Part shown: piece after piece, positions 1 through 64,000 of the stretch | Position numbering within the stretch: the stretch's first letter is position 1 | How the letters are laid out: every line of letters begins with the position of its first letter | From: Lentisphaerae bacterium GWF2_50_93 | Lineage (GTDB): Bacteria; Verrucomicrobiota; Lentisphaeria; Victivallales; GWF2-50-93 | DNA length: 64,000 nt | Assembly: GCA_001804815.1 (NCBI GenBank) | Contig: MHBI01000088.1 | Location: 12,224-76,223, forward strand | Reading direction: 5' to 3' | Notes under the pieces: model-generated | What the model was told of the DNA's origin: nothing | The model's input: the letters and a program-made list of their open reading frames with translations, nothing else | Databases searched by the model: none | Position numbers and translations under genes: made by a program

Positions 1-1839
1 CATAAATTCTGGCTCGATGAACCAACTCTCAAGCTCATCGGAAAAAACTGGGATGTCTCCCCATGGGCGAAAGTCATAAATGGGATTCTCGACGACTGTG
101 CCGGCGCCCCACCTCCGAAGAACGTCGAGGAGGCCAAAGCCGTAAGCGGCACCACTTCCAGATCCGGAAAAAGATATGAGGACAGCGTCATCTTTCCCGG
201 AAACTACATATCCGCGCTGTCGCTCAGGCTGCTTGTCCGTCCATCAAAGGAAGATCTTGAACAATTGAAAACCTGGGTGGACGCCATTGCCGCCCTGCCG
301 TACTGGGGGTTCACTGAAGATCCTGTCGGAGCCGACCACAACAACGATCTGACGGCGGATTTCAACATGCTGGGGATTGCGGTCGCCCTCAGCTGGCATA
401 GGGAAAAACTGGGGAAGGAAAGGGCTGAAAGGCTTGAATGGAAGATCGGATACCAGGCGGAGCAGATGCTGAAATGGATCATACATTCGCGCAGTTCCTG
501 GCCGGGAGTGACTGCACAGAACCATGCATTCTTCGGGAACCAGACCCTCATACTCGCCGGACTTCTCCTCCTCGGCAGGGACAAGAGGGCGATCCTATGG
601 CTCAACGTCGGAATCGCGGCGTTCAAGAGGTTCACGGAGGCGCTGCCCCCGGACGGCTCATATCACGAAGGAAACGGATACACGGCTTTCGGCATGGTCG
701 GGCTCATCCCTTCGCTCATGCTGCTCGAAAAGTCCACCGGAGAAAAATTCATGCCGGAAAAATGGCTGAGCAGACATTGGAACTTCGTCGACGCCATGCT
801 CCCCGAAAATACCGAGGCTGGATTCTCCACCGACGACGGAGACGGACAGCTTGGCTATCTGGCGCCACTGGCGCTGTGGGAATACGGGCACCGTCCGAAG
901 ACATCGGATGTCCGCAGGCTGACCGGCAGGATCCTGTACAAGTTCTTCAAATATAATCCGGACCATTTCAAGTATCACTGCATCCTCGTGAACTTCCTGA
1001 ACATGCTCTGGGCGCCGGACATCACGCAAAAGGAATTCAAACCCGGCAGCTCATCGAAGTCCACAAGCTCATTCTTCGACGACTGCGGCTATTTCGCGCT
1101 GAGCCTGAACGACAAGTCGAAGTCGTATTTCCTGACAGGACCTCCACAGGGCTACAATCTGTTCGAAAAGGACCAGCACACCTACAACTACGGGCACCAC
1201 CATCCGGATGTAGGCAACGTGATCTTCAACTATGACGGCAAATGGATACTGGCGGATACCGGCTATACATGGTGCAAGCTCAGCAGCGAGCACAATGTGC
1301 TTCTTGTGGATGGACATGGACAGCACAACGACGGACATGTCTGGATGACCCCTCCGCCGTTCGACATCAATCCGCCACGGATGAAGCCCAGCGCCCATGG
1401 GGATCTGGTCAAAGCTGAAATAGATCTCTCATGCTACTATCCATCCTCGCTCGGGCTGAAACGCTGGAAGAGGACCGTCTGCGGAATTCGCGGAAAGGGA
1501 TTTGCCGTAATCGACGATGTCAAATGCAAGTCCGAGAGTCGGCTGACAATCTCATGGGGTTCGGATTTTCCATGGAAGAAGATTCCTTCTGGAAAAGTTC
1601 CGGCATTTGAAAATCATTCCGGATGCAGGATTATCTTCTATGGAAAAAGAGAAAAGATCACTCAGGAGAAAAGCCTCCCAGTCAAGAAATACATCGAGGT
1701 GCTGAAGGAAGGCAAGCCCTGGCATGCCCTGCGTGTGAGCACTGCGGCAAAATCAAAGGAGCACCTATTCATCACGATGTTGAGGCTGCCTGGCACGGAT
1801 GAAGGATTCGACAGGGAGATCCTGGGGAGAATCGAGTAG
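1..1839 (+). CDS. Heparinase II/III-like polysaccharide lyase (5' end cut by window edge)
   Basis: Frame 1 is open from nt 1 (HKFWLDEPTLK...) with no stop. The track start at 265 is a TTG inside this frame. The C-terminal half carries the heparinase II/III-type region YGHHHPDVGNVIFNYDGKWILADTGY...EHNVLLVDGHGQ. Stop is TAG at 1837-1839. Confidence 0.8.
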   Translation, partial: HKFWLDEPTLKLIGKNWDVSPWAKVINGILDDCAGAPPPKNVEEAKAVSGTTSRSGKRYEDSVIFPGNYISALSLRLLVRPSKEDLEQLKTWVDAIAALPYWGFTEDPVGADHNNDLTADFNMLGIAVALSWHREKLGKERAERLEWKIGYQAEQMLKWIIHSRSSWPGVTAQNHAFFGNQTLILAGLLLLGRDKRAILWLNVGIAAFKRFTEALPPDGSYHEGNGYTAFGMVGLIPSLMLLEKSTGEKFMPEKWLSRHWNFVDAMLPENTEAGFSTDDGDGQLGYLAPLALWEYGHRPKTSDVRRLTGRILYKFFKYNPDHFKYHCILVNFLNMLWAPDITQKEFKPGSSSKSTSSFFDDCGYFALSLNDKSKSYFLTGPPQGYNLFEKDQHTYNYGHHHPDVGNVIFNYDGKWILADTGYTWCKLSSEHNVLLVDGHGQHNDGHVWMTPPPFDINPPRMKPSAHGDLVKAEIDLSCYYPSSLGLKRWKRTVCGIRGKGFAVIDDVKCKSESRLTISWGSDFPWKKIPSGKVPAFENHSGCRIIFYGKREKITQEKSLPVKKYIEVLKEGKPWHALRVSTAAKSKEHLFITMLRLPGTDEGFDREILGRIE

Positions 1840-1976
1840 AAGAATACTAATGAGAATACACAACTAAAGTTGTGAACTCCTACAGTTTTGCAATCATAGG
1901 GTTAAAGGCTGTCCTCCGAATCCTCCGCAGGAGCTGTCAGACTCGGAAATTAGTTCAAACACACGTGATTTTGCTC

Positions 1977-2123
1977 GTAGTAGCGCATGTTTGCGCGAAA
2001 GCGTTAAGCTGGGTGAAGCGAGGCTGTTTTTCCTAGAAAGTATGTCGGGTTTTAACCCGACACTTGGTTGGCGGTTTAAAAACCGCCCTACTTATGGGGC
2101 TAAGTTACCAGCTTAACGCTTAC
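1977..2123. repeat. Nested MITE-like repeats: a left terminus of the GTAGTAGCGCATGTTTGCGCG family, abutted by a complete GCGTTAAGCTGG-TIR element with a twin-hairpin core
   Basis: 1977-1997 gtagtagcgcatgtttgcgcg matches the TIR of the 28786-28903 element. 2000-2012 agcgttaagctgg is the inverted repeat of 2108-2120 ccagcttaacgct. The core hairpins gtcgggttttaacccgac and ggcggtttaaaaaccgcc recur at 5690-5745 and 56806-56860. Confidence 0.8.
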
Positions 2124-2153
2124 CGTTCTTCAGTGTTTTGAGTTTCCATTTAT

Positions 2154-2180
2154 AAATCCGCGAGTTCTCCTCGCGGATTT
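2154..2180 (-). terminator. Hairpin abutting the stop codon of the MDR oxidoreductase gene
   Basis: aaatccgcgag-ttctc-ctcgcggattt is an 11-bp perfect stem. It overlaps the TAA stop (2179-2181 on the minus strand) and is followed on the minus strand by a T/A-rich tract (ttataaatgg). Confidence 0.55.
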
Positions 2181-3234
2181 ATTTCCAGTCGAAGATCACG
2201 CCCATCGCGTTCTCCCTGTCGGTCTGCAGGTATGTATATGCCTTCTTGCAGTCCTCAGGCTTGAAACGGTTGGTGATCAGGTCGGAAACCTTCATCTGCC
2301 CGCGTGAAAGATATTTCAGGAACAGATCGTACATCTCCTGCGACGACCATCTGACGAACTGGTTCGGCATGGCCGGAGGATGACAGTCATGCGCCCCTAC
2401 AAGTTTCAAGCCGCGCGTTATCAGGTCCGGTGTCAATGTCTGGAGATGCGGCGAACCGGGATCCCCTAGAAGCACTACCGTACCGAAATTGCGAGCCAGC
2501 GGGAGTGCGGTCGCGAAAACCGCAGGATGTCCGGTGACATCATACACTACGTCAGCCTTCCTGCCACCGGTAAGTTTCTTGACAATGGGCTCGGCCTCGG
2601 CAGAAGACATTTTCAGCGTCTGCGTCGCCCCGTGCGCCTTGGCCATTTCAAGCCTCTTCGCGGAAGTGTCGATCGCAATTATCTCAGACGCCCCCAAAAG
2701 TCTCACATACTGGACTACGAGCTGGCCGAGCAGACCAAGTCCGATTACCACGACATCGTCCCCGAGCTTGTGTTCCGCGGCCCTGACACCTACCTGGACG
2801 ATCTTGCCGAGTCCCATCCATACGGCCTCATCGTCTATTACATCGTCAGGAACCTTCACCGCCCTGTTGACGGGGGTGCAGTCGCCTTCATCCGCCTTGG
2901 CGGTATTCTTGCTCTCCACGGCATCTGCCATGATAAAGCTTGAATGCCCGGAACGTGAGACGGCCCTATCGCCTGCTTTCCAGTCCTTGACATTCTTTCC
3001 GGCCTTGACGACTTTACCGACATTGAGATATCCGGTATAGAACGGGTATTTGACCCAGTTGTCCCAATGCGTTCCCGGCGCGAAATTACGGCGGTAGACG
3101 GTACTTTCGGTTCCGGTGCTGATCAATGTCTTTTCAGTTTCAATCAGGATCTGGTCATCATTTATTTCCGGGACATCCTCCTGGATCAGTTCGACGGCTT
3201 CCTTGCCTGTGAATATTATGCTTTTTCTTTTCAT
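2179..3234 (-). CDS. MDR-superfamily (zinc-type alcohol dehydrogenase-like) oxidoreductase
   Basis: 351-aa ORF with an ATG start at 3234 and AAAGGA upstream. It has a GroES-like N-terminal part and a Rossmann motif VVVIGLGLLGQLVVQYVRLLGASEIIAIDTS. The classical catalytic-zinc ligand pattern is not obvious. Confidence 0.75.
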   Translation of the reverse strand: MKRKSIIFTGKEAVELIQEDVPEINDDQILIETEKTLISTGTESTVYRRNFAPGTHWDNWVKYPFYTGYLNVGKVVKAGKNVKDWKAGDRAVSRSGHSSFIMADAVESKNTAKADEGDCTPVNRAVKVPDDVIDDEAVWMGLGKIVQVGVRAAEHKLGDDVVVIGLGLLGQLVVQYVRLLGASEIIAIDTSAKRLEMAKAHGATQTLKMSSAEAEPIVKKLTGGRKADVVYDVTGHPAVFATALPLARNFGTVVLLGDPGSPHLQTLTPDLITRGLKLVGAHDCHPPAMPNQFVRWSSQEMYDLFLKYLSRGQMKVSDLITNRFKPEDCKKAYTYLQTDRENAMGVIFDWK

Positions 3235-3382
3235 TATAAATCCTTTTAGGGAAATAACATATTTTCCAAAAATGATTTATTCTTATCAAAAACAGGCAAT
3301 AACTATGCAGTTTCGGTCATAAACGCATATTTACATATAAGAAGCATCCCTGCAAGTTTTTGTCCCAGAGGGACGAAATGGA

Positions 3383-3539
3383 AATAGGCAGGGGCTTCAG
3401 CCCCTGTTTATTGTCATAGTTGTGTTCGCGTGCCACAGGTACGCGATGTCAATGTCCGGGTTTATGGTTTTCACAGCGTACCTATGGCACGCCTAAATAC
3501 ATATAATCCATTCAACAGGGGCTGAAGCCCCTGCCTATT
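3383..3539. repeat. MITE-like palindromic element (AATAGGCAGGGGCTTCAGCCCCTG termini)
   Basis: 3383-3406 aataggcaggggcttcagcccctg is the perfect inverted repeat of 3516-3539 caggggctgaagcccctgcctatt. A second internal inverted repeat pairs gtgccacaggtacgcg with cgtacctatggcac. No ORF. Confidence 0.8.
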
Positions 3540-3578
3540 CCCATCCTGTCCCAGCTAGGACAGGAAACAGACATCAAC

Positions 3579-5228
3579 CTATGGACCATCAGTCCGGAAC
3601 GGGCTTGCTGGAAGACCGTCCTTGTTGAATAGATTGATCTCGGAGTAGTTCGCCCAGCCGTACCGGACTGTCTTTGGAGCTTTCATCCCACTGCTGGAAA
3701 CTTCAACGGTATCACCTTTGATCTCCGCCCTGGCGTCGACAAAGACCTTGTCTGCCCCGCAGACCTTGAATCCTTTCAGGGCTCCACCTTTGGCCATAAG
3801 CCCTTTGCCGACATGATCAAAATAAAGGAGCGCCTTGTCTCCCTTGAGCTTCATTTCACGGAACCCAGGACCGGAGCATTCGATATCCTGTCCGTATACC
3901 TTTGCCCTTGCAAGAAGGGAGAGACGTTCACCCAGGGGCCTTTTATTTTTAGGATGTATGTCGATCATGTCGCCGCAGTCGATGCTTACTGCCATGGCGG
4001 TATTGGGAATATTCCTGGATGCGAACAGCTGCTGCTCCCTGAGGATCGCCCAGTCGTCATTGTCGGGTTTTCCATCGCAGCCATAGGTGGTTATCTGCGT
4101 GAAGAGGAAAGGCATGTTCGGATTCTTCCAGTCGTCGCGCCAGTTCTGGATCATCCTGCCGAAAAGTTTTTCATAAAGTGCACCTTTATCGACATCGCTC
4201 TCGCCCTGATAGAAGATAACGCCCTTCACGGCGTATGGAACGATCTTTTCAACCATCGTATGGTACAATCCGCAAGGAGTCTGGAAATTCTTCGGTCCGG
4301 CAGGCGGCGGCCATGGATACGGACCGAGAAGCTCGTTGAGCGCTGTACCGGCAACATTCTCGCTTATAGCCTTTTCCTTTATCTTAACAAACCTCTCAAC
4401 AGCAGCGCTGTATGCAATACGATCACTCTCGTATTTCTCCATGTCGATGCCGGCGATCAAGGTCTGATACTCGTCCAGATAAACCTTGATGTCCTTGTCT
4501 GAAGAAAGATATTTTTCGCTCATCCATGACGAGGCGGAAGTCCCGCCCCAGCTGCAGCTTACGATCCCGACCGGAACCTTCAACGCCTTGTGTATCCTTT
4601 CCGCGAAGTGATACGCGACAGCGGGATATTTTCCTGCATTCTCCGGTGTGCAGACGTTCCATTCAGGTTTTGCGGGATACGCAGATGGATTTTCAAGATC
4701 CGCCCCGACATAAGGTATCTGAGGAACCTGATAGCACCGTATCCCAGGATGATCCGCCTTCGAAATCACCTCTTTTGCGTCTTCCGTGTCCGATAGTGCA
4801 AACTGCATGTTCGACTGTCCGCCCGCGATCCAGACTTCGCCCACCAATATATTTAAGATCTGGTGATTTAGAGATTGGGAGATCTGGTGATTTAGAGATT
4901 GGGAGATCTGGTGATTTAGAGATTGGGAGATCTGGTGATTTAGAGATTGGGAGATCTGGTGATTTAGAGATTGGGGGATTTGGTGATCTGGAGATTGGGA
5001 GATTGAAGAGGATATGGTCATTTTGCGAGGTTCGCAGCTTGCCGGGATTGGATCAAGAGTTATCATCCATTTGGAATCATTTCCAGCGGTTGCCGTCTTT
5101 TCCTGCCTGTCTAGACAGACTGTAATCTTGTCGCCAGGTTCTGCATTCCCCCAGACAGGAATTGCAACATCCCTCTGCAGGACCATGTTGTTGGAGAATA
5201 TCTTAGCAACAGAGAATTTGGTTTCCAT
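3579..5228 (-). CDS. Sialate O-acetylesterase (SASA/SGNH-like) family protein with an inserted octapeptide repeat linker
   Basis: 549-aa ORF with ATG at 5228. The N-terminus IFSNNMVLQRDVAIPVWGNAEPG and the catalytic-type motif GEVWIAGGQSNM are typical of the sialate O-acetylesterase family, as is WGGTSASSW. An octapeptide array lies between the N-terminal domain and the GQSNM motif. Confidence 0.85.
   Translation of the reverse strand: METKFSVAKIFSNNMVLQRDVAIPVWGNAEPGDKITVCLDRQEKTATAGNDSKWMITLDPIPASCEPRKMTISSSISQSPDHQIPQSLNHQISQSLNHQISQSLNHQISQSLNHQISQSLNHQILNILVGEVWIAGGQSNMQFALSDTEDAKEVISKADHPGIRCYQVPQIPYVGADLENPSAYPAKPEWNVCTPENAGKYPAVAYHFAERIHKALKVPVGIVSCSWGGTSASSWMSEKYLSSDKDIKVYLDEYQTLIAGIDMEKYESDRIAYSAAVERFVKIKEKAISENVAGTALNELLGPYPWPPPAGPKNFQTPCGLYHTMVEKIVPYAVKGVIFYQGESDVDKGALYEKLFGRMIQNWRDDWKNPNMPFLFTQITTYGCDGKPDNDDWAILREQQLFASRNIPNTAMAVSIDCGDMIDIHPKNKRPLGERLSLLARAKVYGQDIECSGPGFREMKLKGDKALLYFDHVGKGLMAKGGALKGFKVCGADKVFVDARAEIKGDTVEVSSSGMKAPKTVRYGWANYSEINLFNKDGLPASPFRTDGP
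4861..5004. repeat. In-frame 24-bp tandem repeat, six units, inside the esterase gene
   Basis: The unit is tggtgatttagagattgggagatc. Copies at 4861, 4885, 4909 and 4933 are identical; those at 4957 and 4981 are variants. On the coding (minus) strand it encodes QSPDHQIP-(QSLNHQIS)n-QSLNHQIL. Each 24-mer is itself three 8-mers ending in GATT or GATC. Confidence 0.95.
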
Positions 5229-5403
5229 ATTCGTTGTTTCACCTTATCTGATTTTATCCTTCCGTGATTTTCAAAAGTATAATATATATCAATCTGGCGG
5301 TCTTCCTATCAATCAATAATGGCTTGACTACCAAACAATTTTGAAAAGCCAAGTCCTACAGGCCCCAGGACGGGTAAACTTCAACTTGCATAACATATTG
5401 AAT

Positions 5404-5549
5404 GAGGTAATTTCAAAATTCAAGGAATGGTCATGGCAAGCATGACCCTCCACGCCCGAAACGGGCGTAAGAATGGAGGGACGTGGTTTTGCCTTCGGCA
5501 AGCATCGCTTCGCTAAGCTAAGCCGTGTCCGAAGTTTTGAAATTACCTC
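5404..5549 (+). repeat. 146-bp MITE-like structured element (GAGGTAATTTCAAAA termini), copy 1
   Basis: The termini gaggtaatttcaaaat and agttttgaaattacctc are inverted repeats. There are several internal hairpins, for example ccctccacgcccgaaacgggcgtaagaatggaggg. It is near-identical to 6963-7108, with 4 differences by eye. Confidence 0.9.
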
Positions 5550-5642
5550 GAATAATAAGACAAGCTAAAGTTTGAACAACGGGCATATTCCCGCAACTAT
5601 TGATTAATAACAGGAATATTTCATGTATAACCGAAAGTCTGC

Positions 5643-5788
5643 AACCGTTAAGCTGGATGTTTTTGAGGCTGATTGTCCGTAAAAAGTATGTCGGGTTTTA
5701 ACCCGACGCATGGTTGGCGGTTTAAAAACCGCCCTACTTATGAGGAATGATTCATTTTTGCCTTAAACTGTCAAGCTAAACGCTTACG
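5643..5788 (+). repeat. MITE-like element of the CCGTTAAGCTGG...CGCTTAC family with twin-hairpin core, copy 2
   Basis: Left end ccgttaagctgg (5645-5656); right end caagctaaacgcttacg (5772-5788). The core aagtatgtcgggttttaacccgac...ttggcggtttaaaaaccgccctacttatg matches 2037-2097. Confidence 0.85.
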
Positions 5789-5808
5789 AAAATCATACAT
5801 AGACCAGA

Positions 5809-6672
5809 TTACAGGTTCCCTTTAAGGAAACTCATGCCCTTCTTCACGAATTCATCCCCGTCGGGGCAGACGTCATGGAACATTCCGCGGGAAAAGGCGA
5901 AATCGCCGCCGCGCAAGGAGCTGTTATAGGTCTCAAGGATGAAGCAGCCGTCGAACCCATGCCTCTTAAGAGCCCTGAACATGTCCTCCCATGGAATGAT
6001 TCCACCACCTGGAACCCCACGATCGTTCTCGCAGGCGTGTATGCCCCAGAGGCGCGGTGAAAGTACCTTCACGGCCTCCGAGTAATCACGGATCTCGGTC
6101 ACAAGATGGTATGTGTCCAGAAGGACGAACAGGTTTTCATGGCTGGATTCCCGTATGAGATCCATCATCTGCACGGGAGTGTTCGCGAGACTCACCCGGA
6201 AGTGGCTCATGGGCTCAAGGACGATCTTCACATTCAGCTTGTCGGCATATCCGGCCAGTTCATGGAGATTTTCAGCCGCATGCTTGATTTCATCCGGTGT
6301 GATCCTCCTCCTGTCGACGTGTCCGGGATGCGAATAGAGGGCGCCGGTGTATGCGGCTGCACCGCTTTCAGCGCCTTTTTCGATCCAGCGCTTGTGCCAG
6401 TCGAGTCCGAACCTCCTGTTCCTGGGATCTGAAGACGACAGATCCGCCTCCATCGGCCATACGCCGCCCGGACTTATGACAATTTCAATGTCATTTTCCG
6501 CAGCGCACCGCCTTATCTCTGCCGGATCATACTCGACATCGTCGCCGACGGCGATCTCGAGCATATCAAGCCCCAGTGATTTCGCCTGCCGGATCAGATG
6601 CATCTCATCCGGGCTCCATCTCTCGGTCCACAGGAATATATGAGCTCCGAATCTTGTTTTCTTGCCTGTCAT
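5809..6672 (-). CDS. Xylose-isomerase-like TIM-barrel sugar isomerase/epimerase (ketose 3-epimerase-like)
   Basis: I take the ATG at 6672 as the start (MTGKKTRFGAHIFLWTERWS...) because AGGAGA lies about 12 nt upstream. The track ORF start at 6795 would read through the repeat at 6703-6850. The body (LDMLEIAVG, VLEPMSHF, ETYNS) fits the AP-endonuclease-2/xylose-isomerase-like TIM barrel. Confidence 0.75.
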   Translation of the reverse strand: MTGKKTRFGAHIFLWTERWSPDEMHLIRQAKSLGLDMLEIAVGDDVEYDPAEIRRCAAENDIEIVISPGGVWPMEADLSSSDPRNRRFGLDWHKRWIEKGAESGAAAYTGALYSHPGHVDRRRITPDEIKHAAENLHELAGYADKLNVKIVLEPMSHFRVSLANTPVQMMDLIRESSHENLFVLLDTYHLVTEIRDYSEAVKVLSPRLWGIHACENDRGVPGGGIIPWEDMFRALKRHGFDGCFILETYNSSLRGGDFAFSRGMFHDVCPDGDEFVKKGMSFLKGNL

Positions 6673-6702
6673 TTTACGATCAGCTCTCCTAAATATAAGC
6701 AT

Positions 6703-6850
6703 AACCGTTAAGCTGGGCATGTCAGCCTTATTTACGCAATCAAGTATGGCTCTTTCGCCGAAAGAGCCTCGTGCCGGTTTCGGCGAAACCAGCATACTTT
6801 AACAAAACATGCACTATTGCCTACTGTCAAAAGGCAACTTAACGCTTACC
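6703..6850 (+). repeat. MITE-like element of the CCGTTAAGCTGG...CGCTTACC family, copy 3 with a different core
   Basis: Left end ccgttaagctgg (6705-6716); right end caacttaacgcttacc (6834-6850). Internal hairpins are ggctctttcgccgaaagagcc and gccggtttcggcgaaaccagc. Confidence 0.75.
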
Positions 6851-6962
6851 TATAAACTAGCACGCTGCGCGAAAATGTAAATTAGCAGGGGCTCCTTATG
6901 CCACATACAAAAACAGGGCCAACCACAGAGTCACCGAGAGACGCAGCAATGAGAACACAGAG

Positions 6963-7108
6963 GAGGTAATTTCAAAACTCAAGGAATGGTCATGGCAAGC
7001 ATGACCCTCCACGCCCGAAACGGGCGTAAGAATGGAGGGACGCGGTTTTGCCTTCGGCAAGCATCGCTTCGCTAAGCTAAGCCGCGTCCGAAGTTTTGTA
7101 ATTACCTC
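6963..7108 (+). repeat. 146-bp MITE-like structured element (GAGGTAATTTCAAAA termini), copy 2
   Basis: Direct-orientation copy of 5404-5549. The differences are at 6979 (t>c), 7043 (t>c), 7085 (t>c) and 7098 (a>t). Confidence 0.9.
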
Positions 7109-7363
7109 ACAGATTTGGCTTCTTTTCGAGAACTCCTCCTAGTTTTCTCATAACCACTGGCTTCAAACCGGTGGCCTCGCAACGAGGGTGCCGATTTGAA
7201 GCCCTCTGCTTGATGATTCCGCTGACTCCTCGCGCCTCTGTGGTAAATATTTCAGATACGTCATCAGAGTGAAACACCCAGGATTGGACTCACAGACAAG
7301 AATGTCTGTGCTACTTTTCTGGAAAACTTTCATATTACCATTAAATATCACTGCCGCCCCATG

Positions 7364-7577
7364 TATGATTGGATGATTGGACGATTGGATGATTGGACGA
7401 TTGGATTGATGGATGGTTGGGTATCAAAGAGACAAGACCAAAGACATCCTGGATAAATTATCCGAAATGCCTTTCTAGGAATTCTCATGTATCTCCATGA
7501 CTTCTGTGTTATCTTGAACTCAAACCCATTCATCCATTCATCCATTCGTCCATTCATCCGTCATCTTGCGGGATGAC
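7364..7577 (-). repeat. Full-length 8-bp-periodic GGAT hairpin element, copy A
   Basis: The left arm has 8-nt periodicity: tatgatt ggatgatt ggacgatt ggatgatt ggacgatt ggattgat ggatggtt. A core of about 110 bp spans 7420-7530. The complementary right arm is cccattcatccattcatccattcgtccattcatcc. A terminal hairpin gtcatc-ttgcgg-gatgac lies at 7560-7577. The core is the reverse complement of 28970-29080, roughly 85% identical by eye. Confidence 0.85.
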
Positions 7578-7710
7578 TGTGATTATTTTTCATTTCCGCC
7601 GTAATATTTTCCGGCAACCTGTGTAATGAGCTGGAAAGTGAGTGCTGGAAGACCCGAAATAATTGGCTGGACTGCCAGCAAGTATTTTATTAGTTTCTTA
7701 TAGTTATAGC

Positions 7711-7740
7711 TTGACATGTTTTCGAAATAATGCTTTAAAT
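7711..7740 (+). promoter_or_regulatory. Candidate sigma70-type promoter for the giant gene
   Basis: Perfect TTGACA at 7711-7716. The best -10 is a weak TTAAAT at 7735-7740 with an 18-nt spacer. Pattern match only. Confidence 0.3.
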
Positions 7741-7827
7741 ACTGGAATATATTAATAAACGGGTATTTTTCTTTGCGCAGTGCGGACTGCGTACGATTAA
7801 GACGTAATCAAACACAGGGGTGTTCAA

Positions 7828-10800
7828 ATGTATCAACTCGAAGAACGAATTCTATTCGATGGAGCTGCAGTGGCGGACGTTGCAGCGGCCCAGCAGGAAC
7901 AGCAGGCTCAGGACGCGCAATCCCAGACACAGGCTGATCCTTCCCAGCCCTCAGATCAGAACCAGCCTCAAAACACTCAAGACCCGTCCCCTATTCTGAA
8001 CCCGGATTCCGCCCCGGCCGTCCAGAACACCGACATTGCAGCAGACGCCACCCCCGTCGCAGCCGCAATAGATCCGTCCGCTTCAGCAGCCCAGTCCGCA
8101 GACCCCCAGGTGAACGTACTCGTTGTTTCCGACTCGCTTGAAAACGCCGACACCCTTTTCCAGAGCGCCAATTCCAGCACCATCGTCGTCAAATACGACC
8201 CGAAGACAACCACAAGCACAGAACTCCTACAGCAGATAACCGACGCGCTCAACGGCGAAGAGGCCGACAGCATAGGTTTCGTGACGGACAAGGCGCACGA
8301 CGGGGCGATTGAGCTCTTCGCCGACAGCGATACTTCCGCGCAATCCCTTTCCTCCGAAGCCCAGCAGAATTTCTGGAACGGCGTTGAAGGCCTCCTCGGT
8401 GAAAACGGCAAAGTAAACATCTTCGCCTCTGATCTCGCCTCAACTGAAAACGGACGCCATCTCGTAGATTCACTTTCACAGATCACCAACCACCAGGTCG
8501 CCGCAAGCACCGACGTGACCGGCGATGCCGACGCAGGCGGAAACTGGGAGCTCGAATATGTAGCCAAGGGCACAGGCTCGGTAGATCTCATCGACCAGTA
8601 TTTCGACCGCGAAGCAATGCAGTCCTTCGACCACCGCATCGAGAATCCGACGGAAATCGCATTCATAGATTCCTCGGTCAGGAGCATAGACACCATCGTC
8701 AGCCAGCTTGACAGCGACGTCGAGATCGTATACCTGAGCAGGGACAACGCCTTCAACGACATCACCTCCTACCTTGAAGGCCGCACCGATGTCGATTCCA
8801 TCAGCCTTATTTCCGATGCCGACTACACCACAGGTGGATTCTTCCTTGGCAACGACGTCGTCAACGCCGACTTCCTGGCGACCCACCAGGCTGAACTTGC
8901 CGCATGGGGCAAATCGATGTCGGCCGATGGCGACATCATGATCTATGGCTGCAACGTAGCGAAGGATCAGGTTGGCAAGGATCTGATCAGCCAGATAGCA
9001 ACGGTCACCGGCGCGGACGTGGCCGCATCAACCGATATTACAGGTCTTGCCGGCAACTGGGACCTCGAATACAACGTCGGCCAGATCCAGGCCCAGAATT
9101 TTGTGATAAACAACTACTATCATAATCTCAACACTCTCACAGTCAGGCGCCTTGATGACTACAACGTGACCAACCCCTTTGAAGTAACCGAATCCAACCT
9201 GACCCTCCGTGAAGCCGTCCTCATAGCTGCAGACGGCGACAATATCGTATTTGCAGACTATACGGTGCTGCACAACGCGAACAGTTCGACTCCTGACACA
9301 CCCATAGCCGCCTGGCGCGACGGACACGTTTTCCTTTCCTCAGCCATATATCATATCCATGCTGATGGAACCGTCGACTATTCCCTGGTCGCCACCCTGA
9401 CCATCAAGACAAATATCACGATTGATGGAACAATCTTAACTCCTGCCTGGGATGACCCTGTTTCAAAAACCCATCATAATGCCGTCAACAATGGAGTCAT
9501 TCTCAATGCGGCCAGCGTTACTGGTCTTGCTCCAGGAGTCGATCCAGCCCCTGGCATTGCCGGCGCAACTTTCCGCAATGTTGTTATTGACTCTCAGATG
9601 AACCCTGACCTGACCGGTGTCACGCTCCAGCATATGTACCTATATAATGGAGCGACATCGGCAGGCGACTCCGCTATAGCAGCAGGCAACGGTGGCGGTC
9701 TTTATATTACCAATAATTCTTCTGTCCTCATGAGTAGCGTAGATGTTTCAGGCTGCAGGGCCGACTACGGCGGTGGAATATACAATGCTGGAATATTGAA
9801 GACGGAATTCGTTGGCGGTCCCGGAGCCATGGATATCTATGGGAACAACTCCAATTATTCAGGCGGTGGAGTTTACAATGCAGGTTCAGGAACCATAACA
9901 ACGCTTACCTGGGTTTACAATAATGTTGCTGGAGAGCATGGCGGTGGAATTTATAATGCCGGAGATATCACCGTCAGCGGCATGGACACTACTTCACTTG
10001 GACAGGTCAAGGTATATAACAATACAGCATTGGCAGGCGATGGAGGAGGCATTTACAGCAGTAATGGCAATATTACCATGTCATTCGTGTCAGTTGGCGA
10101 TCAACTGCTTGGTGGAAATTCCGCGATAAACGGCGGTGGAATATACATATTCTCGAACTACCAGCAGGCGACTCCAATGCATTTCACATTTGTCAACCTG
10201 TATAACAATGTCGCATCAGGCAATGGCGGCGGTCTTTTCCTGACCAACGGAAACTCCACTTCGACTGCAAACGTCTTCGAGTATGAGTGGAGCCATGTCG
10301 AAGGCAACTCCGCTGCAGCAGGCAACGGAGGAGGAATCTACCTTTTCAACAATGCCGGCAATATTCTCATTGCGACAGTCATAACTCCTTATACTGAATA
10401 CAATACGCAGTCATCGATAAATGCAAACGGCGCCGCCAATGGCGCCGGAGTATATATACAGAACTGCGCAAACGTGACAATCGATTTTTTAAACATGTCT
10501 GGAAATATAGCTACAGCAAACGGTGGAGCAATAATGGTCAAGGACTCTGGGACCATTACTTTGACAGACATGGAAATTGCCAGTAATTCCGCTGATCTCG
10601 GCGGTGGAATCTACTACACAAACACCACTTCCGGCTCACTCAATGTCCAAAGAAGCAATATCAGCAATAATGATGCGACGACTGCCGGTGGCGGTATTTA
10701 CCAGGCCAACGGTATCTTGTTCATAGAGAATGATACACTTTCCTTCAACGGAAGCGCTACGTGCCTAGGTGGTGCCATATACATGGACTATGGAAATCTC

Positions 10801-13800
10801 AATATAAATTTTGCCACACTTGCATATAACAGCGGTATTGGTGCGGCCATATATATCGATGGCGATGCGGCCGCGGCGAACAAAAGCGTTCTCACCGTCA
10901 AGAATTCCATTATCTATAATCGTGACGCCAGCACTGCAGCGGAAACGTTCACCTCGCAGATACGTCTCCCTGCTGCGGCCGAGATAACTTCAACGTTCAG
11001 CCTCACAAGCAATATCTACAGCCATTACGGCGAAGATCTTTTACAGAATCCGCTTGAACTTCCGAACAGGGGATATTCCCTCAATCTTGGCGATGTATCG
11101 GCAAACAAGCTGATCGGCGGCATAAAGGGAAGTGCGGAATCAGAGTACATAGAGAGCAATATCTACCTCGACGACACCCTCATGTATGCGGCAAACTACA
11201 GGACAATGTGCCTTGCCGTTTTGAGCCAGGACAGCATTGCCTACCTCACCGGTTCAGCCGGAATCACATACGACCAGCGCGGAAACGTGCGTGGTTCAAC
11301 ATGGACCTGGGATGCCACAAAGCAGACTTGGACCAAGGTTTCCGGAAAATATGCAATTGGAGCATTTGAGCCTCTATTCCATGTTGAAGTCGACAGCAAA
11401 GGTGATGACTCGATGCTTTGGTTTACTGGCGATGAAAATGCACATTTTTTCAATAGTGCCTCAGGCGGAACCGGCTTGACCCTGCGCGAAGCCGCATATT
11501 GGATAGATACGCGCGCAACACTCAAGACTTATACTGATCCTGTAACACTTTTAAATCCTCTTACAGGGCTTTACGACTCGCGCTATATAGGATTCGACAA
11601 GACTGTATTCGCCTCGACCAATTCCAACAATAACATCCAGCTTAACTATGGACAGATTGAAATAGGCGGACGCTGGAGCGGCACGTTATGGGACAGCTCC
11701 GGTTCCAAGAGGGATATCGCGATAGGATATCTAATCAGGGATGTTGACCAGTCAGGAAATTTGACAGCCCACGACGACACTCTCCGCGCAAAGGATGATG
11801 CAAGCAGAATTACCGTTCTTGCCGGAAACAGCGGCGGCGGAGTCAACAGATTGTTCATGAATACAGCGGGATCCGCACTGTCCGTCAACAACCTCACACT
11901 TTCAGGCGGAGTAGGCACGCAAGATGGTACACAGTTCAGTCTAGATGGATTTGGCGGCGGCATAAGAAACGATGCTGTTTTGTATTTGACGAACGTAGTC
12001 ATCCAGAACTGCTCGACTTCCGGCAGTGGAAACGTGGAAACAGCTAGTGGCGGCGGTCTTGGCGGAGGACTCTACAACTCAAGCACCGGAAATGCATATG
12101 TATATGATTCATCCTTCCTCAACAACACCGTCACCTGCATAAGGGACAATGCCAAAATATCAGTTGTAAGCTCAGGATACGGTGGTGGAATAGCCAACTG
12201 GGGCACGATTATAATTGATCGTTCACAGATCAGCGGCAACTTGGCCACTGGCGTGACAGACATAGGAGACGCAATGCTCGGCGGTGGAATCTTCAACATC
12301 GCAAATATGACCATTACGCGTTCTGAAATCACCCAGAACACCGTATCAGGCTTCACCATCGACAACGGCGGAGTGAAAGGCGCAGGAATCGCAAACTATG
12401 GCAATCTCAAAATAGCGAACAGCACTATTGCAGAGAATACCCTCAACACATTGAGCGTAGCGATCAACAGGAGCGTCGACGAGGTAACAAAACTGCCTCT
12501 TTACTCATGGGGCAGCTATGGCTCCGGAATCTTCAATTACGGAACCAGCCTTATATCCTATTATAACACGATAATGAACAATCAGACCCTCGTCAACGAT
12601 GCTTCCTTCTGGAATGCTTCAACACAGAAGGGCAACAACCTAAGTTCACTTGCCGCATTGTATAACGCGGACGGAAGCCCGTTGCAGCTTTCAAACTCGA
12701 TCCTTACCGGAAACAAGGTAGTCCTTTCCCTCAATAGTCCGGAAGTCCAGCAGAGGGCGGACATATATGTCCGCACCTTTGGCGACGTGGTCGTGGATGG
12801 CGCCGGCGATAGCGATGGCTGCCATAACGTCATCGGCGCATTCAATGGTCCTGCTCTAGAAAGCGAATATTACTACCTTCCGATTGACACACCGGCACTT
12901 CCTACTATAAATACACCGGTATATTACGAACTTACCTATAATGGCACCACGCAGGTATGGACTCCGGTTTATGAATATGTTGCTATTCTGGATGCTTCTA
13001 AACCTACTGTGGCGACAGGTTTTGACTGGTCGGACGTCGCGCTTAACAACACCGTTGGCTTCTACAGTCTCATCGCACCCAGCGCACAAGTTGATTATCT
13101 GAGCATAAATATCACCACCCCCACCAATATACCAACTTCTCTCATGCAGAACCCGTATGTGCTCGCGCATGCACTTACTACGCCGTTCATCTATGTCGAA
13201 GAACTGGACAATGGAGGAGTGGCTACCGGAAAATGGTTCAGAGTCAATGCCGATGGTACTTTCTCATACATCAACACTCTCAACCGCGCCAGCGATCCGG
13301 CAAATCTCTATGAAGGGCTTTATCTTGCAGACAAGACTACGCCGTACGCTTTCACCACCGCTAATACCGTATATTCAGTAGACGTATATACAGCTACACA
13401 ACCCGGTGCAACTACTCTCATTGACTCCGACCCCGCACATCCATACCCCGGCGGAACAGTTCCAGACACCAACAATCCGCGCTACGGGCTGGTCGACAAT
13501 CTGAACATGGAATACACCCTCGCCTACAATGGTGGAATGACACGTTCATACCGCGTCCTTGCCGGAAGCGTAGCTATGGATACGGCCTTGAACCATGGTA
13601 TTATCGTTGCAAATACGTTTGGATTTAATGATGCGACATACTACACCGACCAGCGTGGAGCGTCACGCACAAATATCGATGGCGACCCGACGAACATTGG
13701 AGCTTTCGACTCGTTGGTGGCTGAACTGGTCGTAGGTAGCACCTATGACAGCGCGACGCCGAGAACAGGATTTGATTATACCACATACACTCCCCTCTGG

Positions 13801-16800
13801 TTGAGCGACACTCTGACCCTCCGCGAAGCTGTAAGCCTTGCCGACGACGGTTCCGACATCACATTCAAGGACACCTGGCAGAAGAATGGGACAAAATATA
13901 TTGCTGATCCTGCCGCACCCACCGTGACAACGACAGTCGTAAACGAACTTGATGCCAATGGAAACCTCATCATCAATCTCGTAGGTGGCGAATTGTATAT
14001 AAACCGCGCAATTGTGGGCATTGACGGAGTGTTCAGCTGGAACGAAGTTAATGCTGCTGGAGTCATAACTGCCACACACACGGGCAGCATAGCCCAGCTT
14101 AAAGCCGGTACAAACAGCAGGATTTTCGATATTGTCACTCCTTCGACCTCTTTCGATTACTCGGATATCAGAATCAGCAACATGTCAATGTCCGGCGGAA
14201 ATGTGACCGGCAATGGCGGCGGAATTTTCTCAGCCTCCAACCTGACCCTTAACAATGTTACCATACAGAACTGTACGGCAACTGCTGGTGCCTCTGGAAC
14301 AGACGGACTAGGCGGCGCAATCTTCTCGGATTCCGGCTATCTGATCCTGACCAACTCCATCATCAGCGGCAACACCGCCTCGATGGGTGGCGGCTTATAT
14401 GTCAGCGGCAGGAACGCAGGTTCCGGATACGTGCTTGACGTATCTGGCACAAGCATAACCGGCAATACCGCCAACAATGCGACCAACGGAAGAGGCGGAG
14501 GCGTATTCCTTCTAAGCGGCGATGCCCGCTTCCAGTTCAGCACCATCGGAGGAAACAAGGCCGTATCAGACGGCGGCGGAATCTTTGTCAACACCACCAA
14601 TGTATTCGACATGAGCAACAGCACTGTCGCGAACAACACTGCAGGCAGGAACGGCGGAGGTATTTCCTTCCTCGCGGATGGCACACTCAACCTCGACTAT
14701 ACGACCATAGCCAATAACCAGTCTGGATGGACAATTGCTGGCGCAGCTTCAGGAAATGCATTCGCGTTTGGCGGCGGAATCTATATGAACAGCGGCACGC
14801 TCAACCTTACAAATTCGATACTGGCCCAGAATTTCTGTGGCAAGTTCAACAATGCTACCGCGCTGAGCCAGAGCGGATCCATTGAATCCCCCGCCGTGGC
14901 TCTTTCTTCGGCAAACCAGGCACTCGGCATCCATGACGACCTATCCAGCAATGGAATCAACAACCTGACCACCACTGTTTACGGCGCCACTGCCGGCACG
15001 CTTAATCTTATTGGCGGCAACAAGCAGGTACAGGCAGCTGACTGGGCTTCATTCGCAACGACGAAGCTCCACGACAAGCTCACCGACAATGGCGGACGTA
15101 CCAAGACTGTCTATGTGTTCAACAGCGCATATTTCAACATCGTCGGAGCCGCTGGCGGTCTTGATCAGACACATCTTGAAACCTTTACAGCCCGCAGCAC
15201 CATGGGCGCCTACGAGAATTCCGTCTCCAAGGTACTCTACTATGTCTCCGGCGTGATAGGCGCTGGCAGCGACAGCGGATCCACCTGGGTCAGCCAGAAC
15301 GTACCAGGAACTACTCTCACCGAAGCTGATGGCATATTGAATGCGAACAACACCATATTCGTGTTTGATGATGGCCATTATTCAATGGACACTGGCGCTG
15401 TCAGCAATCTTGCTGGATACGCTGCAGGAACTACGACCATTGCCGTCAATGGCTTTGCCGGTGCAATAGCTGTTGGCAGCTATTTTACAATTGCCGGGGA
15501 TCCAAATGTACACCAGGTCCTCAGCACAGTTGGCGGGTCGACGCCTACATCCATAACTTTCTCCAATGCCCTTGCAAATGCTGTAGTTAATACCGCCGTC
15601 ATTACTTTCCTGAACCCGGCCCTCGACCACAACTGGACCGTCAATGGTCCTGACTGGACAGGAAAGTACACTTCGCATATAGCGCTCATCAACGATGCCC
15701 ACTTGGTAATAGCCGCACATGCCACTGGTACTACTACTCCTCTGGCTCTCAACGGGAAAATAGTCGTCAATGACGATGACCCTTCGATAACACCTTATCT
15801 TACTGAAACATCGACACTTGAGTTCCAGACGACAAATCTTGATTCCGTCAAGCTGTCAGTCGCCCATACTGCAACAAGCTCCACAACGGTAATCTACAGT
15901 TCCACCGCATCAACCCAGAAGGTGCTTGCCGTCGACTGCGTGACAGGTGGTGCAATGGAATATGACAACCTCACGCTCCTTGGCAAAACTGGAACCACTC
16001 TCAGCACAAAGACCGCTTATGGCCCGATGAACATAAATGAAGACCTCTCGGTTGGCAATGGCACCGACAATGTCAAGCTGAACGTCCTGAATGTAAACGG
16101 ATCCGGCAACGCGGACCTCCAGATCCTTAGAAATCCTTTGGATAACGCTCGAGCAAACGCAATCCACAATTTTGGAGAAATAGTTGCGGGCAATATAAAC
16201 ATCAGTAATGTTACATCCGGCGTCACTGTTGACGGCGGTGGAAGCATCAAGGCCACTCAGTTCATGGATCTGACCAACGTCATCATCAATACGCAGAAGG
16301 CCATCACCGTCTCCGGCGGTGATCTGACGATGACCAATGTCTCGCTGATCGGTCCTGCAGGCATTATGACAGCCAGTGTCAGCGGCGATGTCTATATGAA
16401 CGGCTTAGCCATGAATCTGACAAATGTTACGATGACCATGGGCACCGGAAAGAAAGCATACATGGGCAATGCCGTGCTCTCCACGGTCAATCTCCATGGA
16501 AATGTCACCATCGGCGGAACCGCCAATTCACTGGTACTGGGCAATGCAAGCATCATGGTTGACGGCCTCAGCAACGTCATAAACTCAAAGGGAGGAATGG
16601 ATGTAAGCACACTTGCCTGGACAGCTGGACGGACCATACAGGTAATTGACGGTGTCAACGGAGCGCTCAAGATTGACATCGGAGCACAGAATCTAAATAT
16701 CACACCTGCTGCCACAAACAGCACCGCGACACTGCTGAACTTCGGACTCGACCGTCTAGTGATTAATGCAAGCAACAAGTTTGAAATTGTCACCACCGGC

Positions 16801-19800
16801 TCAGTAACTTCCGGTGCCGCAGCAGCAGCACCCGGAGCGATCAACGGTACGCTGGGATTGTCAGGCAAGATCAACCTCGACAATACTTTCGTAGACGTAG
16901 TAAAACCCGCTGCAACCCTTGAACTCGGCGGAACCATCCTAGTCCAGACGAACAATCTTTCTACAGCGAACAGCCTTGTCCTCTCCGGCCTTATCACTGT
17001 CGACAAGATCCTTGTCCCAGGGGCGATAACGATTTCTTCGACAAGTGGAAGCCTTACTCTCGCCAATGTCGGTTCTTTCACAGGCAATAAGCAGGATCTT
17101 ACACTAAATGCGGCTACCAGCGTCACCCTCGGCACTATTACTAGCGTCAAGACGCTTACCGTAAATGCCGGAACAGACATACAGCTTTCCAAGGCGATCA
17201 CGGTCGGAGGAGATCTGAATCTTTCCGCGACAGGCAGCATATTAGGTGCCTTCAAGACCATTTCGGCGACCGGAAACATCCTTTTCACAGGCGACATAAC
17301 CCTCCAGGATGTGACCGTCACGGCCGGAACCGGAAAATTCATCACGATCAATGACAATCTGACCCTCGACGGGAATGCCACGGTCGGATCCGCAACTTCA
17401 ACTATACGGCTTGGAAACACGATCATAACAGCACATTCCACCAACAACACCATCTACTCGAAGATACTTGATGTCAGCTTCACCCCATGGGTCGGCTCAA
17501 TCAACGTCGATGACAGCCTCGGTGCCAGCTCCCTGAAGATAAACATCTCCACGCAGGCACTTAAGCTGACAGCCAACACGACCAACAGCACAGCGACATT
17601 GTTGAACCTCGGTGTCGACCGCCTGACAGTAGATGCGAACAGCACCTTGGAAATCGCCACCACGAATGCGGCTCCCATAACTGCAGCTTCGGGCGCAGCG
17701 GCAAGCATAGCCGGAACGCTTGTACTGACAGGCAAGGCGATTGTTGACAACAACTTCACTCTCACCCTGAACAACTCCGGCATACTCAAGTTCAACGGCG
17801 AGGTCACGATCAAGAAAGACGCGATTGGCACGAACGCCACCATTTCAATGCCAAACAGCATCGTGTTTGTAGGGAACGTGAAAGTTGACACTGGCGTTAC
17901 CGGAGCCGTCTTCATTACCTCCACAAACGGAGACGTTTCAATTGGAAGCGATGTGGCCACGGTCGCAAAATACACCGGCAACAATAAGGATCTGACTCTT
18001 ACTTCGACACTCGGAGATGTTACTGTCGGAAATATTACCATGGTCAGAAATCTCCTGGTCGACGCTGGCATTGACATTAATCTGTGTAATTCAATAACAG
18101 TTGCCGGCAACGTTGAGTTCATCACTGCAAATCCTAATGGAGTCCAGGTTGGAAAAGCTTACACGACAACAGCAAGAACTGTTCTAGCCCCGATCAAAAT
18201 CACAGCCGGACTGGCCGGAACAATCGGCAACGTCAACAACACCGGTTTTGAAGCCGCCGGCGGCGACGGCAGCGAACTGCAGCTCACTGCAGGAAGCCTG
18301 GTTGCCAACAGCAGCAATATCGGTGATGTGAGCCTGAACAGGTCGCTTACCCTCCTGAAAGGCAATTTTGCCAGTGGAGACATAACATTGACGGCCAACG
18401 CCGCAAATCTTATTACCAAGGCTGCGCTCAATGTCACCGGCGATATTGATATCCAGGGCAACGGCAAGCTTGAGAACTCCGTAGTCCTTACGGTTTCAGG
18501 GGATATCCAGCTTGCCGGCGGAGCCTCGACAAGCATAATCAACAATCTTGCAACTGGTACAATCAACACGGCGACCATCCATCTTCTCGACACGACTTTT
18601 GCAGGAACACTCAACAACGTCGGTGGGTTCAATGTTGTCGGCGCCATCAATAATCCTGGCGGCTATGCAATCGGGACTACAACTATCAATGTCAATGGAT
18701 TCAACGGCGCAATAGCGGTTGGAAGCTATATTACGATCGCCGGCGATGCAAATACCCATAAGGTCATAAGCACGGTTGGCGGCGCAACTCCGACATCAAT
18801 AACTTTCAGCACTCCTCTTGTAAGCGCAATAGGTGATTTGACAGTCGTTACAAGAGTTGTCAATACCGGAGTGACTAGCATATCTGTTACAGGATTTACC
18901 GGACCTATATCGGTTGGAAGCTTTGTTACAATCGCCGGTGATGCGACAAATCATAGAGTAATGAGCGTTGTCGGTGGAGCTACACCTACATCAATAACTA
19001 TCAGCGAAGGCCTCAAGGCCCCTGTTGCCGTTGATGCCGCTATTACTGTCCACGCCCCTGCGAGCATTACCAACCTGGGAACAATAAACGCAACTGGAGC
19101 AGTATCGCTTGTAGGCGGTAAATTGACCAATTCAAAGACATTTGCCGCTGCTTCGATAGCAAATACGTTTGTTGGAGATCTGGCCAATTCAAATTATGGA
19201 AATCTGACCAATTCAGGAATAGTTGCGGGAGGAATGACGGTTACAGGCAACATTGATCTCATCAGCACCGGTGGCCTGACCAATACCGGAATCATTTCAG
19301 CGGCTGATTACAATCTTGAAAAAGGAAACCTGTCCAACTCAAAGACCTTTACGTCAACAGGCAGCATCACATTCGCGGACAGCGGCTCCCTCACGAATGC
19401 CGGAGCCATGACCGTAGCCAATGATGTCACCCTTGTATTGAAAGGCGCATTAAACAACAATACTGGATCGATGACAGTCGGCGGTGACATCAACATGATG
19501 GACGGGACTCTCACGAACAAAGCAGGAATGACCGTCAGCGGTGCTGCAGGAATCCAGTTCACCGGCAAGGGCAGCTTGATCAACTCATCTACATTGAAGA
19601 CCGATGTGATATCAATGAATGATCTTGATATTGTCGCTCCAAAGACTGGCAATTTCACGAATTCCGGAACTGTTTTAAGCAAGGCGGGACTTGGAGGAGT
19701 GACAGATATCAGTCTCCTAAATGCAGGAGTCCTCACAAATACTGGCATTAATATGAATGTGGATTCAATAACTTTGACTGGCACAGCCGCATTGAACAAC

Positions 19801-21339
19801 AACACCGGCACGATAACTGCAAACACTGTCTCCCTTGTCGATGGGACCCTGACAAACAAGTCCGCCCTGAATGCTGGATCCATCACATTCACAGGCACTG
19901 GAAACCTGATCAACTCCAAGACGATTGGAGGTGCAAACATTGACGTCACACTTGCCGGTGGCAGTCTTACGAACACAGGCACAATGACGACTGTTGATGT
20001 TCTCTCCTTCAATGGCTTCAACACAGCACTTGCCGCTAATTCCATAATTGGTGACTTGAACAACAATTTAGGCACATTGACGGCAAGCACGGTCAATCTC
20101 ACCAACGGGACGATAACCAACAAGGCCGTTCTTAACGCAAACACGATAACGATAGGCGGAACTGGAAGCCTGCTGACGTCCAAGACCTTGAAAGCCGACG
20201 GAATCACCCTCAACGGTGGAAATCTGGTCAACTCCCTCACAGGCACGATCGCTGACAGGGGCGGAGTTTCAACCATCACTCTTGTAGGCGGTACGCTGAC
20301 GAATTCATCGACGGCTGCAAATGCATTGGTCATTGACAACCTAACCCTTAACGGAGCCGATCTCAGCAGCTCCAAGTTCCTCAACGTAATTAATACCATG
20401 ACGCTGTCTGGCCCAGGCACAAGGAACATCAGCATCGCCGGTACTGCCACGACCGCCAATATATCCCTGCAGAGCAACACGATAATGACCCAGGGCAAGC
20501 TGACGACGACAGACTTCGCATTCGGTGCCGGAACCTACTTCCAGATGAACAATTCGACCACCGGTACATCTCTTGAAGTCATCGGAACCCTTACAGGATG
20601 TGACCTCACCCACTACTTCGTCACTGGCGGCTCCAGCAAGGTATTTGTGACGGCTTCCGCCCTTACAAACAGCGTATTCCTGACAGACAGTACGTCCAAC
20701 CTGGTCATGGAAGTCGATGTGACAGGCTCCAGCAACAAGCTCGTTGGAATCAGTACATTCACACCAGTCACTGTAAACGGACTGTACAATGGAATTCCAG
20801 TAGGCTCCAGCACGCTTGCAAGCGTAGTCAACAGGGCGTGGACCATCACCAGGACAGCCGGTGACGCTTCTGCACTGACCGTGAAATTCTTCTGGGATAC
20901 GGCAACCGAACAGGGCAGCAGGCTTACCGATCTGAACACCAAGCTGTTCTTCTCCAGCGGTACAAGCTGGGGCACAAGCTGCGGAAAGGGTGGGGCTCCA
21001 GGACCTGACACTAATCCGCTCAACACATATGGCACATATGAGACAGACGCCCTTATCAATGGCGGTTCATACTCGGTTTCAATGAATCCGATAGTCGCTA
21101 TGAACGACAATTCGTTCAGAATGCAGCATATTGACGACGACCTTGAAGAGCAGTTCATTGATGCAATAATGAGCGGCAGGGAAGAAGTTGCCGAACAGCA
21201 GATGGTAGCCGAAGTACAGGAAAGAGCTGCCGTGGACAGCATGTTCGCCAGCATGGCCGACCGTGGCCGCCTGATGGAACGCAACAGCCTCTTCAAGAGC
21301 GAAATCGACCTTGGACTCGAAGCCCTGTTGGCAGTGTAA
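7828..21339 (+). CDS. Giant 4503-aa repeat protein: N-terminal LEERILFDGAA motif, two DUF4347-like domains, long PMP-like right-handed beta-helix repeats
   Basis: ATG at 7828 after AGGGGTG. The N-terminus is MYQLEERILFDGAAVADV followed by a Q/P-rich linker. Two modules end in the DUF4347-type signature: HQVAASTDVTGDADAGGNWELEY (to about nt 8559) and GADVAASTDITGLAGNWDLEY (to about nt 9072). Dozens of GGGIY/GGGLY/GGAIY + N-x-A beta-helix turns follow. There is no Sec signal peptide. Confidence 0.9.
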   Translation: MYQLEERILFDGAAVADVAAAQQEQQAQDAQSQTQADPSQPSDQNQPQNTQDPSPILNPDSAPAVQNTDIAADATPVAAAIDPSASAAQSADPQVNVLVVSDSLENADTLFQSANSSTIVVKYDPKTTTSTELLQQITDALNGEEADSIGFVTDKAHDGAIELFADSDTSAQSLSSEAQQNFWNGVEGLLGENGKVNIFASDLASTENGRHLVDSLSQITNHQVAASTDVTGDADAGGNWELEYVAKGTGSVDLIDQYFDREAMQSFDHRIENPTEIAFIDSSVRSIDTIVSQLDSDVEIVYLSRDNAFNDITSYLEGRTDVDSISLISDADYTTGGFFLGNDVVNADFLATHQAELAAWGKSMSADGDIMIYGCNVAKDQVGKDLISQIATVTGADVAASTDITGLAGNWDLEYNVGQIQAQNFVINNYYHNLNTLTVRRLDDYNVTNPFEVTESNLTLREAVLIAADGDNIVFADYTVLHNANSSTPDTPIAAWRDGHVFLSSAIYHIHADGTVDYSLVATLTIKTNITIDGTILTPAWDDPVSKTHHNAVNNGVILNAASVTGLAPGVDPAPGIAGATFRNVVIDSQMNPDLTGVTLQHMYLYNGATSAGDSAIAAGNGGGLYITNNSSVLMSSVDVSGCRADYGGGIYNAGILKTEFVGGPGAMDIYGNNSNYSGGGVYNAGSGTITTLTWVYNNVAGEHGGGIYNAGDITVSGMDTTSLGQVKVYNNTALAGDGGGIYSSNGNITMSFVSVGDQLLGGNSAINGGGIYIFSNYQQATPMHFTFVNLYNNVASGNGGGLFLTNGNSTSTANVFEYEWSHVEGNSAAAGNGGGIYLFNNAGNILIATVITPYTEYNTQSSINANGAANGAGVYIQNCANVTIDFLNMSGNIATANGGAIMVKDSGTITLTDMEIASNSADLGGGIYYTNTTSGSLNVQRSNISNNDATTAGGGIYQANGILFIENDTLSFNGSATCLGGAIYMDYGNLNINFATLAYNSGIGAAIYIDGDAAAANKSVLTVKNSIIYNRDASTAAETFTSQIRLPAAAEITSTFSLTSNIYSHYGEDLLQNPLELPNRGYSLNLGDVSANKLIGGIKGSAESEYIESNIYLDDTLMYAANYRTMCLAVLSQDSIAYLTGSAGITYDQRGNVRGSTWTWDATKQTWTKVSGKYAIGAFEPLFHVEVDSKGDDSMLWFTGDENAHFFNSASGGTGLTLREAAYWIDTRATLKTYTDPVTLLNPLTGLYDSRYIGFDKTVFASTNSNNNIQLNYGQIEIGGRWSGTLWDSSGSKRDIAIGYLIRDVDQSGNLTAHDDTLRAKDDASRITVLAGNSGGGVNRLFMNTAGSALSVNNLTLSGGVGTQDGTQFSLDGFGGGIRNDAVLYLTNVVIQNCSTSGSGNVETASGGGLGGGLYNSSTGNAYVYDSSFLNNTVTCIRDNAKISVVSSGYGGGIANWGTIIIDRSQISGNLATGVTDIGDAMLGGGIFNIANMTITRSEITQNTVSGFTIDNGGVKGAGIANYGNLKIANSTIAENTLNTLSVAINRSVDEVTKLPLYSWGSYGSGIFNYGTSLISYYNTIMNNQTLVNDASFWNASTQKGNNLSSLAALYNADGSPLQLSNSILTGNKVVLSLNSPEVQQRADIYVRTFGDVVVDGAGDSDGCHNVIGAFNGPALESEYYYLPIDTPALPTINTPVYYELTYNGTTQVWTPVYEYVAILDASKPTVATGFDWSDVALNNTVGFYSLIAPSAQVDYLSINITTPTNIPTSLMQNPYVLAHALTTPFIYVEELDNGGVATGKWFRVNADGTFSYINTLNRASDPANLYEGLYLADKTTPYAFTTANTVYSVDVYTATQPGATTLIDSDPAHPYPGGTVPDTNNPRYGLVDNLNMEYTLAYNGGMTRSYRVLAGSVAMDTALNHGIIVANTFGFNDATYYTDQRGASRTNIDGDPTNIGAFDSLVAELVVGSTYDSATPRTGFDYTTYTPLWLSDTLTLREAVSLADDGSDITFKDTWQKNGTKYIADPAAPTVTTTVVNELDANGNLIINLVGGELYINRAIVGIDGVFSWNEVNAAGVITATHTGSIAQLKAGTNSRIFDIVTPSTSFDYSDIRISNMSMSGGNVTGNGGGIFSASNLTLNNVTIQNCTATAGASGTDGLGGAIFSDSGYLILTNSIISGNTASMGGGLYVSGRNAGSGYVLDVSGTSITGNTANNATNGRGGGVFLLSGDARFQFSTIGGNKAVSDGGGIFVNTTNVFDMSNSTVANNTAGRNGGGISFLADGTLNLDYTTIANNQSGWTIAGAASGNAFAFGGGIYMNSGTLNLTNSILAQNFCGKFNNATALSQSGSIESPAVALSSANQALGIHDDLSSNGINNLTTTVYGATAGTLNLIGGNKQVQAADWASFATTKLHDKLTDNGGRTKTVYVFNSAYFNIVGAAGGLDQTHLETFTARSTMGAYENSVSKVLYYVSGVIGAGSDSGSTWVSQNVPGTTLTEADGILNANNTIFVFDDGHYSMDTGAVSNLAGYAAGTTTIAVNGFAGAIAVGSYFTIAGDPNVHQVLSTVGGSTPTSITFSNALANAVVNTAVITFLNPALDHNWTVNGPDWTGKYTSHIALINDAHLVIAAHATGTTTPLALNGKIVVNDDDPSITPYLTETSTLEFQTTNLDSVKLSVAHTATSSTTVIYSSTASTQKVLAVDCVTGGAMEYDNLTLLGKTGTTLSTKTAYGPMNINEDLSVGNGTDNVKLNVLNVNGSGNADLQILRNPLDNARANAIHNFGEIVAGNINISNVTSGVTVDGGGSIKATQFMDLTNVIINTQKAITVSGGDLTMTNVSLIGPAGIMTASVSGDVYMNGLAMNLTNVTMTMGTGKKAYMGNAVLSTVNLHGNVTIGGTANSLVLGNASIMVDGLSNVINSKGGMDVSTLAWTAGRTIQVIDGVNGALKIDIGAQNLNITPAATNSTATLLNFGLDRLVINASNKFEIVTTGSVTSGAAAAAPGAINGTLGLSGKINLDNTFVDVVKPAATLELGGTILVQTNNLSTANSLVLSGLITVDKILVPGAITISSTSGSLTLANVGSFTGNKQDLTLNAATSVTLGTITSVKTLTVNAGTDIQLSKAITVGGDLNLSATGSILGAFKTISATGNILFTGDITLQDVTVTAGTGKFITINDNLTLDGNATVGSATSTIRLGNTIITAHSTNNTIYSKILDVSFTPWVGSINVDDSLGASSLKINISTQALKLTANTTNSTATLLNLGVDRLTVDANSTLEIATTNAAPITAASGAAASIAGTLVLTGKAIVDNNFTLTLNNSGILKFNGEVTIKKDAIGTNATISMPNSIVFVGNVKVDTGVTGAVFITSTNGDVSIGSDVATVAKYTGNNKDLTLTSTLGDVTVGNITMVRNLLVDAGIDINLCNSITVAGNVEFITANPNGVQVGKAYTTTARTVLAPIKITAGLAGTIGNVNNTGFEAAGGDGSELQLTAGSLVANSSNIGDVSLNRSLTLLKGNFASGDITLTANAANLITKAALNVTGDIDIQGNGKLENSVVLTVSGDIQLAGGASTSIINNLATGTINTATIHLLDTTFAGTLNNVGGFNVVGAINNPGGYAIGTTTINVNGFNGAIAVGSYITIAGDANTHKVISTVGGATPTSITFSTPLVSAIGDLTVVTRVVNTGVTSISVTGFTGPISVGSFVTIAGDATNHRVMSVVGGATPTSITISEGLKAPVAVDAAITVHAPASITNLGTINATGAVSLVGGKLTNSKTFAAASIANTFVGDLANSNYGNLTNSGIVAGGMTVTGNIDLISTGGLTNTGIISAADYNLEKGNLSNSKTFTSTGSITFADSGSLTNAGAMTVANDVTLVLKGALNNNTGSMTVGGDINMMDGTLTNKAGMTVSGAAGIQFTGKGSLINSSTLKTDVISMNDLDIVAPKTGNFTNSGTVLSKAGLGGVTDISLLNAGVLTNTGINMNVDSITLTGTAALNNNTGTITANTVSLVDGTLTNKSALNAGSITFTGTGNLINSKTIGGANIDVTLAGGSLTNTGTMTTVDVLSFNGFNTALAANSIIGDLNNNLGTLTASTVNLTNGTITNKAVLNANTITIGGTGSLLTSKTLKADGITLNGGNLVNSLTGTIADRGGVSTITLVGGTLTNSSTAANALVIDNLTLNGADLSSSKFLNVINTMTLSGPGTRNISIAGTATTANISLQSNTIMTQGKLTTTDFAFGAGTYFQMNNSTTGTSLEVIGTLTGCDLTHYFVTGGSSKVFVTASALTNSVFLTDSTSNLVMEVDVTGSSNKLVGISTFTPVTVNGLYNGIPVGSSTLASVVNRAWTITRTAGDASALTVKFFWDTATEQGSRLTDLNTKLFFSSGTSWGTSCGKGGAPGPDTNPLNTYGTYETDALINGGSYSVSMNPIVAMNDNSFRMQHIDDDLEEQFIDAIMSGREEVAEQQMVAEVQERAAVDSMFASMADRGRLMERNSLFKSEIDLGLEALLAV

Positions 21340-21382
21340 AGGTAGGGATGGCTCTCCGAGCCGTCCGTCTTAAAAGTGATTC

Positions 21383-21416
21383 AAAACGGGGCTGTCTTCG
21401 GACAGCCCCGTTTTTT
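21383..21416 (+). terminator. Rho-independent terminator after the giant gene
   Basis: aaaacggggctgtc-ttcg-gacagccccgtttttt: a GC-rich 10-14 bp stem, a UUCG loop and a T6 tract, 44 nt after the stop. Confidence 0.85.
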
Positions 21417-21419
21417 ATA

Positions 21420-21519
21420 AGTAGGTACTGGCTTTAGCCTGTACCATGAATTTATAGAATGGTACATCCTTCCGCCTTCGCAGGGATGCTACGGCGGACA
21501 CAGAAAGGACGTACCTACT
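21420..21519. repeat. MITE-like element (AGTAGGTAC..GCTT.AGCCTGTACCAT termini), short copy
   Basis: The left end agtaggtactggctttagcctgtaccatgaa and right end ggacgtacctact are related to the termini of 28514-28658. Confidence 0.7.
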
Positions 21520-21540
21520 CAAGGGTGGGGTTTTCCCTAA

Positions 21541-21569
21541 TTGAATTTTCTATGATTTACATGTACAAT
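21541..21569 (+). promoter_or_regulatory. Candidate sigma70-type promoter for the M6 protease gene
   Basis: TTGAAT (21541-46), a 17-nt spacer, then TACAAT (21564-69). The predicted start near 21576 leaves GGAGGA (21579-84) in the leader, 7 nt before the ATG at 21592. Confidence 0.55.
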
Positions 21570-21591
21570 TCCGATAATGGAGGACTTTGAT

Positions 21592-24500
21592 ATGAAGAAC
21601 CTGAATTTCCAGGGGAAATATCTTCTGATATTCCTGCTTGCCCTTTTCTTTATTCCCGCCTATTCCCTCTTCGCAGTTCCTGCGAATCCCAAAGCGTTTG
21701 AAATTGCTCAGCCTGACGGTAAAAAGATAACAGTCAGATCGAAAGGCGACGAGCACTTTTCCTGGCAGGAGGACGCCAATGGATATGTCATAAAGAAGGA
21801 TAAGGCCGATGGATTCTGGAAATATGCTGTTCCCAGGAAGGATGAAGCCACTTTTGAAGTGCTTCCTGATAGCAAGGTTGGGCATGTCAATCCAAAAGCG
21901 AAAGGATTGAAGAAAAGTGATCTGCCGGGAAAAAAGCTCATTCAGGACAAGATAAACTCCAGAAAAAATAATACTGTAAACGAAGTCGCGCCATTGCCAG
22001 CCCCTGCTCCAGCAAACAATATTCAAGTGGCACCCCTCCAACAGTCTAGTTCCTCTCCCCAGCCTCCAATCCAAAAAATTCCAATTTCCGGAACGACTAC
22101 CGTCAGAAACATCGTGATCCTCGCATGTTTTGCAGACCAGTGGGATCCTGCCGCCAATGGCGGACTCGGAGCTGTCAAGTCAACAGCTTTAAACGCTTAT
22201 GGACGTCCTTCTGCTGAATATATAAACCTTTTCAACCAAGCTGGTTATAATGCCGATGGCGCCGTGGGATCAGTCAAAGACTACTACAGCGAAGTTTCCT
22301 ACGGCAAGGTTACCATGGAGAGCGTTATAGTTCCCTGGGTGAAGCTGCCACAGAATCAGGCATATTACGGTGGAAATGATTATTGGGGAAATGATGCCGA
22401 ACCCAGACAGATGGTAATCGATGCCATTAACGCCGCCAAAGCCGCAGGGTTTGATTTTTCCCAGGGAGATAAAGATGGAGACGGCTGGGTTGACTGTCTG
22501 ACTATCATCCATTCAGGGTATGGAGAGGAATGGGGTGGTCAGGACGACTGCATCTGGTCGCATAAATGGAGCCTGGCTGCTCCAGTCATTAAAGACAGCG
22601 TCAAGATGTATACATATCATACTGAACCAGCCAGCAGAGGCTACGAAAGCGACCGTTTCGGGGAAATGACAACAATCGGCGTAATCTGCCATGAACTTGG
22701 CCATTTCTTCGGTCTTCCGGATCTTTATGACTACAGCAGTACATTTGGCGGACTTGGCGAGTGGTGCTTAATGTCAAATGGCAGCTGGAACGGTGCCGAA
22801 GGGGAACGTCCGGCTCATTTCAGCGCCTGGTGCAAGGTTGCCCTTGGATTTGTAAATCCTAAAATAGTACACGACAGCTCCACCCCAATTTCCATAGGAC
22901 AAGTATTCGACAATCAGGATATCCACATGCTCCGCGACGGATGTGCAATCGGGGAATATTTCCTGATTGAAAACCGCCAGCAGACAGGTTTCGACAGCGC
23001 CATCCCTGGGGATGGAATCCTCATATACCATGTTGACAGCAACAGCTCGAACAATGATCTGGGCAACTGGCCACATCCGGTTGTGAAAATAGAAGAGGCC
23101 GATGGCAACAACACTCTTGGAAGCAGTGGTGCGGGACAGGCCTCGGATGCCTGGACAAATGCCAGTGCACTCGGAGATTTCAAGGATTGGACTGGCTCCG
23201 TTTCCAGCAATTCCATGAAGTATCAGGCTGCAGATTATTTTTTAAGGAGCAACATCCCATCCTATTATACCTATAACACTTTAAGCAATTTTTCCTTTTC
23301 CGCACCAACGATGACATATGAGATCTCCACCGTTGTCCCTACGCTTGACGACATGGCCGACAATACTACCGGCAGCTATACAGTCAGCTGGTCGCCTTCG
23401 CAAAACGCAGACGATTACGAGATCCAGGAAGGGTTAGGAGGCCAGACTTCTTTCTTTGACGGCGCCCAGGACGTGGACGCCATGTGGGAAAACTGGTCAA
23501 TCGGCGGGCAGGTATTGATCGGCAGTACAGGCAGGAGCAGCTCTTCCAGCTATTACTTCACCAGCTACGATGGAACCAAATGGTATTCGTCGGTGTCATC
23601 TATGACAATGAGGGATTCCTTCAAGCTTACCAGCAACATCAACCTCAGCTACTATTTCATGTGTGACTCCGAATCAAGCAATGGCTATCTGAAGTTGCAG
23701 GCTTCCAGTGACGATGGCGTAACATGGAAGACTCTCTGGACCCATATCGGCGGTCTTGTTTCATCCTGGCAGGCGGTTGTCAAAAACACCGCAAGTTTCA
23801 CCAGCCTTGGTTTTGTTCTTGACGATGCGATAAAAATCCGTTTTGTGATGGACGTGGAAAATCCGGCTGGTTCGAACGGATTCCCCGCTTTTGGCTGGGC
23901 AGTGGATGATATTTCAATCACAAACACCCTGTGCAACAGCTTCAACGGCTCAACCATTGGCACAACCGGCGGAGCTACAAGCTATAATATCTCCGGGAAA
24001 ACATCTGGATCATACCAGTACAGGGTAAGGGCGCATGCGAACACATTCTGGCAGAAATGGTCCTCTCCAAAAACCGTAAACGTAAATATTCCCGGACCCA
24101 GGATCGCCCTGGAGGGAAACAGCGTACCCATAAAAAATGGAGACATCACACCATCCGCGTCCGATGATACTGACTTTGGCAGCGTGACATTTGGAACTTC
24201 CCGCACGCGCACATTCACAATTTACAATAACGGCACTCTTGATCTGAATCTTACCGGCACTTCAAAAGTTGATATTTCAGGAACAAACGCCTCCCAGTTT
24301 GTAGTTACCAGCCCCCCTCCTTCACCAATAGCTGCGCTAGACGGCAAGACCTTCCAGATAACATTCACGCCGGCTGACTCTGGAACAAAAACTGCAACTG
24401 TAAGTATAATAAGCGATGATCCAACAAAACCTAATTTCTATTTCTCTATTAAGGGTTCTGGAAATTCACCCGGAGTCTTCCAGCTCACCGCAGCTTCTCC

Positions 24501-27500
24501 CTCGTGCTACGAATATTCCGGTCTGCAGAGAATCACTGTTAGGCGTGACATTGGAAAAGACGGTTCAGCGAGCGTAGATGTCTATATCACCGACATCACA
24601 GCAACACATGCAGCCGATTACACTGTCAGCGCCGGTGCTGGACTTGTCACCTATGACGCCGTCAACAGCAGATACAAGGTAACTCTTTCATGGGCCGATC
24701 AAGTATCAACTTCAAAGTATTTCGATATTAATGTCGTTGAGGATGATCTCATCGAAGGAGACGAAACAGCGAGCATCACTTTGAATAATCCCGTCGGAGC
24801 AGCCCTTGGCGCCCAGAGCTCCGCGGAATTCACGATTATCGACAATGACTATCTGCTTGAAATTCATCCGCTGGTTGCTGAAGGCGGCAATGGGGTTGCA
24901 AGCGCTGTGCCCGTTTCCTCTTCCTCCGATACAACGACCGCCGATATTTCAGCTGTACCAGACGCCAATTACCATTTCGTGAACTGGACAGCGGTAGGAC
25001 CTGTCACTTTCACCAATGCGAATTCCGCAAATACAAAAATAGCCTACAAAGGCAGCTCTATCGTCACTGCGAACTTCGCACATGATTCGGTCGCACTCAC
25101 CATGGCAGTTGCCGGTGAAGGAGCAGCGACGGCGACTCCAGTTTCGGGACCTGCGATTGTCGCACCTGCATCTGGAAATACTGATAATGTGACCGCGATT
25201 TCGCTCGAAGCCATTCCCGACGGAGGAAGCAGCTTCGCCGGATGGTCGGTAATTGGAAACGCAACAATCGATGACACCGAGGATCCCACTACCAACCTGA
25301 CCCTCACAGGCGAAGACGGCTCCGCAGTCACTGTCACGGCAAATTTCATCGTAGGATCGGCAACTGTCCTCCCTCTCGTCGCTGGCGAAGCCACGGAGCC
25401 CGGGATAACCGACAGCACGGTCGGTGGCATTAAGATTTACAAGGTCACAGTTGATCCCGGCAACTCCCTTCTTGAAGTTACGACATCAGGAAATGGAGAT
25501 TGTGATCTGTATGTGCGTTATGCGGCAGCCCCTACCCTTTCAACGTATGACAAGCGTTCAACGGGAGTCGGAGCTTCGGAAAAGGTCAGGATTGAGGATC
25601 CGACCCCTGGCACCTGGTACATAATGCTACATGCATATGCCGCATATGACACTGTAAGCCTCGATGTGAAAGTCGGAGACTTTGCTATTGGACAGCCGGG
25701 GCCTATTACAGTTACGCCGTCGACTGCCAAGGTCCAGCTCGATTGGCCGGCTGTTGCAGCAGGTTCGCCCACCGCGTATGAAATCTACAGGGCGGAACTG
25801 GATGAAATAGAGGTTGCCACAAAGATCGCAGAGGTCGATGCGGCTGATCCGCTGACATATGACGATGTGTTCACCGCTGCGACACCCAATTATGATTATT
25901 ATTACTGGGTGAGGGCTGTAACAGCCACCGATGAAGGAAAATTCAGCGAATCGGCGCATGCGACTTTGACAGATGGATTGTTCACTCTGTTAGTAAGTGG
26001 AACGGAGAAAAAACTTATTTCCGGCGCTGCTGGTTCCATACAGATCTTCAAGATAAAGGTTCCTGCCGCCCAGACTCTCCTCGAGATAAAGATAAAAGGG
26101 TTAGTCGGCGACTGCGATTTCGATGTCGTTGCTCCTAACGGCGACACCGTGAAACGCGGGGTAAAAGGGAGCAGCAACGAACTTGTGCAGATAACCGGCA
26201 ATCCTCTTGCCACCGACTTCTGGACTATCCATCTCTACGGTAAAACTGCCTATTCCGGCCTGGGCCTGATGGCGAAATACAGCAAGCTGATCGCGGTGCC
26301 TGCAGCGCCAGTGGTCTCCGCAAGCGACGGGATGTTCGATGACAGGATACTCCTGAACTGGAAGACCGTGCCAGGAGCGACAAGATATGAAGTCTTCAGG
26401 AACAAGACAAAGCTCCCGCCAGATCCCATCAACGATAAGATCGCGGAAGTCGCCGATATAACATACGAAGACAACTCAAAGGAAGTGATCGTAGACGATA
26501 TTCCTGGAACTTTGTTCTATTATTTTGTCACCGCTAAAAATACTGTAGGCACCAGCAAACCCAGCGCCAGCAATTCCGGATTCATCATGAAGGCACCGCT
26601 TCTTACTCCCGCAGCGCCATTGGCTTCGGACGGCATTTACTTTGACAGGATCAACGTCAAATGGACAAAGGTGATTGGGGCGACATCATACCAGGTTTAC
26701 CGTACTGAAACCCTTACCGCACCTCTTATTGGCGTAGATACACCGGCTGGCGAAACAACAGCCCTGTTCCTTGACGATTTCGCAAAGGACTTCGTCCCGC
26801 AGGCTGGCGGGGTTCTGAACGTGAATAATTACTATTACTGGATAGCCGCGAAGAACCAGAATGGGACAAGCCCCATAAGCAAGGTAAATTCCGGATTCCT
26901 TTCCAAGAAGGGTCCCGCCACGATAACCGCCAGCAACGGCACATATTCAGACAGGGTTGTAGTGACCTGGGCGGCAGTGCCTGGAGCAACTGCCTATGAC
27001 GTGTACCGCTGCACCGACATCAAGTTCATTCTGGGACCGTCAACGGTCGGCAACGCAGTCGAGGGCTTGGAATTCGAGGATGTGCCGCCTGTCTCGGACA
27101 CCGTCTACTACTACAAAGTGAAGGCGAAGTACAACGCCAAATACGACAGCAACTTCTGTCTGGGCACCGCGATTGGCAAGATGACGACAGGCGCATCCAG
27201 CCCTACGGTGGAACTGGCGCTGGACAACAATACCGATTCCGGCAGCATTACCGACAAACTCAAGGGCAGTTCGCTTTACTACTCGGTCGACGTTCCTTAC
27301 GGAACCACAAGGATTGTTGCCACGCTCAGCGGAACTCCACCGCCTGTCGGAACCACCAACGACTGTGATCTGTTTGCGAAGTTCGCAAACTTTCCGACAA
27401 AGGCGTCCTACAGCGCAAAAGGCATTGAAAATCTCGTGGCCAAAACTGAAATCCTAACAGTGAGCAATCCTGCCGCAGGCACCTGGTATTTCCTGCTATA

Positions 27501-28512
27501 TGGAACAATGGCCTACTCAAACGTCACGCTGACGGTGAAATGCTATGCGACGACCGACATCCTCCTGACAACGGTTCCGTCGAATGATCTCGAGGTTCCG
27601 TTCACGGCGGCATTCAAGGGCAAGGTCGTTGATGAAACCGGGACAGGTATCCCGAACATGCTCCTCCAGGCCAGGAATCCAATCACGGGGCTGACAACTC
27701 CGCTTGTAAAGACCGATGCAAAGGGATGCTTTGCCTATTCGGCGCTCATCAACAGCGAGGGAGAGCATACTTTCGACTTCTTCTTCAACACTATGCCCGA
27801 CACTGCCAAAGGCACGGCAAGCCATACCGTGGCCACAAAGAAAGGCTGCCTTGATACGGTCAACAACTTCTTCGACTTGTCCGGGTACATTCCTGCGAAG
27901 CCGGTTGTGGTCGCGGACCATGCGGACGTCAGAGGCCTCCAGAACTTCCTGGACATCCGCAACGGCTGGAATACGGCAGACACGGTAGCTCCTGGCGACG
28001 CTTATGAAAACATGTGGATCAACAGCACCATCGTGCAGGCCAAAGACGACGCACAACTGACTGGCAAGCTCAACGAAGGCCTGTACATGTTCTTCTACGG
28101 CGTCGAAGGCGCTGGAGTTGGAAACGATACTGACAAGACGCCCAAGTCCGCATTTTCCGCAGTACCCTATGTAGTCCATGTGTCTTCCGACAAGCGGGAT
28201 ATTGTCCTAGGCAATCTCAAGCTCAATGGCATAATTGACGAGACCCAGTACAATGACATCATCCTGAATGGAAAAATCGGTGTTGTCGCTGTTGCGGCCA
28301 TAAGCAATCCGGTAGAAGGCGCCGTAGAAGGCGACTGCACCATCTCCATGCTCGCCTGCGAGCAGCTTGAAATCCTTGTGGGACTCGCAGAGGGCTCAGT
28401 TCCAACGGCTGACGCCGACAAGTATTCCGGCACCCTTACCAGGAAGGGCACGGTCACCCTCCCCGGCAGCGACAGGAAAATCAACGTGCTCACCTCCGCA
28501 TTCGTGAAGTGA
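21592..28512 (+). CDS. Secreted 2306-aa M6-family (immune inhibitor A-like) metalloprotease with choice-of-anchor-D-like, Calx-beta, PPC and Fn3-like domains
   Basis: I prefer the ATG at 21592 because of the SD and promoter geometry; the track start is 21577. The signal peptide is MKNLNFQGKYLLIFLLALFFIPAYSLFA. The M6-domain N-terminus is VPANPKAFEIAQPDGKKITVRSKGDEHFSWQEDANGYVI. The zinc motif is VICHELGHFFGLPDLYD (HELGH at 22690-22704). A Calx-beta-like segment reads DVYITDITATHAADYTV...VVEDDLIEGDETASITL. Three pre-peptidase C-terminal (PPC)-like domains carry GDCDLYV/GDCDFDV/NDCDLFA...GTWY. Repeated SDG-x-[FY]-x-D-[RK]-I-x-[VL]-x-W...GA-x-x-Y-x-V-[FY]-R modules are present. Confidence 0.9.
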   Translation: MKNLNFQGKYLLIFLLALFFIPAYSLFAVPANPKAFEIAQPDGKKITVRSKGDEHFSWQEDANGYVIKKDKADGFWKYAVPRKDEATFEVLPDSKVGHVNPKAKGLKKSDLPGKKLIQDKINSRKNNTVNEVAPLPAPAPANNIQVAPLQQSSSSPQPPIQKIPISGTTTVRNIVILACFADQWDPAANGGLGAVKSTALNAYGRPSAEYINLFNQAGYNADGAVGSVKDYYSEVSYGKVTMESVIVPWVKLPQNQAYYGGNDYWGNDAEPRQMVIDAINAAKAAGFDFSQGDKDGDGWVDCLTIIHSGYGEEWGGQDDCIWSHKWSLAAPVIKDSVKMYTYHTEPASRGYESDRFGEMTTIGVICHELGHFFGLPDLYDYSSTFGGLGEWCLMSNGSWNGAEGERPAHFSAWCKVALGFVNPKIVHDSSTPISIGQVFDNQDIHMLRDGCAIGEYFLIENRQQTGFDSAIPGDGILIYHVDSNSSNNDLGNWPHPVVKIEEADGNNTLGSSGAGQASDAWTNASALGDFKDWTGSVSSNSMKYQAADYFLRSNIPSYYTYNTLSNFSFSAPTMTYEISTVVPTLDDMADNTTGSYTVSWSPSQNADDYEIQEGLGGQTSFFDGAQDVDAMWENWSIGGQVLIGSTGRSSSSSYYFTSYDGTKWYSSVSSMTMRDSFKLTSNINLSYYFMCDSESSNGYLKLQASSDDGVTWKTLWTHIGGLVSSWQAVVKNTASFTSLGFVLDDAIKIRFVMDVENPAGSNGFPAFGWAVDDISITNTLCNSFNGSTIGTTGGATSYNISGKTSGSYQYRVRAHANTFWQKWSSPKTVNVNIPGPRIALEGNSVPIKNGDITPSASDDTDFGSVTFGTSRTRTFTIYNNGTLDLNLTGTSKVDISGTNASQFVVTSPPPSPIAALDGKTFQITFTPADSGTKTATVSIISDDPTKPNFYFSIKGSGNSPGVFQLTAASPSCYEYSGLQRITVRRDIGKDGSASVDVYITDITATHAADYTVSAGAGLVTYDAVNSRYKVTLSWADQVSTSKYFDINVVEDDLIEGDETASITLNNPVGAALGAQSSAEFTIIDNDYLLEIHPLVAEGGNGVASAVPVSSSSDTTTADISAVPDANYHFVNWTAVGPVTFTNANSANTKIAYKGSSIVTANFAHDSVALTMAVAGEGAATATPVSGPAIVAPASGNTDNVTAISLEAIPDGGSSFAGWSVIGNATIDDTEDPTTNLTLTGEDGSAVTVTANFIVGSATVLPLVAGEATEPGITDSTVGGIKIYKVTVDPGNSLLEVTTSGNGDCDLYVRYAAAPTLSTYDKRSTGVGASEKVRIEDPTPGTWYIMLHAYAAYDTVSLDVKVGDFAIGQPGPITVTPSTAKVQLDWPAVAAGSPTAYEIYRAELDEIEVATKIAEVDAADPLTYDDVFTAATPNYDYYYWVRAVTATDEGKFSESAHATLTDGLFTLLVSGTEKKLISGAAGSIQIFKIKVPAAQTLLEIKIKGLVGDCDFDVVAPNGDTVKRGVKGSSNELVQITGNPLATDFWTIHLYGKTAYSGLGLMAKYSKLIAVPAAPVVSASDGMFDDRILLNWKTVPGATRYEVFRNKTKLPPDPINDKIAEVADITYEDNSKEVIVDDIPGTLFYYFVTAKNTVGTSKPSASNSGFIMKAPLLTPAAPLASDGIYFDRINVKWTKVIGATSYQVYRTETLTAPLIGVDTPAGETTALFLDDFAKDFVPQAGGVLNVNNYYYWIAAKNQNGTSPISKVNSGFLSKKGPATITASNGTYSDRVVVTWAAVPGATAYDVYRCTDIKFILGPSTVGNAVEGLEFEDVPPVSDTVYYYKVKAKYNAKYDSNFCLGTAIGKMTTGASSPTVELALDNNTDSGSITDKLKGSSLYYSVDVPYGTTRIVATLSGTPPPVGTTNDCDLFAKFANFPTKASYSAKGIENLVAKTEILTVSNPAAGTWYFLLYGTMAYSNVTLTVKCYATTDILLTTVPSNDLEVPFTAAFKGKVVDETGTGIPNMLLQARNPITGLTTPLVKTDAKGCFAYSALINSEGEHTFDFFFNTMPDTAKGTASHTVATKKGCLDTVNNFFDLSGYIPAKPVVVADHADVRGLQNFLDIRNGWNTADTVAPGDAYENMWINSTIVQAKDDAQLTGKLNEGLYMFFYGVEGAGVGNDTDKTPKSAFSAVPYVVHVSSDKRDIVLGNLKLNGIIDETQYNDIILNGKIGVVAVAAISNPVEGAVEGDCTISMLACEQLEILVGLAEGSVPTADADKYSGTLTRKGTVTLPGSDRKINVLTSAFVK

Positions 28513-28513
28513 A

Positions 28514-28658
28514 AGTAGGTACGAGCTTCAGCCTGTACCATGAATTCCGCGTCTGCTGCAGTAGCGCTTTGACGTAGCTGAAAGCTTGTACATGGAAAGA
28601 TTCCCTACAGCTCCATTATGAAATTGAAGAATGGTACAGGCTGAAGCCCGTACCTACT
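28514..28658. repeat. MITE-like element (AGTAGGTACG.GCTTCAGCCTGTACCAT termini), long copy
   Basis: 28514 agtaggtacgagcttcagcctgtaccat pairs with atggtacaggctgaagcccgtacctact ending at 28658, a terminal inverted repeat of about 28 bp. It starts 2 nt after the M6 stop codon. Confidence 0.85.
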
Positions 28659-28785
28659 TGAAGAACAGATCTCACCTGCAACTTTGTACTTCCGAATGTA
28701 GCGTTCGCCGCCTCGGAGAAGATCTTAAGATTCTTGCCCGGGACGGGCAACCCTGCATCAGAAATACAAACACAACCGGGACGTT

Positions 28786-28903
28786 GTAGTAGCGCATGTT
28801 TGCGCGTTTTTCGGTTTTAAAATGGAGCGCCGGTCTCCAGGCCGGCTTCTTGCCGACCTGGAGGTCGGCGTTCCTTTAAGAACGCGCAAACATGCGCTAC
28901 TAC
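28786..28903. repeat. MITE-like element (GTAGTAGCGCATGTTTGCGCG termini), complete copy
   Basis: gtagtagcgcatgtttgcgcg (28786-28806) is the perfect inverted repeat of cgcgcaaacatgcgctactac (28883-28903). Internal hairpins are ccggtctccaggccgg and gccgacctggaggtcggc. The right two-thirds recur at 50261-50359. Confidence 0.9.
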
Positions 28904-28921
28904 AAACGAATCACACCCGGT

Positions 28922-29117
28922 GTCATCCCAGAGGATGACGGCCTAATGGATTTATGGATTGCTGGATTATTGGGTTTGAGTTCAAGATAACACAAAAGCC
29001 ATGGAGATGCATGAGGATTATAGGAAAAGCATTTCGGATAATTTATCCATGCTGTTTTTGCTCTTATGTCTTTGAAACCCAACCATCCAGAAATCCATGA
29101 ATCCAATAATCCATGAA
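28922..29117 (+). repeat. Full-length 8-bp-periodic GGAT hairpin element, copy B
   Basis: A hairpin gtcatcc-caga-ggatgac lies at 28922-28939. The left arm is ggatttat ggattgct ggattatt gggtttga. The core spans about 28970-29080. The right arm is ccaaccat ccagaaat ccatgaat ccaataat ccatgaaa. It is in inverted orientation relative to copy A. Confidence 0.85.
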
Positions 29118-29150
29118 ATTGAATTTAGTAACATGTATGACCGCTAAAAC

Positions 29151-29178
29151 TTGACATAATTATCCCACGATGTAGATT
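29151..29178 (+). promoter_or_regulatory. Candidate sigma70-type promoter for the first Rhs gene
   Basis: TTGACA (29151-56), a 16-nt spacer, then TAGATT (29173-78), about 40 nt upstream of the ATG at 29219. Pattern match only. Confidence 0.45.
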
Positions 29179-29218
29179 CCACTTATCACGTAAGGCAAAT
29201 CATGTCTGGGGGGCAGCC

Positions 29219-32200
29219 ATGCATACTCCATTTTCGTCCCGATGCACAACCGCGCTGGCCAGTCTTCTTTTATTCATCTCCTTCACATCCGCACAGGCGG
29301 AGGATAAAAGCCTCGGAGCCTGGACGGCGAAAGACCCGAGTACGGCCTTGTATAGAATCTACGGCATGGCATTCGGGAACAACACATATGTCATAGCCGG
29401 TTACAACGGCGGCACATGTAAGAGTTTCATTGCAAATTCTCCTGACGCGACAACCTGGACCCTGAGATCCACGGGAAGCACATCCTTGGAATTCAACTCC
29501 GTGATTTTCTCAAAAGGCCGTTTCATCGCGGTATGCGGACAGCCTGATTCAAAGACCGCCAGGATCTGGACATCGGACACCAATGGCAACACCTGGGTGA
29601 GCAGGAGCTCCAATATCACTGTCGCAGGCAAACTTAATGCAGTTGCTTCGGACGGCAATGGCAGACTTATCGCCGCAGGAGCGAATGCTGATGGCGACGG
29701 ATGGCTGACGGTTTCAACTGACAACGGAACAACATGGTTTACCCCCGAGGGTGCGTCCTTCCCTGGAGAAACATTCTACGGTGTAGGATATGCCATCGGA
29801 AACTGGTATGCGTTCTCGACGTCGGGGACCTACAAGTCAACAAACGGGGGAACTGCCTGGGCTTCAGTGGCGGGATCTCCTGCCGTAGACGACAAAGGAT
29901 ATAAAGTCGCTTCAAACAAGACAACGGTCGTTGTCGCCTCATCAACTGGCCCCATATGGTCGAAGGATGGCGGAGCGACGTGGTATGCAGGCACGTATGC
30001 AAATGGGTTTACAGGTTCCCTGACATCGGCGGCATCAAGCGTAGTCTATGCGGATGGCACATTCGTTCTTGCCGGACGCAACTCGGGAGAGGCATGGAGC
30101 TCTGAAACCGGCCAGACCTGGAAGAGATGGACACTTCCCTCAACTACCACTTACGCCTTATGCTACGGAAAAAAATCGTTCTGGTGCGGAGGCGCGTTTG
30201 CCATGCACAACATACCAACGATTTCAAAATCCCCTTCCTGGTTCAAGGCGCGTCTCGGATGCAGCAGCGATTATCCATACACAATATTCGATGCCGAGGA
30301 CGGACCGCCGAACCGCATAGGCCTTCCGCAGTACAGGGTCAACACCGCATCTTTGAACCTTGTCCTCGAAAGCACATTGTTCTACGTCAAGGCCCTGGGA
30401 TCACCCATCAATTTTAAGCTGGTCTACAATTCCAGGCCGACCGATGACGACAATTCGACCATAGGGCCGTTCGGCAAGAACTGGCGCTTCCGCTACGAGT
30501 CGGTGGTTGGACGATTCGGACAGGATGCTATACTCGTCAAGGGCGGAGGCAGAAACTTCGCCTTCACCACGCCCAAGGGAGAGAACCTCGACACCTACTC
30601 GGGCCCTGACGCGGAATTGATTCTCGATCCTCCGGACGGGACATTTGACAAACTTGTCTACAAGCATGCGGTTCCGAGCTTCGAACTTACTATGAAATCC
30701 TCGCATCTCAAATACATATACGGGACCAAGGGCAGTACGGCAGACGTAAACGACAGCCTCTTCTATCTTTCCGCCATCGAGGACCAGTTCGGGAATACGA
30801 CAACCCTGTCCATAGACGCCCCCACCGGGCGGATCGACTCCATAGCAAATGGCGGCAGAACCTTCTCATTCACCTACACTGGCTCACTTTGCAGCGGAAT
30901 CAGCATTCCCGACGGGCGTTCCGTCGACTTCACCTACGACGCACACGAAAACCTCACCAGCATAACGGACATGAGGGGCTACCAGGGAACATATGCCTAC
31001 GACGCTGCTAATCTTGGGTTCCTCATGTCAATGTCGACGGCAGGCAAGACCACGACTTTCACTTATGCGGACAGACCGGGCTACAACGAAGCAGGCACCG
31101 TCGAGAACTTGGGCGACAAATATCTCAAGTCGCTCACCCGCCCGAACGGGAGCATTACGAAATATGAGCTCCTGGACGGCGGAGACACGGTGAAGCGCAC
31201 ATCACCGTCGGGAGAGATCACTCTAATATCCAACGAGGAAGGGCAGACTACTTCCGTGAAGGATCCGCTTGGAAACGTGCGCAACATAACGTTCAACGAC
31301 GCAAAGCTCCCCTCCTCTGTCACCGACGAAAAAGGCGGGGTCTATACCTACGAATATGTCAACGGCAACATGACCAGGCAGACGGATGCAATGGGGAGGT
31401 CGACCTCTTATGAATATGATGCCAGCAGCAACCTCATAAGAACCACCAACGCCCTTGGAAAATCCTGGACATATACCGGCTATGCGAACTATCAGCCTGG
31501 CAAGATCACCACACCCATGCTCTATGAGACAAATTTCACCTATTGGCCAAATGGGCGCATGAAGGACATAACCGATGCACGCGGTAATAAAACGTCCTTC
31601 ACCTATGACCCGTACGGCAATCTTGATACTGCGACATCCCCGGCTCCGGTCAGTGCAGTAACGGATCTCACCTACGACCCGCAGGGGTTCAGGTGCACCA
31701 AGATGAAAGATGCCAGCTTGAACGAAAAGGCACTGGAATGGGATGCCAACGACCGCCTCCTGTCCATCACCTATGATACCGTCGCAGACCTGCCTGCATA
31801 CACAAACACATACAATGCTTTCGGACAGACAGGATTCACAGACGAGCTTGGAAAATCCAGCACAGTGGTCCGTGACGAACTCGGATTCATAACATCAGTG
31901 ACGAATCCACTCGGACATGTCACCCGGAAGGAATACGACGCTGATCTACGGCCTTCGAAGACCATTGATCCCCTGGGCAGGGCGACATCGACCTCGTATG
32001 ACAATGCTGGGCGTCCAATCCTTTTTACCGACGCCAGGGGATTCAAGATAGTAAAGGAATATGACAGCACCGGAAACCTCGTCTCCTTCAAGGACAAGAA
32101 CGGTGCGGAAACGAAATACACCTATGACACTAACGGCAGGCTCGTGTCAACCTCTGATCCTCTCAAAAAAACCTACACGATCACCCGCGATATCATCGGA

Positions 32201-33982
32201 AGGATATCCTCGACCACGAACGCAAGGCTCCAGGTCATAGGCTATGAATATGACGACAATGGCCTCTTAAAAAAGAAGACGTTGACAGGGGCTGCGACAC
32301 CACTCGTTGAAAACACGCTCGACGAAAATGGAAACATCACAAAACAAATCGATTCCTGGGGAAGCACCCCCGCCACCGCCACGCAATATGCGTATGACAC
32401 CAACAACCGCGTGACAAGCATAACATACCCGGATGCGAAAACCGTGGCCTTGACTTACAACAATACAGGAAACATCGCCACCATAACCTATCCTGACGGT
32501 CTTGTCGCCACTTACACTTACGACACCTTCAACCGCCAGCCTGTACCGTCCATCCTCAAGAACAATCCCGGAACTGAGATTGCAGGACAGAGCCGATCGA
32601 CAAATGCCATTACGGACGTCACGCTTTCCGGAGCAGCTTCCGCCAATTTCACACTTTCGTATGACAAGCGCGGCAGGATCAGCACATTGACCCGACCGGA
32701 TAATTTCACAAAATCCGACTATACCTATGACGATGCGGGAAGGACAACCAGGTTGGTCCACAGCAAGACCGGAGGATCTGCGGCAGTGGATTTCACTGTT
32801 GAATGCAGTCCTAACGCCGTAGGCAACCTTTCCTCGGAAAACTTCTGCGGAGCATCTTATTACCAGTCCGCCCAGACGCCTTCATCCATGGCCCTTGCCT
32901 ACAATGCAGCTGGACAGCTCATGAAAAAAGGAGTGGAGGCCTGCATAAGCGATGCGGACGGCAATCTCACCGATCTCGGGGCAGGAACCGTGAAATGCAC
33001 ATATGACGCTGAAAACAGGCTCACCAGGATGGTCAGGAAAGCAGGCACGACCACTGACAACACCTACAACGCCAGCGGTCTCCGCGTCAAGCGCGTAATC
33101 GGCAGCGAGACAATCTTCTATCATTACCTGCCATCAGGCACCCTTCTTTTCACGACGGACGGAAGCGGGACGGTGATGGACAGGCATGTTTTCGCGGGCG
33201 GGACTCTTCTTGCGACTCTTAAAGCTTCGGGAGCTCTGATCCACTATTACGGCGACCTGCAGGGCAACGCAAGGTTCATAGCAGACAATTCCGGTGCCGT
33301 TCTTGTGCAATACGACTACCTGCCATATGGACAGGTCGGCACGAACAAACTCGGAATTAACGATGCTCTGATAGACAATAATCCTTTCACCATGAATGGC
33401 ATCCTCGGAGTCCAGGACGAAGGCGACGGCATATTCTGCATGGGGAAACGTTTCTACGAGGCGGCTTCGGCTCGCTTCCTCAGCCGGGATCCCCTTGGTT
33501 TTACAGCAGGCTCGAATCTTTATGCGTTTGGGAGGAACAATCCGATAATCTATGCGGATCCTACCGGAAAAATACCTGTAGTTGTGCCTCTTGTAATGGC
33601 AGGTGCGGGCTTCATCTACTGGTGCATGAGTTCGTCAAAAAGTCACGAAGAAGCAAATGCCGAAGCTGCTGCCATCAACGCCAAATACCGGGCAGAAGAG
33701 CTTAAAAAGGCAAAAGAACTGAATGATCGCCTCAAAGGATATCACGGCCGTGAGAGGGAAATGATGATGGAGGCGGAGGGGCTTCACTCATCCCAGTCTA
33801 ATGCCGTCGATGCATTGCATGAAGGTGTTGACCAGGCAGCCAATCGCATGGGAGAGGTTGGAGAGATTGGCGCGAACACGGCTCAAAACTTGATTACTGG
33901 AGGAGCTGTAGGCGCAGGATTGGATGCTGGCGGCGCTATTTCAGAAGAGATTGAAAACCAGGGTGCCGAGCAGGAGGAATAA
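29219..33982 (+). CDS. Rhs/YD-repeat protein 1 (1587 aa): signal peptide, BNR/Asp-box propeller, YD-repeat shell, Rhs core, 136-aa tip
   Basis: The signal peptide is ...LASLLLFISFTSAQA. Asp-box motifs include STDNGTTW, SKDGGATW, SDTNGNTW and SETGQTW. The Rhs entry region is LPQYRVNTASLNLVLESTLFY. There are many YD repeats (FTYDAHENL, YEYDASSNL, KEYDSTGNLVSFKDKNG...). The Rhs-associated core ends RFYEAASARFLSRDPLGF...NNPIIYADPTGK (DPTGK at 33557-33571). Confidence 0.92.
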   Translation: MHTPFSSRCTTALASLLLFISFTSAQAEDKSLGAWTAKDPSTALYRIYGMAFGNNTYVIAGYNGGTCKSFIANSPDATTWTLRSTGSTSLEFNSVIFSKGRFIAVCGQPDSKTARIWTSDTNGNTWVSRSSNITVAGKLNAVASDGNGRLIAAGANADGDGWLTVSTDNGTTWFTPEGASFPGETFYGVGYAIGNWYAFSTSGTYKSTNGGTAWASVAGSPAVDDKGYKVASNKTTVVVASSTGPIWSKDGGATWYAGTYANGFTGSLTSAASSVVYADGTFVLAGRNSGEAWSSETGQTWKRWTLPSTTTYALCYGKKSFWCGGAFAMHNIPTISKSPSWFKARLGCSSDYPYTIFDAEDGPPNRIGLPQYRVNTASLNLVLESTLFYVKALGSPINFKLVYNSRPTDDDNSTIGPFGKNWRFRYESVVGRFGQDAILVKGGGRNFAFTTPKGENLDTYSGPDAELILDPPDGTFDKLVYKHAVPSFELTMKSSHLKYIYGTKGSTADVNDSLFYLSAIEDQFGNTTTLSIDAPTGRIDSIANGGRTFSFTYTGSLCSGISIPDGRSVDFTYDAHENLTSITDMRGYQGTYAYDAANLGFLMSMSTAGKTTTFTYADRPGYNEAGTVENLGDKYLKSLTRPNGSITKYELLDGGDTVKRTSPSGEITLISNEEGQTTSVKDPLGNVRNITFNDAKLPSSVTDEKGGVYTYEYVNGNMTRQTDAMGRSTSYEYDASSNLIRTTNALGKSWTYTGYANYQPGKITTPMLYETNFTYWPNGRMKDITDARGNKTSFTYDPYGNLDTATSPAPVSAVTDLTYDPQGFRCTKMKDASLNEKALEWDANDRLLSITYDTVADLPAYTNTYNAFGQTGFTDELGKSSTVVRDELGFITSVTNPLGHVTRKEYDADLRPSKTIDPLGRATSTSYDNAGRPILFTDARGFKIVKEYDSTGNLVSFKDKNGAETKYTYDTNGRLVSTSDPLKKTYTITRDIIGRISSTTNARLQVIGYEYDDNGLLKKKTLTGAATPLVENTLDENGNITKQIDSWGSTPATATQYAYDTNNRVTSITYPDAKTVALTYNNTGNIATITYPDGLVATYTYDTFNRQPVPSILKNNPGTEIAGQSRSTNAITDVTLSGAASANFTLSYDKRGRISTLTRPDNFTKSDYTYDDAGRTTRLVHSKTGGSAAVDFTVECSPNAVGNLSSENFCGASYYQSAQTPSSMALAYNAAGQLMKKGVEACISDADGNLTDLGAGTVKCTYDAENRLTRMVRKAGTTTDNTYNASGLRVKRVIGSETIFYHYLPSGTLLFTTDGSGTVMDRHVFAGGTLLATLKASGALIHYYGDLQGNARFIADNSGAVLVQYDYLPYGQVGTNKLGINDALIDNNPFTMNGILGVQDEGDGIFCMGKRFYEAASARFLSRDPLGFTAGSNLYAFGRNNPIIYADPTGKIPVVVPLVMAGAGFIYWCMSSSKSHEEANAEAAAINAKYRAEELKKAKELNDRLKGYHGREREMMMEAEGLHSSQSNAVDALHEGVDQAANRMGEVGEIGANTAQNLITGGAVGAGLDAGGAISEEIENQGAEQEE

Positions 33983-34203
33983 GGTAATTCAAAATCACTG
34001 CCGTCCAATGGATGATTGGATGACCCGCCTTCGCTGGGAAGCTTTTTTTGGGTTGCGGATCTTTTTGGCTCAAAAAAGAATCTTCCACAACGCGCCGAAT
34101 GCGAATTTTTAGAGGTTCCCAGAATTTACTGGACTTTCTCCTCCTTTTAGGATAAGATTAACTTCGTTGCGAAAGCGGTAATTCAATCCTCTCTGGAGGG
34201 AAT

Positions 34204-37200
34204 ATGATTACTTCATGGGGTTCACGGCTCCAAACGGCCATCGCCGGACTCATCCTATTCTCAATATTCGCATCAGCCCAGGCAAGCGACACGCTCGGGG
34301 CATGGACAGCGAAAAATCCCGGGCTCAGCCTTGACGGGAATTACCAGATTTATGGCATGGCATACGGCAACAACACCTATGTGATTGTCGGAAAAAGCAA
34401 CAGCACAGGCAAGGCTTTCACAGCCAATTCCACTGATGGGACGCACTGGACCCTGAGAGGTGTTGCAAGCGAATCTGAGATCTTCAACTCGGTTATTTTC
34501 TCCAAGGGCCGTTTCATTGCAGTATGCACAAAACCGGCTACCGGCAGCGCCCGGATCTGGACGTCCGACAACAATGGCGGCACCTGGACGCCCAGGAGTT
34601 CCGACCTTCTTGTGGACGGCAGTTTGAATGGAGTCGCCGGTGACGGCAACGGCAAACTGGTTGCCGTCGGTGAAATCACCGATGTCTGGAATGGATGGAT
34701 CACTTGTTCATCGGACAATGGCAACACCTGGAGCGTTGTCCGCGACGGAGCAGTCTACAAGACGTTTCCAACGAAATTCTTTGGCGTAGGATATGCACTC
34801 GGCAATTGGTATGTGCTTGGATCAAACGGAGTTTATAAGTCGAATGGGATCGACTGCACGGCTTGGACCGACCCGGTGCCTGATTCCTCGCAGTTCTATA
34901 CGCAGAGCGACGACCTGCCGGGTTATAAGTTCGCTTCGAACCAGACAACGATTGTCGCGGCTTCGCTGTCCGGCCCCAAATGGTCGGACGACAATGGCGC
35001 CAACTGGAGCGATGGCGCACCGGCGCCGGGTTTCGAAGCAGTAGCCTCCCTGTACAGCTGGACTTCAAGCGTGGTTTATGCGGAAGGCCTGTTCGTCGTT
35101 GCGACACGCCGCGACGGGGATGTCTGGACTTCCGAGGATGGCCGGACATGGGAGAGGCGGACGCTGCCGACGGCGGATGAGACAAACGCGCTCTGCTACG
35201 GGAATAAATCATTCTGGTGCGGCGGCCTGTCGGAGACAATTGCAGTATCCGGGCCATGGCTCAAGGCCCGGATCGGCGGCAGTACGGATTTCCCATATAC
35301 GCTGTTTGACGCCCAGGACGCCCCTCCGAACCACATCGGCCTTCCACAGTACCGGGTCAATACCGCATCACTGAACCTTGTCATGGAAGGCACTCTTTTC
35401 CATATGAAGACCTTGGGCGCGTCGATCAACCTCAAGCTGGTCTATAATTCGCAGCCCTGTGCGGACGATGCGACAGACATCGGGCCGTTCGGCAAGAACT
35501 GGCGGTTCCGTTACGAGTCAGTTGTCGGACGCTCCGGCAAGAATGCCAGGCTGGTCAATGGCGGCGGCAGAAGCATGACATTCACCACTCCCAACGGTGA
35601 GGATCTCGGAACTTATGCAGGTCCTGAAACAGCATTGACCCTGAAATCTCCGGAAGGCATCTATGACAAGCTTGTCTACAAATATGCGGTTCCGAGCTTC
35701 GAACTTACCTTGAAAGCCTCCCATCTGAAATACACTTATGCCGTAACGGACAGCAACTCAGGCGGCAGCCAGTTCCATCTCTCCAGCATCTCGGATCAGT
35801 TCGGCAATACGACGACTCTCAATATCGACCCAACCAGCGGCGCCGTCACCAAGATAACAGATTCATCCTTACGGGAAATCAACTTTACCTACAATCCCAA
35901 CCCTGCAACGGGACTTTGCACCGGAATGACAATGCCGGGACGATCGGTCAGTTTCAGTTATACCGGAAAAAATCTCGCTGGCATTACTGACGCAGAGGAA
36001 TTTTCAGGCACGTATGCCTACGACTCCAACGGATTTATCACCTCGATGACGACAGCAGGCAAAACCACCACGTTCACATACAAGGACAGGGTCGGCGTCA
36101 GCAATGGCGATAAATCCCTTGCCACGGTCACGCGTCCCGGTGCATACGGCACGATCAAATACGAAATCCTGGAGGACGGCAAGACCGTAAAACGCACGGA
36201 TCCGCTTGGTCAGTCGACGATTATTTCCAGTTCGGGAGGCCAGACGACATCAGTCAAGGATCCGCTGGGGAATGTGCGGAGCATCGCCTTCAGCGGAGCG
36301 AAGCTTCCGGAAACTTTCACGGATGAGAAAGGCGGCGTCTGCAGATACGAATACGATTCCCGCGGCAACATGACCAGGAAGACCGACGCCCTCGGAAATA
36401 TTACAAATTATTATTACGATCCTGCGACTGACGATATGACCAGGATGGAAGACGCCTTCGGCTATCCATGGGTCTATGCCTATTCTAATTGCCAGCCGAC
36501 AAGTATAACTACACCCGTAGGAAACATCACCTATTTCGCCTATGATGGACAGGGTCGTCTTACAACCCTCACCGACGCACGCGGCACTGACACGGATTTC
36601 ACCTATGACAAGGGAGAGGTGGCTACAGTTACAAGCCCTGCTTCAGGCACGACAACTTTTGCATACGATGTTGCATCACGCTGCATCTCAATCCAGGACG
36701 CAAATCTCAAGACAAAATCCCTCTCCTGGGACAATAACGACCGTCTGGAAACCGTAACCTATAATTCCGTTGCTGGACCACCGTCATACTTGAACGGCTA
36801 CTCCGCTTTTGGACAGACCTCCTTCCAGGACGAACTTGGCGAATGGACATATGCCACCCGCGACGACCTGGGATCCATCACAACAATCCGCGATCCCCTT
36901 AACAACGTCAACCAGATGGAATACGATCTTGACAACCGGCTGACCAAGACCATCGATCCCCTGCTGCACTCGAGAGCGACTTCCTACGACAGCGCAGGAC
37001 GACCGACAATATTCACGGACGCCAGAAGCTACAAGGTCGTGCGCGAATACGACAGCACCGGCAACCTAGTATCCTTCAGGGATTCGAATAATTCCACCAC
37101 GACCTATAAATACGATGCGAACGGCCGTCTGCTGAGTGTCATGGATCCGCTCCTGAAGTATAACACCATGACCCGGACGAAGACAGGTCAGATCGCCTCC

Positions 37201-38973
37201 ACCAAAAACGCACGCAGCCATACTATAAACTATACATATGATTTTGATGGACGGCTCCAGGAAAAAGCACCGGCGGCACCAGCACCGGCGACCAAGGTCG
37301 CGTATGTGCGGGATCCCAACGGCAACGTCACAACACGGACCGACACATCGGAGGGAACTGATTTCATCACAGGCTATGTATATGATTCAAGCAATCGTAT
37401 CACGAAAATCACCTATCCGGACGGCAAAGTGGTTGATTTGACATGGCTTGCAGGCGGACAGCTCGCCAGCATCGCCTATCCCGACGGCCTCGCCGTCACC
37501 TACAGCTATGACAACTTCAACCGTATTCCAATACCTTCGGTGCTGAAGAACAATCCCGGAACCGATCTTGTGGGCGAAAGACGTTCCACGAATGCAATTA
37601 CCAAGGTCGCTGTCACGGGCGCCGTCAACGATGATTATGATTTCACTTACAATGACCGTGGGCAGATCACCCAGATGCTGCGGCCGAACGGGACACAGTC
37701 CGATTATGCCTATGACAATGCTGGACGCCTCATCCAGATCAAGCACAGCGTGACAGCGGACGGCACAAGCCTTTTCCTTGCCGACTACGGCATGGATGCC
37801 GCGGGAAATGTCATAAGGGAACAATCTGTCGGAACCGCATACTATCAGGGCAATGATCTGCCGGAAAAGATGGCGATGCTCTACAACACGGCCGGGGAAC
37901 TCACCAAGAAGGGTGCCAAGGCCTGTACGAGCGATGCCGACGGAAATCTCACGGATCTCGGAGCCGGAACGACGAAATGCACATATGACGCCGAGAACAG
38001 GCTCACGGCAATTGTCAGGAAAATAAATGCGACAACGACAGAGACCATTGTCAACACGTTCGATTCAGACGGCTACCGCATCAGGCGAGTCAACGGCGCC
38101 GAGACGATCAATTATCACTACCTGCCATCCGGCATCCTGCTATTCACTACAGATGATGCAGGTGTCATCATTGATCGCCATATCTATGCCGGAAATTCAC
38201 TTCTCTCGACCTATAAGGCCAATGGGGATTGGCTTGACTACTACGGGGACCGGCAGGCGAATGTGAGATTCATCGCCGATGCCACAGGCGCCGTGCTTGT
38301 GGAATATGGATACCTTCCCTACGGGCAGTTTGACAGCCTCATGACGGGGGTGAACGATGGAGCAATAGACAAGAATCCCTTCACCTTCAACGGCATGCTG
38401 GGCGTCCAGGATGAAGGAAGCGGCCTGTTCTACATGCAGCAGCGCTTCTATGACGCCTCCACCGCCCGGTTCCTTGGCAGGGATCCTCTCGGGTTCTCGG
38501 CGGGCAACAACCTTTACGCTTTCGGCAAGAACAACCCCATTATCTATGCCGATCCGACCGGAAGGATTCCGGTATTCATCGTAATTCTTGGACTAGTATC
38601 ATTTGCCCACTATGGCCTGGGAATCTTTGAAAGCCATGACAATGCAAATGCGAATGCTGCGGAAATCAACGCCAAATATCGTCAGAAGGAGCTGGAAGCA
38701 AAAAAGAAATTCAATGAGACATTTAAAAGCAATCCCAAGGATTTCAATCAGAAATTGGCCAATGCTCAAAAAACAAGCAACATGTATGAGCGCGGATTGA
38801 GCAGTTTGTTTGAAACTACCGAACAGGTCGGCAACCGCGCCGGCGAAGCGGCCGAGATTGCCGGGAGTACGGCTGAAAACGTGGCTCTGGGCGATTATCT
38901 TGGCACAGCCTGGGATGCCATCAAGGCCACCTACACCGACTTTACAAATGAAAGCGCAGAAACGGGTAAATAA
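34204..38973 (+). CDS. Rhs/YD-repeat protein 2 (1589 aa), paralogue of Rhs1 with a different 135-aa tip
   Basis: GGAGGG lies before the ATG at 34204. The signal peptide is ...LILFSIFASAQA. Asp-boxes include SSDNGNTW, SDDNGANW and SEDGRTW. The same LPQYRVNTASLNLVMEGTLFH region and YD repeats are present. The core ends RFYDASTARFLGRDPLGF...NNPIIYADPTGR (38551-38565). Confidence 0.92.
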   Translation: MITSWGSRLQTAIAGLILFSIFASAQASDTLGAWTAKNPGLSLDGNYQIYGMAYGNNTYVIVGKSNSTGKAFTANSTDGTHWTLRGVASESEIFNSVIFSKGRFIAVCTKPATGSARIWTSDNNGGTWTPRSSDLLVDGSLNGVAGDGNGKLVAVGEITDVWNGWITCSSDNGNTWSVVRDGAVYKTFPTKFFGVGYALGNWYVLGSNGVYKSNGIDCTAWTDPVPDSSQFYTQSDDLPGYKFASNQTTIVAASLSGPKWSDDNGANWSDGAPAPGFEAVASLYSWTSSVVYAEGLFVVATRRDGDVWTSEDGRTWERRTLPTADETNALCYGNKSFWCGGLSETIAVSGPWLKARIGGSTDFPYTLFDAQDAPPNHIGLPQYRVNTASLNLVMEGTLFHMKTLGASINLKLVYNSQPCADDATDIGPFGKNWRFRYESVVGRSGKNARLVNGGGRSMTFTTPNGEDLGTYAGPETALTLKSPEGIYDKLVYKYAVPSFELTLKASHLKYTYAVTDSNSGGSQFHLSSISDQFGNTTTLNIDPTSGAVTKITDSSLREINFTYNPNPATGLCTGMTMPGRSVSFSYTGKNLAGITDAEEFSGTYAYDSNGFITSMTTAGKTTTFTYKDRVGVSNGDKSLATVTRPGAYGTIKYEILEDGKTVKRTDPLGQSTIISSSGGQTTSVKDPLGNVRSIAFSGAKLPETFTDEKGGVCRYEYDSRGNMTRKTDALGNITNYYYDPATDDMTRMEDAFGYPWVYAYSNCQPTSITTPVGNITYFAYDGQGRLTTLTDARGTDTDFTYDKGEVATVTSPASGTTTFAYDVASRCISIQDANLKTKSLSWDNNDRLETVTYNSVAGPPSYLNGYSAFGQTSFQDELGEWTYATRDDLGSITTIRDPLNNVNQMEYDLDNRLTKTIDPLLHSRATSYDSAGRPTIFTDARSYKVVREYDSTGNLVSFRDSNNSTTTYKYDANGRLLSVMDPLLKYNTMTRTKTGQIASTKNARSHTINYTYDFDGRLQEKAPAAPAPATKVAYVRDPNGNVTTRTDTSEGTDFITGYVYDSSNRITKITYPDGKVVDLTWLAGGQLASIAYPDGLAVTYSYDNFNRIPIPSVLKNNPGTDLVGERRSTNAITKVAVTGAVNDDYDFTYNDRGQITQMLRPNGTQSDYAYDNAGRLIQIKHSVTADGTSLFLADYGMDAAGNVIREQSVGTAYYQGNDLPEKMAMLYNTAGELTKKGAKACTSDADGNLTDLGAGTTKCTYDAENRLTAIVRKINATTTETIVNTFDSDGYRIRRVNGAETINYHYLPSGILLFTTDDAGVIIDRHIYAGNSLLSTYKANGDWLDYYGDRQANVRFIADATGAVLVEYGYLPYGQFDSLMTGVNDGAIDKNPFTFNGMLGVQDEGSGLFYMQQRFYDASTARFLGRDPLGFSAGNNLYAFGKNNPIIYADPTGRIPVFIVILGLVSFAHYGLGIFESHDNANANAAEINAKYRQKELEAKKKFNETFKSNPKDFNQKLANAQKTSNMYERGLSSLFETTEQVGNRAGEAAEIAGSTAENVALGDYLGTAWDAIKATYTDFTNESAETGK

Positions 38974-39118
38974 GAGGAAGCATCGATGACGTCAAAGTCT
39001 TTTATATGGAGTATGTTAAATTGATGTTAAACTATACAACACAGCTGGATTTTTCCATCCCGGATGGTAGTGTTATCCACAGTGTTTCAAAATCAATTTA
39101 TCATGCTAGGGGGTCGGT

Positions 39119-42100
39119 ATGAAAATGTTTCGTCATCCGCGCATCTCGTCGCTGCTTTCAGCGCTTTTTTTCTTCTCCTTATTAACTTCAGTCCAGGCCG
39201 CCAGCGACAGCCTCGGGACGTTTACGGCGAAAAATCCCGGGCTCAGCACCACGGAAATCTATGATATCTACGGCATGGCCTACGGCAACAACACCTATGT
39301 AATTGTCGGGCAGAACTACATCACAGGAAAGGCTTTTACTGCCAATTCAACTGATGGCAAGACATGGACAATAAGATCATCAGGAAGCACATCTGCACTT
39401 TTCCATTCCGTAATTTTTTCAAATGGCCGTTTCATTGCCGTGTGCAAGCAGCCTGACTCGGGGAATGCCCGTATCTGGACATCCGATACCAATGGCAACT
39501 CCTGGGTGACCCGTAATACCGACAATGCCGGACTCATTGTTCCAGGTGGATTGCACGGCGTTGCTTCTAATGGCAATGGAAAACTCGTTGCCGTTGGAGG
39601 AACACCTTATCTGAGTGGATGGATGACCGTTTCAAACGACAACGGGACCACCTGGAGAGTTGTCCGCAACGGAGCCGGGACCGATTACGAGTCATTCCTC
39701 AATAAGTTATACGCTGTTGGCTATGCACTCGGAAACTGGTATGCTTTTTCCACATCAGGAACCTATCGATCAGACGATCCGGCTACGGCATCCTCCTGGA
39801 TCAGCGGCGGTCCGGCAGTTGACAATATCCAGATGCTGGGATATAAAGTCGCTTCAAATCAATCAACCATTGTTGTCGCCTCATCCACTGGTCCGAAATG
39901 GACGATAGACAATGGACTGACCTGGCATACCGGCACGCAGGCAAAAGGCTATGAAAGTGTAAGTTCCCTGACCGATGCCGCATCAAGCGTAGTTTACGCG
40001 GATGGTTATTTTGTCCTGGCAACCCGGGAACCCTATTACAACGGTGACGACTTCAAATATTACGCAGATATCTGGATCTCCGAAACCGGACGCCAATGGA
40101 AACGGTGGAGAACTGCACAATTAATGCACGACGCCGATTACACTTTTTCACTCTGCTATGCTAAAAGGGCATTCTGGTGTGGTGCATTGAGAGAAAGACT
40201 TTCGAAATCTCCTTCCTGGTTCAAGGCGCGTAACGGGTGCAGCTCCGATTATCCATACACAGTTTTTGATACCGAGGACGGCCCGCCGAACCGTATCGGG
40301 CTTCCGCAGTACCGTGTCAACACCGCATCGTTGAATCTGGTTCTTGAAGCCACTCTCTTCTATGCAAAAACACCTGCCGCACCTCTCAACTTCAAGCTCG
40401 TCTACAATTCCAAGCCCTGCGCAAACGGCGACACGTCGATCGGCCCGTTCGGCAAGAACTGGCGGTTCAGGTATGAGTCGGCAGTCGGCCGTTTCGGACA
40501 GGAGGCGCAGGTCATCGCCGGAGGCGGACGCAGCCACACTTTCGCGACGCCCAACGGAGAGGATCTTGAAACTGTCACCACCGACGTCACACTCAAGGCA
40601 CCGGACGGAATATTCGACGAGCTGAAGTACTATTACAACGGCGGAGTTTCAAGGTTCGAGCTGTCCCTGAAGTCATCGCATCTCACCTACATATATGGCA
40701 CCGCCGGCACAGGCCCCGACAATACCGGTCTTTTCTATCTCACCGGGATCACGGATCAGTTTGGCAAGACGACGACTCTGAACGTCAGCGCCGCCACCGG
40801 ACTGATCAACTGGATAGATGATCCTTCAACCCCGGCCCGCTCATTCACCTTCGCCTACAACGGCGAGAACCTTTGCACAGGAATTTCTATTTCCGGCGGA
40901 CGCTCCGTAGGTTTCTCGTACGATGCCGACAAGAATCTCATCGGCATCGATGACATGATGGACTACCACGGTTCGTACGCATATGATGAATATGGGTTCA
41001 TGACCTCGATGACTACGGCAGGAAAGACCAATACTTTCACATATGTTGACAGGCCCGGCTACGAGACCGATCCGATTGAAACCCGCGACAAATATCTCTC
41101 TTCCATCACCAGGCCCGGCGGAAAGAAGATCAAGTATGAGCTTCAGGACGAAGGTGAAACTGTCAAGCGCACTGATGCCGCCGGCGAGATAACCCTTTTT
41201 TCCAACAAGGACGGACAAACCACCAAAATAACCGACCCTCTGGGCAATATCCGCACGATCGAATATAATGGCGCCAAGCTGCCGGAAACTGTGACAGACG
41301 AAAAAGGCGGGGTGTTCACCTATAAATATGACGAAAAGGGAAACATGACCGAAAAGAAGGACGCCATGGACAACGTCACGGCCTGCGAATATGATTCCGA
41401 CAGCAACGTCACTAAAGTCACAAACGCCCTGGGCAAGTTCTGGGACTACACTTATAACACGAAGTACCAGCCCCTGACCATCACCACACCTCTCGGCAAC
41501 GACACTACCTTTACCTATGTTGGCAAGAATCTTACCAACATCAACGATTCCAGAGGCAATGATACTTCCTTTGGATATGACACCTACGGCAATCTCATTT
41601 CGATATCACCGTCCACGTCATTCACGTACACCGACAAATTCCACTGCGATTTCATCACGGACGCCAATGGCAAGATTAAGGCAATCGCCTGGGACAACAA
41701 CGACCGCATTACGACGGTAACCTATACCTCCGCCGGCGGCGCTTCGTATACCAACACCTATAACGCCTTCGGCCAGATTAATTTCACGGATGAACTTGGT
41801 CAGGAAACTGCGATTGTCCGCGACGAACTCGGCTACATCACATCGATCACCGACCCGCTTGGAAACATAAGCCAGACCGAATACGATGCAGAAAGCCGTC
41901 CTATCAAGAAAACCGATCCTCTGGGCAGGATTACCTCGACAACCTACGACAAGGATGGGCGTCCGATAGTATTCACCGACTCCAAGGGCTATACAATCAC
42001 CCGCAGCTATGATGGAGGCGGGAACCTCATTTCCTTCAAGGACAAGAACAGTTCGGAAACGACATTCTCATATGACGCGAACAACAGGCTTGTCGGCACA

Positions 42101-43945
42101 ACCGACCCCCTCAAGAAAATCTCCTCCATAACTCGTGATGCGATTGGACGGGAAGCGACCATCACAAATGCGCGCGGACAGACCGTCACCTGCTCCTATG
42201 ATGACGACGGAAGGCTTTCCGGCAAAACCTCCAGCGTCGCCGGTTCCACGCCGATCGCATATACCCGCGATGGCAACGGCAACATACTTACTCAGACAGA
42301 TGCCTGGGGCACGACAACATACACATATGACGACTACAACCGAATCCTGTCCATAACCTATCCTGACACGACAGCTGTAGCTCTGACATGGAAAGCCGGT
42401 GGACAAATCGATACCATAACCTATCCGGGCATTACCGCCCTTGCCGTATCCTATACCTACGACAACTTCAACCGATATCCTGTCCCCAGCATCCTCAAAA
42501 ACAATCCCGGCACCGAACTTTTCGGCGAAAGCCGCACCACAAATGCCGTTACGGGAATTGCAGTGACCCTTGGCGGAGCACCGCATGGCAACTATGCCAT
42601 GACCTATAACAGCCGTGGTCAAATCACCCAGATGACCCGTCCAAACGCAACACAGTCGGACTACGCATATGACAGTTGTGGGCGTGTCACACAGATCAAG
42701 CACAGCGGTGGTAACAATGTCGACTTCACTGCCGACTATGCCTTCAATGCCGTTTCCAACGTCACTTCTGAAACCTTCTCCGGCGACTCCTATTATCAGG
42801 ACACAGAGCTTCCCCTCAAGATGGCTTTGACCTACAACATCGCGGGGCAGCTCACCAAAAAGGGCGCACAGTCCTGTATCAGCGATGCTGACGGGAACAT
42901 AACCGACATCGGCGCCGGGACAATCAAGAACACGTATGATGCCGAGAACAGGCTCATTCAGACCGTCCGGAAAATCGATGCCACAACAACAGAGACCATA
43001 AACAACACCTACAATGCGGCCGGACTCCGCGTAAAGAAGGAGATTGTAGGCGGAGACACGATAGTATATCACTATCTGCCCTCCGGAATCCTTCTTTACA
43101 CCACCAACGGGCTCGGAACGCTCATCGACCAGCATGTCTATGCAGGCAATGCGCTCGTCGCAACATATGATCCGCCTAATAATAAAGCCATCCAATATTA
43201 TGCCGACCGTCAGGCGCATGTCCGCCTGATAGCAGACGTCAATGGTGAAGTACTGGTAAAATACGATTACCTGCCCTACGGCCAGGTGGCCACATACAAG
43301 CTCGGTGTCAAAGATGAGGAGATCGACAAGAATCCCTTCACCTTCAATGGTGTCCTTGGAGTTCAGGACGAAGGGAACGGCGGATTCTACATGCAGCAGC
43401 GCTTCTATGATTCCTTGAGTGCGCGATTCCTTTCAAGAGATCCTCTGGGTTTGAATGCCGGAAACAATCTCTACGCCTTCGGAGGCAACAACCCAATGTC
43501 GAATGCCGACCCCACAGGAAAATTCATAGATCCCCTTTCCCTCGTTGTCTATGGCCTCGCAATAACGGCCGTAGTGGGGGCAACGTCTTATGCCGTTGAT
43601 GCGGTGAAATCCTCCATGGCTGATGTCAAAAAAGCTTCTGATGCCCGAGGTGACATGATTGAGTCATTCAAGAAGAACGGAGATACAGCTGAAAGCTGGC
43701 AGAAGCATGACAAGTCTGTTGACTTGACGCTGGATGCGAACGAAAATACAATGAGAAGGACTGGACAGGTCATAGTAAACACCGGCATAGAAGTCGGAAA
43801 GGCCCTGATTCCTGGAGCGAACACGCCTGCCGGGAAGATTGTCCAAGACATCGTTACAGACCAGATCGTGGACAATGCTATAAAAGAGCCACTCCTGGAT
43901 TCCATGGAAGCGCCGCAGCCACAACAAACCGAGGGAGGAGAATGA
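39119..43945 (+). CDS. Rhs/YD-repeat protein 3 (1608 aa), paralogue with a third distinct 140-aa tip
   Basis: The signal peptide is ...LFFFSLLTSVQA. Asp-boxes include SNDNGTTW and SDTNGNSW. LPQYRVNTASLNLVLEATLFY and YD repeats are present. The core ends RFYDSLSARFLSRDPLGL...NNPMSNADPTGK (43508-43522). The stop TGA at 43943-43945 overlaps the ATG at 43942. Confidence 0.92.
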   Translation: MKMFRHPRISSLLSALFFFSLLTSVQAASDSLGTFTAKNPGLSTTEIYDIYGMAYGNNTYVIVGQNYITGKAFTANSTDGKTWTIRSSGSTSALFHSVIFSNGRFIAVCKQPDSGNARIWTSDTNGNSWVTRNTDNAGLIVPGGLHGVASNGNGKLVAVGGTPYLSGWMTVSNDNGTTWRVVRNGAGTDYESFLNKLYAVGYALGNWYAFSTSGTYRSDDPATASSWISGGPAVDNIQMLGYKVASNQSTIVVASSTGPKWTIDNGLTWHTGTQAKGYESVSSLTDAASSVVYADGYFVLATREPYYNGDDFKYYADIWISETGRQWKRWRTAQLMHDADYTFSLCYAKRAFWCGALRERLSKSPSWFKARNGCSSDYPYTVFDTEDGPPNRIGLPQYRVNTASLNLVLEATLFYAKTPAAPLNFKLVYNSKPCANGDTSIGPFGKNWRFRYESAVGRFGQEAQVIAGGGRSHTFATPNGEDLETVTTDVTLKAPDGIFDELKYYYNGGVSRFELSLKSSHLTYIYGTAGTGPDNTGLFYLTGITDQFGKTTTLNVSAATGLINWIDDPSTPARSFTFAYNGENLCTGISISGGRSVGFSYDADKNLIGIDDMMDYHGSYAYDEYGFMTSMTTAGKTNTFTYVDRPGYETDPIETRDKYLSSITRPGGKKIKYELQDEGETVKRTDAAGEITLFSNKDGQTTKITDPLGNIRTIEYNGAKLPETVTDEKGGVFTYKYDEKGNMTEKKDAMDNVTACEYDSDSNVTKVTNALGKFWDYTYNTKYQPLTITTPLGNDTTFTYVGKNLTNINDSRGNDTSFGYDTYGNLISISPSTSFTYTDKFHCDFITDANGKIKAIAWDNNDRITTVTYTSAGGASYTNTYNAFGQINFTDELGQETAIVRDELGYITSITDPLGNISQTEYDAESRPIKKTDPLGRITSTTYDKDGRPIVFTDSKGYTITRSYDGGGNLISFKDKNSSETTFSYDANNRLVGTTDPLKKISSITRDAIGREATITNARGQTVTCSYDDDGRLSGKTSSVAGSTPIAYTRDGNGNILTQTDAWGTTTYTYDDYNRILSITYPDTTAVALTWKAGGQIDTITYPGITALAVSYTYDNFNRYPVPSILKNNPGTELFGESRTTNAVTGIAVTLGGAPHGNYAMTYNSRGQITQMTRPNATQSDYAYDSCGRVTQIKHSGGNNVDFTADYAFNAVSNVTSETFSGDSYYQDTELPLKMALTYNIAGQLTKKGAQSCISDADGNITDIGAGTIKNTYDAENRLIQTVRKIDATTTETINNTYNAAGLRVKKEIVGGDTIVYHYLPSGILLYTTNGLGTLIDQHVYAGNALVATYDPPNNKAIQYYADRQAHVRLIADVNGEVLVKYDYLPYGQVATYKLGVKDEEIDKNPFTFNGVLGVQDEGNGGFYMQQRFYDSLSARFLSRDPLGLNAGNNLYAFGGNNPMSNADPTGKFIDPLSLVVYGLAITAVVGATSYAVDAVKSSMADVKKASDARGDMIESFKKNGDTAESWQKHDKSVDLTLDANENTMRRTGQVIVNTGIEVGKALIPGANTPAGKIVQDIVTDQIVDNAIKEPLLDSMEAPQPQQTEGGE

Positions 43946-43947
43946 CC

Positions 43948-51704: not shown

Positions 51705-52080
51705 CACATGTTGCTGGGTGGATTTTTTCCGCTCGGGAAAAGGCAGGACGTCCCAGTCTGTCAATGAATTCGTCAGAAACGACAATGCCTGCGTGTCCGG
51801 AATAATAATATCCGAACTTGTCTACGGGGCCATTTCCAACAAGGAGGCGGACCTGATAAAGAACGTCCTGCTGGGCGTGCATGTAATGCCGATCGACAAT
51901 TCGATCCTCATGAAGGCGGGTGACATGGGTTTCTCCCTCCGCAGAAAAGGATTCACCATTCCACTGACAGATCTGGTGATCGCCGTACAATGCCTGGAAA
52001 ACAATCTGGAACTCATGACCTCGGACAAGCATTTCAGCATCATTTCAGAACATACACCGCTGAAGACACACGGAATATAA
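51688..52080 (+). CDS. vapC: Type II toxin, PIN-domain ribonuclease VapC-like (130 aa)
   Basis: The N-terminus is MRVMVDTCCWVDFF... The PIN acidic residues sit in the expected spacing: VDT, IISELVYG, PLTDLVIAV and MTSDKHF. The start could also be the ATG at 51697. The track start at 51607 is a GTG inside vapB. Confidence 0.8.
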   Translation: MRVMVDTCCWVDFFRSGKGRTSQSVNEFVRNDNACVSGIIISELVYGAISNKEADLIKNVLLGVHVMPIDNSILMKAGDMGFSLRRKGFTIPLTDLVIAVQCLENNLELMTSDKHFSIISEHTPLKTHGI

Positions 52081-52207
52081 GTCAAGGCGATACTTTAGAA
52101 GAAGATCCTGTCCGTCTCCGCCTTGCCGCCGACCAGCTCACGCATCCTGATTCCGAAATTATGAAGAATCACATTCAAAATAAGGAATCGATTTTCTTAT
52201 ACATCGG

Positions 52208-52237
52208 CTTGCATGCTACCTTGCATGGCATTATAGT
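52208..52237 (+). promoter_or_regulatory. Candidate promoter of the padR-like gene; geometry implies a leaderless mRNA
   Basis: TTGCAT (52209-14), a 17-nt spacer, then TATAGT (52232-37). The ATG at 52245 lies 7 nt after the -10, with no SD in between. The direct repeat CTTGCATG occurs twice (52208-15 and 52220-27). Confidence 0.45.
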
Positions 52238-52244
52238 AATCTCC

Positions 52245-52577
52245 ATGATCAAGACCAATCTTTCATATTACGAAAACTGGATAGTTCAGGCCCGCAAGGG
52301 ACTCCTGGAGCTGATGATACTGAACCGTCTCAACAAGAAGGGGGAGTGCTACGGCTACGAGCTTGTCAAGGAACTTATTGCGATACCTGGCTCCGGGCTC
52401 AGCGAGGGAACGGTCTATCCGCTCCTCTCCCGTCTTCGTGTCCAGGGGCTTGTGAAGACTTCCCTGAAGGAATCGGACGAGGGGCCTGCAAGAAAATATT
52501 ATTCCCTGACCGGATCGGGGGAGGAGACGTTGAATCTTATGAATGAATACTGGAAGACTTTAATATCGGCAGAATAA
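52245..52577 (+). CDS. PadR-family transcriptional regulator (110 aa)
   Basis: The sequence is MIKTNLSYYENWIVQARKGLLELMILNRLNKKGECYGYELVKEL...SEGTVYPLLSRLRVQGLVKTSLKESDEGPARKYYSLTGSGEETL, a classic PadR wHTH signature (GYEL, G-x-x-YP-x-L-x-R-L, RKYY-x-LT). The longer track ORF from 51990 overlaps vapC and is rejected. Confidence 0.88.
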   Translation: MIKTNLSYYENWIVQARKGLLELMILNRLNKKGECYGYELVKELIAIPGSGLSEGTVYPLLSRLRVQGLVKTSLKESDEGPARKYYSLTGSGEETLNLMNEYWKTLISAE

Positions 52578-52592
52578 AAAGGGGATTAAGTT

Positions 52593-55247
52593 ATGGAATG
52601 GACTCCACAGGCCGAAGAAACGTTCGAGATACATCTTTCCGCCCATCTTCTTGAGATAAAGGACGCTGGCGCGGATCCCGAGGAGGTAAGGAGCGATCTG
52701 CGTGCGCATGTCGAGGAGACGATTGCCGAATGCGGCCGCAAGGTTGTGACCGAGGATGATGTCAGGAGGATATTCCCTGCAACCGGTAGAAAAAGCGAAA
52801 AGGCCACATCTGGAAGTACGGATGGATGCCGAAACAAGGAGACAGGCAGGAGTGAACCTGCCGAAAGAAAGAATTCAAGTGGAAAAATCCTTTCCGACAT
52901 CTCTAATATTTTTGTTGTCTGCTGCGGGATATTCCTGCCGGTAGCCGCTCTTCTCCTGGAACTGTCCACCGGAATATGCGGAGAAATGTTCTTCAATCCG
53001 ATTCCGACATTCTGGCATGTGATCATGGTCGCTTCAGTACCTATATTGAACTCCTGCATACTGTGGAGACATTTCAGAGGGACAACTCGTTCTCTCCTCT
53101 TCGATGGAATCGCCAATGGAGCAGTGATTGGTGTGAGTTTCTTCTATTCCCTCATATTTATCCCGTTGATACCGCTGGGGCTGATAGGCCTGCTAATCTT
53201 CGGTATCGGGATTCTGCCTCTGTGTCCGCTTCTCTCCTTGCTTGCCGCCATAAAGATCAGGCTGATGCTCAGGTTGAAGTCAGTCGAAAAGACCTTGAGC
53301 TTGTCAGGAGTACTGCTTCCCGCGGTCTGCGCCTTTCTGCTGTTTTTTATAATTGACCTGCCTTCATCCATAACATATTACAGTCTGGGCAAGATGAGTT
53401 CTGATGATGCAACTGCAAGGGAAAGGGAAAGAGCGCTAAGGCTTCTGAGAAATTACGGGGACGATGACATAATGCTGCGTCTCTGCTATCAGAGGGCTTC
53501 TTCGAACTTGAACATATATTCGGCCATATACAATTATTCCGGTAAAAACCTCTCGTCGGACCAGATGAGAAAGGTCTATTATCTGGTCACAGGAATACCT
53601 TTCAACGCTGTTAATCCTCCTAGGCTTAAGGGTTTGGCGAGGAGAGGTGACCGCGATTTCGACGAATGGGATCCGAATGTCGGAGGAGACTCGGTGGAAC
53701 AAAGGCTATCCAAGCTGAGTCTCGACAGTTCGCGCATAGACTCCTCGATAGATTCCGATGCAGGCGTGTCTTATACCGAGTGGACCATGGAGTTCAAGAA
53801 CGCGTCAAAATGGCAGCAGCACGAGGCGCGTGCGCAAATCGTCCTGCCTGAAGGCGGAATCGTATCGAGGCTCACGCTCTGGATTGACGGCGAGGAGAGG
53901 GAGGCCGCATTTGCAGGAAGGAATGATGTAAAGGCCGCATATAAGAAAGTCGTGAGCAGGAAACGGGATCCGGCGCTTATCACCACTAGCGGAAAGGACA
54001 AGATATTGTTCCAGTGCTTCCCAGTTCCACAGAACGGCATGATGAAGGTCAGGATCGGGATCACCTCGCCTGTGAGGATAAGCTCCGGCTCCAGGAACAA
54101 GGCTATTGTGCAGACGCCATATTTTGCCGAAAGGAACTTTGTCGTATCCAAAGATTTTTCCTCGAGCCTATGGGCCGAGTCGAAGAATCCCCTTGAACCT
54201 CCCGAAGGGTTCGAGATGAAAAAGGAGAAGATGCAGGACGGCACCTGCGCTCTCAGAGGGAATGTAAAAATCGATATGATGGAGAATTTCACACTCGCGG
54301 TATCGCGCAATCCCGAGATTGCCGGGGGCCTGGTGGAGAACAGCAAGGCCGGCACCTTTGTCATACAGGGCATCAAGGATGTTGAAAAGGTCAGGCGCGA
54401 TAAGTTTGTGGTGGTTGTAGACTGCTCCGGCGTCGTCGCGGGAAAGCTGCCCGAGATCAAGGCTGCACTTGAGGCATGCCCCGGACTCTGCTCCCTGGTT
54501 CTTGCGGGGGACAATGTATCTGTTGCCGAGAATGGCAAGGCGGTCGAATTGGCGAACAGTCTATCAAAGGGGGATTTCAACGGCGGATGCGACAATGTCC
54601 CCGCACTGGAGCGTGCCTGGGAAATCGCGGCTGAGGCCGGCAATTGCCCGATAATATGGATACACGGTCCGGCGCCTGTGGAGATTAGTTCGACCGCACC
54701 CTTGCTGCAGAGATGGGAAAGACGTCCAAACGGCCCCGACCTTTATGACGTACAGGTGCAGTCGGGTCCGAACCGCATCGCCAACCAGCTGGGTGAATCG
54801 GTGAAATATCACCATCTTCGGGGCCAGACGGATCTGAAGGCGGTCTTGGAAAACATCATTGACGGCGGCCATGTTCTGGACTGGTCCTGGAATGAAGAGG
54901 CTTCCTTCCCGGGGTCAGGAAAGTTAAAGAAGAGTTCGGACCACATCCTGCGCCTCTGGGCCGCCAGCAGGATCGATGGGCTCCTTAAAGGCAATGCAGC
55001 CGGGGCAAGGGAGAAGGCGATTAAAATAGCCGGGGACTATCACATTGTTACGCCGGTGTCCGGAGCCGTCGTACTAGAGAATGCCGCACAATACAGGGAG
55101 AGCAACCTGGAACCGGCTTCAGAGGATTCCATCCCAACAATCCCTGAGCCCGAGACTTGGATGCTTCTGGCCGCGGCCGCAATATTCCTGTTCATCATTT
55201 ACCGCATGAGGAAATGTGGGCTGGTTAAGAAAAACATTTTCGGATGA
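52593..55247 (+). CDS. 884-aa membrane protein: PadR-associated helical N-domain (HAAS/DUF1700-like), about 6 TM helices, VIT domain, vWA-like domain, C-terminal PEP-CTERM sorting signal
   Basis: It starts 16 nt after the padR stop. The N-terminus is MEWTPQAEETFEIHLSAHLLEIKDAGADPEEVRSDLRAHVEETIAECG. The hydrophobic block spans about aa 100-270. The VIT-like segment is IVSRLTLWIDGEEREAAFAGRNDVKAAYKKVV. The vWA-like segment is KFVVVVDCSGVVAGKL...IIWIHGPAP. The C-terminus is IPTIPEPETWMLLAAAAIFLFIIYRMRK (PEP codons at 55143-55151), giving PEP + TM + basic cluster. Confidence 0.8.
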   Translation: MEWTPQAEETFEIHLSAHLLEIKDAGADPEEVRSDLRAHVEETIAECGRKVVTEDDVRRIFPATGRKSEKATSGSTDGCRNKETGRSEPAERKNSSGKILSDISNIFVVCCGIFLPVAALLLELSTGICGEMFFNPIPTFWHVIMVASVPILNSCILWRHFRGTTRSLLFDGIANGAVIGVSFFYSLIFIPLIPLGLIGLLIFGIGILPLCPLLSLLAAIKIRLMLRLKSVEKTLSLSGVLLPAVCAFLLFFIIDLPSSITYYSLGKMSSDDATARERERALRLLRNYGDDDIMLRLCYQRASSNLNIYSAIYNYSGKNLSSDQMRKVYYLVTGIPFNAVNPPRLKGLARRGDRDFDEWDPNVGGDSVEQRLSKLSLDSSRIDSSIDSDAGVSYTEWTMEFKNASKWQQHEARAQIVLPEGGIVSRLTLWIDGEEREAAFAGRNDVKAAYKKVVSRKRDPALITTSGKDKILFQCFPVPQNGMMKVRIGITSPVRISSGSRNKAIVQTPYFAERNFVVSKDFSSSLWAESKNPLEPPEGFEMKKEKMQDGTCALRGNVKIDMMENFTLAVSRNPEIAGGLVENSKAGTFVIQGIKDVEKVRRDKFVVVVDCSGVVAGKLPEIKAALEACPGLCSLVLAGDNVSVAENGKAVELANSLSKGDFNGGCDNVPALERAWEIAAEAGNCPIIWIHGPAPVEISSTAPLLQRWERRPNGPDLYDVQVQSGPNRIANQLGESVKYHHLRGQTDLKAVLENIIDGGHVLDWSWNEEASFPGSGKLKKSSDHILRLWAASRIDGLLKGNAAGAREKAIKIAGDYHIVTPVSGAVVLENAAQYRESNLEPASEDSIPTIPEPETWMLLAAAAIFLFIIYRMRKCGLVKKNIFG

Positions 55248-56061
55248 CTGCGTGGCCGCATTGCTCCTAGCCGCGTTTTATCCTGTCTGGAAATACTGCG
55301 GGAGCCGCTGGATCGCAAATGATGAAACGGCCGCCTGCCTGCCTCTGCTGCTGATCCTTTTCATGTGGATCAGGAGGATGTACGGCATTGGGCGCCTTGG
55401 AGCTGGTGAGGACGCTGCGCACAGACTGGGAAGAGCGGACTTTCTAGCCATGTCGGCCATGCTCGGGATATATATTCTGGCATATCACCATACCTTCATG
55501 CTGCTGCGCGCGATTATCGCCTTGACGGTTCTGGGCATAGTATTCAGCAGGAGGCTCAAGGGCAGGATTATCGATGTATCAGTCTTCGGACTGCTTTTTC
55601 TGTCGCTGCCTGCGATACCCACCGCCCAGTTCTACTTCGGATATCCGCTGCGCGTGATAGTTGCCAAATCCTCGTCGGCGCTGCTCGGGATGCTCAGTTA
55701 TGACGTATCTTCATCAGGAACTTCGATCTTCTGGGACGGGAAATGCATTTCCGTCGATGCCCCGTGCAGCGGGATACGAATGCTTTATGCCGGAGTTCTC
55801 CTTGTCCTTCTGCTAGGCTATTTCCGCAATCTTTCATTAAAGGGATTGTGCCTGCTGGCGCTTGCCGGGACAGTGGCTGTCATCTTCGGCAATGTCGTCC
55901 GCGCCACAGTCCTTTTCTTCACGGAGACAGGCATTGTCGCATTTGGCAGGGATTTCCTGCACACAGCCATAGGCATATCGGTCTTCATCTGGATTGCAGC
56001 TGGAATCTACGTCATTTCAGAATGGCTCGTAAAAAGGAGAGAAACGTGCATTGCCGTATGA
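55216..56061 (+). CDS. Exosortase-family transpeptidase (polytopic membrane protein, 281 aa)
   Basis: The start is a GTG at 55216 and is uncertain; it overlaps the upstream gene by 32 nt. The protein has multiple TM helices. The exosortase-type N-terminal region is WIANDETAACLPLLLILFMWIRR. The catalytic-Cys motif is VDAPCSGIRMLYAG (compare the conserved CSG[LI]R of EpsH-type exosortases). Confidence 0.75.
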   Translation: MGWLRKTFSDDCVAALLLAAFYPVWKYCGSRWIANDETAACLPLLLILFMWIRRMYGIGRLGAGEDAAHRLGRADFLAMSAMLGIYILAYHHTFMLLRAIIALTVLGIVFSRRLKGRIIDVSVFGLLFLSLPAIPTAQFYFGYPLRVIVAKSSSALLGMLSYDVSSSGTSIFWDGKCISVDAPCSGIRMLYAGVLLVLLLGYFRNLSLKGLCLLALAGTVAVIFGNVVRATVLFFTETGIVAFGRDFLHTAIGISVFIWIAAGIYVISEWLVKRRETCIAV

Positions 56062-56564
56062 CATTTGTCTTTTTCTGCATCATCGCGGCCGTCATTCCGC
56101 TGCTAGATGACGGAAGAAACCTGGAAAATCCAGCGGTAGATGGCGATATTGTCTTCCCCGAAGGAATTGAGATTGGAACGATGTCGGAAATAGGGCTTTC
56201 GTCGAAGGAAAAGATTTTCTTCAGCAAATTTCCCGGGAAAGCCGCCAAATTCAGCGATGGAACACGCACGATGATATTGAGGACCGTCAACACTCCCACT
56301 CGCCTCCTTCATCCCGCAATGGAGTGCTTCAGGGGAATGGGATATTCGACCTCCGGAAACGGAATCCAGCTGGACTCGCGGAAAAGGATGTGGGGGGTGT
56401 TTTCTGCTTCACATCCAGATGGCGGAGCATATAGGGTCAGGGAGATAGTCTTTGATTCCGAAGGGAAGTCATGGAGCGACATCTCTGCCTGGTACTGGAA
56501 TGCCGAGTTTTCTCTCAGTACCGGTCCGTGGACTTCGGTTTTAACGGTTGAAAAGGTCGAATGA
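56058..56564 (+). CDS. EpsI-like exosortase-associated protein (168 aa, N-terminal membrane anchor)
   Basis: The ATG at 56058 overlaps the exosortase TGA (ATGA at 56058-61). The anchor is MTFVFFCIIAAVIPLL. The segment LLHPAMECFRGMGY resembles the H-x-P-x-x-C-[LF]-x-G-x-G-[WY] core of the EpsI family. The track's longer N-terminal extension from 55743 lies inside the exosortase gene. Confidence 0.55.
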   Translation: MTFVFFCIIAAVIPLLDDGRNLENPAVDGDIVFPEGIEIGTMSEIGLSSKEKIFFSKFPGKAAKFSDGTRTMILRTVNTPTRLLHPAMECFRGMGYSTSGNGIQLDSRKRMWGVFSASHPDGGAYRVREIVFDSEGKSWSDISAWYWNAEFSLSTGPWTSVLTVEKVE

Positions 56565-56698
56565 CCGCTCCACCTGAGCCAGGAAACCCCTGGGTCTTTC
56601 AGGTATTATTCCCGGCTCCAGACTGGATTCCGGCTTTTAGCGTCGGAACAACGAAACGGATCCTCGGAGACCAGCAATTGCAGGACATGCCAATCAAT

Positions 56699-56803
56699 TT
56701 CCACAATATGGAAATTATTGCCTTATATTTCCATACCGTGTTGACCACAGCTCCTTATAGGCGTATAATTTCCTTATTAAAGAATTATTTCCACAATATG
56801 GAA
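56699..56803 (+). promoter_or_regulatory. Strong sigma70-type promoter bracketed by two identical TTCCACAATATGGAA sites
   Basis: TTGACC (56741-46), a 17-nt spacer, then TATAAT (56764-69). The 17-mer atttccacaatatggaa occurs at 56697-56713 and 56787-56803, 90 bp apart. Its core is the inverted repeat TTCCA-N5-TGGAA. One site is upstream of the -35 and one is in the early transcribed region. Confidence 0.6.
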
Positions 56804-56805
56804 TA

Positions 56806-56860
56806 AAGTATGTCGGGTTTTAACCCGGCGATTAATTGGCGGTTTAAAAACCGCCATACT
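56806..56860 (+). repeat. Twin-hairpin REP-like module in the 5' leader of the fused Fe-S gene
   Basis: aagtatgtcgggttttaacccggcgattaattggcggtttaaaaaccgccatact is the same module as in 2037-2097 and 5686-5746, but here it lacks the flanking GTTAAGCTGG inverted repeats. It ends 1 nt before the AAAGGAGA RBS. Confidence 0.85.
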
Positions 56861-56874
56861 AAAGGAGAAATGCC

Positions 56875-59238
56875 ATGAACAGGATACTGACAGAGAAGAT
56901 AAAGGCTGAAATGCTGAACTTTGGAATGGATCTTGTAGGATTCGGCCCGGTCGACAGATGGAAGAACGCCCCTTATCTGCTCAGCCCGCAGGCCATCCTG
57001 CCTGAGGCGAAGACGGTGGTCGTCGGGGCGATCCATATTACCGACACCTGGTCTGAGATGGGGGGCGAACCCGAACCCCAGGACCGCAGTCCCGGCGGCT
57101 GGATGGACCAGAACGGCCTGCTTGACAGGACCGCCTACCGGATCGTCCGCATGCTGAACGACCACGGGCAGCAGGCGATCGGCGTGGCAAGCTCAAATAT
57201 CTGGCGCTACCGCCAGTACGAAGGGATTCCCAGCCTCTTTGCTCCGGATCTTTCGCACATTCACGCGGCGACGGCAGCCGGTCTTGCTGAAATCGGCTGG
57301 TGCGGCCTGGCGATCACCCCGGAATTCGGCAGCCGCTGCCGTTTCATCTCGATAGTAACCGATGCCGAACTTGTGCCGACCCCGATGTACGACGGACCTA
57401 AGCTCTGCGACATGTGCGGCGAATGCATAAGCCACTGTCCGTCACTCGCAATGAAAAAGGACATGAACACCAAGGCACCCCATGTAGTCGAGATCGGCGG
57501 CAAGACCTACAAATACGCGAACAAGAACATCTGGCGCTGCGCCTGGGCTGAACACTTCAATCTGGACCTGAACTCCGATACCTTGAAGAAGGAAGCCCAT
57601 ATTGACGAAAAGACCATCATAAATGAACTCCATACCAAAGGGGTGCGTGGACATGAACGCGGCGTCTGCCAGAAATACTGCGTCCCTCCGCACCTGCGGA
57701 CAGACAAGAAGAGTTTCGGACGCGACAAGATGATTGCGCAGAACCGCATCAACCAGCGCTATCCTGATTCAATGCCTACTCTCAGGAAAATGCGCGACGA
57801 CGTGATCGCACGTGCAGTGGAGCTTGGGATTGACATTGCCGCTGTGGCGCCGCTCCAGCCGGATACCGATGCCGGACGGCTTGCGCTGAAGGATGCGCCC
57901 GGAGTACGCACAGTATTTTCGTTCGCATACCGGATCCCGCCGGAAGCCAGGAGGAAAGACCTTCCCCAGAAGTGCGGAGAGGCATACGGTTATCCTGTTT
58001 CCTTGAAAATGCATCAGGCGCTCCTGCGTCTTGCCAGGATGATCGAAGATTATGGCTACAGTGCCGCATCATATACCGAATCATGGCAGGAAAGCGCCCC
58101 TGCCCTGGCCGCGATGACCGATCTCGGTAAAATCGAAAACGGCGAGTTCATCACACCGGAATTCGGACGCAACCAGTTCATCGGCGCAATAACGACCAGC
58201 GCGCCAGTGGATGCGTCGAACCGTCTTTCCGGCAAGCTTGAAATAGACCGTCCTTCAAAACTTGAGGGCAAAGCGCTACGACGGAAACTCGAGGTTATAG
58301 CTGAAAACAATCTTATCAGCATGTTCGGAGTTTCTCCTGCCGTCCGCCTTGATCCGGTGGCGGATCAGCTGAAGAAGTCTGTTGATGAAAAACAGCTTGG
58401 CAAACGGATCATCGACGGCAACCGCAAACTTTCCTATCACGGGGCATTCATTCCGGAAATTACCGAGGAAGATGTAAAAATCAGGAAACCTTCGGACTTG
58501 ATGAAAGGGGCGAAGTCGGTCATCGTTATGGGAATGCATTACCCCGACGAGTTGATCCGCAACGCAGGTCTTGAAAAAAGCCAGCAGATCGGATGTTATA
58601 ACTTCCACCAGTACCAGACACGCTGGGAACTGTCTTTTGCCGCACTTGAACTTGCCAACTACCTTGACAAGATGGGCTACAAGTCCATGATCACCGAAAA
58701 CCTGCTCGGGATAGGATCCTATACCGACTCGCCGCGCGGTCCGTTGCCGGACATGCGGTGCAATGCTCTTGAAGCGGTTGCGGCTGGATTGGGCGAGATA
58801 GGCGGCAGCGGAGCTCTTCTGACGAAGGCGCATGGCCCGCATCAGCGCTGCATCTGCATCGTCACCGATGCGGAATTGAATTACGATGAGCCGTTGGAAG
58901 CCGCCGGCGTCTGCCGCAAATGCAAGGTCTGCGCGGAGAAATGCCCGATGGACGCCATCACCGGCAAGAGCATGAAGCTTGATGTAGGCGGGTTGACGGT
59001 GGATTATCCGTTGATTCCGCGCCATCGCTGCGACTGGGCGAAGCGCTACAGCCTCCATCCGGATGAAGGTCCGGCGCTGATCGGCAACAATACCCGTGCG
59101 GAAATCCCTAAGGGTGAAATCAGCATCGAACAGCTGGCAGAAGGATGCAAGGCCAAGGATCCGATCATGAAGTCCAGGACCTGCATACTGGAGCCCTGCC
59201 TGCGGAACTGTCCGGCGGGAATGCGCGCCGGCAAGTAG
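56875..59238 (+). CDS. Tandem-fused double QueG/RdhA-superfamily-like iron-sulfur protein (787 aa)
   Basis: Module 1 has NFGMDLVGFGPVDRW...EAKTVVVGA, AAGLAEIGWCGLAITPEFGSRCRFISIVTDAEL and CDMCGECISHCPSLAM. Module 2 has ELGIDIAAVAPL..., GAKSVIVMGM, AAGLGEIGGSGALLTKAHGPHQRCICIVTDAEL and CRKCKVCAEKCPMDAI, plus CILEPCLRNCP. Confidence 0.6.
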   Translation: MNRILTEKIKAEMLNFGMDLVGFGPVDRWKNAPYLLSPQAILPEAKTVVVGAIHITDTWSEMGGEPEPQDRSPGGWMDQNGLLDRTAYRIVRMLNDHGQQAIGVASSNIWRYRQYEGIPSLFAPDLSHIHAATAAGLAEIGWCGLAITPEFGSRCRFISIVTDAELVPTPMYDGPKLCDMCGECISHCPSLAMKKDMNTKAPHVVEIGGKTYKYANKNIWRCAWAEHFNLDLNSDTLKKEAHIDEKTIINELHTKGVRGHERGVCQKYCVPPHLRTDKKSFGRDKMIAQNRINQRYPDSMPTLRKMRDDVIARAVELGIDIAAVAPLQPDTDAGRLALKDAPGVRTVFSFAYRIPPEARRKDLPQKCGEAYGYPVSLKMHQALLRLARMIEDYGYSAASYTESWQESAPALAAMTDLGKIENGEFITPEFGRNQFIGAITTSAPVDASNRLSGKLEIDRPSKLEGKALRRKLEVIAENNLISMFGVSPAVRLDPVADQLKKSVDEKQLGKRIIDGNRKLSYHGAFIPEITEEDVKIRKPSDLMKGAKSVIVMGMHYPDELIRNAGLEKSQQIGCYNFHQYQTRWELSFAALELANYLDKMGYKSMITENLLGIGSYTDSPRGPLPDMRCNALEAVAAGLGEIGGSGALLTKAHGPHQRCICIVTDAELNYDEPLEAAGVCRKCKVCAEKCPMDAITGKSMKLDVGGLTVDYPLIPRHRCDWAKRYSLHPDEGPALIGNNTRAEIPKGEISIEQLAEGCKAKDPIMKSRTCILEPCLRNCPAGMRAGK

Positions 59239-59256
59239 GCAAAGTTATAGGAAAAC

Positions 59257-59293
59257 AACGCCGGACGGACCTGATGGTCCGTCCGGCGTTTTC
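59257..59293. terminator. Hairpin terminator between the convergent genes
   Basis: aacgccggacggacc-tgat-ggtccgtccggcgtttt: a 15-bp perfect stem and a short T tract, 18 nt after the stop at 59238. Confidence 0.7.
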
Positions 59294-59387
59294 ACATTTG
59301 CATCTTTGGATTACTCTGGAGAGATTGAGTAAATAACACAGCCAATAATAGCTTACTAATAATCCCATAATTATATTGACATCTTGG

Positions 59388-59439
59388 TGGGGACGGCTCG
59401 TCGAGCCGTCCGCGGCGCTCTCGGCGAGAGCGCCCTACC
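59388..59439. repeat. Twin GC-hairpin repeat (GGTAGGG-type terminus)
   Basis: ggggacggctcgtcgagccgtcc + gcggcgctctcggcgagagcgccctacc. The reverse complement begins ggtagggcgctctc... and resembles ggtagggatggctctccgagccgtcc at 21341-21366. Confidence 0.6.
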
Positions 59440-59536
59440 TTTTTTGTAAATACTATTTCGAGACTATTAGTAACTACAAACAAAAGACAAGAGATAAATT
59501 ATAACTATATTCCATGTATCCAATCTACTGGCGGGC

Positions 59537-62095
59537 TCAGTCGGCATCCAGGATTTTCTGGCAGATCTGGCTGATCTGCTGGACGGGGAACGGGGAATAC
59601 AAGACGGAAGAGGAGATGTCTCTGCGGTATAATGATTTCCAGTTGTCCTTTTCCCTGATGAATGAATTGAAGTCTATGATCTTCTCGATGCCGTAGTCCC
59701 TTTTCAGGTCGTTCCTTATCCCCTTTACGAGTTCGTTCTCAACCGGATTATTCTCAAGGGAAGGATAAGGTGTGGCGAGGATGATGTTCCTGACTTTCTT
59801 ATTGGCTTGTGCGGTCTGGATGATCGCCGACAATGTCCGCATCTGCAGTCTGGCCGGAACGCCCATGTCGGTGTCCCACACAGACGGTATGATCAGCACA
59901 CCGTCCGCATCGGAGCCGGCGATGCTGCGGATCACGTTTCCGAGGTTTGCGGCCATCGTGGGAACCTCGTCCTTTTTCCCCCAGGCCACGAATTCCATGT
60001 TTATACTGCTGCTCTTGAAAAGCCTTTCGAGCTGATTGCCGAACGTATTTCCATTCTCTCCGAAATCATCGGCAACCACCAGCATTTTCCTGGTGGGGGT
60101 CACCTCCTTCAAAAGAGACTGCGCGAAAGACCATGTCCGTTTCTCCGACAGGGAGAGCCGATGAAGGACCGGAACCACTTTCCCGCCCTGCGGATCCAGG
60201 AATGACTCGCTGACAGCGTCATATTTCAGCAGGGGGCAGTCCGCAAGCGGGATAAAACGAATTATCTCCTCGGAGATCTGAAGCGGCGGCACGCTGGCGC
60301 TGAATTTCAGTTTAAGAGGATCCTTGGCGAAGGATTCCCCTTTGAGCTCAATCTTCCTTTTAAAGACAAACGGCTGGGCGAAAGGATCCGTTTCGATGTT
60401 TTTACGTGGTTCAAGTTCAAGCCATGTCGTGTTCTGCTTGAGAGTCTGGTTCTCATGGTCCGGCCTGATCTTCAGAAGGATCCGGCTCTCCAGAGGGAGG
60501 TTTGAGATGATCTCCATGGTCATTTCAAGGGTTTCGTCGTCGAATATCAACGGAGGCGCCATGAGCCTCATGAATATGTCGGGCTCTATATGCTTGCTGT
60601 CGCTTTCCTTGAGAAGCTCGCCGGGTATCTCGATTTTTATGTCGGTGAACGCCTTCTCCTTTGAAGAGAGGAAAATCTGGGATTCCGACTTCCTGAGCGG
60701 CGCGAATGAAACCTGGCTGTTCTCCGAGACAACTTCTCCATCCACCTTCCATAGCGGAGTGAAACTGCTGCCGGCCTTCTCCACCTCGCAGTCCAGCCAG
60801 TCGGCCTTGTTGTCGCGGTCTATGAAGAAATATCCGTTGACCTTGTATCTGACGATGGGACTTCTCACGCCATCCTTGTCGGAACAGCTTATTATCGAGG
60901 CCCGGTACGCGGGAGTGAAATCCTTCTCTTCCAGGACGTTGAATTCCTGTTCTCCAGGCTTCTTCCAGGCGGCGGAAGCATACGGCCCCCCCCTTCCCTT
61001 CTGGAAATAGAAGTACATGGGATGCAGGCCCGGCTCGAGATAGATTTCACCCGTCCTGTCCCAGCCATCCGACTTTTCGTGCCTGTACGGCCAGCCGACT
61101 ATGGGAGTATCGCCAATCACCAGATTGCTTGCATCGCGCGAATTTATCGCGAAGACATATATTCCAGGTTCGGAGATCAGGAGGCTGCCGGAGAACTGCG
61201 CCGAGAAATTCTTGATCTTAGTGGATGGATTCTGGTCTATGAATACTTTTTTCACGGCCGTACTTTCCAGCGCCCTGGCATCAGGCCTGAAGAATTTTTC
61301 AATCTCCCGTTCCCTGTCCCTGAATTTTTTCAGGTCTCCGGGAGGAACGCCCTTAGCCTTGTTGCTGGCAGCTGTCCTCCTCTCCTCTATATCCATCTTC
61401 TCAGCATCGATCTGTTTCTTCATCTCCACTGCTTTCTCATCCTTCAGGGATTCCAGCTTTTTCAACAGGAAGTTGAGCCTCTGCTCCCGGCCGAAGACTT
61501 CCTTCTCGGCCTTCTTCACCTCAAGGTATTTCCTGTAGTTGCTGTTCGCAAGCATGTCGGCTTCCGGAGGAGTGGATACCCTGTCGTTTGCGATACGGAG
61601 CCTGAGCTTCTGGGTTTCCGGCACTTTTCCAAGCTCCGACTCGTTCCAGCTGTCAAAGGGGTGCAGTTCATCGTATCCGAAATAAATATGAAGCTTTTCG
61701 TCGCTTGCGGCCCCGCCGGTGAAAAGCACGAGGCTTTCCTTGTCGAGCAGATGCGGGACCTTCCTGCCTCCGTCGGTATAGACTGCGACACCTTTGTCCA
61801 GGCTGGATGGGAAAATCATGCCATGCAGATCGATATACAGGATTACATTCGGCTTCTCCGGCTTCACTTCAAGACGGAATTTCGCGCTGTTGTCATTCCA
61901 TTCCGCAAGAAGCGGGAGTCCGGACAATAGCAGCAGCAGGCAAAGGATTTTCCTAGCGGTGATTGCAAACTTACCTATAGGAAATGCAAAAATAAAGGAG
62001 GGCGGACTTTCCAGTCCGCCATTTGAACTGGATTTCCGCGGGTAAGAAAACCCGCGCTCCTTTAAATATTGAATATTTCGGCTGTCTCTTATCAT
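59537..62095 (-). CDS. 852-aa membrane-anchored protein with coiled-coil, PA14-like domain and a degenerate SGNH/GDSL-like C-terminal domain
   Basis: The ATG at 62095 overlaps the upstream stop (ATGA). The anchor is ARKILCLLLLLSGLPLLA. A K/E-rich coiled coil follows. The PA14-like segment is FSAQFSGSLLISEPGIYVFAINSRDASNLVIGDTPIV...GEIYLEPGLHPMYFYFQKG. The C-terminus MLVVADDFGENGNTF...VLIIPSVWDTD resembles an SGNH fold, but the GDS serine is absent. Confidence 0.6.
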   Translation of the reverse strand: MIRDSRNIQYLKERGFSYPRKSSSNGGLESPPSFIFAFPIGKFAITARKILCLLLLLSGLPLLAEWNDNSAKFRLEVKPEKPNVILYIDLHGMIFPSSLDKGVAVYTDGGRKVPHLLDKESLVLFTGGAASDEKLHIYFGYDELHPFDSWNESELGKVPETQKLRLRIANDRVSTPPEADMLANSNYRKYLEVKKAEKEVFGREQRLNFLLKKLESLKDEKAVEMKKQIDAEKMDIEERRTAASNKAKGVPPGDLKKFRDREREIEKFFRPDARALESTAVKKVFIDQNPSTKIKNFSAQFSGSLLISEPGIYVFAINSRDASNLVIGDTPIVGWPYRHEKSDGWDRTGEIYLEPGLHPMYFYFQKGRGGPYASAAWKKPGEQEFNVLEEKDFTPAYRASIISCSDKDGVRSPIVRYKVNGYFFIDRDNKADWLDCEVEKAGSSFTPLWKVDGEVVSENSQVSFAPLRKSESQIFLSSKEKAFTDIKIEIPGELLKESDSKHIEPDIFMRLMAPPLIFDDETLEMTMEIISNLPLESRILLKIRPDHENQTLKQNTTWLELEPRKNIETDPFAQPFVFKRKIELKGESFAKDPLKLKFSASVPPLQISEEIIRFIPLADCPLLKYDAVSESFLDPQGGKVVPVLHRLSLSEKRTWSFAQSLLKEVTPTRKMLVVADDFGENGNTFGNQLERLFKSSSINMEFVAWGKKDEVPTMAANLGNVIRSIAGSDADGVLIIPSVWDTDMGVPARLQMRTLSAIIQTAQANKKVRNIILATPYPSLENNPVENELVKGIRNDLKRDYGIEKIIDFNSFIREKDNWKSLYRRDISSSVLYSPFPVQQISQICQKILDAD

Positions 62096-64000
62096 TTTGT
62101 TTCCAGCCCCCCGGTAACGGCGGCATTATTCCCCGCACTTGGGTTTTCCGGTTTTATTTTCATTGCGATGTCTATCTTGAACGGAGGGAGTTCTACTTTC
62201 AGGTCTCCGTTTTCAGCCACAGCGGCAATGTCCGTCTTGATGGTCTCACCCGTCATCGTGTCGAGGAAATCGACCTTGAAACCGGAATTCTGCGGGAATC
62301 CCTTCAATACGATCATGTGATCCTCGAGCGGTTCGACCGAGGAGACGTCCTCGGGATAGTTCTCCAGGCAGGATTTCTTGAACGCCCATGCGTAGTATTC
62401 CTTGTGGTTCCCGGCCGACATGCAGCGATATAAGGCGTTGTTGACGGCCCCCTCCTTTGAAACGACCTGCAGTTCGGGGAAGGTGAAATTTTTGTTCCTC
62501 GGATCGATGTCCTTCATGAAAAGGGAGAATCCGCGGAAATGCTGGTATTTGCCCTTGTCGTGTATGAAGTCGTGCCACCAGAGGAAGGGCGAGCCCGCCT
62601 GTTCGCAGAAGAACGAGGACCATAATCCGGCGTGCAGGTCGGCCTCGAGGGCGCTGAAAGCGCTGCCGTGGGGGTTGCCTCCGTATTCCGTTATGAGAAG
62701 GGGCTTCTTCAGCTCCCTCAGTTTTTCGGTATGCTTGACCATGTGGTCGACGAATGGAGTATTGTCGCGGTATGCGTCGCCGACGACATAGGAGATCTCG
62801 GGGAGCTCATAGAATTTCCGGTGCTTGATGGGATTGTTGTATTCTCCGCATGTATGGGTCGTAAGGATGTGCCTCCCGGAATCCAGTGCCATGAAATGAT
62901 CCGCCGCCATCTTGTGCCATTCGACGCTCCTGCCGCTGTTGTATACCTCATCATGCTTGGTGATCAGGTCTATCTCGCTCCAGAACTCGAATCCGAAGAT
63001 GTTCGTATAGGCGCCCCATCGCGCGGCAACGTACCGGTTCCGGTTCAGATAATATCTTTCGGCTTCCTTGTCGGTGAAGAAGTCCTTGGGCAGATCGAGC
63101 ATGGCGCCGTCGGCCGCCGCGAACGGCGTCTTCTTGTTGTGCGGTGAATTGTCCCATTCAGGATCGGTGCTGCTTGAGAGCTTTCCGTGGTTGTCGAGGA
63201 CGAGATGGACATAAATCCCCTTCTGCCTGGCGTCGTCAAGGACATGGTCGAGCCGCCAGGCGTTGAACAGGTTGTAGCGTCCGAGTCCATAGTAGTCGGT
63301 CCTGGAGCTTGTCCATTCAAGCGCGAACGACCAGGCCGCCATCCATATCTCCACGGCGTTGACGCCGTTCTTCGACATGGCGGAAAAATATTCCTCATAG
63401 GAGTAGGTGCCCCTGTCCGGACGGTATCCAAGCTTAAGTTCCGTTTCGCTCCTGACATCCTTGACCGAATGTATGTTGAAGCCTATCGGATAGAAGAATT
63501 CCCCGGTGCTTAATTCGAAATAGCGCTTATCGTCCTGGCATACGCGTACGACGCCCGGATTTCCAGCGGGTTCGACCTCCAGCTTGAAATAAGGGGTCGT
63601 GATTTCATTTTTAACGGCATCGGTGAAGTCCGTGGCGACAATCCGGTATTTGTATGTGCCTGAATCCGAGGGCGTGAAACGGAAGGCCCAGTGCGCCTTG
63701 CCTGCAGGAGTCCTCATCTCACGGTTGAAATGAAGCTGTCTGACGTAGTCCATCGTGAAATATGCCGGAACAGTGATCTCCTTTGAATCCGGAGTCAGGA
63801 CCTGCACGTCGACCTTGATCTCATCGGCGTTGAACGGATTGAAATATTCCCTGGAAAGTTCGAAATGCCCTTCGACCATCTTGTTTATCTGGGTCTTGTC
63901 GGGATGTTCGAGATTCATGAAGTGGAACTCGGGGGGGATCCTTTCCCCGGAAAGCTTGAGATCACGGCATGACAACCTGATCTGCCTGTTCTCCGCACCG
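62092..64000 (-). CDS. Clan GH-A-like TIM-barrel glycoside hydrolase with an Ig-like N-terminal domain (5' end cut by window edge)
   Basis: The frame stays open to nt 64000, and the track start at 63975 is a TTG. The N-terminal beta-sandwich-like part is FELSREYFNPFNADEIKVDVQVLTPD...YKYRIVATD. The barrel part is NAVEIWMAAWSFALEW...VHLVLDNHG...PLLITEYGG, where NH and ITE-x-G are positions typical of the acid/base and nucleophile. Confidence 0.6.
   Translation of the reverse strand, partial: GAENRQIRLSCRDLKLSGERIPPEFHFMNLEHPDKTQINKMVEGHFELSREYFNPFNADEIKVDVQVLTPDSKEITVPAYFTMDYVRQLHFNREMRTPAGKAHWAFRFTPSDSGTYKYRIVATDFTDAVKNEITTPYFKLEVEPAGNPGVVRVCQDDKRYFELSTGEFFYPIGFNIHSVKDVRSETELKLGYRPDRGTYSYEEYFSAMSKNGVNAVEIWMAAWSFALEWTSSRTDYYGLGRYNLFNAWRLDHVLDDARQKGIYVHLVLDNHGKLSSSTDPEWDNSPHNKKTPFAAADGAMLDLPKDFFTDKEAERYYLNRNRYVAARWGAYTNIFGFEFWSEIDLITKHDEVYNSGRSVEWHKMAADHFMALDSGRHILTTHTCGEYNNPIKHRKFYELPEISYVVGDAYRDNTPFVDHMVKHTEKLRELKKPLLITEYGGNPHGSAFSALEADLHAGLWSSFFCEQAGSPFLWWHDFIHDKGKYQHFRGFSLFMKDIDPRNKNFTFPELQVVSKEGAVNNALYRCMSAGNHKEYYAWAFKKSCLENYPEDVSSVEPLEDHMIVLKGFPQNSGFKVDFLDTMTGETIKTDIAAVAENGDLKVELPPFKIDIAMKIKPENPSAGNNAAVTGGLETK

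Follow-up and report, generated by a model that had tools for sequence, protein, structure and literature searches.

The window, i.e., the whole stretch of 64,000 nucleotides from Lentisphaerae bacterium GWF2_50_93 analysed here, contains three intact tandem genes for Rhs proteins, followed by a gene for a partner protein with a predicted signal peptide and a single YD repeat (Table 1). An earlier reading of the sequence alone, hereafter the sequence-only reading, had described the three tandem paralogues, each with a signal peptide, a propeller, and the Rhs parts. This observation is confirmed, and its gene boundaries coincide exactly with the open reading frames.

Table 1. Positions of the Rhs paralogues, their parts, the partner gene, and the intergenic gaps in the window.
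Feature	Position	Strand	Remarks
Rhs paralogue 1 (P1)	29219-33982	+	1587 aa; identical to NCBI "hypothetical protein DET40_20825 [Lentisphaeria bacterium]"
P1 signal peptide	29219-29299	+	
P1 propeller head, seven-repeat Asp-box-type	29300-30316	+	repeats read, AlphaFold, Foldseek, profile search
P1 DUF6531 plug	30317-30568	+	
P1 YD shell	30569-33316	+	
P1 Rhs core	33317-33571	+	
P1 C-terminal cargo	33572-33982	+	137 aa after DPTG; no Pfam match
Gap between paralogues 1 and 2	33983-34203	.	no credible ORF
Rhs paralogue 2 (P2)	34204-38973	+	1589 aa; DET40_20830
P2 signal peptide	34204-34284	+	
P2 propeller	34285-35334	+	
P2 plug	35335-35586	+	
P2 core end	38565	+	
P2 C-terminal cargo	38566-38973	+	C-terminus shared with an orthologue in Victivallales MAG locus L002
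Gap between paralogues 2 and 3	38974-39118	.	no credible ORF
Rhs paralogue 3	39119-43945	+	1608 aa
Paralogue 3 signal peptide	39119-39199	+	
Paralogue 3 propeller	39200-40294	+	
Paralogue 3 plug	40295-40546	+	
Paralogue 3 core end	43522	+	
Paralogue 3 C-terminal cargo	43523-43945	+	
Partner protein	43942-46905	+	987 aa; start overlaps paralogue 3 stop (ATGA)
Partner signal peptide	43942-44025	+	
Partner YD/RHS repeat, single, ~38 aa	about 44038-44157	+	

The paralogues are 55-63% identical to each other in amino acid sequence. Nucleotide identity amounts to 61-67% overall, rises to 68-74% in the domains that are conserved best, and is lower than the ~80% that had been estimated by eye for conserved blocks; the longest exact shared runs are 21-26 nt. 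The overall identity and the short exact runs uphold the proposal of an old triplication. The same three-gene array is also present in the NCBI MAG GCA_003516325.1, in an ENA groundwater assembly, and in a Logan assembly. Because the identical array recurs in independent assemblies, it is real and not an artefact, as had been stated; together with the divergence of the paralogues, this excludes both an assembly artefact and a recent duplication. No RNA family was detected with Rfam in the window or its repeat-rich 5' intergenic region, and the result of a promoter/terminator scan was no higher than the shuffled expectation.

The Rhs entry segment, the YD repeats, and the core ending at DPTG[KR], all recognized before by eye, are matched by Pfam or NCBIfam models. 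RHS_repeat (PF05593, Pfam) is found in 10-12 stretches per protein with E-values of 1e-54 to 1e-62, and TIGR01643 (NCBIfam) is also matched. DUF6531 covers the "LPQYRVNTASLNL" segment with 24.4-31.2 bits against the Pfam cut-off of 24.1, and the Rhs-associated core model TIGR03696, which ends at DPTG[KR], scores 54-59 bits against the NCBIfam cut-off of 32.5. The core-end motif NPxxxxDPTG[KR] can be read directly in the sequence. The catalytic Arg/Asp/Asp of the aspartyl autoprotease (R-D-P-x-G ... D-P-x-G) is kept in all 11 members checked. The two Asp residues are 23 residues apart, a Tc-like spacing that matches D651 and D674 in TccC3. Repeats, core motif, and autoprotease residues place the three proteins, by sequence, in the Rhs/YD-repeat cage family. 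In a PDB sequence search, the closest solved shells are those of T6SS Rhs proteins (RhsA 7q97, Tse5, and Tre23; E-values of 1e-30 to 1e-21). The similarity to the shells of bacterial teneurin-like proteins (TLPs) is weaker (1e-11 vs. 1e-30), and no Tc structure was found within the cut-off of E<=1e-5.

The N-termini have Arg/Lys in the n-region, followed by a hydrophobic core; residues -3 to -1 are A/V-Q-A, and the lipobox Cys is absent. From this reading of the sequence, they were called as cleavable type-I signal peptides, and the predicted cleavage site immediately precedes a conserved SLGTW strand in ~50 homologues. Both the reading and this conservation support the cleavable-looking signal peptide noticed before. 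Pfam searches at E<=0.1 found no PAAR, prePAAR, VgrG, SpvB/TcdB, or other known trafficking domain in the three proteins, including their N-termini, and the 120 closest Rhs relatives are likewise devoid of PAAR, VgrG, and SpvB Pfam domains. There are no T6SS or Tc genes in the 64-kb window or adjoining 13 related loci, no linkage to vgrG or eag in either, and no TcA-sized neighbour with Tc domains in the window. A literature search on T6SS in Lentisphaerae returned nothing usable. With a predicted Sec signal, without PAAR/VgrG domains, and without T6SS linkage in the window or the 13 loci, the proteins do not fall among the T6SS-delivered Rhs effectors; without SpvB/TcdB domains and without a TcA-like neighbour in the window, they do not fall among the BC subunits of Tc toxins.

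The data thus fit Sec export as predicted in the sequence-only reading, with PAAR, VgrG, and Tc features all missing. Its presentation as an exception to T6SS or Tc delivery was overstated, as Table 1 of Zhang et al. (2012; PMC3482391) already lists RHS and beta-propeller repeats for a route by signal peptide and T2SS. WapA and bacterial TLPs (PMC13018210) are Sec-dependent YD cages, and YD proteins were found in the outer-membrane proteome of Akkermansia (PMC4960237).

Between signal peptide and plug, 4-5 Asp-boxes per protein had been counted. The strict motif S-x-D-x-G-x-T-W is present in only 2, 1, and 1 copies in the three paralogues, but seven repeats of ~41-53 aa each are visible on reading the P1 head. 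Six of them end in a degenerate Asp-box (SPDATTW, SDTNGNTW, STDNGTTW, STNGGTAW, SKDGGATW, and SSETGQTW) and the seventh in SKSPSW. The propeller has no significant Pfam or NCBIfam assignment, and its profile has no significant PDB sequence match; BNR_2 is subthreshold and is seen in P1 only (20.2 vs. 31.4 bits, Pfam). No [FY]RIP motif was found on reading aa 1-366. The AlphaFold model of the head is of moderate confidence (pLDDT 67, pTM 0.71), and its Foldseek matches are GH74, DAIP, Ycf48, and sortilin Vps10, with E-values of about 1e-8. The profile search with the head matched proteins carrying DUF6242, PSII_BNR, or Sortilin-Vps10, and a sister protein (P0169) carries PF15902. As modelled, the head is a divergent seven-bladed Asp-box beta-propeller in the broad sense that includes Ycf48, sortilin-Vps10, GH74, and DUF6242. 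It does not classify as a GH33 sialidase-like propeller, lacking a BNR/sialidase model match, the FRIP motif, and the six blades.

Sister proteins of the same shell clade carry an NHL propeller (P0180) or a BspA-type LRR (P0182) in place of the head. Because of this replacement, the head appears to behave as a swappable binding module. Glycan targeting, the other part of the earlier interpretation besides Sec export and the old triplication, finds no support, because these sister proteins bear NHL or BspA-LRR heads instead. The structural neighbours of the generic Asp-box head include protein-binding propellers (DAIP, Ycf48, and sortilin) besides glycosidases. Sialidase-like glycan binding was rejected as a candidate, as no sialidase model passes and the heads are swappable. 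CAZyme neighbours vary from locus to locus. The carrier genomes are perhaps CAZyme-rich; if so, adjacency to CAZyme genes is unsurprising.

The three proteins belong to an uncharacterised clade whose C-termini are polymorphic and which comprises ~55 clusters from Lentisphaerota and Verrucomicrobiota. A relative is present in Desulfobulbaceae and a member in Prosthecobacter. The family was found by an exhaustive profile search and a shell query; word-index homology searches gave zero matches for the propeller alone and for the C-terminus of P2.

The identity among the paralogues breaks sharply at DPxG, with 71-73% in the core vs. 17-32% in the C-termini. The diverged cargos in the window are ~137-141 aa long, and each starts with a hydrophobic helix, which in P1 is IPVVVPLVMAGAGFIYWCM and is followed by a charged helical region. 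This segment of 19-26 aa directly after DPxG is the sole strongly hydrophobic one besides the signal peptide (KD 1.8-2.2). Approximate values for its free energy of insertion, 0 to +4.4, are marginal, and passage through Sec is therefore plausible. The polymorphic cargos are 115-199 aa long. At least nine C-terminal types are represented across the ~55 clade members, and the same type is found on diverged shells. Most C-termini in the clade bear hydrophobic or glycine-zipper helices; one type has HExxH and a weak SprT-like match, with a KD maximum of about 0.8. Searches of Pfam, NCBIfam, and PDB sequences gave no significant assignment of the C-termini and no homologue with known function, and the AlphaFold model of the C-terminus (pLDDT 42.6) was too poor for a fold search. 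In the Bacillus protein BiTLP, a hydrophobic C-terminal domain lies inside the shell and is toxic only when directed to the periplasm (PMC13018210). In mosquito SGS1, which has propellers as receptor domains, the Rhs shell encloses transmembrane helices (PMC9935623).

In 14 of 14 loci, the Rhs gene, or the final Rhs gene of an array, is followed by a partner gene encoding a signal peptide and a YD tag; among these loci are variants with NHL heads and LRR heads and a Desulfobulbaceae outgroup without a propeller. The partners consist of the signal peptide, one YD repeat of ~38 aa, and variable Ig, He_PIG, fn3-PPC, or LRR domains. In the window, the YD repeat is followed by PPC, fn3, and CarboxypepD_reg, and the C-terminal region is copied from the neighbouring M6 peptidase. 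One partner accompanies the three Rhs genes there, two of which have no partner of their own. In the locus L022, near-identical partners lie behind two Rhs genes with unrelated C-termini. The partner is therefore not a cargo-specific immunity protein, and cognate immunity is excluded. It is not a decayed Rhs remnant either, given that signal peptide and tag are conserved in the 14 loci and the downstream domains are varied.

No adjacent immunity gene was found in the window or in the gene tables of the 14 loci, and no third gene is conserved across them. Since the gaps between the Rhs genes hold no credible ORF, there is no immunity gene between the copies. This lack is unusual for polymorphic toxins, and the proteins may perhaps not be toxins at all. 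Four points were not covered by the sequence-only reading: the partner gene, the lack of immunity genes, the hydrophobic nature of the C-terminal cargo, and the clade membership.

Among known systems, the class of Zhang, de Souza, Anantharaman, Iyer, and Aravind (2012; PMC3482391) shares the signal peptide as the sole trafficking determinant, RHS/propeller repeats, and polymorphic C-termini. The class is defined with adjacent immunity genes, whereas the window proteins have the YD-tagged secreted partner instead. Judged by their predicted features, they show the signal peptide, RHS repeats, and variable C-terminus of a Sec/T2SS polymorphic toxin but not its adjacent immunity gene. No mention of the head-plus-partner arrangement was found in the literature searched.

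BiTLP of Bacillus inaquosorum (PMC13018210; PDB 9pt5/9ifo) resembles the window proteins in its Sec signal, adhesion-type N-terminal modules, YD shell, DPxG autoprotease, and cargo of ~15 kDa; the BiTLP cargo is hydrophobic and makes membranes permeable when acting from their periplasmic side. TLPs, too, can be present in several copies per genome. They have an FN-plug, then an NHL propeller between plug and shell, and a TIP domain. Here, in contrast, the Asp-box propeller precedes the DUF6531 plug, and there is no NHL domain from the plug (aa about 367-450) to where the YD repeats start. Relatives matched the TEN_YD-shell model only below the threshold. TLP operons carry cognate immunity genes, whereas the next gene in the window encodes the secreted YD-tagged protein, which is common to unrelated C-termini. 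TLPs are unreported from Lentisphaerota or Verrucomicrobiota (PMC13018210).

Mosquito SGS1 and its bacterial Rhs relatives (PMC9935623) combine an Rhs/YD shell with beta-propeller and other receptor domains. Immediately after the aspartyl-protease site come predicted transmembrane helices, which the shell encloses, and there is no immunity protein. SGS1 differs in being eukaryotic and 3364 aa long, in its two propellers (one of which extends the chamber), CBM, and lectin domain, and in having no known trans-acting YD-tagged partner. The TcB-TcC cocoon of Tc toxins likewise has a propeller, self-cleavage at the Rhs core, and no immunity gene. Its cage is made of two polypeptides with joined YD beta-sheets, a precedent for YD-strand docking in trans. 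However, Tc toxins need SpvB/TcdB N-domains and the TcA translocator, which are absent here, the position of the propeller differs, and the partner contributes a single YD repeat and not half of the shell. T6SS Rhs effectors (RhsA, Tse5, and Tre23) share the DUF6531 plug and the core motif and have the closest shells by sequence, but they have PAAR/prePAAR and no signal peptide; their genes are linked to vgrG, eag, and immunity genes, and their loading takes place in the cytoplasm. Two YD/Rhs toxins that act independently of a T6SS are WapA of Bacillus subtilis, which is Sec-dependent, and Bcn-A of Xanthomonas perforans, which occurs in the supernatant of cultures and requires accessory ORFs (PMC7259588). 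Both differ in their cognate immunity genes, their other N-terminal domains, and the lack of a YD-tagged partner.

The best reading of these data, with a probability of roughly one half, is a two-component Rhs/YD cage routed through Sec/T2SS, with a swappable head, a YD-docked partner, and mostly membrane-active cargo, including that of the window copies. The cage would fold after Sec translocation, enclose the self-cleaved cargo, and cross the outer membrane, most likely through a T2SS. The window cargos would be helical membrane-inserting (permeabilising) peptides, in a possible parallel to the hydrophobic C-terminal domain of the Bacillus TLP and the encapsulated helices of SGS1. The propeller would bind the target. 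The N-terminal YD repeat of the partner may dock to the shell by beta-strand addition, in the way in which TcB is joined to TcC, and the partner would supply a second module, for adhesion or tethering. Sister cells are probably not the targets, because no copy has an accompanying immunity gene; other bacteria or eukaryotic grazers may be. A wider proposal is tentative and somewhat doubtful: the YD repeat of the partner could be a docking tag that adds in trans to the beta-sheet of the cage, generating a modular two-component Sec/T2SS-exported particle in which cis heads (propeller, NHL, and LRR) and trans domains (Ig, He_PIG, fn3-PPC, and LRR) are swapped as cassettes. Such particles would be distinct from T6SS, Tc, T7SS, and teneurin-like systems and be present in at least three phyla, with no immunity proteins.

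It is unlikely that the proteins are ordinary interbacterial Sec/T2SS polymorphic toxins whose immunity is encoded elsewhere or is given generically by the partner. Their polymorphic C-termini with the sharp break at DPxG, the position of the partner where immunity genes normally are, and the supernatant bacteriocin Bcn-A as a precedent would agree with such toxins. Nevertheless, the partner lacks a membrane segment and is a secreted protein itself, the L022 partners are near-identical behind unrelated C-termini, a single partner stands against three different C-termini in the window, and the 14 loci share no conserved third gene. Delivery by T6SS or Tc machinery encoded elsewhere in the genome is hardly to be expected: the best solved-structure matches are T6SS Rhs shells, but a clade-conserved cleavable Sec signal is incompatible with cytoplasmic VgrG/PAAR loading, the domains of these systems are missing, the window and 13 other loci have none of their genes, and no Tc structure matched at E<=1e-5.

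It is also improbable that the proteins are non-toxic, envelope-anchored cages with teneurin-like functions in adhesion or recognition. The segment after DPxG would then be a stop-transfer anchor in the inner membrane with a cytoplasmic tail; cage, head, and partner would form a periplasmic or surface assembly for adhesion or sensing, and autoproteolysis would free an empty cage. The combination of a signal peptide with just one strongly hydrophobic segment corresponds to the classic type-I topology, no immunity gene is present, heads and partners are of adhesion type (propeller, NHL, LRR, Ig, and fn3), and metazoan teneurins are non-toxic receptors with YD cages (PMC13018210). However, the helix starts 1-5 residues past the cleavage site, a position that is inside the shell in all solved Rhs structures, and it cannot simultaneously be in the membrane. 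The charges flanking the helix in P1 and P2 break the positive-inside rule, and the estimated insertion free energies are marginal. Several C-termini in the clade, such as the HExxH type, have no hydrophobic segment, C-terminal types are shuffled among shells in the manner of polymorphic toxins, and the catalytic residues of the autoprotease are conserved.

To our knowledge, Rhs cages have been studied almost exclusively as T6SS effectors, as Tc subunits, and recently as teneurin-like proteins. The clade adds a further Rhs arrangement, found in Lentisphaerota and Verrucomicrobiota, two phyla that have been little studied; a relative is present in Desulfobulbaceae. The arrangement unites predicted Sec export, an exchangeable head, putative and mostly membrane-active cargo, no immunity gene, and an obligatory secreted partner recognisable by its one YD repeat. 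Should the tag dock to the shell, it would explain the tethering or targeting of T6SS-independent Rhs cages and offer a natural handle for attaching domains onto protein cages, and a signal peptide plus one YD repeat would be a simple genomic marker for such systems. The question is directly testable, because Prosthecobacter, which carries a member of the clade, has cultured species.

Three intact, co-oriented Rhs genes lie in tandem in the window. Their N-termini read as type-I Sec signal peptides (basic n-region, hydrophobic core, A/V-Q-A, no lipobox). Each signal peptide is followed by a head of ~340-365 aa whose seven repeats measure 41-53 aa each, a DUF6531 plug starting with the invariant IGLPQYRVNTASLNL, a shell of RHS/YD repeats spanning ~900 aa, the Rhs-associated core terminating in NPxxxxDPTG[KR], and a tail, or cargo, of 136-141 aa. 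Amino acid identity between paralogues is 58-63% in the head, 70-74% in the plug, 55-57% in the shell, 71-73% in the core and 17-32% in the tail. Overall nucleotide identity is 61-67%, the ~80% estimated for conserved blocks in an earlier sequence-only reading having been too high, and the longest exact run in common is at most 26 nt. The triplication is therefore old, as that reading had held. It was also right to dismiss an assembly artefact, which is excluded because the identical array is found in an NCBI MAG (GCA_003516325.1, contig DPCG01000084.1), an ENA groundwater-metagenome assembly and a Logan assembly. At NCBI, two of the three proteins are named 'hypothetical protein DET40_20825/20830 [Lentisphaeria bacterium]'.

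Positions of the Rhs array, its surroundings and the arrays of related loci
Feature	Sequence	Position	Details
Glycan-related genes	window	265-6795; 59537-63975	heparinase II/III-like, SASA-type acetylesterase, xylose-isomerase-like TIM barrel, PA14, DUF5060/GH5-like
DUF4347 ORF	window	7828-21339	4503 aa
M6 (InhA-like) peptidase	window	21577-28512	2311 aa
Inverted repeats	window	28513-29113	three
Rhs paralogue 1	window	29219-33982	1587 aa
Rhs paralogue 2	window	34204-38973	1589 aa
Rhs paralogue 3	window	39119-43945	1608 aa
Partner gene	window	43942-46905	987 aa; overlaps stop of paralogue 3
4Fe-4S proteins	window	47256-51364	300 and 368 aa, between two IclR-type regulators
VapB/PIN, PadR, VIT, EpsH	window	51607-56061	VIT-domain protein 884 aa
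Fer4/QueG-like protein	window	56875-59238	787 aa
Rhs-partner-Rhs-partner	L022	10001-22514
LRR-headed Rhs and partner	L024	8001-13627	partner 261 aa
Desulfobulbaceae Rhs	L026	6001-10764	1357 aa; partner 165 aa

Upstream of the first Rhs gene, ~700 bp of intergenic DNA carry inverted repeats with arms of 29 nt (97% complementary, 89 nt apart), 28 nt (96%, 66 nt apart) and 14 nt. No Rfam family matches this region. The repeats may act as terminators or regulatory hairpins, or they may be REP-like elements.

From its repeats, profile matches and structural likeness, the head is predicted to be a divergent seven-bladed Asp-box propeller. An exhaustive search with a three-head profile (1.84 billion representatives) gave 5178 matches, the bulk being multi-propeller proteins with DUF6242, PSII_BNR or Sortilin-Vps10; just a handful share the Rhs architecture. 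The AlphaFold model built from the three paralogues is of moderate confidence (pLDDT 67, pTM 0.71; final 50 residues poor), and Foldseek relates it to GH74 xyloglucanases, dispase autolysis-inducing protein, Ycf48, sortilin Vps10 and sialidase-like propellers (E ~1e-8). By sequence, the profile has no significant match among solved structures. BNR_2 gives a sub-threshold match to the head of paralogue 1 alone (20.2 bits, cut-off 31.4), and the BNR-type model F510_1955 reaches E ~1e-6, far under its own cut-off. The strict Asp-box is rarer than had been reported from the sequence (2, 1 and 1 copies), and a degenerate form does close 6 of the 7 repeats of paralogue 1. Nothing singles out glycans as the ligand. 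The proposed glycan targeting finds no footing in matches to generic Asp-box propellers, with no curated domain model passing its cut-off and the clade falling outside the sialidase-type propellers as defined. The same holds for the proposed tie to glycan-degrading neighbours: each related locus has other genes flanking the Rhs-partner cassette, which gives no sign of a functional link between the glycan-related genes and the Rhs genes.

The plug-shell-core of paralogue 3 defines a clade of ~55 clusters with 40-70% identity over the full query, separated from the next Rhs proteins by a sharp score break (766 to 506 bits). The named sources are Lentisphaeria MAGs, Victivallales MAGs and one Prosthecobacter MAG (Verrucomicrobiota). 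At the N-terminus, nearly all members have a predicted signal peptide, whose cleavage site adjoins a conserved SLGTW strand. Two sister proteins have NHL repeats (P0180) or BspA-type LRR (P0182) in place of the propeller. All members checked retain the aspartyl-autoprotease residues of Rhs proteins, one Arg and two Asp, with the Asp pair 23 residues apart, as in TccC3.

Across the clade, the region after DPxG (115-199 aa) is of at least nine unrelated sequence types. One and the same type can sit on diverged shells, the pattern that marks polymorphic toxins. Hydrophobic or glycine-zipper helices, one to three of them, occur in most types; a single type is soluble, with an HExxH motif and a weak SprT-like match. 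The window's three Rhs proteins are strongly hydrophobic only in the signal peptide and in the 19-26 residues that directly follow the autoprotease cleavage site (KD 1.8-2.2). A rough Hessa-type sum on an approximate scale gives this helix 0 to +4.4, a marginal membrane-insertion propensity. The rest of these cargos is charged and predicted helical. Searches with their C-termini gave neither a family nor a homologue of known function, and the AlphaFold model is unusable there (pLDDT 42.6).

The partner gene encodes a signal peptide, ~5 residues, one canonical YD/RHS repeat (YTYDENNCLTKVIYSNGRTANFSYDKNGNLTNV), and PPC, fn3 and CarboxypepD_reg domains. It is 39% identical (E 1e-128) to the C-terminal ~750-840 aa of the M6 peptidase upstream of the array, comprising these domains and an unassigned C-terminal region. 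The product resembles a duplicate of that peptidase's non-catalytic stalk to which a YD tag has been added. In every related locus examined, a partner-type gene directly follows the Rhs gene (-4 to +118 bp from its stop), and its product combines a signal peptide with one YD repeat at the start of the mature chain, followed by unrelated domains. These are Ig-like (L001, L002, L020, L021 and both partners of L022), He_PIG-type (L012, L016, L019, L023), LRR_5 (L024) or another domain (L025); the arrangement holds in one further locus by its gene table alone. Beyond the cassette itself, these loci share no conserved gene. The Desulfobulbaceae Rhs has 32% shell identity and a different N-domain with no propeller, and its partner consists of a signal peptide, YD repeat and fn3. 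Thus, the association extends beyond the Lentisphaerota/Verrucomicrobiota clade. Head swaps leave the partner in place, so its most likely relation is to the shell. In L024, a BspA-type LRR_5 domain serves as the Rhs head and the partner carries that LRR_5 type too; head and partner domains are homologous there.

Our reading, a Sec-exported two-component Rhs cage with polymorphic cargo, is given a probability of about 0.5. The protein would be translocated by Sec, after which the cage would fold around the self-cleaved cargo. It would then cross the outer membrane, with T2SS the obvious candidate, and bind its target through the head. By hypothesis, the partner would join the shell by beta-strand addition of its YD repeat, on TcB-TcC precedent, acting as a second adhesin or tether, and the cargo released from the window copies would insert into membranes. 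Delivery by T6SS or Tc is very improbable. The solved structures nearest to the shell by sequence are indeed T6SS Rhs proteins (E 1e-30), teneurin-like proteins being farther (E 1e-11) and Tc structures absent at E <= 1e-5. PAAR, VgrG and SpvB domains are found in none of the best 120 matches to the paralogue 3 plug-shell-core, the window's three Rhs proteins have no such trafficking domain, in agreement with the sequence-only reading, and neither the Rhs proteins nor the neighbourhoods examined show T6SS or Tc hallmarks.

There are two further main rivals. A conventional polymorphic toxin with immunity encoded elsewhere is unlikely; it would share the recurring cargo types. The gaps between the three Rhs genes (~222 and ~146 bp) contain no ORF. 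The partner is ruled out as a cargo-specific immunity protein by L022, where partners nearly identical beyond the signal peptide follow Rhs genes with unrelated cargos, one with the HExxH motif (LKHESAHD) and the other of the glycine-zipper hydrophobic type. The lack of an immunity gene points to a target that is not a sister cell, or else to a role without toxicity. A non-toxic adhesion cage anchored in the membrane, for which the post-cleavage helix is of marginal propensity, is about equally unlikely.

Parts of this reading have precedents. Hydrophobic cargo is stored in YD cages by BiTLP (PMC13018210) and SGS1 (PMC9935623), and Sec-dependent YD cages include WapA and, since 2026, bacterial teneurin-like proteins (PMC13018210). 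A 2012 list names Sec-routed RHS toxins with propeller repeats (PMC3482391). Because these proteins are already known, an Rhs protein that carries a signal peptide in place of PAAR is by itself not new in kind. The clade falls within the Rhs core family and, apart from its missing immunity gene, within the broad Sec-type polymorphic toxin class; it differs in defining features from T6SS Rhs proteins, Tc BC subunits and bacterial teneurin-like proteins. The conserved partner with a signal peptide and single YD repeat, the swapping of head and partner domains as cassettes, and the systematic lack of immunity genes in such Rhs cages appear to be unreported in the literature searched.

Elsewhere in the window, the DUF4347 ORF, with this sole Pfam match, heads a same-strand block of large secreted proteins and encodes a giant, probably surface-located protein. 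A VapB/PIN toxin-antitoxin pair and a PadR regulator were called in the identical stretch of L013/L014, followed by the VIT-domain gene overlapping an exosortase (EpsH) gene. This arrangement resembles a PEP-CTERM-type sorting module with no relation to the Rhs proteins, none of which has a PEP-CTERM end. The 4Fe-4S pair and, farther along, the protein with Fer4/QueG-like matches may be reductive-dehalogenase-like or related redox enzymes.

Follow-up and report, generated by a model that had tools for sequence, protein, structure and literature searches.

The variable C-terminal tips of three tandem paralogous Rhs proteins with Sec export signals, encoded by an uncultured groundwater Lentisphaeria bacterium, are read here as the exchangeable C-terminal (CT) cargo of Sec-exported, caged, membrane-active Rhs/YD toxins that are specific to the Lentisphaeria/Victivallales and are encoded without an adjacent immunity gene. 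A rough probability of 0.55 is assigned to this reading. Analysis of a 64-kb stretch of DNA (the window) and of related loci was carried out to examine the architecture of these proteins, the boundary and exchange of their tips, and the genes in their vicinity.

The layout of Rhs1, followed also by Rhs2 and Rhs3 (Table 1), consists of a Sec signal peptide, a BNR-like beta-propeller region, a DUF6531 plug, a YD-repeat shell, an Rhs-associated core and the tip, and an identical match to the Rhs1 protein is present in a Lentisphaeria MAG. The YD (RHS) repeats were matched by Pfam RHS_repeat in 8 stretches per protein (E=1e-62, 3e-54 and 9e-62) and by TIGR01643, and TEN_YD-shell matches for the shell exist in precomputed annotation. 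Weak BNR_2 and F510_1955-like matches lie N-terminal to DUF6531, while no NHL or TEN_NHL domain was detected in Rhs1-3 with Pfam and NCBIfam and no PAAR or VgrG domain in the Rhs proteins or the neighbouring genes. Sec signal peptides are present in Rhs1-3 and, by a crude hydrophobicity test, were recognised in 46 of 57 relatives, the 11 that failed having mostly truncated-looking or less hydrophobic N-termini. No convincing terminator was found between Rhs1, Rhs2, Rhs3 and the partner gene that follows them, and the four genes therefore probably constitute one operon. Rfam gave no match in 28400-47300.

Table 1. Coordinates (window numbering) of the Rhs genes, their tips and the adjoining features
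Feature	Position	Strand	Remark
Best sigma-70-like promoter match, TTGACA-16-TAGATT	29151..29178	+	Upstream of Rhs1; consensus match only
Rhs1, 1587 aa	29219..33982	+	Pfam RHS_repeat E=1e-62, DUF6531; Rhs_assc_core residues 1367-1450 (NCBIfam)
DPTGK of Rhs1	33557..33571	+	Second Asp motif of DPLG-x19-DPTG; predicted autoproteolysis after the residue next to Gly
Tip 1, 137 aa	33569..33979	+	Hydrophobic segment, then helical charged tail
Tip 1 hydrophobic segment	33572..33628	+	IPVVVPLVMAGAGFIYWCM
Rhs1-Rhs2 spacer, 221 nt	33983..34203	.	No credible gene
Rhs2, 1589 aa	34204..38973	+	Architecture as Rhs1
DPTG[KR] codons of Rhs2	38551..38565	+	
Tip 2, 136 aa	38563..38970	+	Homologous to tip 1
Tip 2 hydrophobic segment	38566..38628	+	IPVFIVILGLVSFAHYGLGIF
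Rhs2-Rhs3 spacer, 145 nt	38974..39118	.	No credible gene
Rhs3, 1608 aa	39119..43945	+	Architecture as Rhs1
DPTG[KR] codons of Rhs3	43508..43522	+	
Tip 3, 141 aa	43520..43942	+	Different tip type; three predicted helices
Tip 3 hydrophobic segment	43535..43597	+	LSLVVYGLAITAVVGATSYAV
Conserved junction	43921..43953	+	CAACAAACCGAGGGAGGAGAATGACCATGAAAA; also in L007 (tip-1-type) and L004 (tip-3-type)
Partner gene, 987 aa from ATG 43942	43942..46905	+	Likelier start from comparison of relatives: ATG 43948 (MKTF...)

The border between the shell and the tip is sharply defined. Rhs_assc_core (TIGR03696), whose scores of 54-59 bits clear the 32.5-bit cut-off, stops exactly at the Gly of DPTG in all three proteins, and the bipartite aspartyl-protease motif RFLSRDPLG-x19-DPTG, with its upstream Arg, is intact in each. 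The paralogue shells are pairwise 57-60% identical overall, and identity rises towards the border, to 71% in their final 100 residues and 73-83% in their final 30. Past DPTG[KR] it drops to 3-31% in the opening 30 residues of the tip and to 17-32% for the tip in its entirety. Cleavage at the DPTG site would be expected by analogy with Tse5, whose DPXG-X19-DPXG element is cut at L1168/I1169 (PMC10684867).

The open reading frames and coordinates of the initial annotation were found to be correct, and so was its observation that similarity between the paralogues is lost directly after DPTG[KR]. Its description of the tips as short and opening with a hydrophobic helix is accurate in so far as a hydrophobic segment of 19-21 residues opens each tip and the lengths, counted from the residue after the DPTG Gly, are 136-141 aa. 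Such a length is not peculiar, being about 15 kDa and thus the normal size of an Rhs cargo: characterised Rhs/YD cargos are of ~15-16 kDa, with RhsA and Rhs1 cargos of ~15 kDa (PMC10684867), and TLP CTDs average ~15 kDa (PMC13018210). Tips 1 and 2, thought initially to be related in one segment, are homologous along their whole length (133 aa aligned at 32% identity, E=4e-17) and have in common a polar motif under strong conservation, ESH[DE]NANAxxAEINAKYR. Tip 3, which terminates in the Pro/Gln-rich, acidic PQPQQTEGGE, was called unrelated; with E=0.03-0.08 against tips 1 and 2 and no significant hhalign result, it is either that or only very distantly related. In a profile-profile comparison of the tip clusters, weak co-linear matches were obtained between the tip 3 cluster and others (E=0.002-0.05). 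The suggested glycine zippers did not survive comparison with homologues, given that GGAVGAGLDAGGA of tip 1 aligns with GDYLGTAWDAIKA and only two Gly are kept, and that the Gly-rich stretch of tip 3 holds conserved prolines. The wider proposal of a membrane payload is nevertheless reasonable because small membrane-inserting Rhs/YD cargos are experimentally established, Tse5-CT and the BiTLP CTD being the precedents, and the helical models of the tips are in keeping with it.

Database and structure searches gave no link to a known family. No tip matched a Pfam family, and none of 13 tip types gave an enzyme family match; the tip 1/2 and tip 3 family profiles retrieved no meaningful PDB chain by sequence (best E=0.6) and showed no homology to Tse5-CT. 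In AF2 models, tips 1 and 3 consist entirely of helices, the first of them hydrophobic, arranged as a simple bundle or hairpin; confidence is low (pLDDT 44.9 and 58.7, respectively), and a Foldseek search of the PDB with both models yielded nothing beyond generic helical matches with E above 0.8. An exhaustive profile search of representative proteins for the tip 1/2 family beyond the clade produced one 61-aa fragment only, the source proteins probably standing under relatives with other tips in such a set; no match to the tips on other scaffolds was found. The absence of any experimental or homology tie to known toxins, together with the low confidence of the models (pLDDT 45 and 59), weighs against the membrane-toxin reading. 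The tips were also described as non-enzymatic, which agrees with the lack of Pfam and PDB matches for the tips themselves but does not extend to the family, as an HExxH motif occurs in one of the sister tip types.

That same HExxH motif lends some weight to a quite improbable alternative, namely that activity resides in the soluble tail, as an enzyme or a specific binder, and that the leading helix serves in membrane targeting or cage docking. When tips 1 and 2 are compared with their orthologues, the most conserved element, ESH[DE]NANAxxAEINAKYRxxEL, lies just past the hydrophobic segment; between Rhs2 and its orthologue P0013 the tail is 89% identical and the hydrophobic segment 45%; and in Tse5 it is the initial 27 residues of the CT that are ordered inside the shell (PMC10684867). 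Against this, no family or structure match was obtained for the tips at any threshold, their predicted fold is a low-confidence helical bundle or hairpin, and the pattern of variable helix and conserved tail is reversed between Rhs3 and P0019, with 74% identity in the hydrophobic segment and 55% in the tail.

Relatives of the three proteins, about 57 in number and from Lentisphaeria/Victivallales, are mostly of 1496-1640 aa, the exceptions being a 1209-aa fragment and one protein of 1424 aa. Their tips range over 115-194 aa and at least 15 unrelated types, most of them hydrophobic; a hydrophobic segment is missing altogether from the HExxH type and from clusters 3 and 15. Tips are swapped as cassettes between shells. 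Rhs1 and the relatives P0002 and P0003 have shells ~70% identical and unrelated tips, those of the latter being of the HExxH type, while P0002 and P0027 combine 45% shell identity with 54-56% tip identity, and P0010 and P0021 likewise 48% with 50-56%.

Purifying selection also acts on the tail of tip 2. Between Rhs2 and the P0013 orthologue, dN/dS is 0.15 in the tip 2 tail and 0.17 in the shell, which indicates that the tail is a constrained, functional domain. Decay of the tips into non-functional remnants might be suspected from the low-confidence models and the lack of homologues outside the clade, but it is extremely improbable in view of that dN/dS, of reading frames that are unbroken in all paralogues and orthologues, and of tip types that persist on shells now only 45-50% identical to one another.

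The leading hydrophobic segments admit yet another interpretation, in which they are stop-transfer anchors followed by a cytoplasmic tail of ~115 aa, the shell being tethered to the inner membrane of the producer or released from it by cleavage, and the tip is no toxin, which would leave a displayed or empty cage resembling a teneurin. An N-terminal Sec signal with a single late hydrophobic helix is classic type I topology, missing immunity would then need no explaining, and the sister tips of P0005, P0016, P0017, P0024, P0031 and P0041 are plainly of sufficient hydrophobicity, with approximate dG values of -0.5 to -1.75 on the Hessa scale. Moreover, Tse5-CT furnished with a Sec signal peptide integrates via SecYEG, the cells being depolarised (PMC9637101). 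We nonetheless regard the anchor as rather unlikely. An intact autoprotease site one residue before the helix would sever it; shells ~70% identical bear tips without a hydrophobic segment, so that the family needs no anchor; and at least 15 unrelated, recombining tip types are the signature of a conflict system. The segments of tips 1 and 3 and of many others are only marginally hydrophobic, with approximate Hessa dG of +3.5, +0.6 and +1.9 kcal/mol for tips 1-3 (values computed with no weighting by position); that of tip 1 contains two prolines, and many sister tips are Gly/Ala/Thr-rich. Amphitropic toxins fit this marginal hydrophobicity better than constitutive anchors do. A freely evolving helix ahead of a conserved tail was considered as an anchor signature and discarded, since it is seen in Rhs2/P0013 only and fails for other pairs. 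A PEP-CTERM/exosortase sorting signal was likewise dismissed, there being no PEP motif, ~115 residues after the helix and acidic termini; an exosortase gene is present in the window at 55216-56061.

With reference to immunity, the spacers after Rhs1 and Rhs2 have exactly the lengths initially reported and, as was claimed, hold no plausible gene: their open reading frames of at least 20 aa are short, start with TTG or overlap a neighbour, and have no TM or coding-like character, and a GGAGG Shine-Dalgarno in the first spacer precedes the Rhs2 ATG. Rhs3 has no trailing spacer, as the 987-aa partner frame overlaps its stop codon. The wider claim that no immunity gene adjoins the tips stands in the window and was extended to seven other loci (L003-L007, L010 and the P0005 contig), in none of which an adjacent immunity-like gene was found. 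Antisense or overlapping frames in the tip region (e.g. 43588-43905, minus strand) look like non-coding translations and were set aside.

The position in which an immunity gene would be expected is occupied across the examined loci by a secreted, conserved partner protein. Its identity is independent of the tip type, and its gene is often translationally coupled to the Rhs gene. The partner in the window has a signal peptide, one N-terminal YD repeat or "handle" at residues ~28-75, and PPC, fn3 and CarboxypepD_reg-like modules; family partners measure 410-987 aa, and the YD repeat is their sole conserved part. It may dock onto the shell, the remainder serving as adhesin or targeting domains. 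At the junction the final codons of the tip (QQTEGGE) also provide the Shine-Dalgarno of the partner gene, and judging from its conservation behind different tip types the junction is probably the 3' recombination anchor of the tip cassette.

Ordinary antibacterial toxins whose cognate immunity is unlinked, lying elsewhere in the genome beyond the 64-kb window, would account for this arrangement in a different manner, the apparent lack of immunity then reflecting a view restricted to neighbouring genes. The window covers 64 kb out of a contig that measures at least 292 kb. In some relatives the Rhs-partner array is followed by genes for membrane-anchored HEAT-repeat proteins, and an Rce1/CPBP-like membrane protease, from a family with members annotated as conferring bacteriocin immunity, is encoded near one relative's locus. 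However, in the eight loci, with their 14 or more Rhs genes, no small variable gene was found 3' of any Rhs gene, and the observed cassette exchange would break an unlinked pairing. HEAT-repeat and partner proteins were both rejected as immunity, as neither changes in step with the tips: the HEAT-repeat proteins of L003 and L004 are orthologous despite different tip types, and such proteins are absent from the window, while the partners of P0003 and P0007 are nearly identical and their tips differ. Unlinked immunity is considered unlikely. The missing immunity also tells against the membrane-toxin reading itself, as both precedents possess it, Tse5 in Tsi5 and almost all TLPs in a downstream gene.

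In the mechanism envisaged under the membrane-toxin reading, each Rhs protein would be exported via its N-terminal signal peptide, the YD shell would fold and the core aspartyl protease (R...DPLG-x19-DPTG) would cut past the K/R after DPTG, leaving an all-helical, marginally hydrophobic polypeptide of ~15 kDa caged in the shell. Once freed at the target cell, this polypeptide would enter the membrane with its leading hydrophobic helix and amphipathic tail and disturb it, as Tse5-CT and the BiTLP CTD do. The tip cassettes would recombine between two conserved anchors, of which the Rhs core is the 5' one and the junction with the partner gene the 3' one. It speaks against this reading that Sec-directed Tse5-CT depolarises cells, so that an immunity-less Sec-exported tip should endanger its producer unless it is past SecYEG and quickly caged; harm to the producer may be avoided in this way. 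A tentative and on balance unlikely variant is an immunity-free, Sec-exported two-component system, made up of a cage with small membrane-inserting or HExxH cargo and a secreted, co-translated adhesin that would plug into the cage by its YD handle and direct it to non-self targets such as protists or other phyla; with targets unlike the producer, no immunity would be needed. If true, it would represent a minimal TcA-less analogue of a Tc toxin in the PVC superphylum.

Confirmation of the membrane-toxin reading would extend this toxin class to the Lentisphaerota, a PVC phylum that has received little study, and add more than a dozen unannotated cargo families. It would also raise the questions of how a producer can pass a membrane toxin through its Sec translocon and survive, how Sec-dependent Rhs cages reach and enter their targets without a T6SS or TcA, and whether single YD repeats act as docking handles.

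Among known systems, the TcB-TcC cocoon of Tc toxins likewise combines a YD cocoon, a C-terminal aspartyl protease and polymorphic, hypervariable cargo, and TccC3 and YenC2 are among the PDB matches of Rhs1. Tc loci are not known to carry an immunity gene, because their targets are eukaryotic, and they require a separate targeting subunit; their cargos are enzymes and roughly twice as large. Here there is no TcA-like translocation subunit, the partner being an Ig/PPC/fn3 protein and not a pentameric injector.

Rhs/YD cages with small membrane-active cargos have been recognised recently (Tse5 in 2022-23, BiTLP in 2026), both with cognate immunity. Tse5 (PA2684, Pseudomonas aeruginosa) resembles the present proteins in its DPxG-x19-DPxG spacing, with the cut one residue past Gly, and in its CT, which has 149 aa, no enzymatic prediction and TM and amphipathic helices, and is caged and cleavage-dependent (PMC9637101, PMC10684867); the tips, too, are of ~15-16 kDa with no enzymatic signature, have hydrophobic and amphipathic helices and are predicted to be held in the shell. 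It differs in its T6SS delivery, with a PAAR-like N-terminus and VgrG in place of Sec signals and an N-terminal propeller-like region, and in its adjoining immunity gene, Tsi5, which encodes a 2-TM membrane protein and has no counterpart here.

The TLPs share Sec/SPI export, a YD shell, the DPxG pair and polymorphic CTDs of ~15 kDa, and the best PDB sequence match of Rhs1 is the TLP of Bacillus inaquosorum, BiTLP (9pt5/9ifo, E=4e-24). The hydrophobic CTD of the Sec/SPI-exported BiTLP, with its predicted TM segment, is toxic only with a signal peptide, that is, membrane integrity is lost only when it is directed to the periplasm, and E. coli then becomes permeable to propidium iodide (PMC13018210). 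TLPs are composed of an FN-plug, NHL and YD shell, in contrast to the BNR-like propeller region and DUF6531 plug observed here with no NHL match, and the Lentisphaerota lie outside the six phyla reported for them (PMC13018210). Almost all TLPs are followed directly by a variable immunity gene (PMC13018210); what is unusual in the Lentisphaeria loci is that at every one examined this slot holds a conserved, secreted, YD-tagged partner protein.

Three paralogous Rhs/YD-shell genes (Rhs1, Rhs2 and Rhs3) share one orientation with a fourth gene, a 987-aa ORF that overlaps the stop of Rhs3 with its start. Rhs1 is identical to a protein from a Lentisphaeria MAG of a groundwater metagenome and the closest relatives are annotated as Victivallales. 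All three proteins share a signal peptide of Sec type (for example MHTPFSSRCTTALASLLLFISFTSAQA), a propeller-like region (weak BNR/F510_1955-like matches), a DUF6531 plug, RHS/YD repeats (strong matches) and an Rhs-associated core (TIGR03696) whose last residue is precisely the Gly of DPTG. Each also has an intact protease signature, R...DPLG-x19-DPTG, with the spacing of the signature in Tse5, the Rhs cage of P. aeruginosa, whose cleavage site lies one residue past the Gly (PMC10684867).

The coordinates assigned in the initial annotation to the boundary, the C-terminal cargo domains following it (tips 1–3) and the spacers were found to be correct on re-examination. Pairwise identity falls from 73–83% over the 30 residues before the boundary to 3–31% over the 30 after it; the tips measure 137, 136 and 141 aa, each with a leading hydrophobic segment, and tip 3 is indeed of a different type from tips 1 and 2 by pairwise and profile comparison. 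The spacers after Rhs1 (221 nt) and Rhs2 (145 nt) hold, as described, no plausible ORF, only short TTG-started or overlapping ones without coding character, and antisense ORFs inside the tip regions look like noise. The likeness of tips 1 and 2, earlier confined to a segment, proved to be full-length homology (32% identity, E=4e-17). Nor are the three tips peculiar in being short, since Rhs/YD cages normally carry cargo of about 15 kDa (PMC10684867, PMC13018210).

About 57 relatives (P-numbers) came up in a search with the full-length sequence, nearly all 1496–1640 aa long (the exceptions include a 1209-aa fragment and a protein of 1424 aa) and with tips of roughly 115–194 aa; this near-uniform length indicates that the architecture, tip included, is conserved. 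Signal peptides were called in 46 by a crude hydrophobicity test, the other 11 mostly looking N-terminally truncated or having weaker hydrophobic N-termini. Clustering separated the tips into at least 15 types without detectable mutual similarity, tips 1 and 2 grouping with P0013 and P0015, and tip 3 with P0008, P0011 and P0019 and more loosely with P0006, P0009, P0017 and P0018. Hydrophobic or Gly/Ala-rich segments occur in the majority of types. A type of ~140 aa (P0002, P0003, P0027, P0029) is marked by an HExxH motif, LKHE[AS]xHDKQY, and lacks any hydrophobic segment; neither a Pfam match nor an adjacent immunity gene was found for it. The Rhs1 shell is ~70% identical to those of P0002 and P0003, yet their tips are unrelated to tip 1, while P0002 and P0027 share 45% identity in the shell and 54–56% in the tip, and P0010 and P0021 48% and 50–56%. 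Shell and tip histories are thus decoupled: tips move by cassette exchange between shells, the hallmark of polymorphic toxins. The tail of tip 2, with a dN/dS of 0.15 against its orthologue in locus L006 (shell, 0.17), is therefore a constrained, functional domain.

No Pfam family matched any of the 13 tip types tested, no PDB chain showed sequence similarity to the tips, and the tip 1/2 family profile, run exhaustively against 1.84 billion representatives, returned only one 61-aa fragment. In a species-genome scan every occurrence of this type was in Lentisphaerae/Victivallis MAGs, on members of the same Rhs family. AlphaFold models were all-helical and of low confidence (pLDDT 44.9 for tip 1, 58.7 for tip 3), and the Foldseek check proposed earlier yielded, from such models, generic helical matches only. 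The best 19-mers sum to about +3.5 (tip 1), +0.6 (tip 2) and +1.9 (tip 3) kcal/mol on a position-independent Hessa-type sum with approximate scale values; on this measure the leading segments are marginally hydrophobic, resembling those of amphitropic toxins rather than robust anchors, and a few sister tips come out as strongly hydrophobic. The glycine zipper suggested previously is not conserved, GGAVGAGLDAGGA of tip 1 aligning to GDYLGTAWDAIKA in homologues, and conservation within the tip 1/2 type is highest in a polar motif, ESH[DE]NANAxxAEINAKYRxxEL, immediately past the hydrophobic segment. That this segment serves as a membrane anchor is disfavoured, because an intact protease site immediately precedes the helix, closely related shells bear helix-less tips, and tip types are numerous and recombining.

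With respect to immunity, at least 14 Rhs genes were surveyed in the window and seven other loci (L003, L004, L005, L006, L007, L010 and the P0005 contig), and no small variable gene lies behind any of them, in agreement with the absence of immunity genes first described. Eleven are followed, across 2–70 nt or with overlapping stop/start codons, by a secreted partner of 410–533 aa in relatives and 987 aa in the window, where it follows Rhs3 only. All that the partners have in common is a signal peptide plus a single YD repeat (YxYDxxNxLTxVxY...FxYDxxGNLTxV), past which divergent Ig, He_PIG or PPC/fn3 modules are found. The partners may be shell-docking accessory or targeting subunits. They cannot be cognate immunity proteins, as near-identical partners stand behind P0003 (HExxH tip) and P0007 (double-helix tip). 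Membrane-anchored HEAT-repeat proteins (~250 aa) come after the Rhs-partner arrays of some relatives. Orthologues of these occur at loci whose tips differ, without co-variation with tip type, and the window has no homologue.

The junction CAACAAACCGAGGGAGGAGAAT(G/A)ACCATGAAAA is kept in the window and L007, and slightly diverged in L004, across different tip types. It encodes the C-terminal ...PQQTEGGE of several unrelated types and holds the partner's Shine-Dalgarno sequence (GAGGGAGGAG); QQTEGGE recurs because its codons are that sequence. From these alignments the junction appears to be a 3' recombination anchor for the tip cassette, and the partner in the window probably starts at ATG 43948, not 43942. 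The last 300 aa of this partner form a C-terminal module shared with the last 300 aa of an upstream 2311-aa M6-peptidase-like surface protein (46% identical, E=5e-87).

Positions of the Rhs genes, their partners and neighbouring features
Feature	Sequence	Positions	Strand	Remark
Rhs1	window	29219-33982	+	Rhs/YD protein, 1587 aa
Rhs2	window	34204-38973	+	Rhs/YD protein, 1589 aa
Rhs3	window	39119-43945	+	Rhs/YD protein, 1608 aa
Polar motif	window	33638-33700; 38632-38694		tip 1; tip 2; also in L007 tip
Partner genes	window	43942-46905		
Partner genes	L003	14923-16206; 21234-22514		
Partner genes	L004	14812-16059; 21120-22373		
Partner gene	L005	12876-14477		
Partner gene	L006	7311-8570		
Partner gene	L007	1895-3178		
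Partner gene	L010	1093-2358		
Junction	window	43921-43953		
Junction	L007	1872-1900		
Junction	L004	14789-14816		slightly diverged
Shared C-terminal module	window	46003-46905; 27613-28512		Rhs3 partner; M6-peptidase-like protein
HExxH-tip relative	L003	10001-14854		
HEAT-repeat membrane proteins	L003	22870-23646		after Rhs-partner array
HEAT-repeat membrane proteins	L004	22632-24201		after Rhs-partner array
Intergenic inverted repeats	window	28513-28659; 28784-28905		more copies at 21421, 1977, 50337
4503-aa ORF	window	7828-21339		
VIT-domain protein, exosortase	window	52593-56061		

In the surroundings, a 4503-aa ORF with DUF4347 as its sole Pfam match sits immediately upstream of the M6 protein and the Rhs array, and together these make up a cluster of very large secreted proteins. 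Long intergenic inverted repeats of two families (arms of 29 and 28 nt, 96–97% complementary) have further copies between other genes and look like REP- or MITE-like elements; no Rfam match was found within 28400-47300. An 884-aa VIT-domain protein is followed by an exosortase gene (EpsH family), a pair unrelated to the tips, from which the PEP-CTERM signature is absent.

Overall, the most economical reading is that the tips are genuine polymorphic Rhs cargos, which would be cleaved by the Rhs core, caged in the shell and act on membranes as do Tse5-CT, the pore-forming cargo of Tse5 (PMC9637101, PMC10684867), and the hydrophobic C-terminal domain (CTD) of BiTLP, a Sec-exported teneurin-like protein (TLP) of Bacillus inaquosorum (PMC13018210). 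Still odd is the systematic absence of linked immunity in combination with Sec export of a hydrophobic cargo. When Tse5-CT carries a signal peptide, it integrates by way of SecYEG and depolarises the cell (PMC9637101), so the producer here must have some safeguard, which would be one of marginal segment hydrophobicity, rapid post-export caging, an unlinked protective factor or kin-sparing target specificity. The genuine puzzle is that linked immunity is absent and the YD-tagged partner occupies its place. By sequence, the tips belong to neither the Tse5-CT nor the BiTLP CTD family, and Rhs1-3, lacking an NHL domain, fall outside the TLP definition. The observation is real, and most of it is accounted for by a new variant, specific to this clade, of a known kind of toxin.

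Follow-up and report, generated by a model that had tools for sequence, protein, structure and literature searches.

A secreted two-YD protein encoded 3' of an Rhs array in Lentisphaerae bacterium GWF2_50_93 as a candidate Rhs accessory

How Rhs or teneurin-like containers that possess a Sec signal peptide alone reach the cell surface and stay there is an open question. The window analyzed here, a 64,000-nucleotide stretch of DNA from Lentisphaerae bacterium GWF2_50_93, contains three such Rhs genes in an array, and the gene directly 3' of them (the target) encodes a 985-aa protein in which a signal peptide is followed by two YD repeats and a large C-terminal cassette. We asked which of these parts links the target to the Rhs array and what the protein might do there.

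The Rhs array and the target gene

The array and the start of the target gene comprise the following features.

29219 to 33982, forward strand: Rhs1, with a signal peptide, a BNR-like propeller region, DUF6531, a YD shell, an Rhs-associated core and a tail of ~137 aa with a hydrophobic helix at its start (Pfam RHS_repeat, 1e-62; TIGR03696, aa 1367 to 1450; paralog alignment)
34204 to 38973, forward strand: Rhs2, a paralog of Rhs1 with 56% identity (Pfam, NCBIfam, paralog alignment)
39119 to 43945, forward strand: Rhs3, a paralog with 57% identity to Rhs1; its stop codon shares bases with the first ATG of the target ORF (Pfam, NCBIfam, paralog alignment)
43933 to 43940, forward strand: Shine-Dalgarno sequence GGGAGGAG, 7 nt 5' of the ATG at 43948 (sequence)
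43942 to 43945, forward strand: ATGA, in which the Rhs3 stop codon overlaps an ATG that lies in frame with, and upstream of, the target start codon (sequence)
43948 to 44028, forward strand: Sec-type signal peptide of the target, aa 1 to 27, MKTFNTISLLIAVAATAFLSFATQAAA, without a lipobox cysteine (translation; P0045 starts at the same site)

Rhs1, Rhs2, and Rhs3 matched RHS_repeat with 181 to 208 bits over 5 to 6 stretches and TIGR03696 at aa ~1367 to 1467. Their tails gave no Pfam match to a toxin domain, and the tail of Rhs3 is unlike those of Rhs1 and Rhs2. A PAAR domain was not detected in any of the three proteins, all of which have Sec signal peptides. The superfold of bacterial teneurin-like proteins combines an FN-plug, an NHL propeller and a YD-shell. 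As candidates for this class, the three Rhs proteins have the YD shell, and their N-terminal region matched BNR_2 below threshold rather than NHL; a homolog, P0175, does carry NHL. Rhs arrays and frameshifted copies are recurrent in Victivallis metagenome-assembled genomes (MAGs) (L061).

The target ORF runs from 43948 to 46905 on the forward strand. As the original prediction had described, the TGA stop codon of the Rhs3 ORF (43943 to 43945) overlaps an ATG at 43942, and a strong Shine-Dalgarno sequence serves the ATG at 43948. Since GGGAGGAG lies 7 nt from the ATG at 43948 and 1 nt from that at 43942, the former is the likely start codon. P0045, an entry in a public protein collection that is identical to the 985-aa product, begins with the residues MKTFNT. 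The target gene is probably cotranscribed with the Rhs array. Terminator-like hairpins and a promoter-like site were found between the upstream M6 metalloprotease gene and Rhs1, and we gave them little weight because neither count was significantly above that in shuffled controls. GC content was uniform in a composition check, so a foreign island is not indicated. No catalytic domain was found in the target protein.

A generic cassette at the C-terminus

The original prediction had proposed that the Rhs array is bookended by two proteins, the M6 protease and the target, which share a C-terminal module of ~410 aa. The parts of the shared region in the target, and its counterpart in the protease, are as follows.

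44176 to 44463, forward strand: first PPC-like beta-sandwich, aa ~77 to 172, the start of the generic cassette (Pfam PPC, two stretches; aligns to the M6 protease from aa 1472 onward; alignment with other carriers begins at aa ~72)
44473 to 45615, forward strand: four Fn3-like repeats, aa ~176 to 556, of the SDGxFxD[RK]I...YxVYR type (alignment, Pfam)
45640 to 45942, forward strand: second PPC domain, aa ~565 to 665 (Pfam PPC, aa 580 to 653, 68 bits; a PDB profile search matches the PPC domain of 2luw)
45943 to 46248, forward strand: Ig-like beta-sandwich, aa ~666 to 767, CarboxypepD_reg-like, with the motifs EGEHTxDFFF and PDTAKGTASHTV (sub-threshold Pfam CarboxypepD_reg; AF2 model; Foldseek)
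46249 to 46905, forward strand: orphan alpha/beta domain, aa 768 to 985, with the motifs FLNIRNGW and YGVEGAGxGND; the coordinates include the stop codon (AF2 pLDDT, 91.3)
25990 to 28512, forward strand: paralogous C-terminal cassette of the M6 metalloprotease, aa 1472 to 2311 of the ORF at 21577 to 28512 (BLASTP, 39% identity, E 1e-128; tblastn)

The homology between the two proteins is real, but its length had been understated. BLASTP extended it to ~910 aa, with aa 281 to 985 of the target aligning to aa 1580 to 2309 of the M6 protease (39% identity; E 1e-128) and aa 77 to 435 aligning to aa 1472 to 1854 (E 1e-56). The SDGxFxD[RK]I...YxVYR Fn3-like repeat is common to both, and the motifs that had been pointed out (FKG[KR]VVDE-GTGIP, PDTAKGTASHTV, FLNIRNGW and YGVEGAGxGND) were all found and are kept across the cassette family. 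The match to PPC (PF04151) reached 68 bits against a cutoff of 25.9 bits, with two stretches in the target, while PF13620 on the Ig-like domain scored 21.7 bits, below its cutoff of 32.3 bits. In Foldseek searches, the AF2 model of this Ig-like sandwich gave CARDB and macroglobulin domains as its top PDB matches. Foldseek searches of PDB and BFVD gave no match for the orphan alpha/beta domain, nor did sequence searches of Pfam, NCBIfam and PDB. A T9SS C-terminal sorting domain (Por_Secre_tail/TIGR04183) was not matched in the target.

Dozens of secreted Victivallales proteins terminate in the cassette, whose order is PPC, a variable number of Fn3 repeats, PPC, Ig-like domain and orphan alpha/beta domain. 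We located it at 57 loci in GTDB genomes, all of them Victivallales/Lentisphaerae, with 10 to 14 copies per MAG, and found ~65 representatives with a full-length module among 1.84 billion proteins. At the GTDB loci, complete cassettes end within ~13 residues of the stop codon in carriers of ~400 to more than 3,600 aa. Most full-length carriers have a signal-peptide-like N-terminus, and their heads are diverse and unrelated (M6 protease, BspA-type LRR and others). With its signal peptide and stub removed, the target aligns colinearly to the C-terminal 700 to 930 aa of dozens of carriers at 37 to 43% identity. A common role of the shared module in anchoring or targeting, as had been suggested, is consistent with these data, since the module forms the extreme C-terminus of many signal-peptide proteins with unrelated heads. 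In this respect the cassette resembles sorting or anchoring domains that have undergone paralogous expansion in a lineage, such as T9SS C-terminal domains, dockerins, PEP-CTERM and SLH domains: it lies almost always at the extreme C-terminus, occurs in many copies per genome, follows unrelated heads and is confined to one lineage. It differs from them in being far larger (a core of ~390 aa, or ~900 aa with the stalk), in matching no sorting domain in Pfam or NCBIfam, and in lying internally rather than C-terminally in two proteins (P0048 and P0059); its size and these internal copies speak against reading it as an anchor. The cassette may be described as a Victivallales-specific surface-display module with a confidently predicted alpha/beta domain unmatched in solved structures, and its definition should aid annotation in this gut and environmental lineage, which has many giant secreted proteins.

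The co-occurrence check gave a different answer for the proposed tie between the module and Rhs arrays. An Rhs gene lay within 10 kb of the cassette at 1 of the 57 loci (L057); it is of the canonical lipase-toxin type, lacks a signal peptide and a stub, and is followed on its 3' side by an ankyrin-repeat (immunity-like) gene. We attribute this single case to chance. An ORF scan with a hidden Markov model (HMM) of the two-YD stub described below found no stub ORF at the 57 cassette loci without an Rhs3-type Rhs. The cassette therefore shows no linkage to Rhs loci, one of the two outcomes that the original prediction had named as jointly refuting it. The array is literally bookended, but the pairing is not a meaningful one: the cassette is generic, the target resembles copies from other genomes (37 to 43% identity) as much as it does the M6 copy (39%), and no M6 gene was present 5' of Rhs arrays at the other loci examined. 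We therefore regard the bookend arrangement as coincidental.

A two-YD stub conserved beside Rhs genes

44041 to 44151, forward strand: two-YD stub of the target, aa 32 to 68, ATYTYDENNCLTKVIYSNGRTANFSYDKNGNLTNVTT (Pfam RHS_repeat, 24.1 bits; leave-one-out stub HMM, 59.5 bits; stub alignment)

After the signal peptide, the target continues with YTYDENNCLTKVIYSNGRTANFSYDKNGNLTNV, which contains two YD motifs. The stub begins 5 to 6 residues past the predicted cleavage site, and the two repeats that had been noted there are indeed present, as a single RHS_repeat unit in Pfam (aa 36 to 72; 24.1 bits against a cutoff of 22 bits). Three hallmarks of Rhs proteins are absent from the target, namely, a long YD array (one RHS_repeat unit compared with the 5 to 6 stretches of Rhs1 to Rhs3), an Rhs-associated core with its DPxG...DPxG autoproteolysis motif (no NCBIfam match to TIGR03696), and a polymorphic C-terminal toxin domain, the C-terminus being the cassette common to dozens of non-Rhs proteins. 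Apart from the signal peptide, the stub is the sole part of the target that the generic cassette lacks. It sits where other carriers have a catalytic or adhesive head, suggesting that the stub is the functional head of this protein. It is the stub, and not the cassette, that links the target to Rhs.

We then scored each stub with an HMM built from the stubs of other loci. The target reached 59.5 bits, showing that its YD match is more than chance. Leave-one-out scores of the stubs were 56 to 66 bits (33 bits at L079), while shell repeats of nine Rhs proteins scored at most 31 bits. Matches were also bimodal in ORF scans, with 56 to 71 bits at ORF positions 22 to 85, close to the N-terminus, and at most 39 bits for internal repeats, and by these scores the stubs form a distinct subfamily of YD repeats. 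An alignment of nine stubs yielded a signature for the proposed family, in which a Sec signal peptide is followed, after at most ~10 residues, by exactly two YD motifs at fixed spacing (Y.YD..NRL.[KR]V.Y.[NS]G....[YF][ST]YD..GN). The target shows this signature, and it also lies on the same strand as, and directly 3' of, a signal-peptide-bearing Rhs gene, as expected of a family member. Repeats of the Rhs protein at the same locus are no closer to a stub than repeats of other Rhs proteins, so there is neither a covariation signal nor an obvious "missing strand" in the shells. A recent copy of an adjoining repeat was ruled out as the origin of the stub, which matches no neighboring Rhs repeat as a copy.

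Gene order was compared in two samples. For the first, loci were picked by similarity to Rhs3 (64% to 37% identity) and not by the stub. In every determinable context, the next same-strand gene after these Rhs3 homologs has a single N-terminal RHS_repeat match, and wherever DNA was available for the downstream gene, a signal peptide, a two-YD stub, and variable domains could be read directly. P0169, with 64% identity to Rhs3, is followed on two contigs after 26 nt by a 1,429-aa RHS_repeat+PPC+Fn3+PPC protein, and on the P0170 contig a ~410-aa protein with RHS_repeat matches comes after each of two Rhs genes; both contexts were read from Pfam labels. Other partners comprise 261 aa with LRR_5 (L077), 245 aa (L079), 835 aa with Flg_new_2 (L080) and, at the Verrucomicrobiota loci L081 and L082, 529 aa with He_PIG. 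P0057, an ortholog, resembles the target in both stub and cassette and is 65% identical to it over the N-terminal 300 aa; 26 nt separate its gene from the end of a gene upstream on the same strand.

For the second sample, metagenomes were scanned with YD motifs as search patterns, giving 15 loci among the matches listed, most of them inside Rhs genes. At all four informative loci among these matches (L062, L063, L068 and L071, some of them Bacteroidota-like), the stub gene is downstream of Rhs sequence, and the Rhs protein has a signal peptide at the three where its N-terminus is visible (L062, L068 and L071). The L068 partner ends in a T9SS Por_Secre_tail domain (TIGR04183, 33.7 bits against a cutoff of 23 bits) and the L071 partner in Dockerin_1. 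Overall, gaps between Rhs and stub genes range from ~3 nt to a few hundred nt, and partners of 245 to 1,449 aa are built from adhesin and anchor domains. Separate small ORFs lie between the two genes at L077 and L062. Six Rhs/YD proteins that are more distant have space for a stub partner downstream but lack one, indicating that the pairing is restricted to a subset.

Possible roles of the stub protein

The conserved synteny gives good support to the original view of the target as an accessory of Rhs and not an enzyme in its own right. The protein lacks a catalytic domain and, signal peptide and stub aside, consists of a generic cassette. The occurrence of stub proteins 3' of related Rhs genes in several phyla suggests an undescribed Rhs accessory or tether, and we found no account of stub partners of Rhs in the literature searched. 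We observed the gene order, the architecture of the target, and the paralogy of a cassette without linkage to Rhs, and we infer a physical docking of the stub and an anchoring role of the cassette. We regard as evenly balanced the proposal that the target is a secreted, nonenzymatic accessory of the adjacent Sec-dependent Rhs array that docks by its stub and anchors or escorts the Rhs protein. After Sec export, the two beta-hairpins of the stub would bind the cognate Rhs, most plausibly by extending the YD beta-sheet at an exposed edge, and the C-terminal cassette would retain the complex at the producer surface or escort it there. The same logic could apply in other phyla to stub proteins, encoded directly 3' of Rhs genes, that have a T9SS sorting domain, a dockerin, or adhesin-type repeats at the C-terminus. 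More tentatively, and with the balance tilting somewhat against it, we propose a cross-phylum family of Rhs partners with a signal peptide and exactly two YD motifs, in which the stub would plug a Sec-dependent Rhs or teneurin-like shell and a lineage-specific C-terminus (a T9SS sorting domain or dockerin in Bacteroidota-like loci, the Victivallales cassette here) would display or export the toxin container.

A conserved partner gene with a constant two-YD stub and a variable anchor or secretion end would offer a concrete, testable answer to the question of surface delivery. If true, the family would supply the component that has been missing for anchoring or delivery of T6SS-independent Rhs toxins, and the stub gene would be an easy genomic marker of the Sec-dependent Rhs class. 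Two observations run counter to an accessory role, namely, that no covariation of stubs with cognate Rhs proteins was seen and that a single stub protein accompanies three Rhs genes in the window. Likewise, the LRR_5, Flg_new_2 and He_PIG partner C-termini are more adhesin-like than expected of anchors.

Known systems offer partial parallels. In the TcB-TcC component of Tc toxins, separately encoded YD/RHS polypeptides form one shell through a continuous beta-sheet. As with Rhs3 and the target, two adjoining genes encode products that both have YD/RHS repeats, and the joined shell is a precedent for YD-to-YD docking in trans. In contrast to the situation here, TcB and TcC both contribute large parts of the shell, while the target has only two repeats, no TcA is present, and the Rhs proteins are each complete in themselves, with a full shell, a core domain, and a signal peptide. 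The accessories of T6SS Rhs proteins (EagR chaperones and VgrG/PAAR adaptors), whose genes adjoin rhs and which connect Rhs to an export or display apparatus, are also encoded by dedicated genes next to an Rhs gene. Unlike the target, they lack a signal peptide and YD repeats, are usually encoded upstream, and serve the T6SS, and the Rhs proteins here differ from those of the T6SS in their Sec signal peptides and in having no detected PAAR domain. Closer to the present array, bacterial teneurin-like proteins are Sec-dependent YD-shell toxins with a propeller, a ~15-kDa polymorphic C-terminal domain and a gene immediately downstream; no delivery machinery is evident and the mechanism is unknown according to the authors, and Lentisphaerota, Verrucomicrobiota and Bacteroidota are not among the reported sources (Raoelijaona et al. 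2026, PMC13018210). The Rhs proteins in the window share Sec dependence, the YD shell and an immediately downstream gene with them, but here that gene encodes a conserved YD stub with anchor- or adhesin-type domains.

Among the alternatives, the one that survives best, although we think it unlikely, is that the target is the targeting subunit of a binary toxin, in which the stub docks onto Rhs and the remainder, here the PPC/Fn3/alpha-beta cassette, binds the target cell instead of the producer surface. The stub protein would then serve a secreted Rhs complex as its "B" component for receptor binding. Adhesin-type domains in several partners (LRR_5, Flg_new_2 and He_PIG) would fit such a role, as would the binding-type domains that also occur at Rhs N-termini. 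However, the T9SS sorting domain at L068 and the dockerin at L071 act on the producer's side, and display fits better for the nonstub part of the target, which elsewhere follows unrelated heads.

Less probable still is an immunity function, with the stub protein, like the products of genes just 3' of bacterial teneurin-like toxin genes, neutralizing the Rhs C-terminal domain in the periplasm. Immunity proteins of polymorphic toxins are small, hypervariable, and toxin specific, and they bind the toxin domain. The stub, in contrast, is conserved across phyla while Rhs tails are unrelated, its partners span 245 to 1,449 aa with adhesin and anchor domains, one stub protein would have to serve three Rhs proteins with dissimilar tails (Rhs3 versus Rhs1 and Rhs2), and the small ORFs at L077 and L062 are separate from the stub gene. 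What speaks for immunity is that no other candidate immunity ORF lies between or after the Rhs genes in the window and that the gene is directly 3' of a toxin gene, as with bacterial teneurin-like toxins (Raoelijaona et al. 2026, PMC13018210).

We give a similarly low probability to an independent surface protein that uses two YD repeats as a minimal carbohydrate-binding element, its Rhs neighborhood being coincidental or due to shared regulation. YD repeats are generally carbohydrate binding according to the TIGR01643 annotation, which favors this reading, as does the fact that the cassette itself is unlinked to Rhs. Against it stand the same gene order in all examined Rhs3-homolog contexts and in 4 of 4 stub-first loci from different phyla and the lack of any stub ORF at the 57 cassette loci without an Rhs3-type Rhs.

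Finally, Rhs loci are recombination hotspots, and the arrays and frameshifted copies in Victivallis MAGs (L061) might suggest a scar in which an Rhs fragment was fused by chance to a cassette gene, leaving a stub without a function at the protein level. Classical Rhs "orphan" fragments are similar to the stub in being short Rhs-like sequences immediately 3' of a full-length rhs, but they consist of the end of the core with an alternative toxin and an immunity gene and lack a signal peptide, while the stub is N-terminal after a signal peptide and has neither core motif nor toxin. A scar is highly improbable given that the stub always directly follows the signal peptide, scores 56 to 66 bits across phyla, was not copied from any adjoining Rhs repeat, and is conserved between P0057 and the target in a way that suggests purifying selection.

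Gene order of the Rhs locus

The protein under study, hereafter the target, is a 985-aa product encoded by the last of five large consecutive ORFs on the + strand.

Large ORFs of the locus
21577-28512, +, M6 metalloprotease (2311 aa)
29219-33982, +, Rhs1 ORF
34204-38973, +, Rhs2 ORF
39119-43945, +, Rhs3 ORF
43942 or 43948 to 46905, +, target ORF (two candidate ATGs)

As originally predicted, the Rhs3 TGA (43943-45) overlaps an ATG at 43942, and a Shine-Dalgarno sequence, GGGAGGAG (43933-40), lies upstream of the target. The spacing of this sequence is 7 nt to the ATG at 43948 but just 1 nt to that at 43942, which makes the former the likely start; P0045, a protein in a public collection that is identical to the target, also starts at 43948. 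The target is certainly tightly linked to Rhs3, and translational coupling from Rhs3 to the target is plausible. The stretch separating the M6 gene from Rhs1 contains terminator-like hairpins (28792-28870) as well as a promoter-like site (29151-78), weak consensus matches not significantly above shuffled controls but consistent with the M6 gene being its own transcription unit.

Rhs1-3 (29219-43945) are tandem paralogs with 56-57% identity, each carrying a Sec signal peptide and a BNR-like propeller region. The gaps between them (221 and 145 nt) are too short for immunity ORFs. Their tails, ~135 aa after a DPxG...DPTG motif, begin with a hydrophobic helix and gave no Pfam toxin match. Directly upstream of the M6 protease lies a giant ORF (7828-21339, 4503 aa) with DUF4347 as its sole Pfam match and without the cassette described below. 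Two IclR regulators and two ferredoxin-like genes are found downstream of the target, and a PIN-domain ORF (51607-52080) overlaps a PadR-type regulator ORF (51990-52577) by ~90 nt.

Target architecture and the C-terminal cassette

Domains of the target
aa 1-27, signal peptide
aa 32-68, two-YD stub, one Pfam RHS_repeat unit (24.1 bits, cut-off 22 bits)
aa ~77-172, PPC-like sandwich
aa ~176-556, four Fn3-like repeats
aa ~565-665, PPC domain (68 bits)
aa ~666-767, Ig-like sandwich, CarboxypepD_reg-like (match below threshold)
aa 768-985, alpha/beta domain (window 46249-46902)

The single RHS_repeat unit bears out the prediction that the YD repeats after the signal peptide number just two. No catalytic domain was found in the target. 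We rejected its classification as an Rhs protein, since shell, core and toxin are all absent, and as a classical orphan fragment. The alpha/beta domain was predicted with high confidence (pLDDT 91.3, pTM 0.89); Foldseek returned no match in the PDB (best E 0.12, TM < 0.2) or BFVD, and neither did a sequence search of the PDB. This domain may represent a new fold or a binder of a cell-envelope component. It spans ~218 aa with invariant FLNIRNGW and YGVEGAGxGND motifs, and a second copy lies at 27844-28509 in the M6 protein.

The original prediction also held that a shared C-terminal module of ~410 aa bookends the Rhs array. The homology is real, and its extent by BLASTP is ~910 aa rather than 410 (target aa 77-985 against M6 aa 1472-2309, 39% identity). 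The core of this cassette (PPC, Ig and alpha/beta, ~390 aa) had only 26 relatives in 5.8 billion clustered proteins, all of them Victivallales or Lentisphaerae where a source was named, and roughly 65 full-length representatives in 1.84 billion proteins. The nearest homologs point to a Victivallales bacterium as the likely source of the window. The 57 cassette loci in GTDB genomes come from a few Victivallales MAGs, each with 10-14 copies; complete modules there end at most about 13 residues before the stop of carriers ranging from about 400 to >3600 aa. N-termini resembling signal peptides are present in most full-length carriers, whose heads (BspA-type LRR, M6-like and others) are unrelated. 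In most carriers, the final 700-930 aa match target aa ~72-985 colinearly, with 37-43% identity, and the M6 copy is one such. An Rhs gene lies within 10 kb of just 1 of the 57 loci (L057); this Rhs, a lipase-toxin type with no signal peptide, precedes an ankyrin-repeat (immunity-like) gene, and there is no stub protein. Because the cassette is generic across carriers and Rhs is near only this one locus, the bookending is coincidental.

With its orphan domain, the cassette is new and lineage-specific. It can reasonably be inferred to be a C-terminal display or anchoring device, subject to its size and its internal position in two proteins, P0048 (aa 1657-2041 of 2421) and P0059 (aa 1454-1837 of 2062), which means that it does not act as a terminal signal in every case. 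On visual inspection, a region resembling a serine beta-lactamase type follows the cassette in P0048 and lies near the N-terminus in P0059.

The stub and its synteny with Rhs

Since the rest of the target is a generic cassette, the stub holds the functional-head position, and it is this element that ties the target to Rhs. Stubs are separated from the signal peptide by no more than about ten residues and align gap-free (except that of locus L079) to Y.YD..NRL.[KR]V.Y.[NS]G....[YF][ST]YD..GN. A leave-one-out stub HMM scored them at 56-66 bits (L079, 33 bits); the best shell repeat from nine Rhs proteins reached 31 bits or less. When the ORFs of all loci were scanned, matches were bimodal: those near the N-terminus (ORF positions 22-85) scored 56-71 bits and internal repeats ≤39 bits. 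None of the 57 cassette loci contained a stub. Judged by sequence, the stubs are a distinct subfamily. Stub partners have no curated family, the generic TIGR01643 repeat model being the only match, and we found no description of them in the literature searched. The shell repeat closest to the stub, YAYDTNNRVTSITYPDAKTVALTYNNTGN, occupies equivalent positions in Rhs1 (aa 1054-1090, ~32378-32488) and Rhs2 (aa 1057-1090, ~37372-37473), ~280-310 aa ahead of the core domain, and is among the best-conserved repeats of the paralogs; in Rhs3 the best match lies at another position.

A target ortholog from a different sample (P0057, 1449 aa) has the same signal peptide, stub (ASYTYDANNRLTKVVYSNARTVSYTYDNNGNLTNL) and cassette, with 65% identity over the N-terminal 300 aa, and a same-strand gene stops 26 nt upstream. 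Loci were sampled by similarity to Rhs3, independently of the stub, and the Rhs-then-stub order was found in every Rhs3-homolog context with a visible downstream gene. On two contigs, P0169 (64% identity to Rhs3) is followed after 26 nt by a 1429-aa RHS_repeat+PPC+Fn3+PPC protein, and on the P0170 contig a ~410-aa protein with RHS_repeat matches comes after each of two Rhs genes; these downstream genes are known from Pfam labels alone. The remaining partners were of 261 aa with LRR_5 (L077), 245 aa (L079), 835 aa with Flg_new_2 (L080) and 529 aa with He_PIG (L081/L082, Verrucomicrobiota). P0171 (L061) has a further Rhs next downstream, where the contig ends, and lies outside this tally. The pairing is not universal: a stub partner was missing next to six more distant Rhs/YD proteins with downstream room.

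A stub-first metagenome scan placed the stub downstream of Rhs sequence at L062, L063, L068 and L071 among the matches listed, and the Rhs carried a signal peptide wherever its N-terminus was visible. L068 and L071 show Bacteroidota-type features; their partners end in a T9SS type A sorting domain (TIGR04183, 33.7 bits, cut-off 23 bits) and a type I dockerin, respectively. At L071 (9968-13473), the gene after the stub partner encodes a BspA-LRR protein whose dockerin-type C-terminus almost matches the partner's own, paralleling the window, where the partner uses a lineage-generic C-terminal cassette.

Proposed mechanism and alternatives

Beyond the observed gene order, architecture and conservation, we propose that the stub would bind Rhs and that the target C-terminus would anchor or escort the resulting complex. 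YD-to-YD association in trans occurs in the TcB-TcC cocoon, a precedent for such binding. A test for covariation between stubs and cognate Rhs proteins was negative. An Rhs or teneurin-like toxin system whose YD-stub partner is encoded in trans would be a new version of a known kind.

It is also plausible that the target is the targeting subunit of a binary toxin, which would still require docking. An immunity protein is encoded downstream of bacterial teneurin-like toxins (PMC13018210), but several features speak against that role for the target: the stub is conserved, partners carry adhesin and anchor domains, and a single protein follows three Rhs genes whose tails differ. A coincidental neighbour of the array is likewise disfavoured, given the Rhs-then-stub synteny. 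Nor is the stub likely to be a recombination scar, being conserved across phyla directly after the signal peptide.

Rhs arrays recur in the Victivallis lineage and seem to break assemblies; in the Victivallis MAG at L061 (5523-11229), a frameshift divides the N-terminus of an Rhs gene in two (5523-5813 and 5810-10300). Small ORFs lie between Rhs and the stub gene at L077 (12723-12851, 42 aa) and L062 (5984-6187, 67 aa), and may be what actually confers immunity in these systems.

Follow-up and report, generated by a model that had tools for sequence, protein, structure and literature searches.

A HAAS-PadR dyad combined with a dedicated exosortase/VIT-vWA pair in a groundwater Lentisphaeria genome

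A groundwater Lentisphaeria genome carries a four-gene plus-strand operon in which padR is followed by genes for an 884-aa membrane protein, an exosortase and a small protein (gene 4). An earlier note on this DNA proposed that exosortase cleavage of the membrane protein could be coupled to the release of PadR, a circuit it took to be undescribed. Both parts of the system are in print: the HAAS-PadR dyad was described in 2024 by Ravi, Aravind and colleagues in mSystems (PMC11237479), and catalogues have listed VIT-vWA proteins with a sorting enzyme of their own since 2011 (Haft and Varghese; PMC3237569). NCBIfam holds models for such pairs (XrtN/VIT, XrtK/MSEP-CTERM and sortase-target). The window, i.e., the whole 64,000-nucleotide stretch that was analyzed, joins a HAAS-PadR dyad to a dedicated sorting-enzyme/VIT-vWA pair of the catalogued kind; the parts are known, and their combination is real and recurs in other genomes.

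Organization of the locus

All four open reading frames lie on the plus strand and were called in three public records of the contig, which bears out the close packing described earlier (Table 1). The padR start had been placed at 52208, corresponding to an in-frame TTG at 52209; we prefer the ATG at 52245 because the TTG sits within the putative promoter/operator. Between padR and the next gene we measured 15 nt (52578-52592), not the 16 nt claimed, and this gap holds the Shine-Dalgarno-like sequence AAGGGGA. The reported 32-nt overlap between the 884-aa reading frame and the exosortase holds with GTG 55216, as in the NCBI call, and gives way to a 4-nt gap with GTG 55252, the start chosen by two other gene callers; the two genes are tightly coupled whichever GTG is used. 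The ATGA overlap of exosortase and gene 4 is present as described, at 56058-56061. Downstream, the operon probably ends at a weak terminator-like hairpin, and a consensus scan placed a separate, strong promoter-like site for the following gene at 56741-56769. In agreement with the earlier note, no second PEP-CTERM reading frame was found within the window, and no exopolysaccharide genes among its annotated parts (a 524-aa reading frame at 265-1839 and two reading frames at 59.5-64 kb lie outside these).

Table 1. Features of the four-gene locus, in window coordinates
Feature	Coordinates	Strand	Remarks
Putative operon promoter	52209..52237	+	-35 TTGCAT 52209-52214, 17-nt spacer, -10 TATAGT 52232-52237; read from sequence
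Operator-like palindrome TACCTTGCATGGCATTATA	52217..52235	+	Left half perfect; degenerate right half overlaps -10 box
padR	52245..52577	+	110 aa; standalone PadR-type winged-helix regulator; gene in three records
884-aa protein reading frame	52593..55247	+	
HAAS-type N-terminal domain of 884-aa protein	52593..52781	+	aa 1-63; three helices; predicted cytoplasmic
Multi-TM block of 884-aa protein	52878..53399	+	aa ~96-269; simplest count five membrane passes
VIT + vWA unit, predicted extracytoplasmic	53715..55082	+	VIT aa ~375-600, vWA aa ~605-830; inter-alpha-inhibitor heavy-chain type
PEP-CTERM signal	55128..55247	+	aa ~846-884; IPTIPEPETW, TM helix 853-874, tail YRMRKCGLVKK
Exosortase	55216..56061	+	281 aa with GTG 55216 as start, 269 aa with GTG 55252
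Gene 4, predicted exosortase accessory protein	56058..56564	+	168 aa; N-terminal membrane anchor + compact alpha/beta domain
Weak terminator-like hairpin	56589..56603	+	3' of gene 4; consensus scan only

The regulator, its membrane partner and the operator-like element

The padR product matches Pfam family PF03551 with 67 bits (cutoff 27). In the AF2 model of the 884-aa protein, residues 1-63 fold into helices 5-24, 29-46 and 54-60 with pLDDT >90. Searched directly, the window N-terminus matched neither PF22564 (HAAS) nor DUF1700, even at E<=1. It shares 25-46% identity with the N-termini of its relatives, and 22 of 35 homologous N-termini match PF22564 (best 2.9e-9), that of relative P0081 reaching 32.8 bits (cutoff 27). 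The HAAS-like label given earlier therefore holds at the family level and not for the window protein directly. At the third helix the GxP motif, found in 56 of 78 relatives, reads G65-R66-K67 in the window. The motif has been proposed for PadR contact, and both its missing proline and the lack of a direct profile match count against the explanation favored below. A PDB sequence search with a profile of the HAAS N-termini returned designed helical proteins alone and was set aside as meaningless.

Gene context was surveyed with domain-cut profiles and with padR starts anchored on the window's PadR. At the 78 genomic loci that could be tested, the gene directly 5' of 50/51 HAAS-bearing forms encodes PadR, versus 0/27 for HAAS-less forms; the associated Fisher p of about 1e-18, computed before locus L032 was corrected, ignores phylogeny and is inflated by shared ancestry. 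Of the apparent exceptions, L032 proved to be a frameshift and L023 truly lacks padR. Close relatives differ in PadR and HAAS jointly (e.g., L005 versus L026). The survey thus supports the earlier proposal that the 884-aa protein is the partner of the adjoining PadR through its N-terminal domain.

These features match the published dyad, in which HAAS always adjoins a standalone PadR and is placed N-terminal to multi-TM sensors (PMC11237479): the window likewise has a PadR of ~110 aa immediately 5' of a membrane protein with a three-helix, predicted cytoplasmic N-terminal domain, and the co-occurrence of the two is strict. It departs from the dyad in its divergent HAAS and in its sensor, a multi-TM VIT-vWA protein with a PEP-CTERM end that is co-transcribed with an exosortase, whereas the sensors of HAAS-PadR dyads are generally not sorted proteins (PMC11237479). 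Exosortase, PEP-CTERM and vWA are not mentioned in that paper, and "VIT" occurs there only within "vitro" in the reference list.

A putative promoter could be read directly 5' of padR. It ends 7 nt before the ATG, which would give the transcript little or no leader, and its -35 box fits the consensus at 3/6 positions, hence its absence from a generic promoter scan. Its position agrees with that of TTGACA...TAnnnT promoters upstream of padR at other loci. The palindrome that overlaps it agrees with TACCTTG-N5-CAAGGTA at 11/14 positions, and in the window alone such a fit is not significant (3 matches versus 1.5 expected). This degenerate copy and the weak -35 box also count against the explanation favored below. 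Across 48 loci, this palindrome lies 21-48 nt 5' of the padR start at 24 when at least 11/14 positions must fit (background 1.9%) and at 17 when at least 12/14 must fit (background 0.3%). Its spacer is always 5 nt, the loci come from several phyla, and where another gene precedes padR the palindrome is placed 5' of that intervening gene. In Verrucomicrobiota, the extra gene upstream of padR encodes a membrane protein that belongs to no Pfam family and lacks an exosortase motif. Since the palindrome overlaps the operon promoter at many loci, it points to autoregulation; no convincing second site, as a sign of a regulon, was found elsewhere in the window. There is precedent in Listeria, where the PadR protein LltR represses the operon for itself and a DUF1700 multi-TM protein (Lmo0600) ~150-fold (PMC6624303), and an operator-like site at the operon's own promoter is consistent with control of that kind.

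The sorted protein, its exosortase and the accessory gene

Behind the HAAS-type domain and a disordered linker (aa 64-94), the TM block of the 884-aa protein is modeled as helices 96-126, 140-162, 168-188, 190-203/207-233 and 241-269 (AF2). The block is backed by hydropathy and by K/R-rich loops at 158-170 and 222-236, and G112, E123, P136, P150, P191, G206 and P212 are invariant. With helices 190-233 read as one kinked pass, hydropathy and the positive-inside rule suggest an N-in topology. The VIT domain matches PF08487 with 42.5 bits (cutoff 26.5), and a Foldseek search with the VIT-vWA fold gave ITIH1 (6FPY) as top match (E=1e-19, about 590 columns). For the vWA domain, relative P0005 scores 26.8 bits against VWA_2, just below the 27-bit cutoff. 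The MIDAS motif DxSxS is variable among relatives and degenerate in most, as it is in the window (D610-C-S-G-V).

The C-terminus carries IPEPETW, a hydrophobic stretch and YRMRK, as had been noted from the sequence. The window signal scores below the PEP-CTERM cutoffs (PF07589, 15.6-17.5 versus 20.7; TIGR02595, 12.8 versus 16), whereas relatives P0010 (25.0) and P0081 (21.9) score above. Its architecture is tripartite (PEP motif, TM helix, basic cluster), and a signal is present in 120/120 relatives, which favors the earlier prediction that the 884-aa protein is an exosortase substrate. The window's flavor of the motif, PT[IV]PEP-E, co-varies with an adjacent exosortase, and forms without a private exosortase carry a different, generic flavor.

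The exosortase is assigned by PF09721 (Exosortase_EpsH; 84.6 bits versus 25.7) and TIGR04178 (43 bits versus 23). The predicted CSG[IL]R motif is there as CSGIR at aa 184-188, and its C184, together with R229 and H249, is invariant among 28 homologues; from what is known of archaeosortases and exosortases we take these Cys, Arg and His residues to be the catalytic set. The enzyme falls under the cutoff of every named subfamily, XrtQ (NF012182) being the best at 108.7 bits against a cutoff of 270. XrtQ ranks first among the models across the 28 homologues of the clade (best E=8.8e-58), and its score reaches a maximum of 184 bits among 10 exosortase::gene-4 fusions from the clade. At 28/64 genome loci the exosortase adjoins the substrate, and this clade invariably links its exosortase to gene 4 and to one large PEP-CTERM VIT-vWA substrate, in keeping with the earlier description of the enzyme as dedicated. 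We rejected the idea that seemingly VIT-less loci hold orphan exosortases; TIGR03788-like VIT-vWA PEP-CTERM substrates are present there and had been missed by the profile.

Gene 4 had been called EpsI-like on account of a core motif. The core is present, although spelled H-P-A-M-E-C-F-R-G-M-G-Y, i.e., H-P-x-x-x-C-F-x-G-x-G-Y rather than H-x-P-x-x-C-F-x-G-x-G-Y, and the family label did not hold: none of 19 gene-4 family members (0/19) matches Pfam EpsI/DUF3485 or TIGR02914, and their sole profile match is confined to C-terminal positions 305-448 of the XrtT model. A single-sequence search gave just 2 homologous proteins, and an exhaustive HMMER search was required; it yielded 812 clusters at 50% identity. 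About half of the best matches are fused C-terminally to XrtQ-like exosortases, and gene 4 follows this exosortase clade at 72/72 testable metagenome loci. Its AF2 model (pLDDT 92) has no PDB neighbor. Judged by sequence and genomic position, gene 4 is an obligate exosortase accessory that is often fused to the enzyme. It resembles EpsI of EpsH/XrtA-type systems in being small and membrane anchored and in either coming next after the exosortase gene or forming the C-terminal part of a fusion with the enzyme, although homology to EpsI proper is unproven; alignments of the fusions extend into the C-terminal regions of XrtO and XrtD as well.

Several catalogued systems resemble this sorting unit. 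That of XrtN (TIGR04476/TIGR04477) also pairs one exosortase with one substrate, which has an N-terminal multi-TM region, VIT and a C-terminal sorting signal, and TIGR04477 is the best substrate model for the 884-aa protein at 135.4 bits, yet its cutoff is 250. The window exosortase scores 49 bits against TIGR04476 (cutoff 200), is nearer to XrtQ and is accompanied by a separate accessory gene. To our knowledge, XrtN systems have no association with PadR or HAAS. The XrtK/MSEP-CTERM system (TIGR04287/TIGR04286) shares the logic of a dedicated exosortase, and the TM block and VIT (aa 101-483) are homologous to the MSEP-CTERM model, but the score of 86.7 bits lies under the cutoff of 150, the window motif is IPEP and not MSEP, and XrtK is a weak match for just 5/28 of the clade exosortases. 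In the marine proteobacterial sortase targets of TIGR03788, an adjacent, dedicated sortase likewise serves one VIT-vWA surface protein and no other, and TIGR03788-like PEP-CTERM proteins adjoin sister branches of the window's exosortase and gene-4 clade. Unlike the 884-aa protein, TIGR03788 proteins lack an N-terminal multi-TM block and HAAS, use other sorting enzymes or signals and have no associated regulator. VIT/vWA homologues with GlyGly-CTERM, PEP-CTERM or LPXTG are on record (PMC3237569).

The sorting unit and the regulatory unit come apart. Exosortase and gene 4 are adjacent in 21/24 HAAS-less forms versus 7/40 HAAS forms, and thus constitute a sub-module apart from PadR/HAAS. Conversely, 33/40 PadR/HAAS forms have no adjacent exosortase, and 21/28 exosortase-linked forms have neither PadR nor HAAS. 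The complete combination occurs at no fewer than 11 distinct loci, which belong to Planctomycetota, Verrucomicrobiota, Elusimicrobia, Lentisphaeria and unclassified MAGs, so padR does recur beside exosortase/VIT pairs in other genomes, which the earlier note had left to a survey. Independent precomputed annotations reproduced all three architectures.

A feedback model and its alternatives

We favor the reading, with a probability of roughly 0.6, that the locus is one operon of two separable modules, a HAAS-PadR dyad and a dedicated sorting system, under feedback control. What we observe is how the genes are ordered and the domains arranged, that PadR and HAAS co-occur strictly, that the operator-like element is conserved, and that exosortase, gene 4 and substrate are linked; from this we infer how the parts would act on one another. 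PadR, a small dimeric winged-helix repressor, would bind the palindrome over the operon promoter and repress its own operon. The HAAS domain, on the presumed cytoplasmic side at the N-terminal end of the 884-aa protein, may bind PadR, and the state of the TM block and ectodomain, as the presumed signal, would set whether HAAS retains or frees it. The protein is predicted to cross the membrane about five times, with its ITIH-like VIT-vWA unit facing outside. The private, co-transcribed exosortase, with its putative Cys/Arg/His active site, would cut the PEP-CTERM anchor, aided by the membrane-anchored gene-4 protein. The net outcome would be feedback on the amount of sorted surface protein and of the sorting machinery.

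Feedback could also operate on dosage without an external signal, HAAS constitutively titrating PadR so that the dyad serves as an assembly or abundance checkpoint and not as a sensor. We regard this as unlikely. It fits the translational coupling of padR and the HAAS gene across the 15-nt gap, their invariably co-transcribed order and the operator-like site at the operon's own promoter, and the degenerate MIDAS of most members, including that of the window, argues against a classical metal-dependent ligand site. However, conservation of the TM block and ectodomain is high and many of their residues are invariant, which suggests a role beyond that of a passive scaffold, and if a repressor were simply titrated by a partner made alongside it, positive feedback would run away unless another target were regulated.

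Somewhat less credible is the reading closest to the earlier proposal, in which processing by the exosortase serves as the signal: once its anchor is cleaved or transferred, the membrane protein would change in conformation or stability so that HAAS frees or captures PadR. The sorting status (uncleaved, cleaved or transferred to an acceptor) would then be relayed through the TM block to HAAS, and PadR would report correct sorting, an idea to which we give the same low credence. padR, substrate, exosortase and accessory gene do share one operon in the window and at no fewer than 10 further loci, and the PEP-CTERM signal is kept in every HAAS-bearing relative, which implies that the sensor is always acted on by an exosortase of some kind. 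The N-terminal anchor should remain after C-terminal cleavage, so that processed and unprocessed states could both signal. Yet the forms in which PadR/HAAS and exosortase are unlinked, those without a private enzyme (33/40) bearing a generic PEP-CTERM and the exosortase-linked ones mostly lacking PadR/HAAS (21/28), show that the two functions are separable, and this modularity weakens a coupling of cleavage to PadR release, which our data do not support. Some 790 residues and five or more TM passes would also separate HAAS from the cleavage site, and published HAAS-PadR dyads sit mostly on unsorted sensors (PMC11237479).

We give less weight again to PadR as an ordinary small-molecule autorepressor, with the N-terminal helical domain outside signaling and the adjacency of the genes reflecting co-regulation only. 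Many PadR regulators respond to small ligands, so the family offers precedent, and the window HAAS is divergent and lacks the GxP proline. On the other hand, PadR accompanies an otherwise orthologous protein if and only if this bears HAAS (50/51 versus 0/27), and the two are gained or lost jointly between close relatives. Co-regulation is hard to invoke because the HAAS-less orthologues, which are the same kind of cargo, have no PadR. A chance juxtaposition or annotation artifact, for which nothing speaks except the weak single-sequence scores of HAAS, PEP-CTERM and operator in the window, is refuted by the comparative data, the four-gene order and spacing recurring in several phyla and the genes being present in three independent records.

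The feedback reading establishes no new mechanism, and both halves of the locus are of known kinds. Its interest lies in their union. Dedicated exosortase/VIT-vWA pairs are widespread and have so far lacked an experimental handle on their function. Here such a pair is tied to a transcription factor with a recognizable operator, and therefore comes with a ready-made padR-promoter reporter and a genetic switch, which would serve to ask when the system turns on and whether processing matters. Natural comparison sets are at hand in forms with and without PadR/HAAS, with and without a private exosortase, and with either of two PEP-CTERM flavors. The locus also brings a new sensor class, the sorted cell-surface protein, to the recently proposed HAAS-PadR "alternative two-component system", and does so in the poorly studied phyla of the PVC group and Elusimicrobia. 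If sorting status is sensed after all, the operon would act as a checkpoint on protein sorting with a direct output in transcription, its logic like that of the regulated proteolysis of anti-sigma factors and an exosortase in its place.

Operon layout and the putative padR promoter

The tight packing of the four genes described in the earlier note holds, and three public records of the contig, which stems from a groundwater Lentisphaeria MAG (GCA_003516325.1, DPCG01000084.1), call all four. The padR-sensor junction is indeed close, with an actual gap of 15 rather than 16 nt that contains a Shine-Dalgarno-like AAGGGGA. A 32-nt overlap of the sensor and exosortase genes is obtained with the GTG start at 55216, whereas the GTG at 55252, chosen by two gene callers, leaves a 4-nt gap; the ATGA overlap between the exosortase gene and gene 4, encoding a 168-aa accessory protein, is exact. 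As these junctions are tight, a weak terminator-like hairpin lies 3' of gene 4, and the strong promoter-like site further on belongs to the downstream gene itself, the four genes look like a single operon. An 81-aa ORF that overlaps the gene 4 stop as ATGA is called in the NCBI record only and is probably not a real gene, since it runs across the palindromes and promoter of the downstream gene.

PadR matches PF03551 with 67 bits (cutoff 27). Many loci of different phyla share the palindrome TACCTTG-N5-CAAGGTA, placed after a TTGACA-like -35 box and ahead of the padR start codon, with at least 11 of 14 positions matching in 24/48 loci (background 1.9%) and at least 12 of 14 in 17/48 (background 0.3%). 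The spacer is invariably 5 nt and the distance to the start codon mostly 21-48 nt; where a gene for a membrane protein of ~220-270 aa precedes padR (many Verrucomicrobiota), the palindrome lies 5' of that gene. The window copy matches at 11/14 positions and overlaps a putative promoter, TTGCAT-17-TATAGT, which ends 7 nt 5' of the padR ATG. Alone this copy is not significant, and its weight derives from the conservation of the element across loci. A conserved palindrome at the padR promoter fits autorepression, which has been experimentally demonstrated for Listeria LltR, a PadR protein in an operon with a DUF1700 multi-TM protein (PMC6624303). The 220-270-aa multi-TM protein, whose gene lies directly 5' of padR with overlapping stop and start codons in many Verrucomicrobiota loci, has neither a Pfam family nor an exosortase motif and may act as a third dyad component in these lineages.

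In the surroundings of the operon, the 15-nt palindrome TTCCACAATATGGAA occurs in two exact copies (0.09 matches expected by chance), which flank the strong promoter-like site of a Fer4 gene, and in a third copy with 2 mismatches directly 5' of an IclR gene. It is probably an IclR operator; if so, a VapBC pair and the PadR module sit between regulator and target. This pair, a VapB-like antitoxin and a PIN-domain toxin, lies immediately 5' of padR, and its position beside the PadR module is not conserved in other genomes. Three Fer4-type cysteine-motif paralogues, interleaved with two IclR regulators, have a common N-terminal region ('...DLIG(I/F)...ER(F/W)...NP...I(F/L)PE.K(S/T)VIV'), and a run of giant secreted-protein genes lies at 7828-46905. 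The earlier statement that EPS genes are lacking holds for the annotated parts of the window, a scope that excludes the ORFs marked in the table.

Coordinates of features in the window, in the 884-aa protein (aa) and at surveyed loci (L-numbers; P-numbers are homologous proteins)
Feature	Position	Strand	Size or remark
padR	52245-52577	+	110 aa
Substrate/sensor	52593-55247	+	884 aa
Exosortase	55216 (or 55252)-56061	+	281 or 269 aa
Gene 4	56058-56564	+	168 aa
padR palindrome copy	52217-52235		
Terminator-like hairpin	56589-56603		
Doubtful ORF	56561-56806		81 aa
TTCCACAATATGGAA, exact copies	56699-56713, 56789-56803		15 nt
TTCCACAATATGGAA, third copy	50602-50616		2 mismatches
IclR gene	50624-51364		
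VapBC-type pair	51450-52080		
Fer4 gene	56875-59238		787 aa
Fer4-type paralogues	48142-50201, 56875-59238		three
Giant secreted-protein run	7828-46905		
Giant secreted protein			4503 aa; DUF4347
Giant secreted protein			2311 aa; Peptidase_M6 + Ig-like + PPC domains
Giant secreted proteins			three ~1590-aa RHS/YD-shell paralogues, tandem
Giant secreted protein			987 aa; YD-shell/PPC
ORF outside EPS scope	265-1839		
Two ORFs outside EPS scope	59.5-64 kb		
Three-helix N-terminal domain	aa 5-60		AlphaFold, pLDDT above 90
Disordered linker	aa 64-94		AlphaFold
TM block	aa ~96-269		AlphaFold
Short helical juxtamembrane region	after TM block		AlphaFold
Beta-rich, then alpha/beta region	aa ~375-830		AlphaFold
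Final TM helix	aa 853-874		AlphaFold
Exosortase::gene-4 fusions	L035:8386-9789, L047:8585-9943, L050:8274-9737		P0123, P0124, P0129, others
TIGR03788-like neighbours	L124:2865-4952, L137:2181-4616, L149:2507-4603, others		sister branches of exosortase+gene-4 clade
Multi-TM gene preceding padR	L009:4977-5651, L019:4896-5651, L064:148-969, L077:4834-5655, others		
HAAS-bearing form without padR	L023:5500-6000		

Fold of the sensor and its N-terminal domain

The AlphaFold model of the 884-aa protein was built from 30 aligned sequences and is confident (pLDDT 83, pTM 0.72). The protein matches VIT with 42.5 bits and falls under the cutoffs for the XrtN-system VIT protein (135 vs 250) and MSEP-CTERM (86.7 vs 150). 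Because inter-alpha-inhibitor heavy chain 1 (6FPY) is the best PDB match by Foldseek (E=1e-19, about 590 columns), we assign the modelled ectodomain as an ITIH-like VIT-vWA unit; the MIDAS motif of its vWA is degenerate (D-C-S-G-V). An N-in topology with five membrane passes, an external ectodomain and an internal basic C-terminal tail is predicted from hydropathy and K/R-rich loops. The residues G112, E123 (inside TM1), P136 (in an FFDPIPT loop), P150, P191, G206 and P212 are strikingly invariant, which suggests that the TM block is more than a membrane anchor.

The first ~70 residues match neither PF22564 (Pfam HAAS) nor an NCBIfam model, permissive thresholds included. Their homology to the N-termini of full-length relatives is nevertheless clear; 22/35 of these N-termini match PF22564 (best 2.9e-9), with 32.8 bits for P0081 against a gathering score of 27. 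The modelled domain also has the three-helix fold described for HAAS (PMC11237479). The GxP motif, proposed as the contact groove (PMC11237479), is present in 56/78 relatives and reads G65-R-K67 in the window protein. The earlier assignment to a PadR-partner type thus stands at the level of the family and fails as a direct match, and the homology and fold together argue that the window protein is a diverged representative of a family that bears HAAS.

Exosortase, gene 4 and the sorting signal

The exosortase matches PF09721 (84.6 bits) and TIGR04178 (43 bits, cutoff 23), and its active-site residues C184 (in CSGIR), R229 and H249 are invariant. XrtQ is the closest named subfamily and ranks first among models across all 28 exosortase homologues, with a score of 108.7 bits for the window protein, far under the 270-bit cutoff, and a maximum of 184 bits among 10 exosortase::gene-4 fusions. 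The gene 4 family comprises 812 clusters at 50% identity, and its best matches are about half standalone and half C-terminal fusions to XrtQ-like exosortases. A large share of relatives carry exosortase and gene 4 as a single 440-520-aa fusion protein.

Among 80 metagenome loci sampled around the exosortase, 72 were testable, and gene 4 follows the exosortase in all 72. The upstream neighbour belongs to the multi-TM VIT-vWA family of the window protein at 31 loci; for more divergent exosortases it is a 680-810-aa PEP-CTERM protein, also VIT-vWA, that matches TIGR03788, "marine proteobacterial sortase target protein" (395-428 bits, under the 551-bit cutoff). As both kinds of neighbour are VIT-vWA proteins, the exosortase clade of the window invariably has a single large VIT-vWA client, and the TIGR03788-like neighbours point to one cargo type served by sortase or exosortase depending on lineage. 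The logic is that of the "dedicated system" of Haft, who had previously pointed out VIT/vWA homologues with GlyGly-CTERM, PEP-CTERM or LPXTG signals (PMC3237569).

The C-terminus of the window protein has a complete PEP-CTERM architecture, scoring slightly under the HMM cutoff where its orthologues score over it, and the signal is kept in 120/120 relatives. In agreement with the earlier note, no second PEP-CTERM ORF was found in the window. In a family-wide comparison (L004-L083), the residue after PEP is E or D in 34 of the 35 substrates with an adjacent exosortase (motif PT[IV]PEP-E, shared by the window), whereas only 3 of the 36 without one have E and the remainder have G, S, T or A. It is possible that this difference is a specificity determinant for the exosortase clade of the window. 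PadR/HAAS forms that have lost the private enzyme seem to have passed to a different exosortase, and PadR/HAAS function is therefore not bound to the dedicated one.

Separable regulatory and sorting modules

The family of the 884-aa protein comprises more than 812 proteins (first search), with relatives in 485 species genomes, and occurs in a long, HAAS-bearing form (~870-895 aa) and a short form of ~800-825 aa that begins at the TM block. We surveyed 80 genomic loci using domain-specific profiles. PadR was encoded immediately upstream on the same strand in 49/50 HAAS forms and 1/28 HAAS-less forms; L032, seemingly PadR without HAAS, is explained by a frameshift that splits HAAS off the TM body. 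The corrected counts are 50/51 and 0/27, although the loci share ancestry and the statistics are inflated accordingly. The sole true exception among HAAS forms, L023, has a GNAT-like acetyltransferase gene ending ~260 nt upstream in place of padR; padR is present at L009, L010 and L078, whose sensors are nearly identical to that of L023, and L023 may represent a deletion, rearrangement or chimeric assembly.

Exosortase and gene 4 follow directly downstream in 7/40 HAAS-bearing and 21/24 HAAS-less loci; OZ241891.1, OZ245740.1 and OW818681.1 are examples of MAG records in which a PadR/HAAS form lacks a neighbouring exosortase. All three architectures were independently recovered in precomputed Pfam annotations. 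In a rough NJ tree, poorly resolved at depth, complete modules are nested among HAAS-less relatives (e.g., L005 beside L026), which argues that PadR and HAAS were gained or lost together. The association of padR with exosortase/VIT pairs recurs elsewhere, with complete four-gene modules at L004, L005, L007, L025, L033, L070, L075 and probably L072, at metagenome loci L101 and L107, and on the Elusimicrobia contig of P0007.

The locus counts and the two PEP-CTERM flavours indicate that the dyad and the sorting modules are separable, which weakens the earlier, more ambitious idea that exosortase processing of the sensor's C-terminus would trigger PadR release and leaves it unlikely. These comparisons best support a reading in which an autoregulated HAAS-PadR dyad has been added to a dedicated exosortase/VIT-vWA surface-protein system. 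Such a dyad would exert feedback control over cargo production, which in the window would extend to the sorting machinery. A literature search found no described PadR/HAAS-exosortase link; both halves are of known kinds. The main value of their combination is as an experimentally tractable handle on dedicated exosortase/VIT-vWA systems.
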